A stretch of DNA of 63,683 nucleotides, counting the filler, from Dimargaris cristalligena (taxonomy: Eukaryota), in NCBI GenBank assembly GCA_003614675.1. It is 2 parts of 2 records of this genome, joined end to end, with 100 filler letters (N's around TTAATTAATTAA, not from the genome) between each part and the next. Parts side by side here need not be neighbours in the genome. Positions count along the whole stretch, not along the records: positions 1 to 31,990 come from ML002431.1; 1 more part is not named here. One strand, given 5' to 3'. The notes below the pieces were generated by a model that was given only the letters and a program-made list of their open reading frames with translations, had not been told where the DNA came from and did no database searches. Of this stretch, positions 1 to 63,683 are shown in pieces. Positions within the stretch are counted from its first letter, which is position 1. Each line of letters opens with the position of its first letter. Position numbers and translations under genes: made by a program.

Positions 1-347
1 TTTTATTCAGGTTGCGATTTGAAGGGGTATTTATACCCCGAAAATATTGGGCAGTAAATATAATAGATGATTCTATCTACGCTGGTTCTGCTATTGTATA
101 CTTCAGATAAAAGGTAAATACGCTGCACTAATGATATATAAAGAGATAGATGAAAACAGCAAGTGATAAACGAAATATAACTATGATATAGAAGGTGATA
201 AATGGATATAGCTATGATATGACATTGCAATTGATAAACTAAGCTAAATATAGTAAAACGGTAGTAATTTGATTAATGGACGTTAGGTACATCATCGGTG
301 ACATCACCAAAGCTTAAGGGTGTTCAGTACCTGTCACAACAACATTC

Positions 348-465
348 AGTTGTGGCCATATGTCGGTTTCTGCTCCGTATCCCGTTAGATCTGCGAAGAT
401 AAGCTCCGAACAGTTGATTTAGTACTGAGGTGGGTGACCACTTGGGAATAGTCAATGCTACAACT
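348..465 (+). rRNA. 5S rRNA: 5S rRNA gene (single dispersed copy)
   Basis: 118 nt. The 5' end AGTTGTGGC pairs with the 3' end GCTACAACT (helix I). Conserved eukaryotic 5S motifs are present: GCCATA, ATCCCGTTAGATCT, GAAGATAAGC, TTAGTACT..GTGGGTGACCAC..GGGAA. A T-run follows immediately. Confidence 0.95.
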
Positions 466-469
466 TTTT
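465..469 (+). terminator. RNA polymerase III oligo-T terminator of the 5S gene
   Basis: TTTTT at the 3' end of the 5S sequence. Confidence 0.8.
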
Positions 470-636
470 ATATAATTTATTTTTACCATCTCTGAAAGCC
501 GTGGTTTATGAACGACTGAATGTGCAAGTATAGATATGGGGAATTGGATAGTTCGGTGCTCTCCTTTTACCGGCAGCTCCAGTATAAGCCTACATTAAGA
601 ACTCCTTACATTGACCCCCAATAATATGTACAATAT

Positions 637-772
637 GGAAGAGGTTCAACTTGGTTGTATAACGAAAAATCCGTTGGATGAGGCAAATAGTACTGGTTAA
701 AAATAAATATTCCACGGATTCTCACATACACGTATCATTTTTAACCTTATACAGCTGGTCCGAATTTCACCC
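637..772 (+). mobile_element. MITE copy 1 (136 bp, imperfect ~26-bp TIRs, 4-bp TSD ATAT)
   Basis: Left end GGAAGAGGTTCAACTTGGTTGTATAA; right end TTATACAGCTGGTCCGAATTTCACCC. Flanked by ATAT at 633-636 and 773-776. Clearly homologous to 29536-29672. Confidence 0.8.
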
Positions 773-1760
773 ATATATATATAAATGTGATGAAAAACTC
801 CTCAGCTGGGTCAAATGCAACGGGGTGGAATGCACCTCATCCAGCCGGGCGATTCTTTTCAGCGCAGAGTGCTACACAGCTGGGCGAATGTTTAAAGCCA
901 AGTCTTCGGGAATAGATTAAGCCGAAGCCTCCCCCCTCTCATCCTCTTCGCCGTATCGCCCTTCTCATTATACTTCCCGCAAATGGCCAGCTATCCGAAA
1001 ATCTGTATTTAAATTAAAGGGTATGGTTGGTTAATGGTAGCCACGGAGTCCCTGTGCCCCAGTCCCACCCGGCGCGTCTTGGAATAAACCACCGCCTACC
1101 TTGCATTGGTTGTTCCTTTTACCCTATTGAATTTTTGGGGGGTCCCTGATGAAGAAATACAATGAGGTCTCGTTAATTTGGCTTGGTCAAATCATTTTTT
1201 CCCTTTTTTATCCCCCTACTCTTATCCGTCGCTCTACTCATCCATTATCTGGCTTTTTAAAAAGTTATAGAAAAGGGGGGCGAGAAGAGGTGGGGCTGGC
1301 TTGAAAATGGTTCAAGTTGAATTCGCCACCTAAAATTAGATAAAAACGGTACAGGGGATACTATTTAGTCCGGTGCTCTATGCTCCGACTCCAACCACCC
1401 TAGTCACTTCGCCCCATAGTATTCTTGTATTCTAACATTATTCCAATTAGAGGTGGCATACAATTTTTACTCGTCAGCTTTGCTCAATATCTACCAGTTA
1501 ACCAGCAATTTTTACAATCCCGTTATATATAAATGCATATCCGGCCCACTTGTGCTTGTTCCTAAGCCATTCCCAACTACTGCTCAGTCTAATCCCAATT
1601 TTACGAACTACGGCAAATACTCTTACTTTTCGGTGAGTATACTTGTGTTTGCATAACCTAGGACCTACATTGTTTAATTCGACCATTACAGTGGGCTACT
1701 TCGTCTACTTCATTTTTTATTTTAGAAACCAACGCTTACCCATCCTGTATCAACAAGAAA

Positions 1761-3260
1761 ATGGTCCGGAGCGTAGTTTCACTAGCCGTTATCGGCCTGG
1801 TTTTTCCTCGTGCTATTTTGGGATACCCCTTCAATAACGGCCGCGTGGGCCCCAATGAATTCGTCCAGAATGGAAGAAACTCAATGGATTCCGAAGATAT
1901 GGTGGGCTCGAATACCCCCAACGATGGGTTCAAACTCGCGGTAAGTCATTATACATTTTCAGGGGGAGGCTGAACTCTCTCCTCGTCCAAATGCAAGGGC
2001 CTTTGAGTTAATTCCAGTAATTCAACTGATAGGCACTCCATCGTTATCTATGTTGTCCTATTATTAATTAGTAAACATGCTATACTTTTACAACGACCCA
2101 TATTGTTTTATGTTTTTTTTACCGTTTGCTAGGACTTTGAGTTTTTGGTGTCAGCCTCTCCATTATCGTTTTGGGACAGTATTTTAGCCGGTTGGAGCGC
2201 CTGTATCCCGACTGACTATAATAGCTGTTCAACGACCCAATCCAACCGTATTCCTTCCTCAAGTCGAAGTGACCCGTCTCAGTGTGCCCAATTCAGGCAG
2301 TTTTTCTCTGAGAACCGGCGTTTGCCCCTCCTAAGCGCTCAGTCCAGCCGCCCCGTCGTTATATTAAGCCAACTGGACGCTGAGGCCATGGCCACCCTCT
2401 TTCCGGTCACTAGTCTGCCCCGCGAGGAGCAACTCAATCTCATTTGGGTATCCGCCTACTTCAACCCCACGGCGCGCAACGAATGGGTCGAAACCTGGCA
2501 GAAGTACTACCTCCAGAATATCCAAGAAATGGGTGGGTCAGTATCGGGACTAGCGACGGATGCCAGTGTGACCTCCGGGAAACGATTTGTAGACCGGGTG
2601 GTGACCACCGCCCTGTGGAGTTTATATGTAACTAGTACCAGTCCGCAAGAGGAACTAGCGAACCTATTCCAGCAATTTGAGGGTCAAATCATCCGCCAAT
2701 TCCAGGCGCAACCGGAACTGGCCCAAGCGGCATTGGAGAGCCTCCAAAAGTCGGTGATGTTCATTATTACGCTAGCCTTCCGCCAAAACGATGAAGGCAC
2801 GGTCTGGGCCCTGTTTCCTATTCTCGATGAAGTCATTGACGCTCGTGCCGAAATTCAATTAGCGGGACCGACGCAGGGGTCGGTCGAGTCGGCCAGCAAA
2901 CTCATGGGGGTCATTGAGCAGTGCTACAGCAGCTCGGGCCCATCATCAGCATCGCCATCCGCGGCGGCGGCAACGACCGGGTCTATCCCAATGAACGAGC
3001 CCTCCGACCGGGCGGGATGGTGGGGTGCGCAACCTGAATCTAACCCGCCGGTGAAAATCGGCGACTTCTGCGCCCAAAATTTGTGGGACCTTGAGCCGTT
3101 TTACTTGGACAGCAAGGGTAACTTTGGGGTGAAGGTTCCCAGTATGGTGCTGGAGCAGGAGGTCCAAAATTACGGCTTCTCGATCAGCGATGCGACTCTG
3201 CCGGGCAGTGACTCGTACCCTATTGTCGATGCAATGAGCATGCCCTCTATTCAACGATAG
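1761..3260 (+). CDS. Secreted hypothetical protein, ~435 aa, 2 exons (1761-1940, 2133-3260)
   Basis: The ATG exon encodes a signal-peptide-like N-terminus (MVRSVVSLAVIGLVFPRAILG/YP). A GTAAGT donor at 1941 and CTAG acceptor at 2132 join in phase 0 to the 371-aa ORF. No family recognised. Confidence 0.75.
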
Positions 3261-6200
3261 ATTGGGAAATAGACCGGGACCTTGACCAGCTACCGCACAG
3301 AGGGAACGGGTGACTAACGACTCCCCTGCTGGAATGCTCGCCTAATTACCAGAGTTAAAATTATTTTTTCATTTATTATTATTATTATTATCAAATAGTT
3401 CAATTGTGTGCGGAAGATAGCCTCTATTTACCTTATCGTGTGTGCCCAAAGATTATTTATACTAGAAATTCAAAAAAAAATCGGGAGGTATTTTATGCAA
3501 ATAGGACCATTCGCTGTGATACCAACATAGTTTATTATTGGGTAAATGTATATCCAGTATAAATGAATTCGAATGCCTCAAATATCTTCAAGAATATATT
3601 GGGAAATTCGAAACTATACGAGTAACAATTTATCCGTAGTCAAAGAGTATGAACAAGATATTTATGGAGGCTTGGACTACTTCTATGAGTTTTTAGTTAA
3701 AAGAATTGGTTGGTCCAAACCATGTATAAACCCCTTAATTTAACCTTAACCATTCGGGTGCCGAAACTATCTCTATCCTTTACTATAATTGCTGGTTCAC
3801 CAAAAAGGAATGTAAATTCATTATCGTGGAGATGACATCCCTGCGGTCCACGCACTGAGCCGCTGATATAAGTGAAAATGATTATACATCCCCCTTTAAC
3901 TCCATGCCCGACTATATTTAGTGAGATATCACCAAGGCGGTGATACATGGATACCATCTACTAGAGCCGGTTAATGTTTTTCCCATGCGTGGCCCTTATC
4001 CGACCAAACCATGACATTGAAGTATTTTACAAAAAAAAACCAAGCAATAGCTGCGTCGAATACTTTTTGGTCGGGTACATAATGCATGCACCGGCAGACT
4101 CGTCCAAGGGCAATGTAATGAGTCATACGAACAGATGATACTGGTCTTGTAAACTGACTAAATGGGGATGATACATTATACTTGCGAATTGTCCCCGGCC
4201 ATGCCCAGTCCTTCCATTTTATATATTGCTGGGCTGATTTAACTCGAGCACATTATGAATAGAATTCTACGCCGGTTCTGTCACAGTGAGGTGTACCATT
4301 TGCCATAGCTATGTAGCAGTCCTTCATCATAATTATATTACATTCCACTGTGAAGAGGCCTACTCGTATATGTTGGATTTTCAGGCTAGGTGACTCGACG
4401 GCTTCTAGAATGCTGGGCTATTTTTTTCTAATAGAAATCCTTGCCCTAACCATATTCGTGCGGTGGTCATTTGGCAGTGCATGTGCAACTGCGTACTCGT
4501 TAATGCACGGTCACGCAGGAATGGAGTAAAGAAGCGATTCGGTCGGCAATCCCTCCGCCATCGGCTTTATTGGACCAATTGTAGGTACAAGCATCCAACA
4601 TTATGACCATGAGTCTTGGTGTGAATCAACCGATTGTTTCGTCAGAATAATATTTTACCGATGAACCACGGCCACCGCAGTTGAGGACGAGCAACATTGT
4701 ACGCTATATTACTATCCGATATGCAATGCCTTCGGCTGAGCCCAAATAAATGCTATATACATATTCATCTTCAATTTTTAAGATAAACATGCCATATTGT
4801 CACTGGCTGTTGTTTATGGGATTGCCCAGCTGCGCACTAAACAGATAGCCACCCGCTTATTAATGCCATTTATAAGCAGCCTAGTGTACGTATGGGCGTG
4901 ATGTCCCTCTACTGTCCTATTCTGGCACAGTCTATCAGAGTGATCGGCGCAAAGCTATTGAAGCGATCCTGTATCCCACAGTCGAGGACTGAATTCGCAA
5001 CTCAGGCCATCTAAATTCACATGCCAATTGTCATATTATTAGTGCCGGTTTAAGTGTATACTCCCCCCCCCCACTAGCCCGGGTAAGTATTTAGTTGTGA
5101 GGTTGGAGAGGATAAAACAAAAATATATTATATAAAAAGAGCGGAATAAAATTACAGGAGGGGGGATAGAAGGGTGTAAGTGGGTGATAAATTACAGTAA
5201 AAGGCTGAATTGGAACTGGGTTCGGTATAAATGGGTTGATAAATGGAATCGGAACCCTGATTCGGCAGGCACCCAAAACAGGCCATCATCGGTCTTCTCG
5301 TTAGTCTGCAGCATGTTAACGACAGACTATTTTTGGTCAAGGGAGTACATGAGCCACGCGTGGGCTAGTATTAGAATGTCATGGAAATGGGGTTTGGCTG
5401 TATTGAAGGGGGAGGGATATAGCCTCACCTGAAGGGGAATATTCATGAATAGAGCTAGAGAGGAGGGCTTTTAGCCATTTCTCTTGACCGCGCGAAGGTG
5501 TGCGTGTATGGATGTATGATTGTGGGTTGTGCACGTATATGGCTGTTGGTGATAGCGGTGGGGGAGAGGCGGCAAGACCGAAGGCGAGAAGCCCTAAATG
5601 GGGGGATATGCCAAGGAGGGACGTGAGGAAACTGGTGAGCAGAGGGGAGCTAACTAGCATGTGAGGATACTTTGGCTCTGGTGCTCTTTCTAGATGGGCT
5701 GATCTTGCTCGCAAATATTCGGGGCATCATTTAGTGAAGGATAGGAGGGATGGTTACACCGCGGTGGCCTGATTTATTTATTTTGGCGTAGTGGTGGTGG
5801 ACAGACGATCCACATGGGCTGACTATTACGGGCAGTTAATACTACTAATAATAATAATAATAGGGTATATGTGGTTCACTCTATAGGTATATTTCTAGGC
5901 ATATATAAATGTATATGGGTTGGAAAATGAGGGGGGAAAGGGTGAGAGATTCGCGCCGCCAGGGGGTTCTGGCAATGTCGGTTGACCCTCTGCCCCCCCC
6001 CCCTAATGCGGCATTATAACCCTCAAAAACCAGTTGCACAGACGACTATATTGAGGTGGGACACCCCCCACCGGCATATATGGGATACACCGCCCAACTG
6101 GCCAAATGAAGGGTGGTCACATGAGTTCAGTAGGGGGATTTTTTGTTCTAGTAGCCGACAATTTGGAGGCTCTGGAAAGAGTTGCAGGAAGTGGAATGCT

Positions 6201-8506
6201 AATCCTACTGGGGGTGTAGTCGGTAGGAAAGGATACAATAAGGTAAACTAATACAGAGCATGGGCCCCAGAATAGCTAGAGTTGTGCCAGTCAATTAAGG
6301 GAGGTCATTTCTTGGCTGTTGAAATGACAGTGTAGAATACCCCTAGTATCTTGGGCAGACCATTCCCCTCTCTGTCAGTCCAATCTGCCGACCTTTAGAT
6401 AGAGGCATTTTAAGTTTGACCAGAGTGCCCGATAATACTTATTAAGTGGAAGCCTCCCCCCTAATTTATGCCAACTGGTGTATTTATTGATATCAGTGGG
6501 GTGATAATCCCTTTGGCGTGACAGGAGGAATTAGCGAATGAAACTCGACCGGTTGCAGAAAATGAGTGGTTGGCTGTAGGTCTGGCGTATGCGTAAGCCA
6601 CACGGACTGTCACTTTTTATAATCCTTGCCCATTCAGCCAGGCCACATCATCGGAGGCATAACCCCTTATAATGAAGATCGAGTTATCAGTCAAATAGAG
6701 AGACTATTATGATGAATGATGGGATGCGAACTAGGTGTCCTATTCGGTAGATTCCAGGGAGGAGTATACGCTGAGAAGAGCGATATGGGGATTGGTAGGC
6801 CGGGATCTGCGAGCATTGCCACGCATTGTTATTTTTGACGGACGGAGGGTTGAGGAGAATGGATCGGGGCTTTTGCGCCGATTGGTGGGATTTTTCCGAA
6901 CTAGGCCGGGAAGAGCTCGATAAACATGGAGTGGCCCCACGGACTATCCCGGTGTTGTTCAGGGCCACCGTCAGCAAAAATAGGTTTGGTAACTAACTGA
7001 AACCATTGCTGTCGTATATGTATGTATCTATATGGATATGATATCTGCGACAGTGGGGTGGACTGGTAGCCGGTAAAGGAACGTGAATTGGCCGGGCGAT
7101 GGTTTACCGGGATTATTTACGTAAACCTTAAAGAGACCCAGCAACCCTCACAATAGTTCGGATGTTGTCATTCTTGTTTCCGTGTTCATTGGGTGATGTA
7201 TATAGTATGAGGGAGGGGGAGAGAGGGGGGGGTTCGATATCACCAATTTTTTAGGCCAGATGGTTACGTTATACAGTTAAAGAGACCCCAACCCCAAGAC
7301 TGGCAGAAGAACTCCCCCACCTGTTGATAGGGCAATTCTCGGAATACGGGCCGGGGAATATAGTTGAGGGTTAGAAGGGCAAGGGATTATTAGGGCTATA
7401 GTCTAATGAAAAGGGTCTCATGTGTGCAGTTGGAGCAGTGCGCGAAAGGCATGTATCATCATTGACCTTTGCCTTTTTACCCATTATATTCCTATTGCCG
7501 CGTAATCACATGCGGTTGGTGGAACCCGCCTTGATCAAGCGACAGGTGGTACGTATCAGGCCATGTCAGACTGCGCGGTCAATCATCTCCCTCTCTCCCA
7601 GCCCTACTCACCCGTTAGGCCGCCCTCCTTTCTCTCTTGTTTCTAACCCAAGCGCCGGCGGGACTCGCCCCTGGCAGGACCATTTATTACACACTCTACA
7701 CGAACCCCTCGGGTGTAGTGGTCATTTATGGCCCGGTTATGTTTCCCTTTGCTTTGTGTATCCCTGCCGTTTGGCCACACATCTTTTGGGGGGGGGGGGG
7801 GGGTTTCTGCCACTCGTATGTTATTTGGTTAAATTCAATGGCATGTAATTTGTGTTTGGCATATTTCGGATGGCGGATTGGGGCACAGCCACCCCCTCTA
7901 CTACTATTGGTTCAGGAAGCCCGGCGGGCGTAGTTCGTTGGTGGATCGGCGGTGGGTTGATATCGGCCTTACCCGAACCAGTCGGTGGTTGTCTGTATAA
8001 AGTTATAATAAAATGGGGTTTCTCTTCTCTCTAGTCGAAATACATCGAATTATAAAGATATTTCAGGGCCAAAAAAAGTGCAGGCAGGCGTAGTTCGACT
8101 ACTATGCTATTAACGCCACGGGTCCTTGCCAGGACTACTGACCGGCGTTGATGTGCACAGTTGGGCTAATTGCATAAATATAATTGGGAAGTTTCTCTCC
8201 CAAAACCCCATTGTTGTGATGCTTCACTATCACAATCCTTGTTTCTCACTCCTTTCTCTAACCATGTATCCAGCAGCACACTGCGTCTCCCCCTCTCTCT
8301 TTTATCCCTCCCTCGCCTCTCTTTCCCTCCCGTTTCGTCATCCCTGTTGGGCCAATCTCCGGCCGAATTCAACTCCGCTAACCGGTATATATAACTGCTG
8401 CCTGGCCCTGCACCCAAGTGATTAAGATCCCAACTGCTGTCTTGGCAATTCTCTCTTTTCCTCTCCCTTATGCTTCGCTAGCCCGCCTACTTTTTGACAC
8501 ATTCAC

Positions 8507-8567
8507 AAGCTTTTCGATACTTTTTGGGAGCTTTTCGATTAAATTACAATTAAGCTTTTTGATACTG
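8507..8567 (+). repeat. Three short direct repeats of AGCTTTT(C/T)GAT
   Basis: aagcttttcgatac, gagcttttcgatta and aagctttttgatac, spaced about 21-24 nt apart upstream of the GRAM gene. Confidence 0.6.
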
Positions 8568-9418
8568 AATCCCCGGGTCTAACCATATCGGTCCGAGTCA
8601 TCCCACCTACCGCCTTACCCATTAAGGCCCATCCATCCCAACCTCCGCGTATTCTTTACGTGCACCACGCCACCATCACCCGGCGGGAAATATCAGCCCC
8701 GTGCCTTCTTTTCCTGTACTCACCCACCCACACACGCGCTTATTACTATAACGTCACTCTCTCTTCCCCAACTCCCCCGGCCAAGCCCCAAGAACCTATT
8801 GGACAGGCTTTCCCGCTCACCCACACCACTCTCACATCACCTTTTTGTCAGAACCCTTTTTCCGGTTTAAATATCGTCTTTTTTATTCGCATTTTTAGAT
8901 ACTTATATATTATTCACTCCTCCTGCCCGCTCTGTCGGCCTGACTGTTACTACTATTCTAATTTACGATTCCTCACACTCCCCTGAGTTTTAACCTACTC
9001 TAACCCTGCTGTTTCATAACTGTCGTTCCAGCCCCACCGGCTTGTCTTGAGAAAGGGGTCCGGCACCTCGTGTCAGTCTTACTATCCCCTTCTTTTGTGG
9101 TTGTTATACCACCGCCCCCGGCCCATTGACTAACGACCGATTGGCTTCTTCTAGCTGCGTATATATCCCCCGCCTCCCCCCGAGCCGACGTTGGACCACG
9201 GCGTTCTAGGTTGCATCATTTTTTGCCTCTGGCCTTTTATATTCGCCCATTTAGCGGGCATCGCGAAGTTCTGTATTCGCTTCCGGCCTGCCCTTCACCT
9301 AAAAAAACCCTGTTATATCCTTCCTGGCCTATTTATATACGCCCATTTTTACTGCTTTCCATTACTATCATTGGTTTTTTTTATAGAAAATATTCATGCC
9401 TTCTTGGCCGTCGTAACT

Positions 9419-10966
9419 ATGAATCGTATATCCGACTTTTTTACTATTTCGCCCAAGACGCGGAGACGACTTTCCGTATTCCGTCGGACCCGGCCGGAGA
9501 GTCTGGCCGTCGAGGCGGGTCCCACTCCGAGGTCAGTGTCCGCTTCCACAGAGGTTAATGAGCACGACCTGGCCGCGGCCGCCAACCTCCGTCGTCGTGC
9601 TACCCTACCGTCCTATGAGTCACCGGCTCTCGTCCCTTCGCCCTCCCGTCGTAGACATGACCATGGTCAAGACCACCACGACGAACAGCAGTTTAACCGT
9701 GAACACGAACCTGCTTCCACCTCCACTTTAGCCACGGCCCACGCCACTTCGTTGACCGACCCCTCCCCGACTTTGGTCAACCAGTCGGTCTTGTCAAACT
9801 ACCACCTCCACCACGACCAGCCCCAGAGGGATGGAGGAGGAGTAGGTCATGCCGACGACCAGGCGACTGTGGTTCACCGCCCCACCTCCCCCGTCGGTTC
9901 TCTTTTATCCCAGTCTTCTTCCTCTAGTCGTCTCCGCCGCCGCCATACTATTAGCCGACTTCGTATTTCGTCATGGTTCGGCCGTAGTGACCCTCTCACC
10001 TCGCCCAGCCCTTCCATGTCGGAGGAACCCGGCTCTAGCGAAGCCCGGAAAATCAACCGGCGCCAGCGCCATTTCCGCCGCGCCTTCACTGAGCTCGACC
10101 CCCTGACTATCCAGTCCATGTTCACGAGTTTCAAATGCACCCTGGACTTGGATGTCTTTTGGAAGGGTATCTTATTCGTCACGCCGCAGGGTCTGTTCTT
10201 TTACGGGTGCCGCCTCAACCCCTTTGTGCAGTATAACCCCGCTTTATACAACACGAACTTGCCTGAAAAGAATCCTCACTCGCAGCAGCAATCACCTTCG
10301 CTACCACCACGACAGCAACCCGCCAATGGCCTCGGTCGCAGCGGATCAGGGACGGGCGGTGATTATTTGGGTGGGACCACGACCACCGACCCCTCGCTCG
10401 CCCCTGCGTCGTCCTCCTCACACCATAGTGGTGGGGGCGGACATTCGTCTTTACCCTTTCCCTTTGCCCTGCCTACTAAATACCCGGACTCCGTCCGCAT
10501 CTGCCTACCATTTGAAACGATCCGCGATTTCCACAAGGAGTCCCTGCTCGGTATCTTGCCCAATGTGATCCGGATCCGCACCGCCACTCGGCATTACATT
10601 TTTACCGGATTTTTGTCCCGCGACTCGACCCACCAGAGCCTGCAGGCGGCCCAGATGCAATACCAGGCCACCGCTAATGCCGCCCTCAACGTGGGCACCA
10701 TGGCGGTGGCTCTGCAGCATAAACCATCGGTTAAAACAAGTGCACCGGCCAGTCCTACCGCTACGGCCGTCGCCTCCCCCACCACCCCAGCGGCGGCCGA
10801 ACGTAAGAGTAGTCGGCGAACCAGTTCCCGGCGCCATACGAGCTCGGCTGCCCCGGGCGAACGATCGGGATCCACCCGCCGTTCGCGGCCCAAGTCCGCC
10901 TCCACCGCCACCTACCGGGACTCCCACCATAGCCAACGCGCGTCTGTGGTTAGTATCCAAGGCTGA
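9419..10966 (+). CDS. GRAM (PH-like) domain protein, ~515 aa
   Basis: First in-frame ATG of the 591-aa ORF. Motifs FRRAF..FKCTLDLDVFWKGILFVTPQGLFFY and ICLPFETIRDFHKE..GILPNVIRIRT..YIFTGFLSRD match the GRAM domain of Ysp2/Lam/GRAMD1-like proteins. Flanks are low complexity. Confidence 0.75.
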   Translation: MNRISDFFTISPKTRRRLSVFRRTRPESLAVEAGPTPRSVSASTEVNEHDLAAAANLRRRATLPSYESPALVPSPSRRRHDHGQDHHDEQQFNREHEPASTSTLATAHATSLTDPSPTLVNQSVLSNYHLHHDQPQRDGGGVGHADDQATVVHRPTSPVGSLLSQSSSSSRLRRRHTISRLRISSWFGRSDPLTSPSPSMSEEPGSSEARKINRRQRHFRRAFTELDPLTIQSMFTSFKCTLDLDVFWKGILFVTPQGLFFYGCRLNPFVQYNPALYNTNLPEKNPHSQQQSPSLPPRQQPANGLGRSGSGTGGDYLGGTTTTDPSLAPASSSSHHSGGGGHSSLPFPFALPTKYPDSVRICLPFETIRDFHKESLLGILPNVIRIRTATRHYIFTGFLSRDSTHQSLQAAQMQYQATANAALNVGTMAVALQHKPSVKTSAPASPTATAVASPTTPAAAERKSSRRTSSRRHTSSAAPGERSGSTRRSRPKSASTATYRDSHHSQRASVVSIQG

Positions 10967-12770
10967 TCCGCCCCCGGGTGGGGGGTGGAAACGGTAGGAC
11001 GCGACCCGGTTGTCTCTCCTGCTACTATTACCGCTGCTGCTGCTGGTGGAGGTGGTTTTACCCACCAGCACCCCATCCGTTCTCTGTTAACCCCCTTTGT
11101 AATGATACCGCCATGTATACGCACCTCCTCCCTACATGTACCCTTCTTTATTTATGTCTTTATGTTTTTTTCCACCGTACTCTGGTTGGACTTACCATGT
11201 CCGATTGAAAATTGCCGAATCAATTGATTTTCGGTTTATGGTGGCATTGACTGTACCCCACTGCATTTAAATGTCTATCGGCCTACGCCTACTTCATAAC
11301 AAGTGCCCAGTAAGGCCTTACATCTTTTTCATATCCCATGTACCCTCCCTCCCTCCCTTAAACATTATAAAAGAACCACACCCGTGCATTATAATAAATT
11401 TTTCTCATGCATCAATGCCCGGTTCGCGTTTGCATATACCGTCCACTGCAATGTACGAGTGTGGGCGATGCACCATCCCTCAATCGATCAGCCAATGTCG
11501 GTGTATGTATTACACACTCCCATAAAGTCCGACGGTGACAAGGTCTGCAAACCACGGCATATTCGTAATGCCCGGTAGTTAGGCATCTGGAACATGGGGG
11601 CACGTCCAACTGACTATACTCTGGTCAGCATAGGTATAAAGGTATTATATATAGCATAACTGTGCTTATTATATATATCACTATCATGTCGATCTGACTG
11701 GGTGCATGCCCCCACCAAACCCCCAACCGATTGGGGTAGTTGCAAAAGTAGTGGATTAGTGAATTTCCGCCAAGGCCGTGTATTAGCCGAAAGAATTAAC
11801 CGGATATAGCATCCCCTCCATATCCCTTCACCGCCTATATTCCTACGCCGCCTTTCTCACCCCCGTGGCATTCATTCTATGACCCGATGAGCAATTGCTT
11901 GGCAAAACAGAGAGGGGGGGATTATGGCTGGCCTGTTAAGTGGGACATTCGCCAGAATAATCCCAAGTTTATTTTAGGTGCAACGTAGTACAACATTGCT
12001 ATGGGCTGTAGTGACCACCAATCCGCTATTCCTCCATTGTACTCTGGCGGATACAATAGGAATACGCGCGCGCAGTGAATCCCGTAGGCTTGAGGGAAAG
12101 AGTGAGAGTCATAGTGACCGCATGGTTCCATTATCATAAACTATACCATTGGTGCAAGTGGTCCAGTACAAAGTCCGAGGGGGTGTTTGATGTTCAGGAG
12201 TTCATGGTGCCAATGAACGCCCTCCTCTACCCTCATCTCCTATGGGCGGTGGGTTGGTTAGTTTCCCCCATTTTCTCACTGCTGTACTTTGGTTTTGACT
12301 AGCAAGCCCCGATAGTCGGCAAGGGTCTTCACAATTGGCTCACCCTTACCTTGTAATGGGCGTTACCTCTACAACAATTCCGGGAAGGCTTGGCAATTGT
12401 TCAATCGGGGGATTTACTAATGGTCAATAGATACTGTCGATCTCGTGAGGAAGTGGGGGATATACCCAGAAATGCTTAACAGCCAATCCTCAGAAATATC
12501 AGTTTCCCCTGCACACTACTTCTGTTCCATAGGCTGTAACCAAACAATAGTTATGGAGTAAAATGAACATGGCGTTAATATTTTATTGGAGGGTGATAGA
12601 AGTGGTTCCGTTCATTTACCAATGAAGAGTGGTCTGAGTAAATAGTAAGGTCAGCCTATAGGGTGTAATGAAAACCCCTCACCCACCACTATTCTCCTCT
12701 TCCTCCACACACACACTCTCTCTCTTATTAGTAGTATTTTAGAGATGTAAAGGAAATTTGTCCCCTGTTT

Positions 12771-15384
12771 TTAGTTATCATCATCGGACGATTCGTCAAC
12801 AATGCCAGGCAATTCAACGTCGCTTTCATCATCGTCATTTTGGTTCGGAGTCATGCCAGCTGGTCCCGTCGGGGCAGCAGACCGGGCTGGTGGTAGGGGG
12901 GCCACCGCTGACGTCGGGATTGCCGTACGGGATTTGGTCCCGGAGTCAGAGGTTTTATGGATAGCTCGGGAAATACTATCATCATCGCCAGCGATTCCAG
13001 GGAGATGAGTGGAAGGCGAGTCTACGGTCATTGGTTCAGGTTCGGAATTCCGTCCCACCGAGGAGGTAGGCTGGATTGTCGTGGTTGGTGGTGGTAGTGT
13101 TTCATTACTCGCCAGGTCAGTGGAAGAACCCCCGATTACCATGTTCGCTTCCTCAGCCCCAGCCCCAGCTTCCAGCTCCGGATCCAGCACTTTCCAATCC
13201 TCCATACCATTACTACTGCCGCTGGTCTCCAATACGGACTCAGTCGCGGGGTTCCGCTGGGCGCGGGGTAAAGCGGGTAAACGCGGGTGGATTAAAATAT
13301 CGCACGTGGCCAAGGCCCGGCGGCAGAGGACCTGTACGGCCACAATAGGTGCAAAAAGACCGGCCTGGAAAATAGCAATGGCGTGGGGGAGGATATGGAC
13401 ATGGTCGATGGCGGGGTACCGAATCAAGGTCAGGAGCAGGCGGTGTAATTGGATAATACGAGCCACGGCTTCACCCCTTCCTTCAGCGATCACCAGCTGC
13501 GGGTCGCCTAGGTAAGTGCCCTGCAGTTGGGCCTGGAGCAGTTGACCTACGGTCGTTTGGATCAGTTGGAGACGGAACGCCAGGGGCAGTTGGTTACCCG
13601 CCGCCATGACCAATTCCGAGGCCAGTTCTAAGGCCCGGAGCTGAACTTCCGCCGAACCGGTGGCGGGGCGCACTAGGGTCGCGGGGGAATTGACTTGGTC
13701 CGGGATTAAAGCCCCGCCGGTCGGGCCCCGTCGGCGCTTACCCCCACCACCACCACCGCCGCCCCGTTTGGCGGAAAAACTGATTTGGGTTTCGCTATTC
13801 GTTGAAGTTCGGCCGTGGGCTGATGACGACAGTAGATCCGCATGCCCTTTGACGTCCTCGAATAAGCGAGCGTAGAAGTCCTTGCTGAGTAGACGGGTAA
13901 GCCCGGTGCCGTACTGGGAGGTGAGAGTGGCTACCATGGAGTAAATCGCAAGGCGAGTGAAGCTAAGTAGCATAGGCATGGGTATCATAAATATGGAGAG
14001 TGTCCGGGTTAGTCATGTTGTAATTAAGGATTCAATCCGGGTGACCGATCGCATATCCACGCCACCAACTACCAATGTATATATATATATATAAGACCAG
14101 TGTATCTATGAATTTAACAAATAATGTATAGGATAATACTTACCTAGATTGAGAGCCCCTGTTCAGAAGCGAGCAAGCAATATTGCCAAGTAAGTTCAAG
14201 TGGGCTACAGCATAATGGGACGCGGTTGTCAGAACGGTGACGGTCAATTCAAGAGCCAAGTGGTTAAGATCGGGAATAAGGGACATGAGGATACCAAAGT
14301 CCACCTTATCGCAGTGGGCTTTCCGTTCCAAGTGGGGGCCTAAGTTAGCCAGCCGTGTCGCCAGACCCAGCACCAGTCCAACGGGGAGTTGGACCGGGGC
14401 GGGGGTTTCGGAGGTCCATAGCCAGCCGAGGGCCTTACCCAGGGCCAGCAACCGACTGACCAGGCCGGGGAAGGGCGATACGGTCGTCGACGAGGGCCCC
14501 GCCTTTTTATCATCCTGGTCGTTGTGGTGGCTGGCCGAATCGAGGCCCGGCAAAGTAGTACCCGTGTAGCGATCACAAAAGGGTTCCTGCACTACATCCT
14601 CCAACAGCTGATCCAGCGTACGGTGGCTACTGCCGACCAAACCTAGCCCGTATTGGCGCCATTTCTCGGTCGACGACATGGTCGTTTGATTAGCATGGCG
14701 ACCGCCCGCGTGGGTCAGGACCGCCAAGCACTGACCGGCCTGGGCCACGACAGCCGATTCCGGGTCGCGTTGGCCATTCAAATACGGCACGCACCGGGCC
14801 GCCAGTTTATCCGCGAACGGGCGGAATGTGGAAGCGTACAGCGGGGCCAACGTAGTGACGGTTTGGAGGAGGGGCACCGTCAATCCAGCGGGAGTATCGT
14901 CGAGGTGGGCCAAAATAGTCTGCAGAAGGCGGGGCACTTGGTTTTGGGCGGCTTCACGCCGCCAGTCGGGTTGCGTTAGGGCCACCTGGAGTAAATGGGT
15001 AACGCAGGTTAGCGTCAATGCGTGGAGCTCCGTCAGGTCGGTCTTGGCCAATTGGGCGAGTAAAGGGGTCAGCCACTTCGCGCCCCAGTCGGGGAATTGG
15101 ACGGCGGCGGTTTGCTGGAGGGTAGCGTCAAGCAGGACGATCCCGCACCAGCGCTGGGCGGCGATCTTGCCTTGGACTAGCGTGGTGACCCGTTGGGACC
15201 AGCGGGTGAGTAGGGCGGAAGGGGTGGTAGTGGTGGTGGACGTGCGGGCGAGTTGGGCCAGGAGGGACCCGTGCGTGACGGTGGCGATCACATGGGGGAG
15301 ATTCGCCTCGAGAGTGGCCTCGCGGGAAAGGTAACGGCCCAGCAGAAGCTCGACCGTCTCATTGACGACCAGAGGGCTGGCCAT
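12771..15384 (-). CDS. RIX1: Pre-rRNA processing protein RIX1/PELP1 family, ~810 aa, 2 exons (15384-14144, 13962-12771)
   Basis: N-terminal helical RIX1-like region (W..RV..L..RWCG..LL; REAAQNQVPRLL; STFRPF). C-terminal DILIHPRLP motif and acidic tail ELPGIVDESSDDD. A GTAAGT..TTAG intron (14143-13963) with a GACTAAC branch point joins the two ORFs in phase 2. Confidence 0.85.
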
Positions 15385-17031
15385 TGTATCGGGGTCGTGG
15401 TATGATTTGATAGGTACTAAATAAAGCTGATGAATCGGGGAAAGAAGGGTGTCGTGTCGGGCCACTGGAGGGTGAGGATTATACTGGGTGGTCTCTGTCG
15501 CTGGGGCAGGTAGGAATGAGCAAAAGCCAAGTTGATTTATGGGAATCTTCGGCAGTTGACTCTGGACGAAGCAATGGCCCAGGCAGAGTTGGTATTGCTG
15601 ATCAATGGAATCCTCTACATCACAACCTCGCTATTCTGCCGAATGCCTTATCCGGGGTCTTTTTTTGGAAAAAAAATATTTAAGGTCACCACCAATTTGA
15701 TATGATCCAGCGGACATCCAATGAGAGAAGTCCATTGGAGTAAGCATTAAATTCAGCCAGGCCTGGCGATAAATAACCCATACTGTCGATTCCGATTTTA
15801 TACATTATTCACTCAAGCCAACCCGCCCTAAGGACACATAATCTGCGAATCAAGGTATCCATATATTGATTGCTTTAGACGAAAGTCATTAGTAAAAATA
15901 ATTTTTCTCTTGAGTGAGAGATGTTCTACGTCACGGGTACCAAGGCTCTTTGAAGAAAGCAATAATAATGCCCGAGGTGGTGAAACTTAAAAATGCAGTT
16001 TAATCAGTGTCTACCGGGAAAGTCGGTAAAGTGGTTGAATAGGGCGTTATGATGGAAGTAATATCTATAATCGGCGATTACTCTGTTGCCCGAGGTGGGT
16101 GAGCATCTAGGCTAACCGAAATGTAAGTAGGTCTGAATATGAACCTTACATATTTCTTTGTATGATAGTCCTACGAACTACTTGAATCAGCCAGTTTTAG
16201 AATTGAGCGCGAATTTTAATTAAAATTGCAGCTCACCGAGCTAAATAAGTTCAGCACCACATCTTGTATGGATATTGTCCATTGGTATGTCTGGGGATTC
16301 GGGAATATCTTTGACATGGTAGCATTTGGGCCACTTCTCATTATCCCAGCCGAAGAATCCGACTATGGGAAGTCACACTCCCCCATAATAACGACATTTA
16401 TATATCGATTTCAAAGAAATTCCTCAGTCCATGTTTCTAAGTAATCGGATTTTAAAAAGGTGAAAGGGGCCTTTGCCAAAGTATACCGAAGCATTGTACA
16501 ATCCCGCTACTTATCAATGTTACCGGCTGGAAAAGTCCGACTATTAGTCAATGTCGTTTTTAGCCACCATCGTTATTGATGACATTCCACTTCAATTATA
16601 AGGCAGGGGTTTCGCCATGATCTATCCATGGTGGGTATGAGCTCTATTAATGCAAACTTCATGCAAACCAAAGCGGATATTTGCTTCATTGTATACCATG
16701 GACTTCTTCTCATTGCATCTCCAGCGGCCATTCCTGAAAGGTGCCGTGAATCAACTGGCATATTGGAATAGTCTAGCCCAGTCGATGGTAATGACCATAA
16801 CCCCATATAATAATGAAATCAAGCCTTTGATATCCTCTATTGACTAGCAAGCTGTGTTCACTGGTTCACCAACTGCCCTCCCATACTCAACCCCACACTA
16901 TTTAAGGAAAGCCAATTCCTATCCATTTTTTAGCTAACAAACTCCTTCATCGTTTGCATCAACAACTTCAACGTTCGAATTGAATACCTCCTCGTTCTCA
17001 TTATTACCTTTATCATTCACGTTCACTCATC

Positions 17032-17397
17032 ATGGTTCACTCCCATACGTTTAGATACTACCTCCCCGGTCGGAAACGTGCCTCTTTTTCCAGGACCGTT
17101 ACGAACAGCTCTCTACCAGGAAGCTCCCCGCTACGTAGCATCGGCCGATTCATCGAAAAGTGTACCAATCGGAACACCAATGATATCTCCCAAGAAGGTT
17201 CAAGCAAGCGAAAGAAGAGGCCGGCCTATCACCAATGCCCTAAATGCCCCCGCACATTTGTAGCCAAAAACCGACTGGTGGCCCATACTCTATTTTGCGG
17301 TATACTTAGCTCAAGCAAAGCATGCCCAGATTGTGGCCGGGTATTCAAGGATGCGCCGGCTTTAGATCTGCACAAATATTCATGCCCTGCAGGTTAG
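17032..17397 (+). CDS. Small zinc-finger protein (two C2H2-like C2HC fingers), ~121 aa
   Basis: CPKCPRTF..RLVAHTLFC and CPDCGRVF..ALDLHKYSC, preceded by a basic NLS-like KRKKR. A possible terminal intron at 17393-17495 would extend the CDS to 17518. Confidence 0.6.
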   Translation: MVHSHTFRYYLPGRKRASFSRTVTNSSLPGSSPLRSIGRFIEKCTNRNTNDISQEGSSKRKKRPAYHQCPKCPRTFVAKNRLVAHTLFCGILSSSKACPDCGRVFKDAPALDLHKYSCPAG

Positions 17398-18323
17398 GAT
17401 TTCTTCTTTACAAAGTATCCAATCTGACCATAGGTACAGTCACCATACGTACTAGAATACTAACATTGGTCAACCAAATAATGTGATCCACTTAGTTATT
17501 GCCGGCTCTTATTGCTAGCAAATAAACTGACTGGATTTCTGGTCATTCTAAGCCATTGCTTATGGTACTCATCGGCTCCTTGTTATTTTCTTGTGGCAGT
17601 TGAATAGTAGGATTTTTTTTTGGATGATACATGTATATATTACCAGAACTGTGTTCATCAACCTACGAGTTTGGGGTCTAGTCTTTATATACCAATTCAA
17701 TTTCCCTGCCTGCAACCTTGCCCTATGGGATGCTTCCCCAAACAGAGCAGTGCAATGCAGCTCCTAACTCTTGGCCTTCCTTTTTGCAAAGGTAAGTAAA
17801 TCACACACCAGATTAAACAGGAAGTATGGTTTGACCCAACCATTGAGTAAAATTCATCTCAAACAAAATGTGAATGAGTGAATAAATAAAACATATACAG
17901 AGTTATTTAAAACATGGTTTTGTTGAAAAGTCATTGGATAGTATACTGCTTCCCCAGTAACAATTAGAATAAATCCATATACCCTGCTTAAACTAGGGAG
18001 AGACACATGTTATTGGAGGATGTGGAATGCTTTCCAGATTCAGGTTCACTATCAGTATACATCAGCTAACCCATTTCAGGGATAAACCACTCTAATTCCA
18101 CCTCAGAGCTTACTCAAATAGGGTTTCTGAGCATAGTCTTTACAGATTTAAGGCTTAGATTAAACAAGGAGTTATCACACATTATTTCCTAAATCTGCAC
18201 TAAGCTACTCTCCACTAGATTACCAACTTCTTACCTAATATATAGTATCTGTTATTATCACTAAAGGCATTATATTACCTGAAAATAAAAATCTACTCTT
18301 TGAATTACTTTATAATCTATTAC

Positions 18324-18887
18324 TATTAGCCCTTTTAATCTACCTTAATCTGGCCAGCTTAGACATCCAATTATATTAGGCCTTATAGTACTATATTAAC
18401 TTTCCTATAATCATATATAGCACTATGGCATTATCCCTTATTATATAACCCTTCCCCTTCTGGACTCCACTTTTTTACACTAATTACTCAAGTACTAATC
18501 TATAGACTCTTCTGGAAACCCATACCTATCCAGTTGGTCTATTTATCTATACCCTAGACTTAGTAGTATCCTCCCCTTGGGACCTCCCTCTGGAGCTATC
18601 CCCATATATAGATAACTGGGCCCCATTGGGACTAGTTAGATTCCTTAGCTTATTCTTACCCCTTAGTTTACCCCAATAAACTCTATATAGACTTACTCCC
18701 CCTTGTACTAACTAATAAGGGTGCCTGCTGCATGTCCCTTACATATACCTACTGTAGCCTTTATTAATTAGTTCTGTGCCCTGTACCTAATGCTAGTAGC
18801 CCACTTGGCTAAGCTTAAGCCCTGTCTATTGTTAGAAGCCTATCCTTAGGACACTTAACAGACTAAGAGTAATTAACCCAGGTTACA
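18324..18887 (-). mobile_element. Degenerate ~564-bp interspersed repeat, solo-LTR-like, copy A
   Basis: The reverse complement aligns end to end with 29118-29821 minus the MITE insertion. On the minus strand it begins TGTAACC and ends GGGCTAATA. No CpG; no TSD seen. Confidence 0.7.
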
Positions 18888-20029
18888 TAGAGCTAGTAGT
18901 GTAGGATTGCCGTGGCAGTCAGGGATATATCTAATACTGTACATAGAACTAGTCCAGCTAAAACACTGATTGCAAAACTACTGTAAGTTATTTGTAACAT
19001 AATTGCCTACCTCAGGCACACTAATTAGCATTCATGGGTAGTGTTACTATATCCTGGTAATTTGCATTGACTAACGATTAATATAGAACTCTCTCTTTCA
19101 TCCAAATATCCATTATCAAAATGGTTCACTGCCCAAGTACAATACTCGAGTCCGCTTGATAGATACCTATTAGACTGGGGATGTCCACCAACCGCAATTT
19201 GGTAGTAATTATTAGGGGGACATCAATATATAAAAGGGCAAATCTAGGCGCGGGAGTGCTTAAAAGAGGTGGGCGTATAAGGAGGTCTATGTAGACCTTA
19301 AATATAAGCACTTGGCGACAAGGGGGACCGAGTAAAAGTTATTCGATGAAAATTGGATAACAGGGCGACATTGCCCAAGACAAAATGTGGATTAGAATCA
19401 TCGGATACTGGACGGAGTTTCCGGGGAAGCAGTTGCTTGTGTCTCCCCTGGGTTCAGACCACTGCGAAATCATTTTCTTGAGTAATATATCACCAAGGCA
19501 TATGAACCAGTTGATAGATTGAGGCACTTAGTCTAATCAGTGCGATTCACACGCGTGGCAGCACACGCCTCCTTTTTCAGACAATTAATCAAGAAATTGG
19601 ATAATGGCATTCATATTCCCTCGTTCTGACCCCTTTTAATGCAATTGGAAAATGGCTTTTGGAAGTTAGCTACCTATTATTAATTCATAATGATAGACAA
19701 TTTGGAAATTATTGGAAAGACTGGGGAATAATAGTGGGGGGGGAGGGTATTTCCACATGAGGATAAATAAAGTCGTATAAGGGCGTCTCTTGTTTCCCCC
19801 TAAAAACCGTGGGTTAGGACACTCCATATACATCTGGGTTTTAATATGCCGCAACCCAGGGCTGGTTGAGTGTTCATTTATTTTATTTTTTGAAAAATTA
19901 CGGGAAAATGTCAAGTGACGTGTAAAAGGGGACTACAATCCCACGGAATGAGACCCGGTGATTTTCAGGGGATTTAGGGCAGTGGTAGGAAAGGTCACCT
20001 ACCTGGTCCCTCGCATAGACTGAGCGGGT

Positions 20030-21747
20030 TTAGAGAGTAGTTTCGGTGGGAGTTGATGCAGTAGTGGGTTTACCTTCCAGTTCCTCAATCAGCTCAGTGA
20101 GAATTTCTTGGGTTTCTTGAGGATTAATGATCCAACAGGTGCAGCAGGTTGTGCGGGTGGCAATGTCGTTACCGGTCGATAAGAACTAGGGGTTGGGAAT
20201 AGTGATGTTGGACAAGGGAAATGGCATGGTCACCCCGCAAAGCGCATGCATATTTATACGCACGAAGAACATTATTATTTCAACGGAACAAAAATATTTC
20301 GGTTAGCATTAGTGGACTAGTGGTTTAGATATTGTAGTGGGGGGGGGATATTTACACCCACGTTCATATCAAGGTTTAACCTGATTTTGGGCCGGAGGGT
20401 CCTTAAATTCTTCTAATGCCATCGCGACAATTCTTGTTCCCAACGTAGATTAATTGGTAGCATATTGCTATAACCCCTTGAACTTACCTGGTCTCCCACG
20501 TGAATAGTTTCCCGGGGCGAGAATCCCAAATGGTTTTGAAGGACCTGCACACCAATAAGCTTGTTTCCGACATCCACCCACACATCGCTACCGCCATTGA
20601 ACGCGCAAAAGGGGATTTTGCCCTGGTCGGGGCTGGAGGCCTTATTGTACTGGAGCAGGCACTGTTGGGTGGACAGGGCGCATTCGTCAAGTTGTTCGCG
20701 ACTGAGCGGCACCGAGGGGATGATGCCCACCGCCTTGGGTTTGCGCAGGACCTGGGCCTGTAACTTCATATCCGCAATACACTGCTTGAGGTTGAGTTCG
20801 GCGACATCCAGGAACCGCTGAATGTCCGCCTCGGTCCAGTCCAACAGGCGGGACTGGTACGTCTGCTCGGGGATATAGACCAGACGACTTTCGGGTGTAC
20901 ACTGGAACAGGTAGTTGCATTCGCCGCCCATGACGTAGAAGCGCCCCAGTTGGGTGGGGGTGAGGTCCGAGCGCGCGAAACACTGGAGAAGGCCGGAGAG
21001 GCGGGCTTCGTACTTGGCCACATCCGTGGTGTAACCAGCGGCCGTCACAACTGCCACCGTAATATCCCGCCGCAGCAGATGGATGAGCTGCTGGGCGATT
21101 TGGTTGTCCTCTTCGAAGGTCTGACCATCGGGGTACAGGGTCATATCCCCGTCGAACGTGATGAGACGCACCAGGGACCCGCTGGACCGCGCTTGGGCGG
21201 TGTTCAGAATGCGCCGGATATCGTTGAAACTGGGCGGAACGTACTTACGGGACGAGATGGCATACTTGGCGTTGGCGTAGAGGAACGCCTCCCGTAGCGG
21301 CAGGGGGGTAAAGAAGGTCCCTACGGTGGGCACCAGGCGCCGCAACCGGGAGTACTTCTCGAGCCCTTTTTCCTGCATCTCAATGTGCTCCGTGATGAGG
21401 GCCTCGACGTCGGCCATAATTTCGGCGTACCGAAGTTCGTTGGCGCGCATGGCGTCCGAATTGCGACGTAGGTTCAGGGGAAGGGCGGGGTCGGGGAGTT
21501 GGGGCAACTCGGACTGGGAGTAGGCACTGACATGGGTTTCGGCTAGCCAGGTGCAGGTGTCGGTGACGCAGGGCGAGACAGGCACGCTGCCCGGGGAGCG
21601 GGGGTACTGCTCCACGGGGAGGGCGCTCGACGTGGTAGGGGTGGCATGCAAGACGAAGGGCGTCAGCAGCATGCTCTTGATGAACTCAATGAGCGGGTCC
21701 CGCTTATGGGCCCGGAGGTGGTAGTTGATACGGTAAACCGAAGTCAT
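20030..21747 (-). CDS. ISN1: IMP-specific 5'-nucleotidase 1, ~471 aa, 2 exons (21747-20488, 20185-20030)
   Basis: Family motifs MTSVYRINYHLRAHKRD..IEFIK, FFTPLPL, PPSFNDIRRILNTAQ, TFDGDMTLY, GGECNYL, FCAFNGGSDVWVDVGNK. HVGDQ/FLSTGND is joined across a GTAAGT..CTAG intron. Confidence 0.95.
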
Positions 21748-22686
21748 GGTAGGTAAACCAGCGGAATGGGGGGAGTTTGTCAGTAATGAGGCAGTGGGTT
21801 GGATAAACTAAAACTCTGGTGAATACTTTTCAGAAGAGAACGTTATGAGGCAGAGGGAGGGGGATAGGCCGGGGTAGGGCTAACTAACCCGCAGGATAAA
21901 AAGAGGCCAGGTCGTACAGTCCGAAAGGGCAGGCTACACCAGATGACAGGGATAGGCAGCGCCACTGGCTAGTTCACAGTCACAAATCAGCGAATTGGAT
22001 TATACGAAGAGAGCGCCATTCCAAACCCCGACTCGCCTACGCATCACGTGGACATGGCCAGCAAGCCCCGTGGTTATAATCAGGGCGATCCCTGGAACTG
22101 ATGGGTAAGGAGCCACTACTGTGGAATTACCTAGTGCTAAAAATACCCCACCAGGTCATCCCTAAATAGAAGTGCCATCGATAGCATTATACGGATGCAC
22201 ACATGTGTGGGAGTGTGAGCAAGGGTGAAAGGGCAGCGCAATTGCAAACCAGGTCAATCCCCCCTCCCTTTTCTTCCACATCCCAGTCTATTTCGAACAC
22301 CATGAATGTGTAAATTAAGCAAGGAGAGTGCCAAATTTACAGTATTTGAGGACGACGGATTGGGTGACTGGGCTGTTCCCCGCTCATTAATAGTTTTCCC
22401 CCCTGTTAGGCACCCAATAGGCGGCTGGCCAGGTGGTTTCATCTACTCTCGCCCCTTCTGTCGTCGAAAGGTTTATCCGACCATCAGTGTAGCCCCACTC
22501 CGGAACGGTATAAAACTACTCAGTCTACCCCACCACACAGGCCATCTTAATAAATAACTGTGAACCCCGTCCCCTCCCCCCTCTGGTTTCTTCTGCACAT
22601 TATATTTTTTCCAATTACTTTCCGTCTGAAACCAACTTTCCGAGCTGTCCCCCACAAGCTTTGCTTCACTCTAGAGTCAAGCCACC

Positions 22687-25031
22687 ATGTCGGTATCATT
22701 ATCGCCGCTTGACTATCCGCTGCCCGCCCAACCCACCGCGTTTGTTATCTCAGGGAATCGCGTGCTACTCAATAGCGAACAGCCCGGTCCTCGGCCGTAT
22801 ACCCTGTCCGTTTACCAAGGGCTAATCCACCGTATCATCCCTGGCCATTTTTCGGTCCAGACGATAGAGCCCCACCTCCCGAGACTGACGGCCGAACTGC
22901 CGGCGGGCCTGATTCACGATGGCCAGCTTGGATTCTGGGATATCGGCGACCTTTGGCTGATGCCCGGGGTCATTGACGCCCACGTTCACGTTAACCAACC
23001 CGGACGGACCCTCTGGGAGGGTATGACCACGGCCTCCCAGGCCGCCGCCGCGGGGGGCTGTACCACCATTGTGGACATGCCCCTCAATGCTATCCCGCCT
23101 ACCACCACCGTGGACCACGCGCAGACCAAAGTCGAAAGCGTAGGTGATAGTTGTTGGGTGGATGTGGCGCTCTGGGGTGGCATGGTGCCCGGAAACGACG
23201 GGGACTTGCTCCCCCTTCGCGACTTTGGGGTCCGTGGGTTCAAGGGCTTCTTGATCGACAGTGGGGTTCCCGAATTTCCCATGGTCGAGTCCCGCGATGT
23301 ATTGAAGGCGCTTCAGGTATTGGAGGTAGGTATTTCCATCGCAAATCTACATGCGACGACGTAGGCAGTGGCATGGCTGGTAATCAAATGATGGTGGTAT
23401 CAGTGAATGCCTTTTGGGAAGTCATGGGTGAAGAATACGGGAGATGAACCTGTTGGAGGTGGGATAAGACAGGGTCTCGCATCGTGCTTCTTCTTATCCG
23501 GTGCCATTGGATCTAGGGGGAATCCCAGGGCAGCTAAATTTGAGTACTGGGCTCACCGCTAAGAAGTGTGACTAGGAAGGGACGTGGCCTTAACATTTGC
23601 CCGGCTGGATAGTTGTATATACTGCCGTCCGGTCACTGAGGGAGGCAACCTATTCGGGGGGTACGTATCTCCCTTCCTTCCTGCGCCACCTTGATCAACT
23701 AGAATGGTCCATCACATCGATAATTGCTCCTTAAGTTTAAGTCTCTGTTGGGGCCATTATCACATCCATCGCTCCCCCATAAATGCGAGCTGCCATTGGC
23801 AAATCATTGACCACATCTCTTAAATTATTGACCCACCCCCGTTGAAATATTTGCCGCGCCTTTGCCATTATAGACTGATTTCGCTGATCCCACCCACCGG
23901 GCCGTTCCTCTCCTCTTCCATGCTGAAATGACCTCTTGCGGCTGTAGCTTGCCAATCGATACGCCTATCACCCCCTCACTGGCCAATGAATCAGCCCCTC
24001 CCCCAGTATCCATAGACCGTGGGCCTCTTCCCAATTTACCCCGCGATCTCTATCTGCTGACCCCGCAATCCGTTGGCTATTCGACTACCCGGGAAACCCA
24101 AAATGATTACTTCTCTCTTCCAGCTATCCAGTCCCAAAATCAAAATCAAAATCAAGCCCATACATATACGCAGACCTCAAGCCTGGAGAAACCCCCTGCT
24201 GATCCGCGCCAATACACGGCCTTTCTCGAATCCCGCCCCGCCGCCATGGAAGTAGACGCTATACATGCAGTAATCAGCTGGTTAGAAGCGCATCCCGCCG
24301 TTCGGGGCCATATTGTCCACCTCAGTGCGGCGGAGGCGTTGCCCCTTATCAAAGCTGCCAAAGCCCGCGGGGTCAACCTAACCATCGAAACCTGCTTCCA
24401 CTATTTAGCCCTAAGTGCCCAGACCATCCCGGCAGGAGCCACCCAGTACAAGTGCTGTCCACCCATTCGGGACGAGCTAAACCGGGACGCCTTATGGGCG
24501 GCCCTGGAAGAGGGCCTCATCGATCTCGTGGTTTCCGATCACTCGCCCTCCACCCCGGACCTTAAATGTCCCGAAACGGGGGATTTCCTGGCCGCTTGGG
24601 GAGGCATCGCCAGCGTGCAATTCGGTCTGTCAGTGCTTTGGACCGAAGCGAAGCGACGCGGCTACGAGTGTCCCCGTATACTGCTACCGTGGCTTTGCGA
24701 ACGTCCCGCTCAGCACATTCAACTCGACCAGCGCAAGGGCCGGCTGCAACCCGGTATGGACGCCGACATGGTCATTTGGGACCCCGAAGAATCGTTTGTC
24801 GTGACCCCCGTGGGCATTCACTTTCGACACAAGGTCACCCCCTATTTGGGCCATACCCTCTACGGCCGCGTTCACCATACCCTGGTACGCGGCCGGGTGG
24901 CCTTTTCAACCGGACTTGCCACGGAAAGCGAGCCACGTCTACTAATCATGAGAAATCGACCCTCCGGTACCGATGATACGCCGGCTTATTTTTCTGCCAC
25001 CCCACCCGGTCGCATAATTCTGGAGGCCTAG
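22687..25031 (+). CDS. DAL1: Allantoinase (amidohydrolase superfamily), ~598 aa, 2 exons (22687-23325, 23874-25031)
   Basis: Motifs PGVIDAHVHVNQPGRTLWEG, DMPLNAIPPTT, GFKGFLIDSGVPEFP, FHAE, FLESRP, HIVHLS, ETCFHYL, KCCPPIR, VSDHSP, AWGGI. A GTAGGT..ATAG intron of 548 nt joins the exons in phase 0. Confidence 0.93.
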
Positions 25032-27312
25032 ACTTACCCAATTGGGGCACAGGCCGGTGGGGGGAATCTAAACGGATATTATTTAGTATTGGAGTTAGGT
25101 ATCTGAGCTACAAGTAAACCCATAATAAAGCATTCTAGTATAATTTTTTTGGCGGTAGAATGGATGGCTTTGATACGATGCATTCGTTCATGAAAAGACC
25201 GGTGCACTGATGGCTGATCCTTATCATACCGATCATTAGTTATCAATCGAGGATAATGTGACGCAGCGACAGAGCTGCCCGTTGCCATCAACCTATTATT
25301 TAATAAACCTCGATCAGTAGAAGGTATGCCATGTAAAGCAAAATAGGGGCCAAAATGGTCTACATCAGATCCCCAATCCCACACTGTTTTATCTAGGAAA
25401 AAGGGGCTCTTGTATTTTGGCGGGGATTAATATAAAATATTGGGAGGGGGCTTTGAATTATGCAGCGGGGTAGCATCTGTATTTGGCTTACAGAGTAAAC
25501 ACTATACACTCACCCCTGAACACTAACTCACAGTGAACCTACATCGATTTCTGTTTCGCCTTAATTTTCCGCAATATATTCACCGTTGATTTTCAGCCGC
25601 CCAAATCGTGCTTCGTTTGGAGAAGGGCGTGGTCATTAAACAATCAATTGCGAAGGGTAAACGTAAAATAGGAAATGGCCATCATGACTTATATTGTTTC
25701 ATTAGGTCAATTTGGTGAAAAAACCTGGCTGCTCAGGGTGTTAAATAATACGGGTCTAATCGGGCCCTCTGTATAAGGGTTTAAATGACATGTGTATAGA
25801 AAAATAAGCTGGACGCTTATTTTCTACCTGTAATTTTTACCTTATCTAAGGGATTTTATGTAATACAGCACGTATGAAAATATAATGTATGCCGCCGGGG
25901 CTAATACACAATTCAAAATAAACAAGAGATATTTGTTAATAGCGCGTAACAATAAACCTCAATAACCAAATAAACGGAATACGAGCAATCCATTTATCGG
26001 GAATTGGCTATAGCATTGTAGCTAAATGGCGAACCGCCTTTTGGTACCGCCCCATGCCTTTGGGATAAGTACGTTATACAAAACTAGTAGAAATTATGGT
26101 CTGTGGACCATCGTGCTGGGTGTCTGGTACGTAACGAACCTCTAGGGCCAAGTAGTAATTGGCTGTTAAGGGGAGGCCGGGGAAAACTGGGCACGATGGG
26201 TGGAAGGGTTTCTTGTCTCCAATAAGGTTGGAAAAAAAACCAGTAAATACTAGATAATAAAGATACTCGGGAAACACTAAAACTCTGAAAAATACTTAAT
26301 GCAGGACCTCCTTTTCCTGAAGACGTAGATATAAAATAGCCTGTCTTCATTGAGCGACCGGGAAAGTTGACGTTATTTATACAGTACCAACAGGTGCAAT
26401 AATAATAGCAAATTATAGCAGGGTTGGCAACAGATATCGAAGACTGGGTATAGCGGATTCGGCTACAAATTGCCGTAACTTTAGGATTTGTTAAATGGAC
26501 GGAACTACAGGGGTTCTGGCGTCAAGTATAAGACGAATAAACGGGCACAAACCGGTATCGACCAGGTCCGGTTTACGTTTAATCTGAATGCTATTGTATT
26601 TCACGAATAGCAATAAATATCCCAAGCAGAAAACAGAACCGAAGTGGTCAATGCGATTCAATGCCTCCTTATGGGCAATGCTTTACGGCCTATTATATGT
26701 CAAGAACGATTGTGAAACCCAGATTTCACCAACTTCAATTTGACCAAGAATTTAGCTAAAGTATGGCCTTAATCATTTGATTTCTCGGGAAGAATTTTTG
26801 TTCCGTACCTCCGGTTAGTTCTACAAAGGAAGATGCTGAGAAGAGGGTCTGGATACCAATCGACACTACATCGAAAAAAATCAAGCAAATGAAATGTGTG
26901 AAACGGCTTACTAAGAACTCCTCTATGAGTTGGTTATTGTGCGTATATCGGCACTGTGTCTTCCTGATTGTTGGATGGGGTCAGCGGGCAGGTATTTTCC
27001 TCGATCTTCACACTCGGCGAGTAAACAATAGTAGCGTCCAGAGTGTGGTGGGGAAATATGCGAAATAAACGGTAATCTCGCAGTCGTAGAATATTTATGA
27101 TGCAGAGTGTCCAATCCCTCCAACCCACTCAACCTTTTAAACCGCCCCATCTGTTCGACACCTGTTGATGGTGCCACTTTAGGGCTGCGATGGCTTTTAA
27201 GGACCCTTTTTATAAACCATCCCGGCTCAGATATCTTCATACTTCAGCTATTTCACTTTGAATATTCGTTCATATCTACGTATTCGTTCTACTATATTGC
27301 CACTTTCTTTCT

Positions 27313-28713
27313 ATGGCCGAGCTACTCACCGGTCGAAGCACTACTACTTCGGTCGAGAATTCTGACAAACTACCCGTTTGCTTCTCACCGGGTTTGAACT
27401 TGCTAGTATGGCTTTTTCAACCTTCGCATGCCCTGGGCACCCAGCTCGTCCGTTATTTGCGTAACCAGGACCAGCTTCAACTGGCGGCGACATGTTGCCA
27501 CATCCGCTGCCTGGTAATCCCACATTATCGACTAAGTCTGAAGAAAGTGCCTGAGTTCATTTACCACGAAGCTGTAAACCAGTTCCTGTGCACTTACCGT
27601 CCGGCTATTCGATACCTTTTTATACAGCTCGGCGTCGATTTACAGCCCGACTGGTCCGACACTATCCGCCTGTTTCTCAGTCAAATAGACCACCTCGAAC
27701 ACATTGACTTTGGGGTCCAGAATCCCGTCGAGTGGCCCGCGGTAGTTCGCTGTTTAGACCATCTCCCCCCCTCCTCAGTCCAAAAATTATCCGTTTATTT
27801 TAGGGATACGTACACCGAGCCGCTGCAAACTTATCAAGACAATGAGAAGCAATACTTCTCAGAGGCCCTCTATGGGCGCCTAAGTCGAATCCGCTCGTTC
27901 AGTGTATCCGGAATTTTTACCGAGGAAAGTAGCACTGACCTCATTCTTCAGATGCTAGCGCCGTTCACCTCGCTCCAGACATTGCACATGTACGTCGGCA
28001 ATCCGGATGACCGGCTATGCCGGGAAATGGCGGCTCGTTATTCGCATTTAACCCGTTTGGCCCTACCCCACTCCCGGTGGCACTTGTCCCTTTTGTTGGG
28101 GCCTCGCCCACCCGTTTTCAATCGGCTTGTGTCGCTAGAATTTATGTGTGGCGATAATTTGGTCGGCATTCAGACCCTCAATGATATCGTGGCAGCTGAT
28201 TACCCCTGCTTGGTCAGTTTAATGATCGATTTCCCGTGGAGCACCGCCACAGCGTCCCCTCACTATCTTACTTCTCAACAATTTTTTTTTGGTCAACCCT
28301 GGCCTCAAGTTAAAAATCTAGACCTCATTGGGAAAGGGGTTACTCCACAGATAGACACTCTAATATCTTTAAATTTTTCTAACCTTGAATCATTGGCCTT
28401 ACATACTACGGCCGTCCCAATGCGTACAGCTGCGTTGTTCTTGTCTCAATTACCTCGCCTAAAATCATTTACTATAGTGGAATACAGTCCCATAGAGTTT
28501 AAAGAGCTGACCAAGCTAGAGTTCTATAATCATTCTGTCACCTACCTTCATATACATCCATCGTTATTCGCTTGGGACTCATGTGTAGCTCTTATTTCAA
28601 AGCTGCCGAGTATTCAGGAGCTGAGGGTTGGCTTGAAACATAGGAACCTAGTAGAACAATTGGTGGTTGAGTATCCCCGCATTCAATTTAGTGGCCCATT
28701 TAAGGGTAATTAG
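27313..28713 (+). CDS. F-box-like / leucine-rich-repeat (RNI-like) protein, 466 aa
   Basis: Intronless ORF. F-box-like segment (TQLVRYLRNQDQLQLAATC) followed by repeated LxxLxL units (FTSLQTLHM, HLTRLAL, NRLVSLEF, PCLVSLMI, SNLESLAL, PRLKSFTI, PSIQELRV). Confidence 0.7.
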   Translation: MAELLTGRSTTTSVENSDKLPVCFSPGLNLLVWLFQPSHALGTQLVRYLRNQDQLQLAATCCHIRCLVIPHYRLSLKKVPEFIYHEAVNQFLCTYRPAIRYLFIQLGVDLQPDWSDTIRLFLSQIDHLEHIDFGVQNPVEWPAVVRCLDHLPPSSVQKLSVYFRDTYTEPLQTYQDNEKQYFSEALYGRLSRIRSFSVSGIFTEESSTDLILQMLAPFTSLQTLHMYVGNPDDRLCREMAARYSHLTRLALPHSRWHLSLLLGPRPPVFNRLVSLEFMCGDNLVGIQTLNDIVAADYPCLVSLMIDFPWSTATASPHYLTSQQFFFGQPWPQVKNLDLIGKGVTPQIDTLISLNFSNLESLALHTTAVPMRTAALFLSQLPRLKSFTIVEYSPIEFKELTKLEFYNHSVTYLHIHPSLFAWDSCVALISKLPSIQELRVGLKHRNLVEQLVVEYPRIQFSGPFKGN

Positions 28714-29117
28714 AATCATCTAGATCAATAAAATCGTAATAGGAAGATTCAATTTAATGGCCATATTGTATTAATAAGACCTGGTGTGTTGGTATAGCTG
28801 CGGATATCATTATCTTGGGATAAAGTCAGTAGTCTTAGTGGGAGGACTAAATAAACCATTTACTGGTTAGGGCTTAATGAACAAGTCAGTATTCTAGTAG
28901 ATGGTCCGAGTGATGAATGGAAAATGCAGCTTATCATGGTATTATTGTGTATATATCTGAAATTGGTAGAATAATAATAGGCTAGTTAAAGAATCATTGC
29001 TAATTCTAGAGAAGATACTGGTATTATAAATAATTAAAGTGTGAAAAATATTAGAGAGTAAATGAAAAATACATGTGCTAAAAAAATAGGCATATATTTG
29101 GGTTTAACCATATTTTG

Positions 29118-29821
29118 TGTTGCCTGGGTTTACTACTCTTAGTCTATTAAAAGTCCCAAGGATAGGCTTCTACCAGCAGGTGGGGCTTAGGCTCAGCCAA
29201 GTGGGCTACCAGCATCAGGTATGGATGTGGTACTAACTAATAAAGGCTACAGTAGTATAGGTAAGGGACATACAGTAGACATACTTACTAGTTGGTATAA
29301 GGGGGAGTGAGTATATATATAATTTATTAGAGTAAATTAAGAGTGTAAGAATAAGCTAAGGAATCTAACTGGTCCCAATAGGGCCTAGTTATATATATAC
29401 AGAGATAACTCCAGAGGAAGATCCTAAGGAAAGGATACTACTAAGACTAAGATATAGATGAATAGGCCAACTGGATAGTTGTAGGTATCCAGAAGACTCT
29501 TTAGATCAGTACTTAAGTAATTAGTGCAAATAAGTGGGAGAGGTTCATTCAGGTTGTATAATGAAAAATCCATTGGATGAGGCTAATATTACTAGTTAAA
29601 GGCTATTCTCATATATATTAGTCCATATACATAGTATATGAAAACTTTATACAGCTGGTTTGAATTTTACCCAAGTGGAGTCTGGAAGGGGAAGGGTTAG
29701 ATAATAACAGATGATCCCATAGTACTGGGGGAGACTATGGGAAGGTTAATATGGTGCTATAAGGCCTAATATGATCAGACATTTAAGCCAGTTAGAATAA
29801 GGTAGATTAGATGGGCCAATA
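29118..29821 (+). mobile_element. Degenerate solo-LTR-like repeat, copy B, interrupted by a MITE
   Basis: Homologous to the reverse complement of 18324-18887; 563 bp after removing the MITE and one TSD. Starts TGTTGCC and ends GGCCAATA, compatible with mutated TGTTG..CAACA termini. Confidence 0.7.
29536..29672 (+). mobile_element. MITE copy 2 (137 bp, GGG..CCC termini, 4-bp TSD AAGT)
   Basis: Left end GGGAGAGGTTCATTCAGGTTGTATAA; right end TTATACAGCTGGTTTGAATTTTACCC. AAGT at 29532-29535 and 29673-29676. The paralogous repeat copy A has a single AAGT (empty site). Confidence 0.88.
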
Positions 29822-31990
29822 TGTGTAATGCCTAATTAGTGTAGCCATTACTTAATATATTATTCCCTAATATAAGAAAAGATTAGTTTTAAATAGTCTA
29901 TGCTGTGGTAATTTACCATTCATAATTTACTAAATGTGTACAAGGGCTGGTTTACTGTAGGTATAGTATCAGAATTACTCTTGGTCCATGCTTGTGCACT
30001 AGGTAGAGAGGACAATAATAGGGAGATAATAAGTTTATAGAAAATATATATATGTAAAAGAATAAGCAAGGTATAGCCTAAGGGGATATTTAAATGTGTG
30101 GGTATTACTAATGGGTTGTCCAGGTGGGAGTAGCAGAGGTACTGGTTAGAGGCTACTGGTATCTGAAGGATTCTAGGGAGAACATGTAAGCCTTTAGATC
30201 AATGGTTGGATGTTAAAAGTGGAGTTAGACAGTGTTGCCTAGGGAGAGGTAAGGTGCCCATTATGACACTAGGTATTATAATGCAGCTAGTGCCATGGCA
30301 CAATAAGGCCTAATCTAGGTAACATATGTAGTAAGGTCCTACAGCCTCATTAATTCAGGCTAGCAAGTGCACCCCTAGTAATTTATGGACTTGAATTCAT
30401 CTTCTTGTTAGACCGAATTTCCGCAGCTGGCCGGGTTTCACCTGTGGGGCTCTGGAAACAATTGGCCGAAAGCTATTAATAGTTTTTTTTTTTTTGTAAA
30501 TCCATAATTCTATGTTCACCTATTATTGCATCTGCGTAGTATATATTCCCAGACCAATGTCCCATATTCCGCTAGGTATTTCTCCGGCCTAGATAAATTG
30601 GTATTCTAATGTGCCTGTGGAAGATATACCTGTTTGTGAGAACAGGTCAGTAGTGCCCAATAAACAAGTGCTGCAAACTAATAGTCAAGTATGTTAATGG
30701 GGGCCGCTGGCTACAATTACTGGGAGGCTGGGCGTGAAGAGGCCATTTATTAAAGATGCCCTAGTAAGTAGCGAAGTGATGGGAGCCACATTGGTATTCA
30801 ACTGGTGCGTTTTGGGGCCAAAGGCACCTTAAAGGACGGTCCTGAGTAGTATAACATCCCAGTGAACTTATCAGTTCGACCATTCATTTAATTTTGATCT
30901 CACAGGTTTCTAACTTATTGTTATTTTTTCCCACTTACTTATTTTTATACGTGTTCTAATGTCTATCAAATGGTTGAAAGTGATGCTATTTGAAGGTAGG
31001 TGTATGGTGGGACTGGCCTTGTTTGCGCCCACTGCCACTATAATTCATTTTTTGGATGATCTATCCTTTTCACCAGTCATACTAATTAATTCAGAACGGC
31101 TGTCAATATATGGTCCACATGTAGGCGTATTATTAACTCAGAAGAAGTAAAAAACAAGGCCGGCGGAGGGGAGAAGCCTGGGTATCTCCGGCCATGGTTA
31201 GTGTGTGGCACGTGGTCTGAAATCCGTCAGTAAGGATGTCGAGATAATGAGTGGCGCGCCAATATACCGTGAACATTTTTTCCTTTTTTCCTATTTATGA
31301 CCCGCATGATTATTACCGCATTGCCTCGCATCTGCTTCCCAGAGCCATTCCCCGTCGCCTTCAAGGCACTGGCAATTGTGTATATATTGCATACCAATAT
31401 TTAGTTTTCGGGGACTTGGTGACCATGCGGCAAAAAGGGGGTGGTGGTGAAAATTTAAGCGCCAGCGTAGTTAATGCGGAGCTGGCGGAAGTCACGCCAT
31501 TGACATTGTCCGGCGGTTGAGGATGGGCAGCCTAGGCGAGCTGGGGAATAGAGTGGTTTTGTTAATGGCATGGCGGGACCCCACTCTGCAGCTACCCATT
31601 CATTAAGGGCCGCAGCTGGATTTGCCGAAATTGGCCTGGCTGAAAATGAAGAGGCGATTCTGACGACAGTCACTTAGGGAAAATATCATATGATAATGGT
31701 GTGAAGTGAGTGTCCACGAAGATCCTAGCTGTATGGAAAATGGCAGTAACATTAGATAAATGATAGAAGGAAGACAGTATTACAATACCTAAAATCGGGC
31801 CCCGCTGTTAAATGATGGGCCATAGCCCACACTCCCAGAAATGTATAGAATGAGAGAGTGGCGGGGCGTCTGACCTAATGTGGGGGACTATTGGGGTGTC
31901 ACCAGGGAAAATTCCACACAAGTTCCCATCTTGAGAATGGCGTTGTGGTTTAGGCACATTCAGCATATACCCACCAAGTAGGATATATGC

Positions 31991-32090
31991 NNNNNNNNNN
32001 NNNNNNNNNNNNNNNNNNNNNNNNNNNNNNNNNNTTAATTAATTAANNNNNNNNNNNNNNNNNNNNNNNNNNNNNNNNNNNNNNNNNNNN
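31991..32090. other. Artificial assembly spacer / contig junction
   Basis: 44 N + TTAATTAATTAA (stops in all six frames) + 44 N = exactly 100 nt. Confidence 0.95.
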
Positions 32091-34516
32091 AATGGGCTTT
32101 TTGATGGATGGGGATGAAAATAAATTTTTTAGAAAAGAGGTCGACCCGGGCCGTCCACCGCTGGACCTTGCTGTAGCAGGTTTCATCTAATGCCCGGGTG
32201 GATTTGGCCGTTAACTGGGAGTAAAAAAACGAATTAAAAAAATGAACCTGGTTCACCAGGTCGGGGTTTGATTCCCGCAATCGGTCTTGCAAATACTTGA
32301 GGTAAAATTCAATGATGGTATCGTTAAGATACTCCTCGGGGCGAAGCCGGCTGGTATCCGACCGGGTTATAGAGACGGATTTAATCCCTGAAAAGGGGTA
32401 CACCAATAGCGGATCGGGTTGGATGGGTGGGGGCCAAACCGGTGAATTGGATACTAATTGGGGTTCCTTGGAACAGGAGCGTGAATGAACGCGGACACGG
32501 TCGGCAACAGGGCTCGGTCGATCAAAGAGAGAGCGATCGGAGGGTAGCTGATGCCCAGAGCGAGTCTCGGCCATGTGGATCATATTGGACCACTGCCCCT
32601 CGCTGAGGCACCCGACAGTTTTTTGGTCGGGGTTGGCTAGAGAACAGCGTGATAGACACTTTATCCAGTGGGCCAGGGTTTCGCTGTCGACCGCCGTGAA
32701 AAGACACATGATTCGTGATTTTGAAGGATCGGTGCTATTGGGTTGGTAATAGGTACCGTATTGGGGGGCACTTAACGCACGAGTGGAGCGTAGGACCAGG
32801 GCAAAGGGCTTCTTGTTCAAGAAGGTTTCCAACCGGCCCAACTCGTTGAATGGTATATATACGGGTGACCAGTTGGGGTGGTTGCATATGAGAGCTATGC
32901 CAGTTGGAGGGTGCTGGGTCTGGGGAGCACGGGTCTTGGTCCCCAACAGCGTCTTCCAAAAAAAGGGAAGCTTCCACTTGATATCCCTAAAGACTTTGGA
33001 GCCGAGGATAAGGCTATCGACTGGGAGTTCGGGGTAGTCAGGTGTCGCTGGGGGTGACGGAGATTTAGCCGGTGGGCTAGGAGGCATCTCAAGGGTCACT
33101 GGAATCCTGGCATCGAGGTCTAAGTCCATGCTGGTTGAAGTCTAAATAGGTGGGGAGAGGGGTGGGTTATGAAAAGCAGGATCCCGCAATTTTGAATTAC
33201 GGTTTTATATGGCACAAGGTTACAATCTTATCAAAATACCCAGTTCCTACTCCGTCGCAAGATAAATTTAAGTTACAATTGCCACCCGCAATGGATAGTG
33301 GATAGGGATTAAGGCGGCTTACCGAAACGTCATTGTGGGGCCCAGCAGGGGGCTCGGGGTCGGGACACGATGGTCTAGGTGGATTGAGGGGAGCCGTAAT
33401 GGGACAAGGGGACTCACAATCGGAGACATCGATGGAGTGGAGCAGTCGATCGTTGGAGCCGGGGGGGCGGTGTGGCAATGGGGGTAGCTGGGGCCCAAGC
33501 AAAAGCGGTCGCCGACTGAATTGACGAGGGGGTGGCGGGCTGGTGCCTAGAGTCTCTCGATCGGGAGGGCGGCTGCAGGACGGGGACTTGCGTACCTTGG
33601 AGCGATCTAAAAGTGGCAAGGGTGAACGCCTAGTCCGAGGGATTGCGGAATCTGGGCACGACGTATCACGGTCCCTCGATGGGGAATTCCTGGGCAGTAG
33701 TGGACTGCGTTGGTTTGCAACAGGGCCCACTACAATGGCGGGCGATTCGGGACGCAGGGACAAGTCGGATGATAACAATACACCTTGGTGATGCCGCGGG
33801 GGATATTGCGGAGTATCTCTCCCGTGGGGTAGGATGGCCTCTCGGTTACTGCGGTATGGATTAGATTTACTCCTGCGGGCATTGCGGGCATACGTTACTT
33901 TGGCGGCGAGGTTCTGAGGGCGCTCCGGACTAAATGTGACCGAACCACCGGGCTGAACAATGGTTTGGGCCCTGAGGTAGGCCGACGATGATATTGCTGG
34001 CCTACGGGCAGGGAGGGGATAGTGAAGGGGCGGGCTTAAATCGAATTAGGAACCCACATTATGGAGGGATACCAGTCTGGGCGAGACAACGTAGTAGAGT
34101 GCTTGTTGGAGTGGTTGTCTAAGGGGTGTCTATACTTACGAGGTTATAAGTTCTAGAGAAGAAACAATTTCCTGGCGAGTATACAAGGCCGACGAGCCGG
34201 AGACACCGCGGCGACTAGAGGACTGCGGCCAATGTCGTTCCGTTGATGGGCAGGGATAGCAGAGTGTGGTAGCGAATGAGTATGGAGTGGGAGACGTATA
34301 GGCCTGGGCATTCAATGGGGAATGTGTAAGTAGGCATAATGAGGAATGCTGGACATGCCCTTGCACTGGGGTTTCAGCCGTTGGTTACAATGCGGTTGGC
34401 AAAAACCCTTCTTAACAGTGGCTTGTAGGGCAAATATTACGGCTGGCCAGGAACCAAAAGGGGGTTATTACCTGGGTCGAATGGGAGGCATTGCCGGGAA
34501 ACGTGGGATCGGCCAT
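32091..34516 (-). CDS. ULP2: ULP2/SENP6-7-like SUMO protease (peptidase C48), 3'-truncated by the gap; exons 34516-34472, 34303-34140, 34001-33323, 33141-<32091
   Basis: VYPF..SVSITRSDTSRLRPEEYLNDTIIEFYLKYL, VHFFNSFFYSQL and VQRWT..VDLFSKKFIFIPIHQKAH are C48 hallmarks up to the catalytic His. The upstream Pro/Ser-rich exons join in frame via GT-AG introns; the 5' exons are less certain. Confidence 0.85.
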
Positions 34517-35856
34517 GGCGACTGGTGGGGGTGAAATACAAGGCAAGATGGACCCGGGTCATGCAAAGTGAAGTTGGGCTAACTGGTTAGTAAACAAGAG
34601 CGGCTTGTAAAGGAGAACAGACCGGGCCATGCGGGTGTGTTGCTGGAGGCTGAGCTTGCCCCTTCACCATAAAAGAAGGGAGGACGAGAAACACAAGTAC
34701 ACGGGAATCGAACGAAAAGGAAATAAAGAGAGTACGGAAGGGCCCAATGGAACGCATTAGTTCAGTAGGAAAGGAAAATGAGGTTGAAGTTGAAGAAAAG
34801 GATTGACTTAATCTCTGACAAGTAGAGGAGTGTCCCCCCCCTCCACCATGCGCAAATTCTGGGAACCAATCGAGCCTAGTATGGGCATATACTGGGGTCC
34901 CGAGTATGAACCGCAAGGAGCCGCAGAATATATGCTGCGTCTGGTGATGGTTGCCCTGCGCTAACGCAGACATCCTTAGGGTCCAGCTTATATATATTTA
35001 TGTATTATCTACTAATGAGGGAGGATGTCGGTATTAGGCAGCAGGCGTTGACAGGTAGGAGCGTGGTTTTTTCTTTTGGTAACTAAAATGGGCACGACCA
35101 ACCCAACTTATTCAGGGCACCCGACTCTGCCAACCACCAGTTTACCGCATTTGACACCATACACCGACAGGAGACTGTGCGACTCACTCACATACGGTGT
35201 ATTAATTGGAATTGTAAAAAAAAAATAAGGTATCTCATCAAGTTATAGTATGCAAAATAAGTACTTTGCTGATGCTTTTAGGAATGTAAAGCGGGACCAT
35301 CGACACTGGTATCCGAGTGATACCTCTTTATTGCATAGATGGGCCTCAGCATATTATTGCCAAAAGGGGTAAGGCTCATGGTATGAGGTAGAGCCAGCGG
35401 TGTTCTGAGGAGGGGGGATGGCAATATTGATGATAGCGTGTCCCCCTGGGCCAGACCCATACTGGCGTACTGGAATGGAATAGAGCCCCCCATTCGACGA
35501 ACTACAACAATCACTAGATGTAAATTTAAGCAAAGGATAAAAATAAAACATCGTATATAACAAAAACCCCCAAAATTATTTATATATATGCGTGTGTGTA
35601 CGTATGAATAATGTGTGTGATCTAAAGTTCACTACAACCAGCCCCAGGCACACCTCTGTTCCAACTCAGTACAAAAGGAAATGGTTGTTGCCCATATACC
35701 CCGGAGAGGTCCTTGATTGGAGGGACCCGGTAAAGGCTTACTTAACAAGATAACCAACCAGACTCATTTTAGGTATTTCCCTGTGAAATTTATGGATTGA
35801 GGGCGGCGCTGTTTTCGTTGGATAATAATGGAAATACGCCCATGGGCGTAACTTCT

Positions 35857-35860
<4 letters not shown>

Positions 35861-35888
<28 letters not shown>
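35861..35888. repeat. (AT)n microsatellite
   Basis: Run of about 14 AT units. Confidence 0.9.
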
Positions 35889-35893
<5 letters not shown>

Positions 35894-36593
35894 AATAATA
35901 TAATTATAATTATATAATAAATCTAATTCGGTGGCTAAAAGATTAAGTAATAATAAGGTTAGTACTGCCAAGGCGTTTAGAGCCGCCAGTTCAGAAATCA
36001 GCAATTTGGACCATTGTTGCGCTACTAAAAGACGTCATGGCTGAATCAGTTCTAGAAGCAGCGACTGTCATGAGGGATAGTTGTCCCCAGGCTCTCGCAT
36101 TTTCTTGGCAAGTGCCAATGGCCATCGGGAATGGGTCGTCTAAGCTAGCCGACAGTTCTTACCGCGTGCTAATCAATAAGCTATGGGGAGAATTGGCATT
36201 GGCATTGACATTAGCATCGGAGTTGGCGACCTGGGCAAAGAAGGGCGTATCTCCCAAATCCAAATACACCACTCCCTCTCTAAATAGCTCATTATTAACC
36301 GACCCTCCCCACTCTAGTCAAAGGGAACTTAGTTATGCCTCACATTATCCACTGCAGAAATCGCCTGGTAAAACTGCTCTGTGGCGGATGAGTATACTGA
36401 ATGATTTTTTACTAATAGGTTGGGTTTAATGCCTTTTAAGCACATATAAATGATTACGGGAAGAACAAAAGACGTGGATTCAAGGGGTTTTCGGTATAGT
36501 AGGCAGCGCGGAAGTATGGTGTACAGCTGAATCAACTCTCCACAAACCCAAGGGGTGTGAATAGGGAGGGGGGGCATACTCCAATTGGAGAAG

Positions 36594-37004
36594 TTAGGCG
36601 GGGATACGGCCAAGTTCCGTCTTACAGTTAGGACACTGGTGAACCTCATCCTGACACGAGTCCATGCAAAGAGGGAGCCAGACGAGGGGCCAGCAGATAA
36701 GGCAGGTCAGCAAAGCGAAGATACCGGCTTTAGTACCCACCTTAGGGACAATGGTGGAAGTGACGGTGGTTTGGCACTTTGGGCAGGTGGCAATAATGGG
36801 TCGGTTGCGTATCGTCAGGTTGTGAGGGGTGGCCTGGACGGGTGGCGGGGCGAGGGCCTGGGCATCCTTGGTCACCGCCTCGGATAGTTCAGGAACGGAG
36901 TAGGGCGGGGGCTGGTCCATCGGGTCGGATTGAGTGTTAGGGCTCGGCATTGGCATGGGAGCAGCAAACTCGGCGGTCTTGGGGTGGTGTTGGGAATCGG
37001 CCAT
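36594..37004 (-). CDS. LITAF-like zinc-ribbon membrane protein, 136 aa
   Basis: Pro-rich N-terminus with a PPPY motif, then CPKC, a hydrophobic helix (AGIFALLTCLICWPLVWLPLC) and HQCPNC..LG: the LITAF architecture. Confidence 0.9.
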   Translation of the reverse strand: MADSQHHPKTAEFAAPMPMPSPNTQSDPMDQPPPYSVPELSEAVTKDAQALAPPPVQATPHNLTIRNRPIIATCPKCQTTVTSTIVPKVGTKAGIFALLTCLICWPLVWLPLCMDSCQDEVHQCPNCKTELGRIPA

Positions 37005-39073
37005 TGAGACTAGCGGTCAGAAGCACGCAGGGAGCAGGAGGAGGAGGCAAGGGATTTTTGGTAGGAAAGAGCGACGGGCAGCAGGTAATAATAGAGGGTA
37101 TAATGAAGTCGGGGGGCTTACAGTCGAAGACGCTTGGAAATATAGTAAATATTGTTGGTAAGTAGAGCGACAAAAAAAATAGCTCGTGAAGTTGAAGAAA
37201 GATGATGCAGGGGGGGAGATGTCCGGCCAACCGGCTTTAAATACGAAGAAAAGGACATGGTGGATCCAGAACGCCGAGCAACGCGATACGACTACTTTAT
37301 CTTTAAGCTCACCTACACTCTGTAGACCACCACCGACCGCATATATGGATGGATGGCCAAGGAAAAGGGTACTACGGACGGGGCTTGGCGTGTTCCACAT
37401 GTGGCTTCTCTGGTGAGCTAGGTAGGACAACTGCAATTAACTATACGTTCTGTAAGCATTGAGGCCCCCTACCCCCTTGTATATGTTATGTTACATGCTT
37501 ATATGCATATATGCGTATATATACACCTTTTGCATAATTATATGAGATATATATATATATGTATGTTACTCTCTTCTCGCTTCCACCTACCAACATACCT
37601 TACCTATACAACCCGCTTTTCTTGCCTCGCTTCGTTAGTTTCGCAGGTACACCACCACCTCGTCTGGAAAGCATAGTTGGTTGATGAGAATACATGGGTG
37701 TGTATGCCTTTCAAGAGGGGGATTGCCCATCACACTGCCAACAAGGATTGCCGGGATGGGAGGGCCCCCCACTGGCTAGCCCAATATAGCGAAAACTATG
37801 GTCTTCCCCGAGTCATCGCCAGCAAACGGCCCGGTGACGATGTTGTGAAGAAGGCTCTCAAAGGAATCCCAGCCGTAGCATATAGTATAGTATAGTATAT
37901 GCACCTACGGTCCTGTCATATTATTTCCCCCGCTCATGCGCATTATAATATCCTTATGTTTCTATTTTTCCAGCCCCCTCCCAGTGTGCTCCCTTGATGC
38001 TCTTTCTTTACCTCATCCACCTATTCCTCCCTCTCCCTCTCTTTCTCATCTGTCCCTGCTTCAGCCTCATTTGTCTTCGTTCCGAGCGCCCTTTTGCTTA
38101 CTCCTAATAGATTCGACCAAGTCGCCCATTATCCTGGCATTTTTGTGTGGCCCCAAGTCCACCCGGCCGTCCTACCGCCCAGCCCCCATCACGGTAAGTC
38201 GGGGCCCCACCGCCCTTCATCTCGTCGTCTGAAATATCCTCCGCCCCCCCGTGGTAACCCCTGAAAGGGCCCTGGTCTCTAATACTGCGAGCCGTTCTCC
38301 TGGCTCTCCCCGTTATGGCAGGGGCCCGGTTTGGCCAACCCGTTTATTCGTCGCCCCTGGGCCGCTCACCGCCGTTTAAGGTTTGGCTGGTCCCGCGACT
38401 GGGTTTGTGTAGCGGCGTCCAGGAAGGGTATATAATAGGGGGGCATAGCCATTCTTATTGGTGTAGAAAAAAGGTCCTGTTGTGCTGTGCCATGGCTCAA
38501 CCCGTATCACACACTCGCTGCCCCCCCTCCCCTTCTCCTCTTGTTTACAGCTGTTTCGCCTACTCAAACCCCTCTCAATTATGAAAGAGGTGGGTGGTAT
38601 GGGTATGGGTGACCAGGGTCGTGTGGTGGTGGTGGTGGGTTTGTTCCTAAGACCCCCTCCCCCTGGTAGGCTTGCTGAATACTACGCCAAACCAACGGAT
38701 GGACTCTCCCCCTCTGGGTGAGGAGGAGAACCTGGTTCGGCATTATTACTTTCTCCCCCCTCTCTCCCGCTCTTCTTACTTTTCTTTGAGCCAGCTTGGT
38801 CTTCATTCCTATATTCAGTTTCTCCTCGCTGCTTCTTCATCTGCCGGCTGGTTGATACGGCGAACTCACCACTTTCTTGCATCTGGCTATCTCCCACTTT
38901 ATTCCCCCTTTTCATTCCCTTTCGTTGGCAGTGATCTCTATCCGGTCGCCAACTCGCTGGTTGCATTGCCCCTTTCCTCGCCGTTTGCTGCATTCCCTGG
39001 CCCAGCTTAAGTTGCCTCTCCATTACGGTTCTTGGTCCTAAGCACCGCTTGACCCATCCTCCCCAACCGAGGC

Positions 39074-42000
39074 ATGCATGGTGTAACCTTACGTCGACGA
39101 GCCCCATCGCAGGCTAGCTCGCTGCACACCATCGAGATCCCCGTTCCTTCCCCCGCCCTCCAGACTATGGCTCCCCCCACGTCCATATACCAGCGGTGCC
39201 TTCAGCTGATGGACCGGCTCGCCCGGGTACCCGGCTTCGCCCCGTTTCTAGAACTCAGCGCCCCTCCCAAGACCCTGCCGAATTCTTCCAATGCCACCCT
39301 GGTCGGCCCAGACTCCCAAGTCCCCGCGGATGCTAACCCTTCTGGGACTCAGCTCCCTGACACTGCTGCGCAGCCCTACCTAGACCCTATTCACTATCTC
39401 TGGAATATCTTCCGTAACGGCCACAGTTTGATCACTATCTATAATGTACTTCGACCTGACGAGCCCATCCTATTCGAGGCCGACTCCAACATGACTCAGA
39501 GCAAACAGGATAAGCTGAAGATTTTCCATTTTCTTAAGGCCATCAACTCCACCGGACTGGTGAAAGACGCCCAGTCTTTAATTATCAGCGACTTGTTTCG
39601 GGATGATACAAATGCCTTCATCAAAGTACTAGATATTGTAGCCACCCTCCTCGACGAACTTGAACGTAGCGGTCGGCTCAACCCTGAGGTTGAAGACAAG
39701 CCCTCCCTCCGCTTTAGCGATGCATCCACCAAGCGACCTGAAAACAATCGCGAACGGGTAGTGGTGGAACTTCTTGAAACCGAGCGAAGTTACGTTAATG
39801 ACCTTGAAACCCTGCGAGTAAGTCCTGATTTATCCAATTCCGTTCTGCCCATTGCCAGTGCCATTGCAAGTATGATAGCATACCCGTTTCCACCATTCCG
39901 AGTCCTCCCCTAACGGCATCCCCCTTTTTCTATTTTGTTTCGGTTGGCATGTACTCCCTTCCTCCTGTTCCTTTAATGGCGATTAACTCACCGTACTAGC
40001 GCTACATGCAAGAAATCCAGACGCAGCATATTTTACCGGAAGAGACTGTCCGGCTCATGTTTGCTAATTTGAACGCTCTGCTCGATTTCCAGCGCCGGTT
40101 CCTGGTGGGCATCGAAATTAACTCACGGAGAAGTGCCGATGAGCAACAATTCGGTGAATTGTTTATGAAAATGGTACGTCTATAATTTTTTTATTTTGCC
40201 GTTCTTTGGTATTGATTTGTTCAATCTACCGTAATTCACGGCTCTATTTATCTGGTCTGTGTTCCGCACACTGCGCTTGCGGCCCAGTCATGCTTCCCCG
40301 CCTGGCGGTTAATGGCCTAGCTAATCTCTGACTACCCTTATTCGCAACGACTGGCCATGTTCAACCCCCTCCTGAAGTTCCGTCTTTTTAACGCCTCTTT
40401 TTTATTGCGCCAACGTCTTAATTTACGAATTCTCGATATTATAGGAGGACATGTTTGCAGTGTACGAACCTTATATAGCCAACCATGACCGGGCAGCCGA
40501 GATTGCCCTCCGGGAGGCAAATACATTACAAGTAGGTGCCTGACGCAACAATCTTAAAACCAACCCCCTACATTTTTGATTGGCACCCTTTACCATCCTA
40601 GACGCAGGGACTAAATATTACCTGCCCGATAAAACCCAACTCCATCTGACTGATGCCCATTCGTTAGTACCTTGGTCAAATTGTGTTTACTCTCCTGCTA
40701 ACCCTTTTTCCCGCCTCGGGGTTTTTCCTCTTCGATCCATTCATTGAATCACATCATGTTCAACCACCTAGAAACTTGCACATATAATCAACCCGACGTT
40801 TCAACTACCATCCATGCTGATTAAACCTGTACAGAGAATCTGTAAATACGAGCTGCTCTACCGGGTAAGTATTCTTGTTTCGACCTATACGCTTGTAGTG
40901 TACCACCGTAGTGTAGTAATGGCGTGGAATATCTTTGGATTTCTCTCCCTGGAGACCCCACTATGCGTATAATAACTTAACTTGGAACCCTATCATCGTA
41001 TATATTTTCACCATTTGTCTGCGTTTCTAGGAACTCATTAAGTTCAGTGACAAGAATGCCCCGAACCTGAAGGATCTTCAGGACGGACTTGAGGCGACCA
41101 AGCGAGTGGCCAATCGGTCCAACGAAACTATGCGCCGGGAAGAGAATTACAACGCCCTTAAAGACCTGGAGCTGCGAGTGGAGGACTGGCGTAGGATCGA
41201 CTTTGCCAAATTCGGCGAGCTGCACCTGTTTGACAAGTTCGCCATGACCACTAGTGATATTGTCAACGAGCTCCAGCTCTACCTGTTCGACGATAGCCTG
41301 ATTTGCTGCAAAGAAGTCGAGCCCTCCAAGGAAAACCGCAAGTCACAGAAGCACCAATCCCAGGGTAGCGGGAATTCAAGTTTAGACGCCAGCTTGGCCG
41401 ACGCCAGTGCCGCGGCAAAAAGAAAGAAGGGATCCCTCCAGGTAAAGGGCCGGGTTCATTTGTATAAGATGCACCGTATCTCCAACACCTCCAAGAACGG
41501 CAACCTTTCCCTCACCTTCTTTTGGCGGGATATGGTGATGGAGCACTTTAGTCTAAAGTTCCGCACCGAGGAGCAGCTCAACATGTGGAAAACCACCATT
41601 GAGAAGCTTTCCTACGTCGCCAAGGAAAAGGAAGAGGCCCGGCGGCAGGCCATCGCTAGCTCCGCGGTCAATGCTGGTCCCCACGCCGCTGCCGCCCTGG
41701 GCGCCCAGTCCGTGGCAACCTCGCGGGTCGAGCCCAATGTGTCCGAATACGTTATGCTTCATCCCGCCAAAGGCTCCATCAGTACCAATGTCCCCACCAC
41801 TCCCACCACCCCCAGCACCCCCGGCTTTTTCCTAGGGGGTCAGTTTAGTAATACGGGCGGTGCCCACTCGGGCTACCCCTACGGTACTCTCTCCGGGTAC
41901 CCCGGAACCCCCGGCGCTATTCCACCTCCCCCCAAGTTGACCCACGTGCACTCTCACAACTATCTGGGCTCAACCGGTACCAGCCCGTCCAGTAGCTCGT

Positions 42001-43577
42001 CGACTCCCCACCACCAGCTCGGCCTCCACGGATCCGCCCCTGCGACGCCCGGGTCCAGTAAGCCCCCTATATCCTATCCCACGGCACGTAAGGTTTCCGG
42101 GATGGCGGAGGACAGCTACTTCAACGGCCTAACCCACCCACCCCTTCCCGAGGAGCCAGCCGAAACCTATTATTACTACCGCCGTACTGGATCAACTGCG
42201 GAAGGCCACGATTTCCTGCCTGACCAGTTCCACCGGGGGGTCCAAATCAGTCGGGAGAATACCCACGACGGAGTAACCTCCTCCTCCTCGTCATCCTCTG
42301 CAAGTCATAATACCCAGCGGGCCGGGAACGGTAACCGGTCCGTTTCGGCCGAAGTGGTCTACCGGCAGGTGAACACATCCAACCTGGTCCCTCCAACGGC
42401 TAATTACACGCAATTTCGGGACCCGCCCTACAGTGCCCATATGCCCAGCAATCTACGGACGGCTAGCCTTGGCGGAAGTTTGGGGGTAACGGGTGGGAAC
42501 GGCACCATCCCCTTCCGGGACCGCAGCGGGAGCACGCCCAATATCTACTCCGGGCCTTTCCCGGATCGCCAAATGCTACGCCACCCCAGCCCTGGCCCTG
42601 GGGGGCCGAACCCGGCCCACTATATGGCCGGATCCCATCCCCCGCCGCCACCCGTTCCGCTCAAGTCATCCGGACCCGCCATTGAGCGGTATTACTCGGA
42701 GGATCTGGCCCACTATGACGATTCCACCCCCGCCGCTCTACGAAATAGCTCCCTCACCCCCTCGGCCTTGATGGTCAAGAACACCAGCCTGCCCCGCCCG
42801 CCGGTGATTAGTACGCAATCCTACAACGGACAGTCGCTGTCCCACCACTCCGGTTCCAATCAGAGCTCCCCTATTGATGGCGCGACGCTCCCTTATGCCC
42901 CTTTAACCGTGCATACTTCTGCCGTTCATTCCGTATCCACCTCGGCGGTTTCTTACCACTCGTCCGCGGGCAGTAATCACCATCTCTACGGGCATCGGCG
43001 GTCGCCCAGTAACTCCATTTCCCAAGGTAGTTTAGACCCACGCGGCTCCCCCAGTAAGGGATCTCACCACCACACTGCCCTGTCACCCCTATCCCAGGTG
43101 CACCCCCCTCCACTTCCCCTGGCCCAGCCAACTGGCTCACCCGACGGAGTATCCCATTCCGGCCCTCAGGTTAAAGTCAAAGTAAACTATCGCAGCGAGA
43201 TCTTTGCCCTCATGGTTCCGTCGGATATCGGCTACCAAGAACTGATTGGTCGGATCGAGCGCAAGATTAATGTATGTACCGGTCGAAAGACCTCCTCCGG
43301 AAGCCCCGAGTCCGCCGCAGGGAGTCCATCTCTCAGCACCAAGCCCCTTCCTCCACTGAAATTTACGTATCAGGATGAGGACGGTGACTTTATTTCGCTG
43401 AAGACCGACGCGGATTTCCAGTTGGCTCTTGAGACGCGGCAGAAGTCTCCCCTGTTACCAGGCACAGGCTCAGGATTTATGGCTAACGCCAGTCCTAACC
43501 CAGATGGTAGTTCCGCTGATCAGTCGGGCAACACCCCGGCTGCCGGTATGTGGTCCATAAACATATTTGCCTCGTAG
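39074..43577 (+). CDS. CDC24: Rho guanine nucleotide exchange factor CDC24/Scd1, ~1214 aa, 5 exons (39074-39817, 40000-40173, 40445-40531, 40772-40864, 41031-43577)
   Basis: CH domain (DPIHYLWNIFRNG..ISDLFRDDTNAFIKVL). DH domain (VVVELLETERSYVNDLE; FANLNALLDFQRRFL; LIKPVQRICKYELL). PH domain (FGELHLFD..LICCKE..LQVKGRV). C-terminal PB1 (VKVKVNY..YQDEDGDFISL). All introns are GT-AG in phase 0. Confidence 0.95.
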
Positions 43578-44548
43578 TTCGTTCGCACTAATCCGAGTTG
43601 CTGAGTTGTACAACAAATCCCCTTCCGTATTGATGTAAAAAGGAGGGTGTGAATGTGGATGATTGCCTCCCCCGCACATTATTTAACCAGCTCTGCCCCT
43701 CCCATGCGTGGTCTTGTCTGATTTTTTAGTATCTGGGGGTCTATTAATATGTACACTGGGGTAAAAGTGCGGGTGGGGGAGAGAGAGGATGGTGCACTGT
43801 CTAGACATATTTTCCACTCATATATCCAATCCACCCTCATTGAATAACTCCTGGCTATTGGTTCATTTATTACTATTACTATCATCATTATTATTATTAC
43901 TACTACTATTCTTAATCCATGCATTTGAGGTACACATTGCTCATTTTTACCCTTATAAACGCAATGTTGATCGGCTTTTTTCTCATTAGTGTTTGTTTAT
44001 TCTGTGCAAATATACGTTGTGTTTCAGTTGCCTGGGATGATTTTTTACTTAAAGGGATTCAATACTTTCCAATAACCGGACTGCTTATCCATGCCATGGG
44101 GTTGCTCTAACGATTGATTAAAATGGACTAGAGCTCCATTATGGGTAGGTGGTATTTGCGGGGCTTGGGTGGCCCAGGTTCACAAACGAGATGGCTAGTC
44201 AACCAGCCCACAATGTATTTTATCTGGCAGGGTCGGCATCCATTTAGCAAATCTGTGATCAGGCGGATATCCAGCTGCACTGAAAAGGGTATGTACCTAA
44301 AATAACAGTTCAAACAAATGAGTTGAATGATCCTGTTCGTAATTAATTAATTATGTAACGGAACGATCAATGTGATCTACGCAAATGTGATGTGTTTTTT
44401 TTACCTGTAACAGTAATTGGTGTTGTCGTCTCAAAACACTATACTTACACAGCTGCTTTAGTATTACCTATCCACTCGGAATGGGTTTGGGATTTGACAA
44501 CATCCACTGTCCCTCACTCATTATTTTACATGCTAGAGGTATAGGTAT

Positions 44549-44579
44549 GGGTGAGGTTCCTTCAGGTTGTATGACAAAA
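44549..44579 (+). mobile_element. Isolated left terminus of the same MITE family
   Basis: GGGTGAGGTTCCTTCAGGTTGTAT matches the left end of copy 2 at 22 of 24 positions. No convincing right end. Confidence 0.55.
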
Positions 44580-45469
44580 CGCCTGTTTATTAAAACAATT
44601 ATTGCGGATAATAAATAACTTCCACTCTTTTGTATCAATCCACCAACTCAACACTACTACAGGAAACTCGACCGCACCTGTCATTGTATACGGGATTCCC
44701 ATATTGGCGATTTCCTCGCTTATTGTTTATGGCATGAGGGGGGGGGATTGCGGTTTGGTTGAACTAATAATTGACTCCAAGAACTCTCAACTCATCCCCC
44801 TAAATACCAGCATATACAAAGACTACCATACTTTAGATATACATAAATGATGCATTTCGTATCCTCGCCTTTATTCAATTGATCGGTATTTCGGCATCCT
44901 ACGGTACACTGTTCCCTAAATCTGGTGGACTGGTCGAGTGCCCATTACACCCCCGAGACAGACAGGCCCGGCCGATGATTTTAGAATGACCTTCTCAAAG
45001 TCCAAGGAGAACACTTTGAATAAATGGCGACAAGTGTCCACTAGTTGAAACCACAAAACTCTCGACCAACGGTACCCAGCGTTTACTCTAGACCGTGGTT
45101 CGTTGGTATGGCCTTCATGGTGTCATTGCATATATCAGTAATTGAGCAAAGGGACTAGTCAATTTTTACAGAAATTGGGACACCCTTTTCCATAATTCCC
45201 CCGCACCGCACTAGGGTCTGGAGTCTTACGCCAGGTTTGCGAAAGATAGCCACTTCCATATCTATAGCGAGGCCGCTGATCAGGCCAAGTTGTACAAAAA
45301 GAACCAAGTTTACTATCAAACCATTGGAAATCGGCATATTTGCAAAGTTAGATAATTGGGTAAAGGACAGAACTTCGTATAATAAAGTGAAAAGTGTAGG
45401 TGTGGAGGTGCTTTCACCTCAGGGAAAAGACCCGTAACGGCAGGGGTGGTATTCCGTTTATCGTTGGTT

Positions 45470-48400
45470 CTAATACTTGGGGGTAAAGGAATCCAGCCGC
45501 TGGGTAGCTGCCGTTAGGTTGAGGCAACTCTTAAACGGCAGGGGTTCCAAAATAACATGATGACCATCGGCCATGGTCATTACATAGGAGTCGAATGGGA
45601 CTCGGCCAAACGGGTCGATGGGAGTATTGGCGGGAGTTCCCGTCGTTAGCAGCTGCATATTCGGGTGGAAGAAGGACTCGAGGATGTTTTCGGTACGAAG
45701 TAGTTCCGCGGTTTGGGTAATTCCTTCTTCGCGGGTGGTCGGAGTCGCGGATTTCACCGTGGTGGCTGCCTTGTCATCCGAACCGTCCTCGTCCTCGTCA
45801 TCGCTGCCACTACCGGAGTCGTTATCCTCGTCCAGTGTACTAGCGGTATCATCTTCCTTGTTCGCTGAGGCTGGAGTGCTCTCCACCTTCGGAAGTTGGT
45901 AGAATTGTTGGACCAGGTCAGCGGCTAATTCCGACTTAATGCGAGGGTCGTCTTCGTCGTCCACGGGGTGGGTCTGTAGATAGGCAACCAGCTCCTCCAA
46001 GGTGAGGTGCACATTGTGGTGGGTCAGGTAGGCGTGGAGGCCCAGCAGAGTCAGACTATACGGGTAGGTTCGGGTGGGGACGGCGGGGGTTGCCAGGTCG
46101 GCCGGGACGACGGCCAATTTCGACGGAAAAATATGGACGGCCATGGAGGTAAACTGGGGCGCAGAGTGGTCCAGGTAGCGTTCGGCAAAGGCCACCATGG
46201 TAGAAAAGTCCAGTTGGCGGAGGGCCTCGATATCCCGCAGGCGGTAGTCGAATTCCCAGGTGTAGTCCGAGATGCGTTCCCACAGATTGCGTGCTTCGTC
46301 GTACATGGACTTGGGGGGCACCTGCTTCCTTTTAATGAGCGCCTCGCGGTGTTTCTCAAACTTCTCCGACTTCATCGTCACAATCTGTTGGAGCATGGTG
46401 CGCAGGAAGGTCAGGATACGGCACTGTAGGTAAACGGGGCTACGCTCGCTTTGGATGGAAAATTCCAGCGTAATAAGCCCCGAGGACCGGAACACTTCCC
46501 CACAGTTGACCAGGTATCCGAGGGACTCCTTGGTCCGCAGCTGGTTAAAGAAGGGCTCTTCCATAATATCGGCAAGGAGTTGCGCGCAGGCCCGCAAGTT
46601 CGGGTTGCTCTCCATTCCCAGGGGGATAACCATGATAATGGCCGCGTTCTTTTCGTTGGCATTGGGATGGCCGCGCTGGCGCACCAAGCGCTGGCCCCGG
46701 GGTAGGTCCACGGATCGGACCTGGGGCATCTCTGAGCCGAAGAAGGGCATAGTTCCCAAGATGTCGTGGCAGGACTGCTGGATCGCAAGGGCCTGTTCCT
46801 CATGATAGTTACCGTAGACGAGCACCTCGGGGGCCAGGCGGACCAGGAGCTCGTGCTTGAACGCGATCAGCTGCTCGAGGGTCATGTCCTGGGCGGCCCG
46901 CAGGCGGTCGCTGTTACTCCAGTAGTGCTGGTGGGTCAGCTGGATGGACTCGGCGTTGGCGTGGCTAAGGGCGCTGGCGAATTGGAAGCGCTTCAGCTCC
47001 CGGATGGCGTTCTCCTTGAAAATATCAAAGCGGTTCAGAGTAGGGGCAAAGGATTGTAGCTCCCGCAGGACACGCTCCAGGATGAGCTGAAGCTTGTCTT
47101 GGAACCCGGTCACATGGAATACCAGGCCCTCGGCGCGCTGCAGGAGGGATACCGATATGCCGGCCTCGGATGCATCGTAGAGCATCTCGTTCATGTGGTC
47201 GACAAACAGGTGGATGAGAAGTTCCATTCGTACGGAGTGAAACGGGTTGGAGCCGGCCAGGTTATTGAGCAAGCGCACGAGGATGGTGCCGCGGGGAAGC
47301 CAGAATCGGTCGTCCGGTTTAAACCAGAGGCGGTGGGCGCCGTCCATCTTGAGCAGGGTGGGTTTAAGGATTCGGGGACAATCCTCCTGGCGGCTGACCG
47401 TGAAGTTCTTGGGGATGAATGGGTTAGGACTGGGTAGGTGGAATACCGGGTCGGGCTGGGCGATGGCGTGAAGGCGGTCCTTGAAGGCCGGGCTGAACGG
47501 AACCAGCGCGTACTTGGCCCCGTAGTGGGGCTCCACCTGGGTATTGGGCAGTTCCAAATCCTTGGCCAACAGGATCTGCAAAAAGTTATCGGGGTTGAGG
47601 TAGCCCAGCAGCTCCCGAATCTGATCGGGACGGTAGTCCCGAATCACGCTATACCCGGATAGGTAGTGCTCAGGGCGGAACCACGGGTAGCCTATAGTAG
47701 AGCTGAGCTGGGTGCAGAAGGTTTGCGAATGGATCTTGGAACTGTACCGGAACTCGACCTGACTCATGGCCCGCACTTGATTAAAGTAGTCCTCCTGAGG
47801 CCCCCCCTGGTGGAGCAGCTGGATGAAGCTGAATAGGGCCGCAATGATATCCTCGGTATGCTCGAGCCCCTCGGGGGTCAGGCTCACGGTCACGTCAAAG
47901 GCGTCGAACCCAATGGCATCCGCTAGGGCACCGCTGGCGGACAGGGTCGTGATCCAGCCCTGTTTTTTGAGGTGGCTCGTTAGTGAGCCCGCACCCTCGT
48001 GGCCAATGAGGCAGGACAGGAAGTAGGTCGGGTTGCACTCGTAGTGCGGCTTGAAATCCGGGGTGGGAAACAAAATGGTAAGGGTTCGTATCGTCTGCAC
48101 CGGTTCGATGCGGATAGTCCGGCCCAGGTGCTCGGGCTTCCACGGGGACGAGGGCGAGTAGGGGGTCGGGCGATCTTTATTAGCGATGGGAGAGAACTTG
48201 GAGACCACCCACTCGGTGAGATGGTCCAGTGAGTCACGACCGTAGACCACCAGCTGCATCAGGTTGGCCGAGTAGTACGCGTCGTAGAACTTCAGTAGCT
48301 CGTCGCGCACATTAATGCCCAGGGACTCAGGTATCTCCTTGAGGGTTTTGAGGTCGCCCGTGGCGAAGTTGGAGAAGGGGTGCGAGGGGTCCGTGACGGA

Positions 48401-49115
48401 TTTGTTGACTTGGAATTCACGCCACGAGTCGTTTTGGAGATTCTTTTTATGCTCAGAGTCAACGGCCTTGAGTTCCCGGTCCTTGCAGTTATCACTGAAC
48501 AGGGGGGAGATGAAGAACTGCGCAAATCTAGTGGAGGGGGGAAGCGGTGGGGGTAGGAGATAGTGGGCATACTGGGGCATGGGTTTAGAATAGATACGAA
48601 GGGCGGGGAGCCCAAAAGGGGAGGGGGTGAAACAGATTGGTGCGTAGATATGTGGGAGAGTAGGCTGGAGTCTGAGGCACTTACCGGTCCAGGGCGCCTT
48701 CAAAGTACTCGGAGTTGACGGTGAAATGGTAATTGGTATGGTTCATGTCAGTATAGGCATTGGAATAGCCACCGTGGCTGCTCAGATACTGGCTGTATTC
48801 ATTTTCCTCGGGGTATTTGTCTGTGCCCATAAACAGCAGATGTTCGCAGTAATGGGCCAGACCTTGCAATTTGGGGGGATCGGCGAAGTCGCCAACCCGA
48901 ACATTGAGAGCGGCACTGGACTGGATAGCGTCGTCGGCAGGAGCTTGGATAATAACGGCCCTCAGCTGATTGGGCAATTCAATGAGCCGGTATTGGTTGT
49001 CGTCGGATACACTCTGTTCCAGGACGCCCGTGTAGGTGAAGTAGGGCTGACCTGTGGCGATATGGTCGAGTTTGTAGCCGGGGGGTGGCGACAATGGGCT
49101 ATTGGGCGACGACAT
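45470..49115 (-). CDS. STE23: Insulysin / insulin-degrading-enzyme-like metalloprotease (M16A), ~1162 aa, 2 exons (49115-48685, 48527-45470)
   Basis: Inverted zinc motif GLAHYCEHLLFMGTDKYP. Further motifs HGGYSNAYT, ALDR/FAQFFISPLF, RELKAVDSEHKKN, YYSANLM, LIGHEGAGSL, FFNQLRTKESLGY. Phase-2 GTAAGT..CTAG intron. Confidence 0.93.
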
Positions 49116-51008
49116 GGGGGGTGCAGAAGAATAAGTTACGGAGTTTGGAAAGGGGATAGATAAGGCAAAAGGGCAGTCCAACGAAAGCTAAAGCGGGTGG
49201 ATGGAGTGGACCGAGTGGGCGGTGAGGCGGCTTATAAAGTACCAACGACCTTGCCGCTGTAGGGCAGATGCAGAGTGCCTTAAAAGAGGACCAGGAGGCG
49301 GGGGCCCTGTTTTCCGCCTGGACCTGAATCTCTTCCCATCTGCCTTTCAATGAGGTCGCCTTAAAACCATACCATCACGTGATGGGCTCGGAGGCTGGGT
49401 TGGACTCGCTAGGCGGGGCCCCCCCGCATCCAGAAACCATTAAACGGCCACATCAGCCTTCGGTTCCGGCCTTCCATAATCTGCCATTTGGATTCCATGA
49501 AGGGGCGGGGCCGGGTTTGTCTTGTGCCGGCATACTCTTCCATCTTTATCAGCTAAAAAGACCTCTTGGTATCGGTTTCCAACCGGAAGACGGTTGTGCG
49601 AAGCCATTATTAGTAGACAGGTCGAATATAGTGCCCGGTGGAGTTCACTTGACTACACGCAAAACCAGCCGGGCCGTGTTTTGGATTCTGGTAATGAGTC
49701 CTCCGCCCCTCGAAAGGCGCATAGCCACACATTTTTTGGTGACCCAAATCACGGCCCAGCCTTCTTAACCATAGGTTCCCGATCTTCAAGTTGATGCCAG
49801 CGCGACTATTCAGGCTGGTAATCCAATGAATCATCATATACCACGAAGATTTATGAGTCGCCCCCAACCCCAACGCTATTACTCACAATGGCTCTTCTTA
49901 ATAAAGGAATAAAAAGGGACCATGGTCATTCAATTTGGCCATTAGTGGCTACAGAATACTATCGAAGGGGGGAATTGTATCGGTTTATTTTGTAAGCAAC
50001 CACCGCCCCATCGTCTCCGACGTTCTGCAGCGACGTGTCGCATTGTGGTCAAAATCCCTTACCTTGTTTCCCCATGATGGAGCCCAGTTGAGTGTATCCA
50101 ACTTAACATGGCCGCTGACTCCCGTTCCTTAGGATTTGATTGACTTTGATCACTCCCCTCCCAATGTGGTCCGGTTTTATTCGGGGCATTTTGGGCTAGG
50201 TGTGTGTCGCCCCTGGCCAATGTTTCCATCAATAAAATCGTAATTATGGACCTCTAGTGATGTTCATCTACAAAACATAGCTGCACGTCCTTCCGCGAGA
50301 CCAGTCTATCAAAGGGCTGGCTTGGAATCCCCCGGGTCTTGAAAAGTACGGAGTGTCTAAAACTGAAACTTCCCCAAATTCTACCCACCGGTAGACTTCT
50401 TCGTACCTAATGCGACATGTATACCGCGTATTGTTGAGCTACCTTGGATATGCTCTCCAAACCGTAGTAGATGGTATATAGGACGGGTCTCCGCCCTCGC
50501 ACTGAACCCCGAATTGGAATGCCGTATAGTTGGAATTACACCCCAGTTCTAGCAAAAGGAAAATTAACCCAGCTACCATAATACCAAGCCGAGGGCTGGA
50601 AGGGTTCGCCAAATCCACTGGCAATCACCGCTCACTGGAATAATTTTGGGGCTACCCTGATTTTTAGGTATTGTGCATCTAGGTAAAACAGTTGGAATCT
50701 GAAAAATTAGGCGAATACAATGTTCCAGATTACGGCGTTTATTTCAGGGGCACGATTGTGACCAGTGGTTATTTATTAGCGAGAAATTGCAAAGTTCCAC
50801 CCAAGTCATGGGTGCATTATATTGTGTTGGGAAAACCTAAAAAGCGGCGGAAACGTCCGACCGACAAATGGCAGTAAGTATAATATAATTGTACAGCTCT
50901 TCATTACATCCTTTGAGCCATATCCCCAATTAAGTGGCCAAGGAGTGGGACCATGATATTTGAAGAGGCGAAACTGGGGGGATCGCTTGTAGATCGCGTG
51001 TTCTTTCA

Positions 51009-54000
51009 TTACTTCACTTTCAGCTGGGCCAAAAGTTGGTCGAGTTCAGCGATGGTGACTTGGTTGCGAGCCTGTTTGCGGGCCTCGCTGTTCAATAAGA
51101 TTGGGATATAAAAACAAATGGAAATATTAGGGGACAATGTCAACATGCTCCGCAAGTAACGGCAGGTGCCCATTGGGTAATTAGTCGTGTTGGGACTACG
51201 ATGATTCTATCCAAAAACAAGTCCTTAAAACAGACATAGACCCCTGGTGTTAGATATCATAAGGGAATCTCTTCAAATATTTACTTACGTGAGCGTGTCG
51301 GCGTCTTTGATGGCAAACGCGGCTTTGCCGGCTTCCCCATATTCCCCAACAGCCAAATACCAGCCAGGACGGGCCTGGGCATCACATTTGGGGATGTAGC
51401 GGAGGGCTTCCCGCGGGTTAAGGGCCTGAATGCATTCCGAAACGAACGGGTCGTACCCAATCGGCGATTTTTTGACTCGGGAGAACTTTTCTAGTTCGGT
51501 CCAGTCCCGTTTGGCTACCAGGGTACGCAGCTTAATGAACCAGAATCGCTTATCGGGAATCTTAAAGTCATTTCGCAGCTGAGCGGCCTTACTCCCTAGC
51601 CCCTGAATCACACACTGGTAGGCGGTTTCGGATATGGACAAACCACGGAATGAGCGGCCGGCCAGCTGCTCGAGGTCCAGCTGCAACTTCACTAGTTTGA
51701 TCTGATCCTCGCATATTTTGGCCTCGAACCCGCGGTCCTTGTCCTCGTGCAGTAATGCCACGGCGGACCGGATTTTGGCCATTTGGCCGTGGGGGTCCTG
51801 GTCAGGGCAGTAGAGCAAAATTGGCGTAATAGAAAAAGTCGCGGAAAATCCCAATAGAAGGGAGGTACACAGACTTAGCATACGGTATTAGTAAACTGGA
51901 ATCTAGGTACAGGTAGGAATGGTTTGGTTAGCCAATTCCCCCGCGACCAGTTTCCTCGTTGATAGTTCGCTCTCCATCGACTACCACTAAACTACCGCCA
52001 GTGGACTTACCGTTTCTTTTAGACTCTCCTGGAGGTCTAAATGGGCGGCATCCAAGCGACAGTCCTCTTGGTAATAAAAGTCCCGGAGCACCTGCCAGCT
52101 CTGTTGGTGTTGGTCGGGCTGGGGGTCCTGGCGGAAAAAGGTCTTGATAAGTGCGGTGGCCTGGGGCGAATGGCTAATGACCCGAAAAAAATCCCCCAGG
52201 GCGTATTGTTTATAAAGGTAAAGTAACACATAGTACATGAGGTCAGCATCCCCGCTCTCCACGGCCTTGCGCAGGGCCAGTTGGTCCTTGCCCATGCTGA
52301 TCAAAAGGGGAACCTGGTCAGCCGCTCGGGGCTCATGCTCCAGGAGCTTAGCCGCCAGTTTCTCGTAACCCAGGTGGCTAGCCGTGTGGGCAATCTCGGC
52401 AAAGGATAGGCTTAGTTTGCCGCCCAATTTCTCCAGAATGACCCGATACAAGGTGTCTTCGTCGTGGGTAGCGGCCTTGATTTTGGCGCAAGCCCAGTTG
52501 ACGTAGACCCGATCGGGATTGAGGGCCAGGTATTTACACATACGCATAGCCAACAAGTGTAGACGACGGTGAATCAGCCGGTCCACCCATTCGTCGGCGT
52601 TGAGGGCGCAGAATTGCCGATAGGTCAAGGGAATGCCCACATCGCTTCCACGGAAGGCGTTAAGAACCCGCAGCAGGCGGCACATGTCCACTAGCTTATT
52701 ACCGTTGTATAGGTCCAGAAAACTCTTTCCGAACGAGGCCGCTTTGAGCAGAGCCCGCTGTTGGTCGGCATTCAGTTCCTCGCCGGCCGCCTCGATCAGA
52801 CGGTCTACGGCCCCGGCCAACTCGGGTTTAATATTACGTACGTTCTCGTCGGCTTTAGGGTTACGTCGCTCATAGAACTCATAGGCATCGTAGAGCATGG
52901 CAGCCGGGGAAGTCGAGCCAATACTGAAGACGTCTTCGGTGGAGGCAGGGACCTTGTGGAAAAATTCGCATTTTTCATCGCTAATGACTCGAACCCCGTC
53001 GATTTCTTGGATCAGGTGGATGGGTCCGAAATAAGGAAAACTAAGGTTATCTCCGAAGGGTCCAACTAGGGTGAGGGTGTTCTCGATGCTAAGGCATACC
53101 GCATCCGTGCCGCACCACACGAGCTGGTGGGGTGGCGATGAATAGGTGGCGTCAATGTGGTACTCGGATAGCTTGTTTTGGAAATCACTCGAGACCACCC
53201 AGACCCGGCCATCATCAAGGTGGAGCCCCAAGAATTTACCGTTGGGTGATACACTCATGGTCCGAATGGGGCCCTCATGGACCAGCTGGTTAGGAAAGGC
53301 ATTGGGGTTGGACAGATGATATCAGGAATATCAAAGGATAATGCCATATTAGCGATTTTGAGGAGTGAGGTTAGAAAATTAGGTGGTGCTGTTTAGGGCA
53401 CTCGCATAGGGGCGAGCCATCTATAGTTGACCAGACAATGAGTAGCGAAACACCTACCTGGTCCTGGACATCCTTGGAATCCACGATAAGGACAGTGGAC
53501 TGCGTGGCCAAATATACTTCAACGTGACGACTCAGCGTCATGTGGGGTGGGATCACGGTCCAGCTGCAGGGCGGGGCACTAAGACCTACGATGGGATATC
53601 GGACGGATATCGTCGGAATATTCGTTATTAAGAAATCAGTTGGTAAATAGGTTTGCTTCTAGTGGTTAATACTAGAATTAATGGTAAATTGCGCTTAAAC
53701 AATGGCCATTGCCCTGAAAGGATGTAATTCGGTAGTCGGTTGTTCTCAATGGAATGAGGGTGAAATATAATAGGTAACTTACCTGGGTCGGCCAGCATAC
53801 GAGGGCGGGGCTCCTGCATACTATTCACGGCAATCAATTTAAAACTTCCGGTAAGCGCGATAAGCCCATTGCCCCAGAACCGGCAGTCGATGACAGACGT
53901 TTCCTTGGCCACCTACCGTCCAAGAGAATGGTCAAGTACGAATAGAATACCGGGCAGAATTTAAGGAGTGTAAATGAATACGGATTCCAAATGGAGCAGG

Positions 54001-55059
54001 TTAAAGGGAACAAGCAGGTTTGTAACTTTAGTCGTGGGTTCCCGTGGTAAATGACGCAATACCACTTGGGGATGCGGTGCTACCTCGCCAGGACAATCCG
54101 TGCCTGCTAGAGTCCTTACCTGACCGAGGGAGAATTGCCGGTATTCACCGTCTAAGCTATACGTTCGGACGGTCCCGTCATTAAGAACGCACACGAGTTG
54201 CTCTTGGCTGTTCCAATCCATGGCCACAACGCGGAAGCCGTCGCACTTGGATGGGAAAGGGATGGTGGTAGAAGGGGAAGGACTGTCAATTAGAATAGAT
54301 TTGTATTCGGGGTGGTATATCCACCGACCTTGGCCAACATTTGCCTAGAAACAATGACAATGGACTGGTCGGTCTATTTTCGCTATTCACAAATAGGCGG
54401 AGTTTCAATGACTAGCGGCCACCTACCTCAATCTGCCCTAGGAGCTTTCCTGACGAGGAATATAGGTAAATGGACAAATCGGTGGTCTGTTGCTGGTTCG
54501 CAACCAATAGTTTTTTGTCGTCCCGGATGAGAGCTATAGTATAACAGAGTCGGGGCATAAGGTTGTTGCATAGTAAATCGACCGTACCAAAGGTAGTAGT
54601 AGGTAAAAGATGAGTGGTCAGGAAGGATTGCGGTTGAACGGAGGACAAGGGCTAGTGGGGTATGCCACCTTTCGGGTGACTGGGGAGTAGGGGGGACTTA
54701 ATACAGTACGGCTTACCTAAAGGGCCGCCAAAGGGGGCCGCAGCGATTTTGAACTTGTCGAGCTGAATATTCCGCCAGCACAGCTCGTACATGGTGTGCT
54801 TGCTAAGTGGGTTTGGGAGTTAGCAGTGTAGGTGGGGGTGGATTGCATTTTACGATGGGGTTAAAACCTGGATTAAGCGATGCCCCGTAGCCTGGACCGG
54901 CTCAATAAATAGGGCAAGCGGCCGAGCCCATTGGGAGGGCTCATTCGAGACAACAGCCCCTCATCCAAGGCTACTGTCCCTTTGAACTTACCGATAAAAC
55001 TTGTCCTGGAGAAGGAGCCAGTCATTGGTCGGATGTGGTAAGTGGCCGGTGGTTGCCAT
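51009..55059 (-). CDS. VPS16: Vacuolar protein sorting 16 (HOPS/CORVET subunit), ~835 aa, 9 exons (55059-54992, 54802-54717, 54533-54427, 54245-54120, 53912-53783, 53585-53458, 53285-52011, 51797-51289, 51087-51009)
   Basis: Motifs PTNDW..DKFYR, AAPFGGPLALIRD, SVSPNGK, QLVWCG, FSIGSTSPAAML, LLKAASFGK, EPRAADQVPLL, FKIPDKRFW, KKSPIGY. The GT-AG exons sum to 2508 nt in frame. Confidence 0.93.
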
Positions 55060-55442
55060 GGTGGAAATGCTGTGACGAATGGAATGGGAGAACTGAAAGG
55101 AACCGGTGCTGGTAGTACGGGACTGGGGCTTAAAATGAGAATTAGGAAATGGAAGCTGTTAGCAATAAAACCAGTATAAGGGGAGGAAAGACCACTGTCT
55201 AATGATTGACTAGTCGCTCGATATACATGTCCCATAACTGGTTAAGCTACCAGTTGGCTCTCTAACGCCATTCCTTATAAGTAAATCGAAGGAAAACGTG
55301 CATGGCCAAGTCCCCTTAAGCTCCTTAATGGCCCTAGCTGATCAACGACCACCAATGGGCGCTTTTTCCCCAAGGGGTGATGGGCAAACCAACATTAATT
55401 TAGCCGGGTGAAACCACGCAGTCCCACATGAAGGGAAGTCCC

Positions 55443-55470
55443 TCCTCTCTCTCTCTCTTTCTCTCTCTCT
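55443..55470. repeat. (CT)n microsatellite
   Basis: Imperfect CT run upstream of VPS16. Confidence 0.85.
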
Positions 55471-56662
55471 GGTGTATCGCACTTGGTCTGAAACGACAAT
55501 AATGACCTGAACCATACCCATGACTCCCTCCAAGTCCAGCGGAATACCCCGGCAAACTCGCTAAGTCGGCCTAATCCGGATTCGGGCAGTGGCCATCGCA
55601 GTAAAGAATTGGATGGTTTGTTTTGTCAGTATTATCAGAATACCGGATCAGTGTTTGGCTTAGAGCAAGTTTAAAGTCACTGCTGTATGGTTTTTAGGAT
55701 TAGGAAGCCATCTATGCTGACCAATTTACTACCCACTACTCATAACATGCCTAGTGGGGCTGCCATTGCACCGTACGTAGAGTGCATCGAATGGGCCAGC
55801 AGTCCCAATAAACTCAACAGCGCCAACAGGCACAGTGTGATATGCCTCCTATATATCCCAAGTCGGTTGAGTACCTTGATGAACTCCACCGCTGCGAGTA
55901 ATAGACCCCTGCACTAAATGGTACATCCCTCAATCTCTGCACCCGTTTGCAAAATAGAAACTATAAAGGTGTAAGTGTACTTTAGTGGAGACAGACCCGC
56001 CAAATGATAGATGCAGGTTGGTTCCCCCAACTCACGGGTGCTGTTTTCCCTACGGGAGGAAATTATCAACGGTGGGCTCCAAGAGCACCGCTTGGTTGGG
56101 GCTAGGCTCTGTGCCAGCTAAATGTTGGCAGGATAGCTGGGGCCATCCAAAAAGGGATATCGGAACCCTATAAATAGTAAGCATACCATCAAGAGCAGCG
56201 GCACCTTCCGCCGATAATTGTGAGTTGATTAGGGACTTCCTAAATAGCCAGCGGCAGGTCGGGTGAAGGACCAGGTAAATGAAGATTATTGGCTAATTGG
56301 ATATCCGTCGGGAATTACCGCACTTACTGACCAACCTGCCCAGCGCAGTTGGTCAACCTATTTCAGCAAAATCTATTAATGGACTGTGACCCTCGACCAA
56401 AAGACCCCGCCCAGAAAACAATCATTTAATAGGGAGGGGGCACCAGCCCCATTGGGCTGGCTAAGGGGTCCCCGTCTGTACCCCTCCCTAGCCGGGCCCC
56501 TAGGGTGGCTTACACCCGACCTATACAACCTGGGGCCCTTGAAGTCAGCAGGAGGGACTTTGGCGATGTATGCCTCTGCTTCGTCTACATTAACTATTGC
56601 CTAGATGGACGGCTCTTTCACCTCCGCAATCTAGGACAGCGGTAGTCTAGCAAGGGGTGGAC

Positions 56663-56669
56663 TATAAAA
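56663..56669 (+). promoter_or_regulatory. Putative TATA box of the DPBB/loosenin-like gene
   Basis: TATAAAA about 245 nt upstream of the ATG at 56911. Confidence 0.45.
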
Positions 56670-56910
56670 GGGAAGACATGGGAAGCCGCTTTAATAGCTC
56701 AGCCAGACTTATCTTAGATAGCTTATCCAACCATCGATTACTTTCCAGCCATTCATTATTAATATCCCCGACGATTGGATTTCAGTTGGTACTAGTACTG
56801 TTTGACCAATTTCGGACTGCCTAATCCCACTGCCTTTGTGGGTCTCCTAATCCCGGTTAATTAACTAATTCACTCATTCATATATCCTCACCAATTCCAC
56901 GTTTTTCCCC

Positions 56911-57646
56911 ATGCGATTTCTTGTGGCTGCCCTTACCTTGGGGGTATTAGTTGGTGCTATCCCCCTACCGGACCATGCTCTGGAACGGCGCCAAGTAGCT
57001 GCACCACCACCAGCCCCAACGGCGCAGCCCGTCCAACCAGGGGTGCAAATTACTGGCCAGGCAACTTTTGAGGTACCGGGCCCTAAGAAGATAGGGTCAT
57101 GCGGCTACGATGTCGAAGAACTTGCCTTCTCCGTCGCCATTGTAGGTTGCACCCGGACCCTCACAGAGGGATATATATAATCATTCTTTCAATTGAGATG
57201 TATCCACCACGGCTACGGTCAGGCCTGATAGTGGACACAGCCGATAAGTTGAGTTTGACCCAGGGGCTTAGGATACCCGGACATTCCCAGGTCTACAACC
57301 ATGGGTTAACCGGGGGAAACAGCAGAAACCGAGGGCTTGTTATATCCAGTGAACTAAACTAACCATCCGAACCCCTGGTGTAATGTTTGATTTATCGCTT
57401 TGGCCTATTCACCAACCACAGAACAAGGCGCAGATGGCAAACGGGCCCAACCCCAACGAGAACCCCAACTGCCGCAAGAGTATGACTGTGCAGTATAACA
57501 ACGTGTCCGTCATGGTCGAAATTACGGACACCTGCGAGAGCTGTCAGCCCGGCGAAATTGTACTGAGCCATTCGGCGGGCTCGCAGCTGGGCCAGGAATT
57601 CGTTAACAAGGGCCGCAACACAGTGGTATGGGTGATCAATTCCTAA
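56911..57646 (+). CDS. Secreted RlpA-like double-psi beta-barrel (expansin/loosenin-like) protein, ~151 aa, 2 exons (56911-57141, 57422-57646)
   Basis: Signal peptide MRFLVAALTLGVLVGA and a Kex2-like LERR site. Motifs GQATF..GSCG, VAI/NKAQM, NPNENPNC, VMVEITDTCESC and a terminal V.W. Phase-0 GTAGGT..ACAG intron. Confidence 0.85.
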
Positions 57647-58665
57647 GACCGCCTGCCTAACTGCTATTCTACCCCTACCTAATCCATCAACCTGCAGTGA
57701 TGTTATCGTTTGCCGAGCCTATTCCTTTTCCTCTGCAATACAGCGTCCTTGGGGTGCTCTGTGTATAATTAATTAAACCAGGCATTCATCAACACTTTCT
57801 GAAATAGAGTATCTTAACCATTATGTTGCCTAGATCATAAACAGACAAATTTCCGGACATGGGGGAATGTTTCGATAAATGGACGGCCAAGTGAAGTGGC
57901 ACTTGGTTTGGGGATAGGTATTTGGATTTGAGCTTGAGGCAGTGGAATCTTTGACATGATCCAGTATATCCCTCCTCCCCGACTCTGAACTGCTACGCCT
58001 TGACCCGATCTGTGTGAGTGGGTGGTGTAGCCAGCATGGTGGATACTTATTGGGGACATGACTGAGTGTAGTCCATTCGTCGACTCTGCAGCAGTTTAGT
58101 CTCACGCAAGGAGGGGCGTCACCAAACCAAACCAATCCAATCCAATCAATAGAGGATGGGATTACGAAGGCGGGCAGCTGGGCTACTAGTAGGAGGACTG
58201 AGCACGACCTATTGGGATCTATAATATGGGGGACCATTGCCATGTGCCAAATGTTTGGGGTAGGGAGGGTGCGGAGGGGGAAACCCCTGGGCGGGTTGGT
58301 TTTGGGCCGTAGAGCCCATCCCGCAATAGGCCTCGGTGGGTTATTAAAAGGCGGGCTAGCTTATTTAATTGAGCGCAAGGCCAGGTCGAGAATCGTCCCA
58401 AGACCAGGTGGGTAGTCATCCCGGGATGTTTGATGCGAACAATATCTTTAGACAGGCCAGGCGATTGATTAGGCGAGGGACGATGCATTAAAGGCGAGGG
58501 GCGGGGTTTGTTTACGGGTTCGCCTGGCTTGAGCTATTGATTGGTACACGGATCCACGTGACTGCCGCCCACCCTATGGGGGTGTGCGGGAATGACGTAT
58601 AATTGTATGCGCTAGAGAATCCGTGGGCTGTGTGTTGTTCGTCCCCTCTATAATATATATATTCC

Positions 58666-58673
58666 TATATAAG
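58666..58673 (+). promoter_or_regulatory. Putative TATA box of the chitinase gene
   Basis: TATATAAG, preceded by an E-box-like CACGTGAC (~58556) and a CRE-like TGACGTA (~58593). Confidence 0.45.
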
Positions 58674-58894
58674 AGAGAGAGAATCAGCCAGCCGTGATTG
58701 TCCCACCACTACCATCGGAACAATAGCCCAACAACCACCGCGCATACATTGACCCTCTAAGTTGGACTGAGGAAGGGTCCAGGCTTGGCGGTGGGAAGAA
58801 GAGGACTGTCACACCAGCCCACTTTCCCTTCCTTCCCTTCCCTTACCTTCCCTGTCCTTCCCCTCCTCTTCCTCCTCATTGTTATAAGCCCACT

Positions 58895-60220
58895 ATGCTG
58901 CTCGCCTTTCTTGCCTACATACTTCAGCTCTTCGCCTTCCCGTTCTCGTCCACCTTCAACCTTCTGTTGCCAACTCCGCCCTTCTCCTACGACCCTTCCT
59001 TGCCCTTTTCCTTCGACCTCGTCCGCCTTGCGCCCTTTCAACCTCCGCTCCCCGAACAAGCCCACACCATGCCCAACCACGGTAAGAAAGTCGTCGCCTA
59101 CTACAGCGGCTGGAACATCTACGGCCGCCAGTTCAAGCCCGAGGACCTCCCCGTGGAGCAACTGACCCACGTCAACTATGCCTTCGCCAAAATTCAAAAC
59201 GGCGAGATTGCCCTGGCCGACCCCTGGGCCGACGTACAGATTCAGCACCCCGGCAACCCCAACTCCGGCCAGGACTTCGCCGGCAATATCAACTATTTGA
59301 CCAACCCCCAGGGCACCATCCGCCGCCGCAACCCCAACCTGAAGGTGCTTATTGCCGTCGGGGGCTGGACCCACTCCGGCGAATTTGCCTCCGTGGCCCG
59401 TACCGACGATTCCCGCCGCCGCTTCGCCCGCTCTGTCGGCCGGTTTATCCGCCACTATAACTTTGATGGTGTCGATATCGACTGGGAGTTCCCCGTTGCC
59501 GGTGGCTTAGCCGGCAATGGCCCTCGCACTGAGGAGGCCCAGAACTTTGTCTCGCTTCTGCAGACCCTGCGGGACGAGCTGGCCGCCGCCGGCGCCGGTC
59601 GTCCGTCTCCCTACCTCCTCACCGCCGCCACCTCCGCCGATCAGCGCGTTTACCGGCACTACCTCTTCCAGGCCCTCAGCCAGTGGGTCGATTTCCTTAA
59701 CGTCATGACCTACGACTTCAAGGGCAAGTGGTCGCAGGCCACTGGTCACCACTCCTGCCTGACCCCCGCTGCCAACGACCCCACCGCTAGCATCTGGACC
59801 TCCATCAACGAGTATCTTGCCGCCGGTGTGCCGCCCCAGAAGATTGTGCTCGGTATCGGCTTCTACGGCCGGGGCTTCGCCAACGTGCAGGCCAGCCCCG
59901 ACAACCCAAGCGGTCTCTTCGTTCCCTTCCAGGGCGTACCCCCCGGCACCTTTGAGGATGGCGTGTTTGACTACCGCCATCTGCGCACCCACCACTTGAC
60001 CAACGAGTCCAGCTTCCAGCGCTTCTGGGACGAATACTCCAAGTCCGTCTCGCTTTACGATCGTGCTTCCCGTGTGTTTATTACCTACGACGACCCCGAG
60101 AGCATCAAGCACAAGTGCGAGCACATCAACCGATTCAACTTGGGCGGTACCATGATCTGGGAGATTGCGGCCGATATTGACAATGAGCTCGTGGGTGCCA
60201 TCAACGCCAACCTCCACTAA
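58895..60220 (+). CDS. Glycoside hydrolase family 18 chitinase (alternative start at 59069)
   Basis: Motifs KVVAYYSGWNIYGR, LTHVNYAFA, DPWAD, LKVLIAVGGWT, catalytic FDGVDIDWEFP, NVMTYD, KIVLGIGFYGRGF, FITYDDPES, LGGTMIWE. Intronless, with strong C-ending codon bias. Confidence 0.97.
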   Translation: MLLAFLAYILQLFAFPFSSTFNLLLPTPPFSYDPSLPFSFDLVRLAPFQPPLPEQAHTMPNHGKKVVAYYSGWNIYGRQFKPEDLPVEQLTHVNYAFAKIQNGEIALADPWADVQIQHPGNPNSGQDFAGNINYLTNPQGTIRRRNPNLKVLIAVGGWTHSGEFASVARTDDSRRRFARSVGRFIRHYNFDGVDIDWEFPVAGGLAGNGPRTEEAQNFVSLLQTLRDELAAAGAGRPSPYLLTAATSADQRVYRHYLFQALSQWVDFLNVMTYDFKGKWSQATGHHSCLTPAANDPTASIWTSINEYLAAGVPPQKIVLGIGFYGRGFANVQASPDNPSGLFVPFQGVPPGTFEDGVFDYRHLRTHHLTNESSFQRFWDEYSKSVSLYDRASRVFITYDDPESIKHKCEHINRFNLGGTMIWEIAADIDNELVGAINANLH

Positions 60221-60975
60221 CTCATTTTTTTCTGCCTGCCTCTCTCACTCACTCCCGGCTTGGATTGGGCCACCAGCCTCTTGTCACTATAAACATCCTT
60301 TCCTTCTTGTCTTTTATTTTTTGTTGACTGGGCTCCCAGCATCCATATATTTCTGGTCCCATTCTATCCGCAACCTCCATTTGCGGTACTCCTCTCCCCC
60401 ATCTTCGTTTCAAGTTACTCTTCTCCTTAATAAAGCGAGTGTACCCTGGTTAGCAGTTGGTTTTAAATACAATCTATAAGGCCCCTCGATGGTGGTAGGG
60501 AAGGGCACCTAATTCCCCTAGAAAAACTTAACCAGATGATAATGTCTCCCCCCCCACTGAGGTGCGTCAACTACCTCTCCCAGATTTCATCAACTGCCGT
60601 GAGCCACACACACAGCAACCTCACAATATTATTTAAAACCAACTCAGTGCAATCACCACAACTCACAGTCCAGAAATATGGCCTGATAGAGTGCCTGGGT
60701 GATTTTATATATTCACCATGATCGGATATACCCTAATGATGGGCCGTAAAGCTTCCCCCTTCGCCCCTACTCAGACAACTCATTCGGTCGGTTATATACC
60801 GCATGCGAAGAGGAGGGGACTCTTAGCCATGGCAATGGATTGACGCTAGTCGATGCCTTTTCTTTCGCTCCCCTTCCAATACTTACCAATTACTTAGTTT
60901 ACTCTTTGTTTAGGCTTTGGCCGACCATTACCGCCCATTCCCCTCCACCTAATTGAACAATTCAGTATATTCGCC

Positions 60976-62981
60976 ATGATGGACGAGATGTTTACCAACT
61001 TGGCCATTCAAACCGTTACCCTGGTTGGCAAGGCGGCTTTTGGGGCCGCTGGTACAATAGCTTTGGTAAGTGTCTGGTTCGACCTTCAATTATTCTCCAG
61101 GCGCAGTCACCACTCCCCCATATATGCATTCCTAACTACACCCAAAGTTATACTGCTGCCGAGCCAATGAAACTAACTACCCCGGCTCGCCTAGCCCACA
61201 CCTCCCCCTATCAATCTACTATGCGCGTGGCGAATATAATGCTTCACGTATGCTTTTGGTGACGGCCGTCTGATTCATAGCGCAAATTTTCCCGATTTAT
61301 CCAGGACGCCCCCACTAAACAAACCCAGCAACTGGAGAAATTGCGGGCCGAATTGGAGCTTCGGCTTAGACTGGTGGTGCCGGCGATTGACTTGGTCGAT
61401 ATTTTGGCCGCCCGGGGTAACTCTTCCCTTACCGCAGTGGTACCCCTCACCACGGATTTACGGACCCAAACGGAGCAGCTTAGTCAGCATTTAGAGCAGC
61501 TCGAGCGCCAAATGTTCTCGAACCAACGGCCCACCAGCCGAACTGACCGGAAATTCGCCTCCCAATTCGAAAACGCCGTCGAGGCACTCCAACAGGAGAT
61601 ACAGGCGCTGTTGGACCGCATTGCCGAGATGGTACCGTTTCTCAATCTCGCCCTCACCACTTCGGGCTGCAACTTAAGTGCCGGGATGTCCTCCAGTATA
61701 TCGCCCGCCCGGCTACTCCAGGCCTCATCGAGCCTGCAGGAGACCCACCATCAGTTTACTGCTTACTCACCGGCACCAACCTCACACCTATCGCCCCAAT
61801 TATCCCCCCAGGCAACTGGGTCTCCCGATTCCTTTCACTCCGTACCCGATCGGCCGGCGTCCAGCGCTGCTCAAGTAACCCGGGCGTTGAGCGGCCTCGT
61901 TTATGCTATCCAGCCTTCGTTCACCCTTACTCTCTATTCCTTATTTACCAGCTCAGTGCGACACAAATCGCGGGACGATTTCACCTGGAAAGAAGAGTTT
62001 CCTAAATGTAAGGGGTTCTTGCAGCGGATACGGTCGCCGGATTTGGCCTACAGCTACGAATTGGTCATTGAAGAGGACCTAAATGACGGCCGTTACCACG
62101 AACATCTAGACGGCCCGGTCAATAATTCAGCCCCCGTTCCGGGCGACCGGCGGGTGTTCCCCGTGACGGATATTGTGCGGCTGCACTATAGCTCGGCGGG
62201 CCAGCTACTCAACATTGAGGATTCCAAGCGACCCGTCCTGGTGATTCAGGTTCAGTTGGGAAGTGGGGACCTGGCACCGAAGCCGCTCGCTTTGGCCTCG
62301 TCCCTAGCCTCTCTGAGCCTAGCCGAATCAGCCACCCCACCCGAGGAATCCGAGTCCGAAGGCGGGAAATCCTCGGGTAGCCGCACCCCTAAGCGCAATG
62401 CGACCATCTCGGGCCTTCGGCCTGCCCCTACCCGGTTCGAATGGCTTGCCCTTCAAATGTACGCGGAGCCTATCCATAGCGATGATGAGGCTGAGAGCGA
62501 GGAGGACGAAGCCGTTGACCCGAAGCGCCCGAGTTCTCCCCTCCCTTGTCGGTCGGGAGCCGCGGGGGGAGGGGGCTCCCACCTAACCGCCGTGGGCACT
62601 CCTGCCAGCCCTCCCTCACCCCTTCTGTTTAGTAATTCTCCTTGGCATAGCCAACTCAGCCTCTTGGAATATTTGCTGCGACTCACTGCCCTTGAAATGT
62701 GTGAGCAAACGCTGCATCTGGATGTATCCGACGAAAAACTATCCCTTTTTCTCCGGGATGACCAGGGGCCAGCCGCTTCCCCGAATGACCCGCAGACCTC
62801 TGGTGACGCTGGCCAACGCCTGAACAGTAGCGGGAGCGTTGCCTGGGATCTTGATCATTCCATACGTAAGTCCTACAGCCGCAACGACACCCCCCTTCGA
62901 GCCGACTACAGTAGCCCACTGGCCCGGCGCCTGGTTGCTCGTAATGATAATAAACTGGACACCCCTCTACGGTATCCCTGA
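60976..62981 (+). CDS. YRB30: RanGTP-binding protein (YRB30-like), ~596 aa, 2 exons (60976-61065, 61281-62981)
   Basis: Motifs MDEMFTNLAIQTV, PAIDLVDILAARGNSSL, VPFLNLALTTSG, ISPARLLQAS, LTLYSLF, TWKEEF, YSYELVIEEDLNDGRYH, GQLLNIED..PVLV, LSLLEYLLRLTALE..HLDVSDEKLSLFL. Phase-0 intron. Confidence 0.88.
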
Positions 62982-63683
62982 CCAACCCATTCGTCGATAT
63001 AAGACCGCCCTCTTTATTCAACGTGACCCCAAACCAAATATACCGTATATTTTAAGTAAAGGGAAGGGGAAAGAGAGGGTGCTGTTATTTTGGTACTTGC
63101 ACTACCAAGGCCTTCTTGATCTGCCTGAAAATGCTTCAAAGTGTAATTACTACTCCTAGAAAAAGACCCCTTCGGAATGGTAGGTTAATTTTTGAGATAC
63201 CCAGTGTAGCAACAACCATAATTCAATTAAGCAAGTCCGCCTTGTTCGCCCTACCATTAGTTATAGTGGTATTTCGCTTCAGTGTTTATACGGGAGAAGT
63301 CCAGTCCAGTCAAGTAATACTAAACATGCCATATTAACTAGTCACTATTTGGGGTAATTGGGAAAAATCAGTAAAGGCCGATTTAAGCAATGCATTGCCC
63401 AGAAAATAACTTCGTCGGGTACTTGTCATATAAATAAGTCAAGTAATATAGCGGGAAGATTATTTAGCGCTAGAGGGGCACTTGTGTGGTACTGCAGAGT
63501 GCAGGTAACTGGAAGTATATTTAATTACCTGATTCCTTTACTAATTAGAACCCATTTATCAACGTAAAGCACAGCTCCTTTAATCATACTCTATCAATTC
63601 ATTCTGTAAAACCAATTATTCATCAAACAATATCATATATTTTATCAGTCCTATTCATTTCTTTACCAGAAAACCACAAAAAA

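Follow-up and report, generated by a model that had tools for sequence, protein, structure and literature searches.

CpG dinucleotides have been erased in two islands of the Dimargaris cristalligena genome, each surrounding a copy of one interspersed repeat, X, and the erasure is regional in extent. The genome fraction analyzed is a 63.7 kb window (63,683 nt in full, hereafter the window). The best explanation, to which we give a probability of about 0.62, is that cytosine methylation nucleated on the repeat in each island and that the CpGs there were lost by deamination, with a further CpA-to-TpA layer in the repeat. We infer methylation as the cause, and likewise the enzymes involved and the timing. 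The islands and the linker are as follows.

17667-18910, unstranded: island 1, CpG-free, ~1245 nt; 0 CG against 41.4 expected; TpA/ApT 1.35
28908-30413, unstranded: island 2, CpG-free, 1506 nt, GC 0.357; 0 CG against 43.6 expected; TpA/ApT 1.28
31991-32090, unstranded: N linker, separating the window's two contigs

The window holds 3159 CG dinucleotides, and its longest CG-to-CG gap, of 1507 nt, runs from the CG at 28907 to the next at 30414. The preliminary description had reported 28908-30413 as free of CpG next to CpG-rich genes, and both statements hold, the first to the nucleotide (0 CG against 43.6 from base composition) and the second with ORF CpG o/e values of 0.96 and 0.95. Island 1 was absent from that description, as were the repeat common to both islands and the N linker. 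When the window was shuffled 500 times within 500-nt blocks, the longest CpG-free run had a mean of 179 nt and a maximum of 341 nt, and even at the local flank o/e of 0.55 the probability of 0 CG in island 2 is ~4e-11. In a 1-kb sliding scan, CpG o/e falls below 0.3 only in windows overlapping the islands, the next lowest value being 0.48. The depletion is thus limited to repeats and their margins and does not extend to genes (ORFs 0.95-0.96). Both islands are C-poor and G-rich in skew.

The repeat at the center of each island is ~0.57 kb long, and its two copies in the window are inverted and 82% alike.

29118-29534, plus strand: first part of X in island 2; ~83% identity to 18887-18467 on the minus strand; TpA o/e 1.64, TpG 0.60
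29674-29829, plus strand: second part of X in island 2; 78% identity to 18472-18319 on the minus strand
18319-18887, minus strand: second copy of X, without the MITE; nhmmer E 2e-200; TpA o/e 1.69, TpG 0.53

Both copies lie inside CpG-free islands and both islands hold a copy, no third copy having been found in the window. X was also compared with public contigs of the same organism, from four runs of two studies, at a likeness of at least 80%. Among the matches listed, 1154-2106 contig pieces per run pile up on 29118-29821, while bins outside it have the depth of the spanning contig only; hence X is a multi-copy family. Its two window copies present seven aligned TG/CA double differences, so CpGs were still present when the copies split. 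Given that, at a site with TTAG in island 2 and CCAG in island 1, the consensus of loose ends from 45-54 contigs among the matches listed is CCGG (a consensus read by eye, with an agreement among contigs of only 0.62-0.66), other members of the family keep CpGs. As to the identity of X, no tRNA, Rfam family or notable tandem array was found in 17000-31000, so a SINE or satellite identity is unsupported there, and no convincing LTR ends or target duplications were seen by eye. Among 23 stop-free stretches of at least 40 aa in the islands, the 10 longest gave no Pfam match as coding remnants, the scan returning two chance-level rows only (E 0.16 and 0.4). A 26-nt conserved stretch of X had 0 matches in public metagenome contigs.

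A younger element is nested in the X copy of island 2. It belongs to a family of four non-coding copies of 79-139 nt, with imperfect terminal inverted repeats of ~30 nt and a target-site duplication, as is expected of a MITE.

636-773, plus strand: MITE copy m1, outside the islands; 5 CpG; flanked by ATAT/ATAT
25752-25878, minus strand: MITE copy m3, outside the islands; 3 CpG; nhmmer E 8e-13
29535-29673, plus strand: MITE copy m2, nested in X; 0 CpG; 73% identical to m1; flanked by AAGT/AAGT
44547-44625, plus strand: partial MITE copy m4, outside the islands; 4 CpG over the aligned element; nhmmer E 0.0013

Copies m3 and m4 had not been seen previously. The nested copy is missing from the other X copy, which keeps the empty site at 18467-18472. 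As regards CpG content, the earlier proposal that the in-domain MITE was hit and the outside one spared is borne out, with 0 CpG in m2 against 3-5 in all three outside copies. The six changes listed with that proposal are all found when 636-773 is aligned to 29535-29673, and m3 and m4, by adding outside copies, make it possible to polarize them: AACGA>AATGA, both changes in TCCGAA>TTTGAA, and ACTGGTT>ACTAGTT are derived in m2, the rest being ambiguous. C>T or G>A accounts for 8/17 of the changes private to m2, against 8/36 in two outside copies (Fisher p=0.11). The MITE changes alone are therefore weak evidence for polarized decay. Since single-copy DNA and the nested MITE have both lost their CpGs while the sister MITEs kept theirs, the loss is regional rather than bound to an element.

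Beside each X copy, the CpG loss spans ~0.6 kb of DNA unrelated to X.

17667-18318, unstranded: extension 1, in island 1, 3' of X; 0 CG against 20.4 expected; TpA 0.97, TpG 1.15, CpA 1.07
28908-29117, unstranded: left part of island 2, single-copy; 0 CG against 2.7 expected, which alone is not significant; only the spanning contig in four runs, among the matches listed
29830-30413, unstranded: extension 2, single-copy, 3' of X; 0 CG against 18.7 expected; TpA o/e 1.41; single spanning-contig depth, among the matches listed

Single-copy status is given by contig depth and applies to the two segments of island 2 that flank X. The two extensions and the left part showed no mutual likeness against shuffles (z 0.9-2.9, with z 1.8 for the extension pair). 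In extension 1, all CpG is gone without TpA gain or CpA loss, and TpG and CpA are raised in this segment only; 0 CpG with raised TpG and CpA is the plain product pattern of 5mC.

The locus of island 2 was also compared between runs. Among the matches listed, three runs have exact contigs that between them cover 28300-30800, and in a run of the second study the locus is present with 2-3.5% differences. At this locus, run X5 represents a second diverged haplotype or strain. In comparison with run X5, and among the matches listed throughout, the window's TG at 28864-28865 is CA, and of the 12 CpGs in 28300-28907 four appear as TpG, versus 13 differences at the remaining positions. The two directions of transition stand at 13:2 within the island and at 4:12 in the flank to its left (Fisher p=0.001), 8/15 single-copy in-island differences fall at CpA, which makes up 33% of the cytosines at risk, and divergence is 2.2-3.5% in the island and 2.1-2.4% in the flanks. 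Given the TG/CA double differences, and the flank CpGs that read TpG in run X5, the decay of CpG occurred in place, independently in homologous copies.

A second signature is concentrated in the repeat. X cores present TpA o/e of 1.6-1.7 and TpG of 0.5-0.7, values that persist after removal of (TA)n runs, with TpA/ApT of 1.51-1.69 and (CpA+TpG)/(ApC+GpT) of 0.73-0.83. The same two indices are 1.37 and 0.99 in extension 2, and 1.03 and 1.25 in extension 1, where a RIP signal is absent. By published RIP index thresholds, both indices are positive in the islands only, and the composite index is ~+1 in X cores versus -0.2 for the window. In comparison with other AT-rich DNA of the window, the trimers TCA, CAA and GCA occur in X cores at 0.27-0.49 times and TAG at 2.65 times. 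CTAG is enriched 3.2-fold. Island 2 as a whole has TpG of 0.88 and CpA of 1.03, hence unraised. Between the two X copies, unpolarized, 31/50 CpA/TpG sites differ from TpA versus 30/181 other-context cytosines (Fisher p=1e-9), i.e., 3.7 times as often; if the ancestor is taken to have been TpA-rich and the differences to be A/T>G/C changes, this context bias vanishes, at an estimated ~20% versus ~15% per site. The 567 aligned sites hold 76 transitions and 26 transversions (Ts/Tv 2.9), and C:G>T:A changes in m2 are 8/17, so that differences are far from being almost exclusively C:G>T:A, as RIP would have them.

These values agree only in part with the earlier suggestion of RIP-like decay. Its RIP-index check comes out positive, within the window, in X cores, yet gives no signal in the flank 17667-18318; its CpA>TpA change is matched by X cores with TpA up and TpG/CpA down, yet the bias of the X pair is unpolarized and 17667-18318 has no TpA gain. 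As for a region-targeted cytosine-mutating defense, the CpG loss is indeed regional, but Ts/Tv is only 2.9 and the term "defense system" exceeds the data. The suggestion that the host is an early-diverging fungus was correct. The window's ISN1 ORF is 91% identical to a Dimargaris cristalligena protein, and the top protein matches are to this species (Zoopagomycota), followed by Dispira, Tieghemiomyces and other Kickxellomycotina. A source within Pezizomycotina, which would make the CpG/RIP pattern ordinary, is thereby ruled out.

Under the methylation reading, each island would have been seeded by an old copy of the abundant X, into which, in island 2, the MITE would have inserted afterwards. 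X would draw cytosine methylation, and the mark would spread a few hundred bases into adjoining unique DNA, where methylated CpGs would deaminate to TpG/CpA until all were gone, while genes a few hundred bases off would remain unmethylated and retain their CpGs. A second layer, strongest in X, would turn CpA/TpG into TpA, through either a Dim-2/DNMT1-type enzyme that methylates non-CG sites or a RIP-like deaminating activity. We know of no Dim-2 gene in Dimargaris. Strict CG-maintenance methylation leaves the TpA excess and the 3.2-fold CTAG enrichment unaccounted for, and the C-poor/G-rich skew of the islands is unaccounted for by the methylation reading. Linderina pennispora, a member of the same subphylum, is reported to have 5mC almost only in repeat-rich regions (PMC11258239), Kickxellales species with CDCA7F are described in a way that also implies the presence of DNMT1 (10.1101/2023.01.30.526367), and Dim2-dependent CA>TA mutation is reported in methylated repeats (PMC8016269).

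An unlikely alternative is a true RIP-like mutator outside Dikarya, which would recognize sufficiently long duplications, deaminate their cytosines in bursts that fall most heavily on CpG and CpA, and leak into the flanks, methylation being secondary. The RIP indices that are positive in the islands only, the 3.7 times higher frequency of differences at CpA/TpG sites between X copies, and the CpG dyads changed on both strands (CCGG to TTAG, with CTAG at 3.2-fold) are in its favor, as is the fact that the multi-copy X of ~570 nt is affected while 3/3 outside MITEs of ~137 nt are spared, although the sample is small and the pattern is compatible with other causes. The flip from 13:2 to 4:12 against run X5, among the matches listed, would be expected if each of two lineages had undergone its own episode. 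However, nearly all changes are transitions in classical RIP, and Ts/Tv between X copies is only 2.9. Leakage that preferred CpA would not leave 17667-18318 without CpA loss or TpA gain, and, among the matches listed, the in-island single-copy differences against run X5 are not clearly CpA-biased and the island's divergence from it is about equal to that of its flanks. Outside this locus, a RIP-index signal reported for the zoopagomycete Zoophthora radicans (PMC11105155) supports such a mutator, whereas a kingdom-wide k-mer screen is reported to have met signatures in Ascomycota only (10.1101/2025.01.10.632494). The wider proposition built on it, in which a zoopagomycete repeat-triggered C-to-T mutator erases CpG, prefers CpA, acts in lineage-specific episodes and leaks into unique DNA, so that RIP-type defense, perhaps by an ancestral DNMT1/Dim-2-type enzyme, would predate Dikarya, is similarly doubtful.

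Inherited composition is considerably less probable still. According to it, X, the MITE copy and the flanks arrived CpG-poor, from CpG-less master copies or foreign DNA, with no local process. Since neither X copy has a CpG and both are TpA-rich, the signature could in part be older than their insertion, and the extensions could be old repeat relics that are now unique. Yet X, the MITE and two unalike extensions all have 0 CG against a combined expectation above 80, sister MITEs retain 3-5 CpGs, and the TG/CA double differences imply CpGs at the split of the X copies; among the matches listed, the loose ends indicate that other X copies still have CpGs, and run X5 shows ongoing loss of the CpGs at the island edge. 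An origin by chance, from low GC, or through an artefact of assembly or amplification has a negligible probability and was rejected by the shuffles and the independent contigs. Although the GC of 0.36-0.37 in the islands lowers the CpG expectation, 41-44 CG are still expected per island, 0/500 shuffles reached 350 nt, and other AT-rich stretches of the window keep a CpG o/e of 0.65-0.91; among the matches listed, the exact contigs of three runs and the second-study run that has the locus argue against an artefact. APOBEC-type editing of retroelement cDNA was rejected as well, given that it would miss the single-copy flanks and misfits the skew (C-poor, A not below T).

RIP-like defense outside Dikarya is contested, an index scan of Entomophthorales being reported for it (PMC11105155) and a k-mer screen being reported with signatures in Ascomycota only (10.1101/2025.01.10.632494). 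The present locus is a compact and well-controlled case in a third lineage, with a multi-copy repeat, a younger nested insertion, flanks that are unique, and a further haplotype or strain that has diverged; jointly these distinguish decay specific to CpG from change directed at CpA. If 5mC decay is the sole cause, the islands are the expected, ordinary footprint of repeat methylation, as already reported for the relative Linderina. For Dimargaris or Kickxellomycotina, a literature search otherwise found nothing that deals with RIP, DNMTs or cytosine methylation; the supplementary tables of surveys, which lay outside the search, may include this species.

In comparison with known systems, the islands resemble the repeat-restricted CG methylation reported for Linderina pennispora and Phycomyces, and the TE-restricted CpG methylation of Basidiomycota, in that repeats and their edges are affected and genes spared (PMC11258239, PMC13297926). 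As in those systems, the dinucleotide lost in full is CpG, whose TpG/CpA products appear in one Dimargaris flank. However, Dimargaris is known from the mutational footprint alone, not the mark, the erasure is total (0 of ~85 expected), and the X cores combine high TpA with low TpG, a pattern that would not be predicted from CG-only methylation.

With the RIP of Neurospora crassa and other Pezizomycotina, the locus shares AT-shifted repeats and, in its X cores, a TpA excess, a CpA/TpG deficit and positive RIP indices, as well as affected adjoining unique DNA and an apparent escape of short repeats. RIP in those fungi is premeiotic, depends on RID and/or DIM-2, and is set off by duplications that exceed a threshold of length and identity. 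The locus differs in its zoopagomycete host, the demonstrated range of RIP being Pezizomycotina, and in that CpG, not CpA, is erased, with Ts/Tv at 2.9 and one flank without a CpA effect. The Dim2-dependent mitotic CA>TA mutation reported in 5mC-marked repeats of Zymoseptoria tritici is free of meiosis and would give the TpA layer of the X cores (PMC8016269). In that report, however, methylated CG sites lacked high mutation rates, whereas CpG is the most thoroughly lost in Dimargaris. Finally, Zoophthora radicans (Entomophthorales) belongs broadly to the same phylum and is described with the same index-type evidence, a RIP-index signal over 24.2% of its genome, and with caveats that its authors share (PMC11105155). 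That work is a genome-wide scan of a huge, repeat-rich genome, whereas two small islands in a compact genome are described here; unlike the scan, the Dimargaris locus offers copy alignments, a nested-insertion control and differences between runs.

The whole window contains 3159 CG dinucleotides, an observed/expected ratio (o/e) of 0.81. The longest gap between successive CGs is 1507 nt (28907 to 30414), the second longest is 1245 nt (17666 to 18911), and a third gap, of 201 nt, covers positions 31991-32090 (N44-TTAATTAATTAA-N44), an artificial all-frame stop linker between two contigs. The CpG-free stretch 28908-30413 claimed in the preliminary description (island 2) is exact, with flanking CGs at 28907 and 30414, and a further CpG-free stretch, 17667-18910 (island 1), was absent from that description. 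Base composition predicts 43.6 CGs in island 2 and 41.4 in island 1, against none observed in either. When bases were shuffled within 500-nt blocks (500 shuffles), the longest CpG-free run had a mean of 179 nt and a maximum of 341 nt. In a 1-kb sliding scan of the window, CpG o/e falls below 0.3 only where the two islands are overlapped, the lowest value elsewhere being 0.48; ORFs near the islands present 0.95-0.96, and other AT-rich non-coding stretches 0.65-0.91. The CpG-free observation is real and stronger than first stated: there are two islands, they have a repeat core, and the loss spreads into unique DNA. Separately, 5001-6500 and 55001-58500 present intermediate CpG o/e (0.48-0.64), with TpA excess absent.

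The features concerned are as follows.

29118-29534 and 29674-29829, + strand: copy of repeat X in island 2, split by a MITE
18887-18319, - strand: copy of repeat X in island 1, without the MITE
29830-30413: extension 2, CpG-free DNA 3' of X in island 2
17667-18318: extension 1, CpG-free DNA 3' of X in island 1
29535-29673, + strand: MITE nested in X, island 2; 0 CpG (3.2 expected)
636-773, + strand: MITE outside the islands; 5 CpG
25752-25878, - strand: MITE outside the islands; 3 CpG
44547-44625, + strand: partial MITE outside the islands; 4 CpG

Each island contains one copy of X, a repeat of ~0.57 kb, and the copies present 82% identity over 567 aligned sites. Contigs of four public runs of the same organism (three and one from two studies) were placed on 28300-30800 with a likeness threshold of 80%. 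Per run, 1154-2106 contig pieces were placed, heaped on 29118-29821, while the remaining bins of 28300-30800 were covered by the one spanning contig only. Given this heaping is confined to 29118-29821, X and the MITE are multi-copy families; at the same threshold, 28908-29117 and 29830-30413 occur in one copy, yet they are CpG-free. This unique DNA extends 584 nt 3' and 210 nt 5' of X in island 2, and 652 nt and 23 nt, respectively, in island 1. The two extensions show no likeness to each other. No tRNA, Rfam family or tandem array was found in the islands, nor any Pfam remnant in the 10 longest of their 23 stop-free stretches of at least 40 aa. Exact contigs of three runs tile 28300-30800, which rules out an assembly artefact for island 2.

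The two X copies are inverted and 10.2 kb apart, with the ISN1 gene, an amidohydrolase gene and other ORFs between them. Some contigs of runs X1, X2 and X5 link position 29772 back to 29127, hence elsewhere in the genome X copies are nested or arranged head to tail. Read in the X orientation, both islands are poor in C and rich in G (skew between +0.14 and +0.49 in every block, also in the unique parts); A is at least as frequent as T, and no simple one-strand deamination bias accounts for the skew.

The X cores (X without the nested MITE) contain no CG, with 14.4 and 4.8 expected in the two parts of island 2 and 19.1 in island 1, and neither do extensions 2 and 1 (18.7 and 20.4 expected). The X pair also presents seven adjacent TG/CA double differences, as expected if one ancestral CpG decays independently in each copy. 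Given that unrelated sequence classes all have zero CpG, that the outside MITEs keep theirs, and that these TG/CA pairs exist, the evidence points to a CpG loss that is regional and occurred in place. Loose ends of other X copies keep CpGs, with consensus CCGG against TTAG in island 2 and CCAG in island 1, although this consensus is a by-eye reading of 45-54 contigs with an agreement of only 0.62-0.66. At the island 2 locus, run X5 and the window differ by 2-3.5%; positions 28864-28865 read TG in the window and CA in X5. Among the differences listed for 28300-28907, 4 of 12 window CpGs read TpG in X5 (28413, 28433, 28735 and 28907), and 13 differences fall at other positions.

The MITE family (~137 nt, ~30-nt imperfect terminal inverted repeats, 4-nt flanking repeats ATAT and AAGT) is present four times in the 63.7 kb of the window, and public contigs contain many further copies. 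The copy at 29535-29673 is an insertion into X, whose empty site is kept in island 1. With a third copy as outgroup, C>T or G>A accounts for 8 of the 17 changes private to the in-island copy, three of them at CpG and three at CpA; in two outside copies it accounts for 8 of 36 (Fisher p=0.11). All six MITE changes described previously are found in the alignment; four are derived in the in-island copy, a polarity not obtained for the rest. Taken alone, the MITE backs the earlier reading weakly. Island 2 ends sharply on the right, where 30414-30445 is CpG-dense (4 CpGs in 54 nt) and by eye resembles the MITE 3' end (CAGCTGG..CCG..TTTCACC); it may be a younger fragment that sets the boundary.

In the single-copy parts of island 2, the window has T/A where X5 has C/G in at least 13 places, with at least 2 in reverse and at least 5 transversions, whereas the left flank (28300-28907) presents at least 4, 12 and 1, respectively (Fisher p=0.001 among the differences listed). 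No listed X5 allele inside island 2 creates a CpG, and the 15 listed in-island transitions fall at CpA (8), CpT (4) and CpC (3), CpA accounting for 33% of the cytosines at risk there. Divergence from X5 is not higher within island 2 than in its flanks. The pattern suggests that C>T episodes occurred separately in two lineages, though the numbers are small. A 483-aa, leucine-rich-repeat-like (by eye) ORF without a Pfam match (27262-28713, +) ends 195 nt short of island 2; its last 370 nt hold at least 9 X5 differences, of which at least 6 fall at the first or second codon position and at least 2 are CpG>TpG.

Whole islands present TpA/ApT of 1.28-1.35 (window 0.92) and (CpA+TpG)/(ApC+GpT) of 1.00 (window 1.12). 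The table resolves these values by part.

Table. Dinucleotide values (TpA o/e; TpG o/e; TpA/ApT; (CpA+TpG)/(ApC+GpT))
X cores: 1.58-1.69; 0.53-0.69; 1.51-1.69; 0.73-0.83
Extension 2: 1.41; 0.91; 1.37; 0.99
Extension 1: 0.97; 1.15; 1.03; 1.25

The TpA layer is wholly absent from extension 1 (CpA o/e 1.07), and in the X cores it persists after (TA)n runs are taken out. Relative to other AT-rich window DNA, the ratios in the cores are 0.27-0.49 for TCA, CAA and GCA and 2.65 for TAG; CTAG is enriched 3.2-fold in the islands. In the unpolarised X pair, the other copy has TpA opposite 31 of 50 CpA/TpG sites, the count for cytosines in the remaining contexts being 30 of 181 (Fisher p=1e-9). This bias vanishes if the pair is read as having gained G/C at A/T positions of a more TpA-rich ancestor. 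Whichever the direction, a TpA o/e of 1.6 requires a TpA-making bias sometime in the history of the X family.

The simplest account of the islands is repeat-nucleated cytosine methylation followed by deamination: X would nucleate a methylation island reaching a few hundred bases beyond the repeat, whose CpGs would decay fully through 5mC deamination. This explains why the loss is regional, why genes and short isolated MITEs escaped it, how the TG/CA pairs arose and why extension 1 lost CpG only. Methylation and CpG deamination alone leave the TpA layer in the X cores unexplained; that layer would require non-CG methylation or a mutator at CpA, for which a Dim2-dependent mitotic CA>TA type or a RIP-like process are candidates. 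That a RIP-like process outside Dikarya made the islands is unlikely: the RIP index values and the lineage-by-region contrast with X5 speak for it, as do index signals reported for Entomophthorales (PMC11105155), but the X pair has a Ts/Tv of only 2.9 (76 transitions, 26 transversions), extension 1 lacks the CpA effect, and a kingdom-wide screen is reported to find such signatures only in Ascomycota (10.1101/2025.01.10.632494). The earlier interpretation is partly supported: the region-targeted loss of cytosines stands, in two islands and with unique DNA included, and the cytosine-mutating system proposed as its agent is a candidate.

Genes around the islands are ordinary housekeeping genes. 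The ORF at 20413-21807 (-) is an IMP 5'-nucleotidase (Pfam ISN1) whose best relative is a Dimargaris cristalligena protein (91% identity), followed by Dispira, Tieghemiomyces and Dimargaris verticillata (69-70%). These relatives place the host among the zoopagomycetes (Kickxellomycotina, Dimargaritales) and not in Pezizomycotina, so the guess of an early-diverging fungus was right. Our literature search found no report of 5mC, DNMTs or RIP in Dimargaris/Kickxellomycotina; supplementary tables, beyond the scope of that search, may bear on the DNMT repertoire.

The methylation account agrees with what is reported of relatives: in Linderina pennispora, which belongs to this subphylum, 5mC is almost confined to repeats (PMC11258239), and a presence of DNMT1 is implied for Kickxellales (10.1101/2023.01.30.526367). 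Reviews describe early-diverging fungi as low in overall 5mC (PMC13297926); given a reported repeat content of 2-6% of the genome in the subphylum (PMC9866270), a repeat-only mark would be scarce overall. For CpA-directed TpA gain, the Dim2-dependent mitotic CA>TA process reported in Zymoseptoria (PMC8016269) offers an example, and the islands are filed with the repeat-targeted cytosine methylation or mutation known in fungi.
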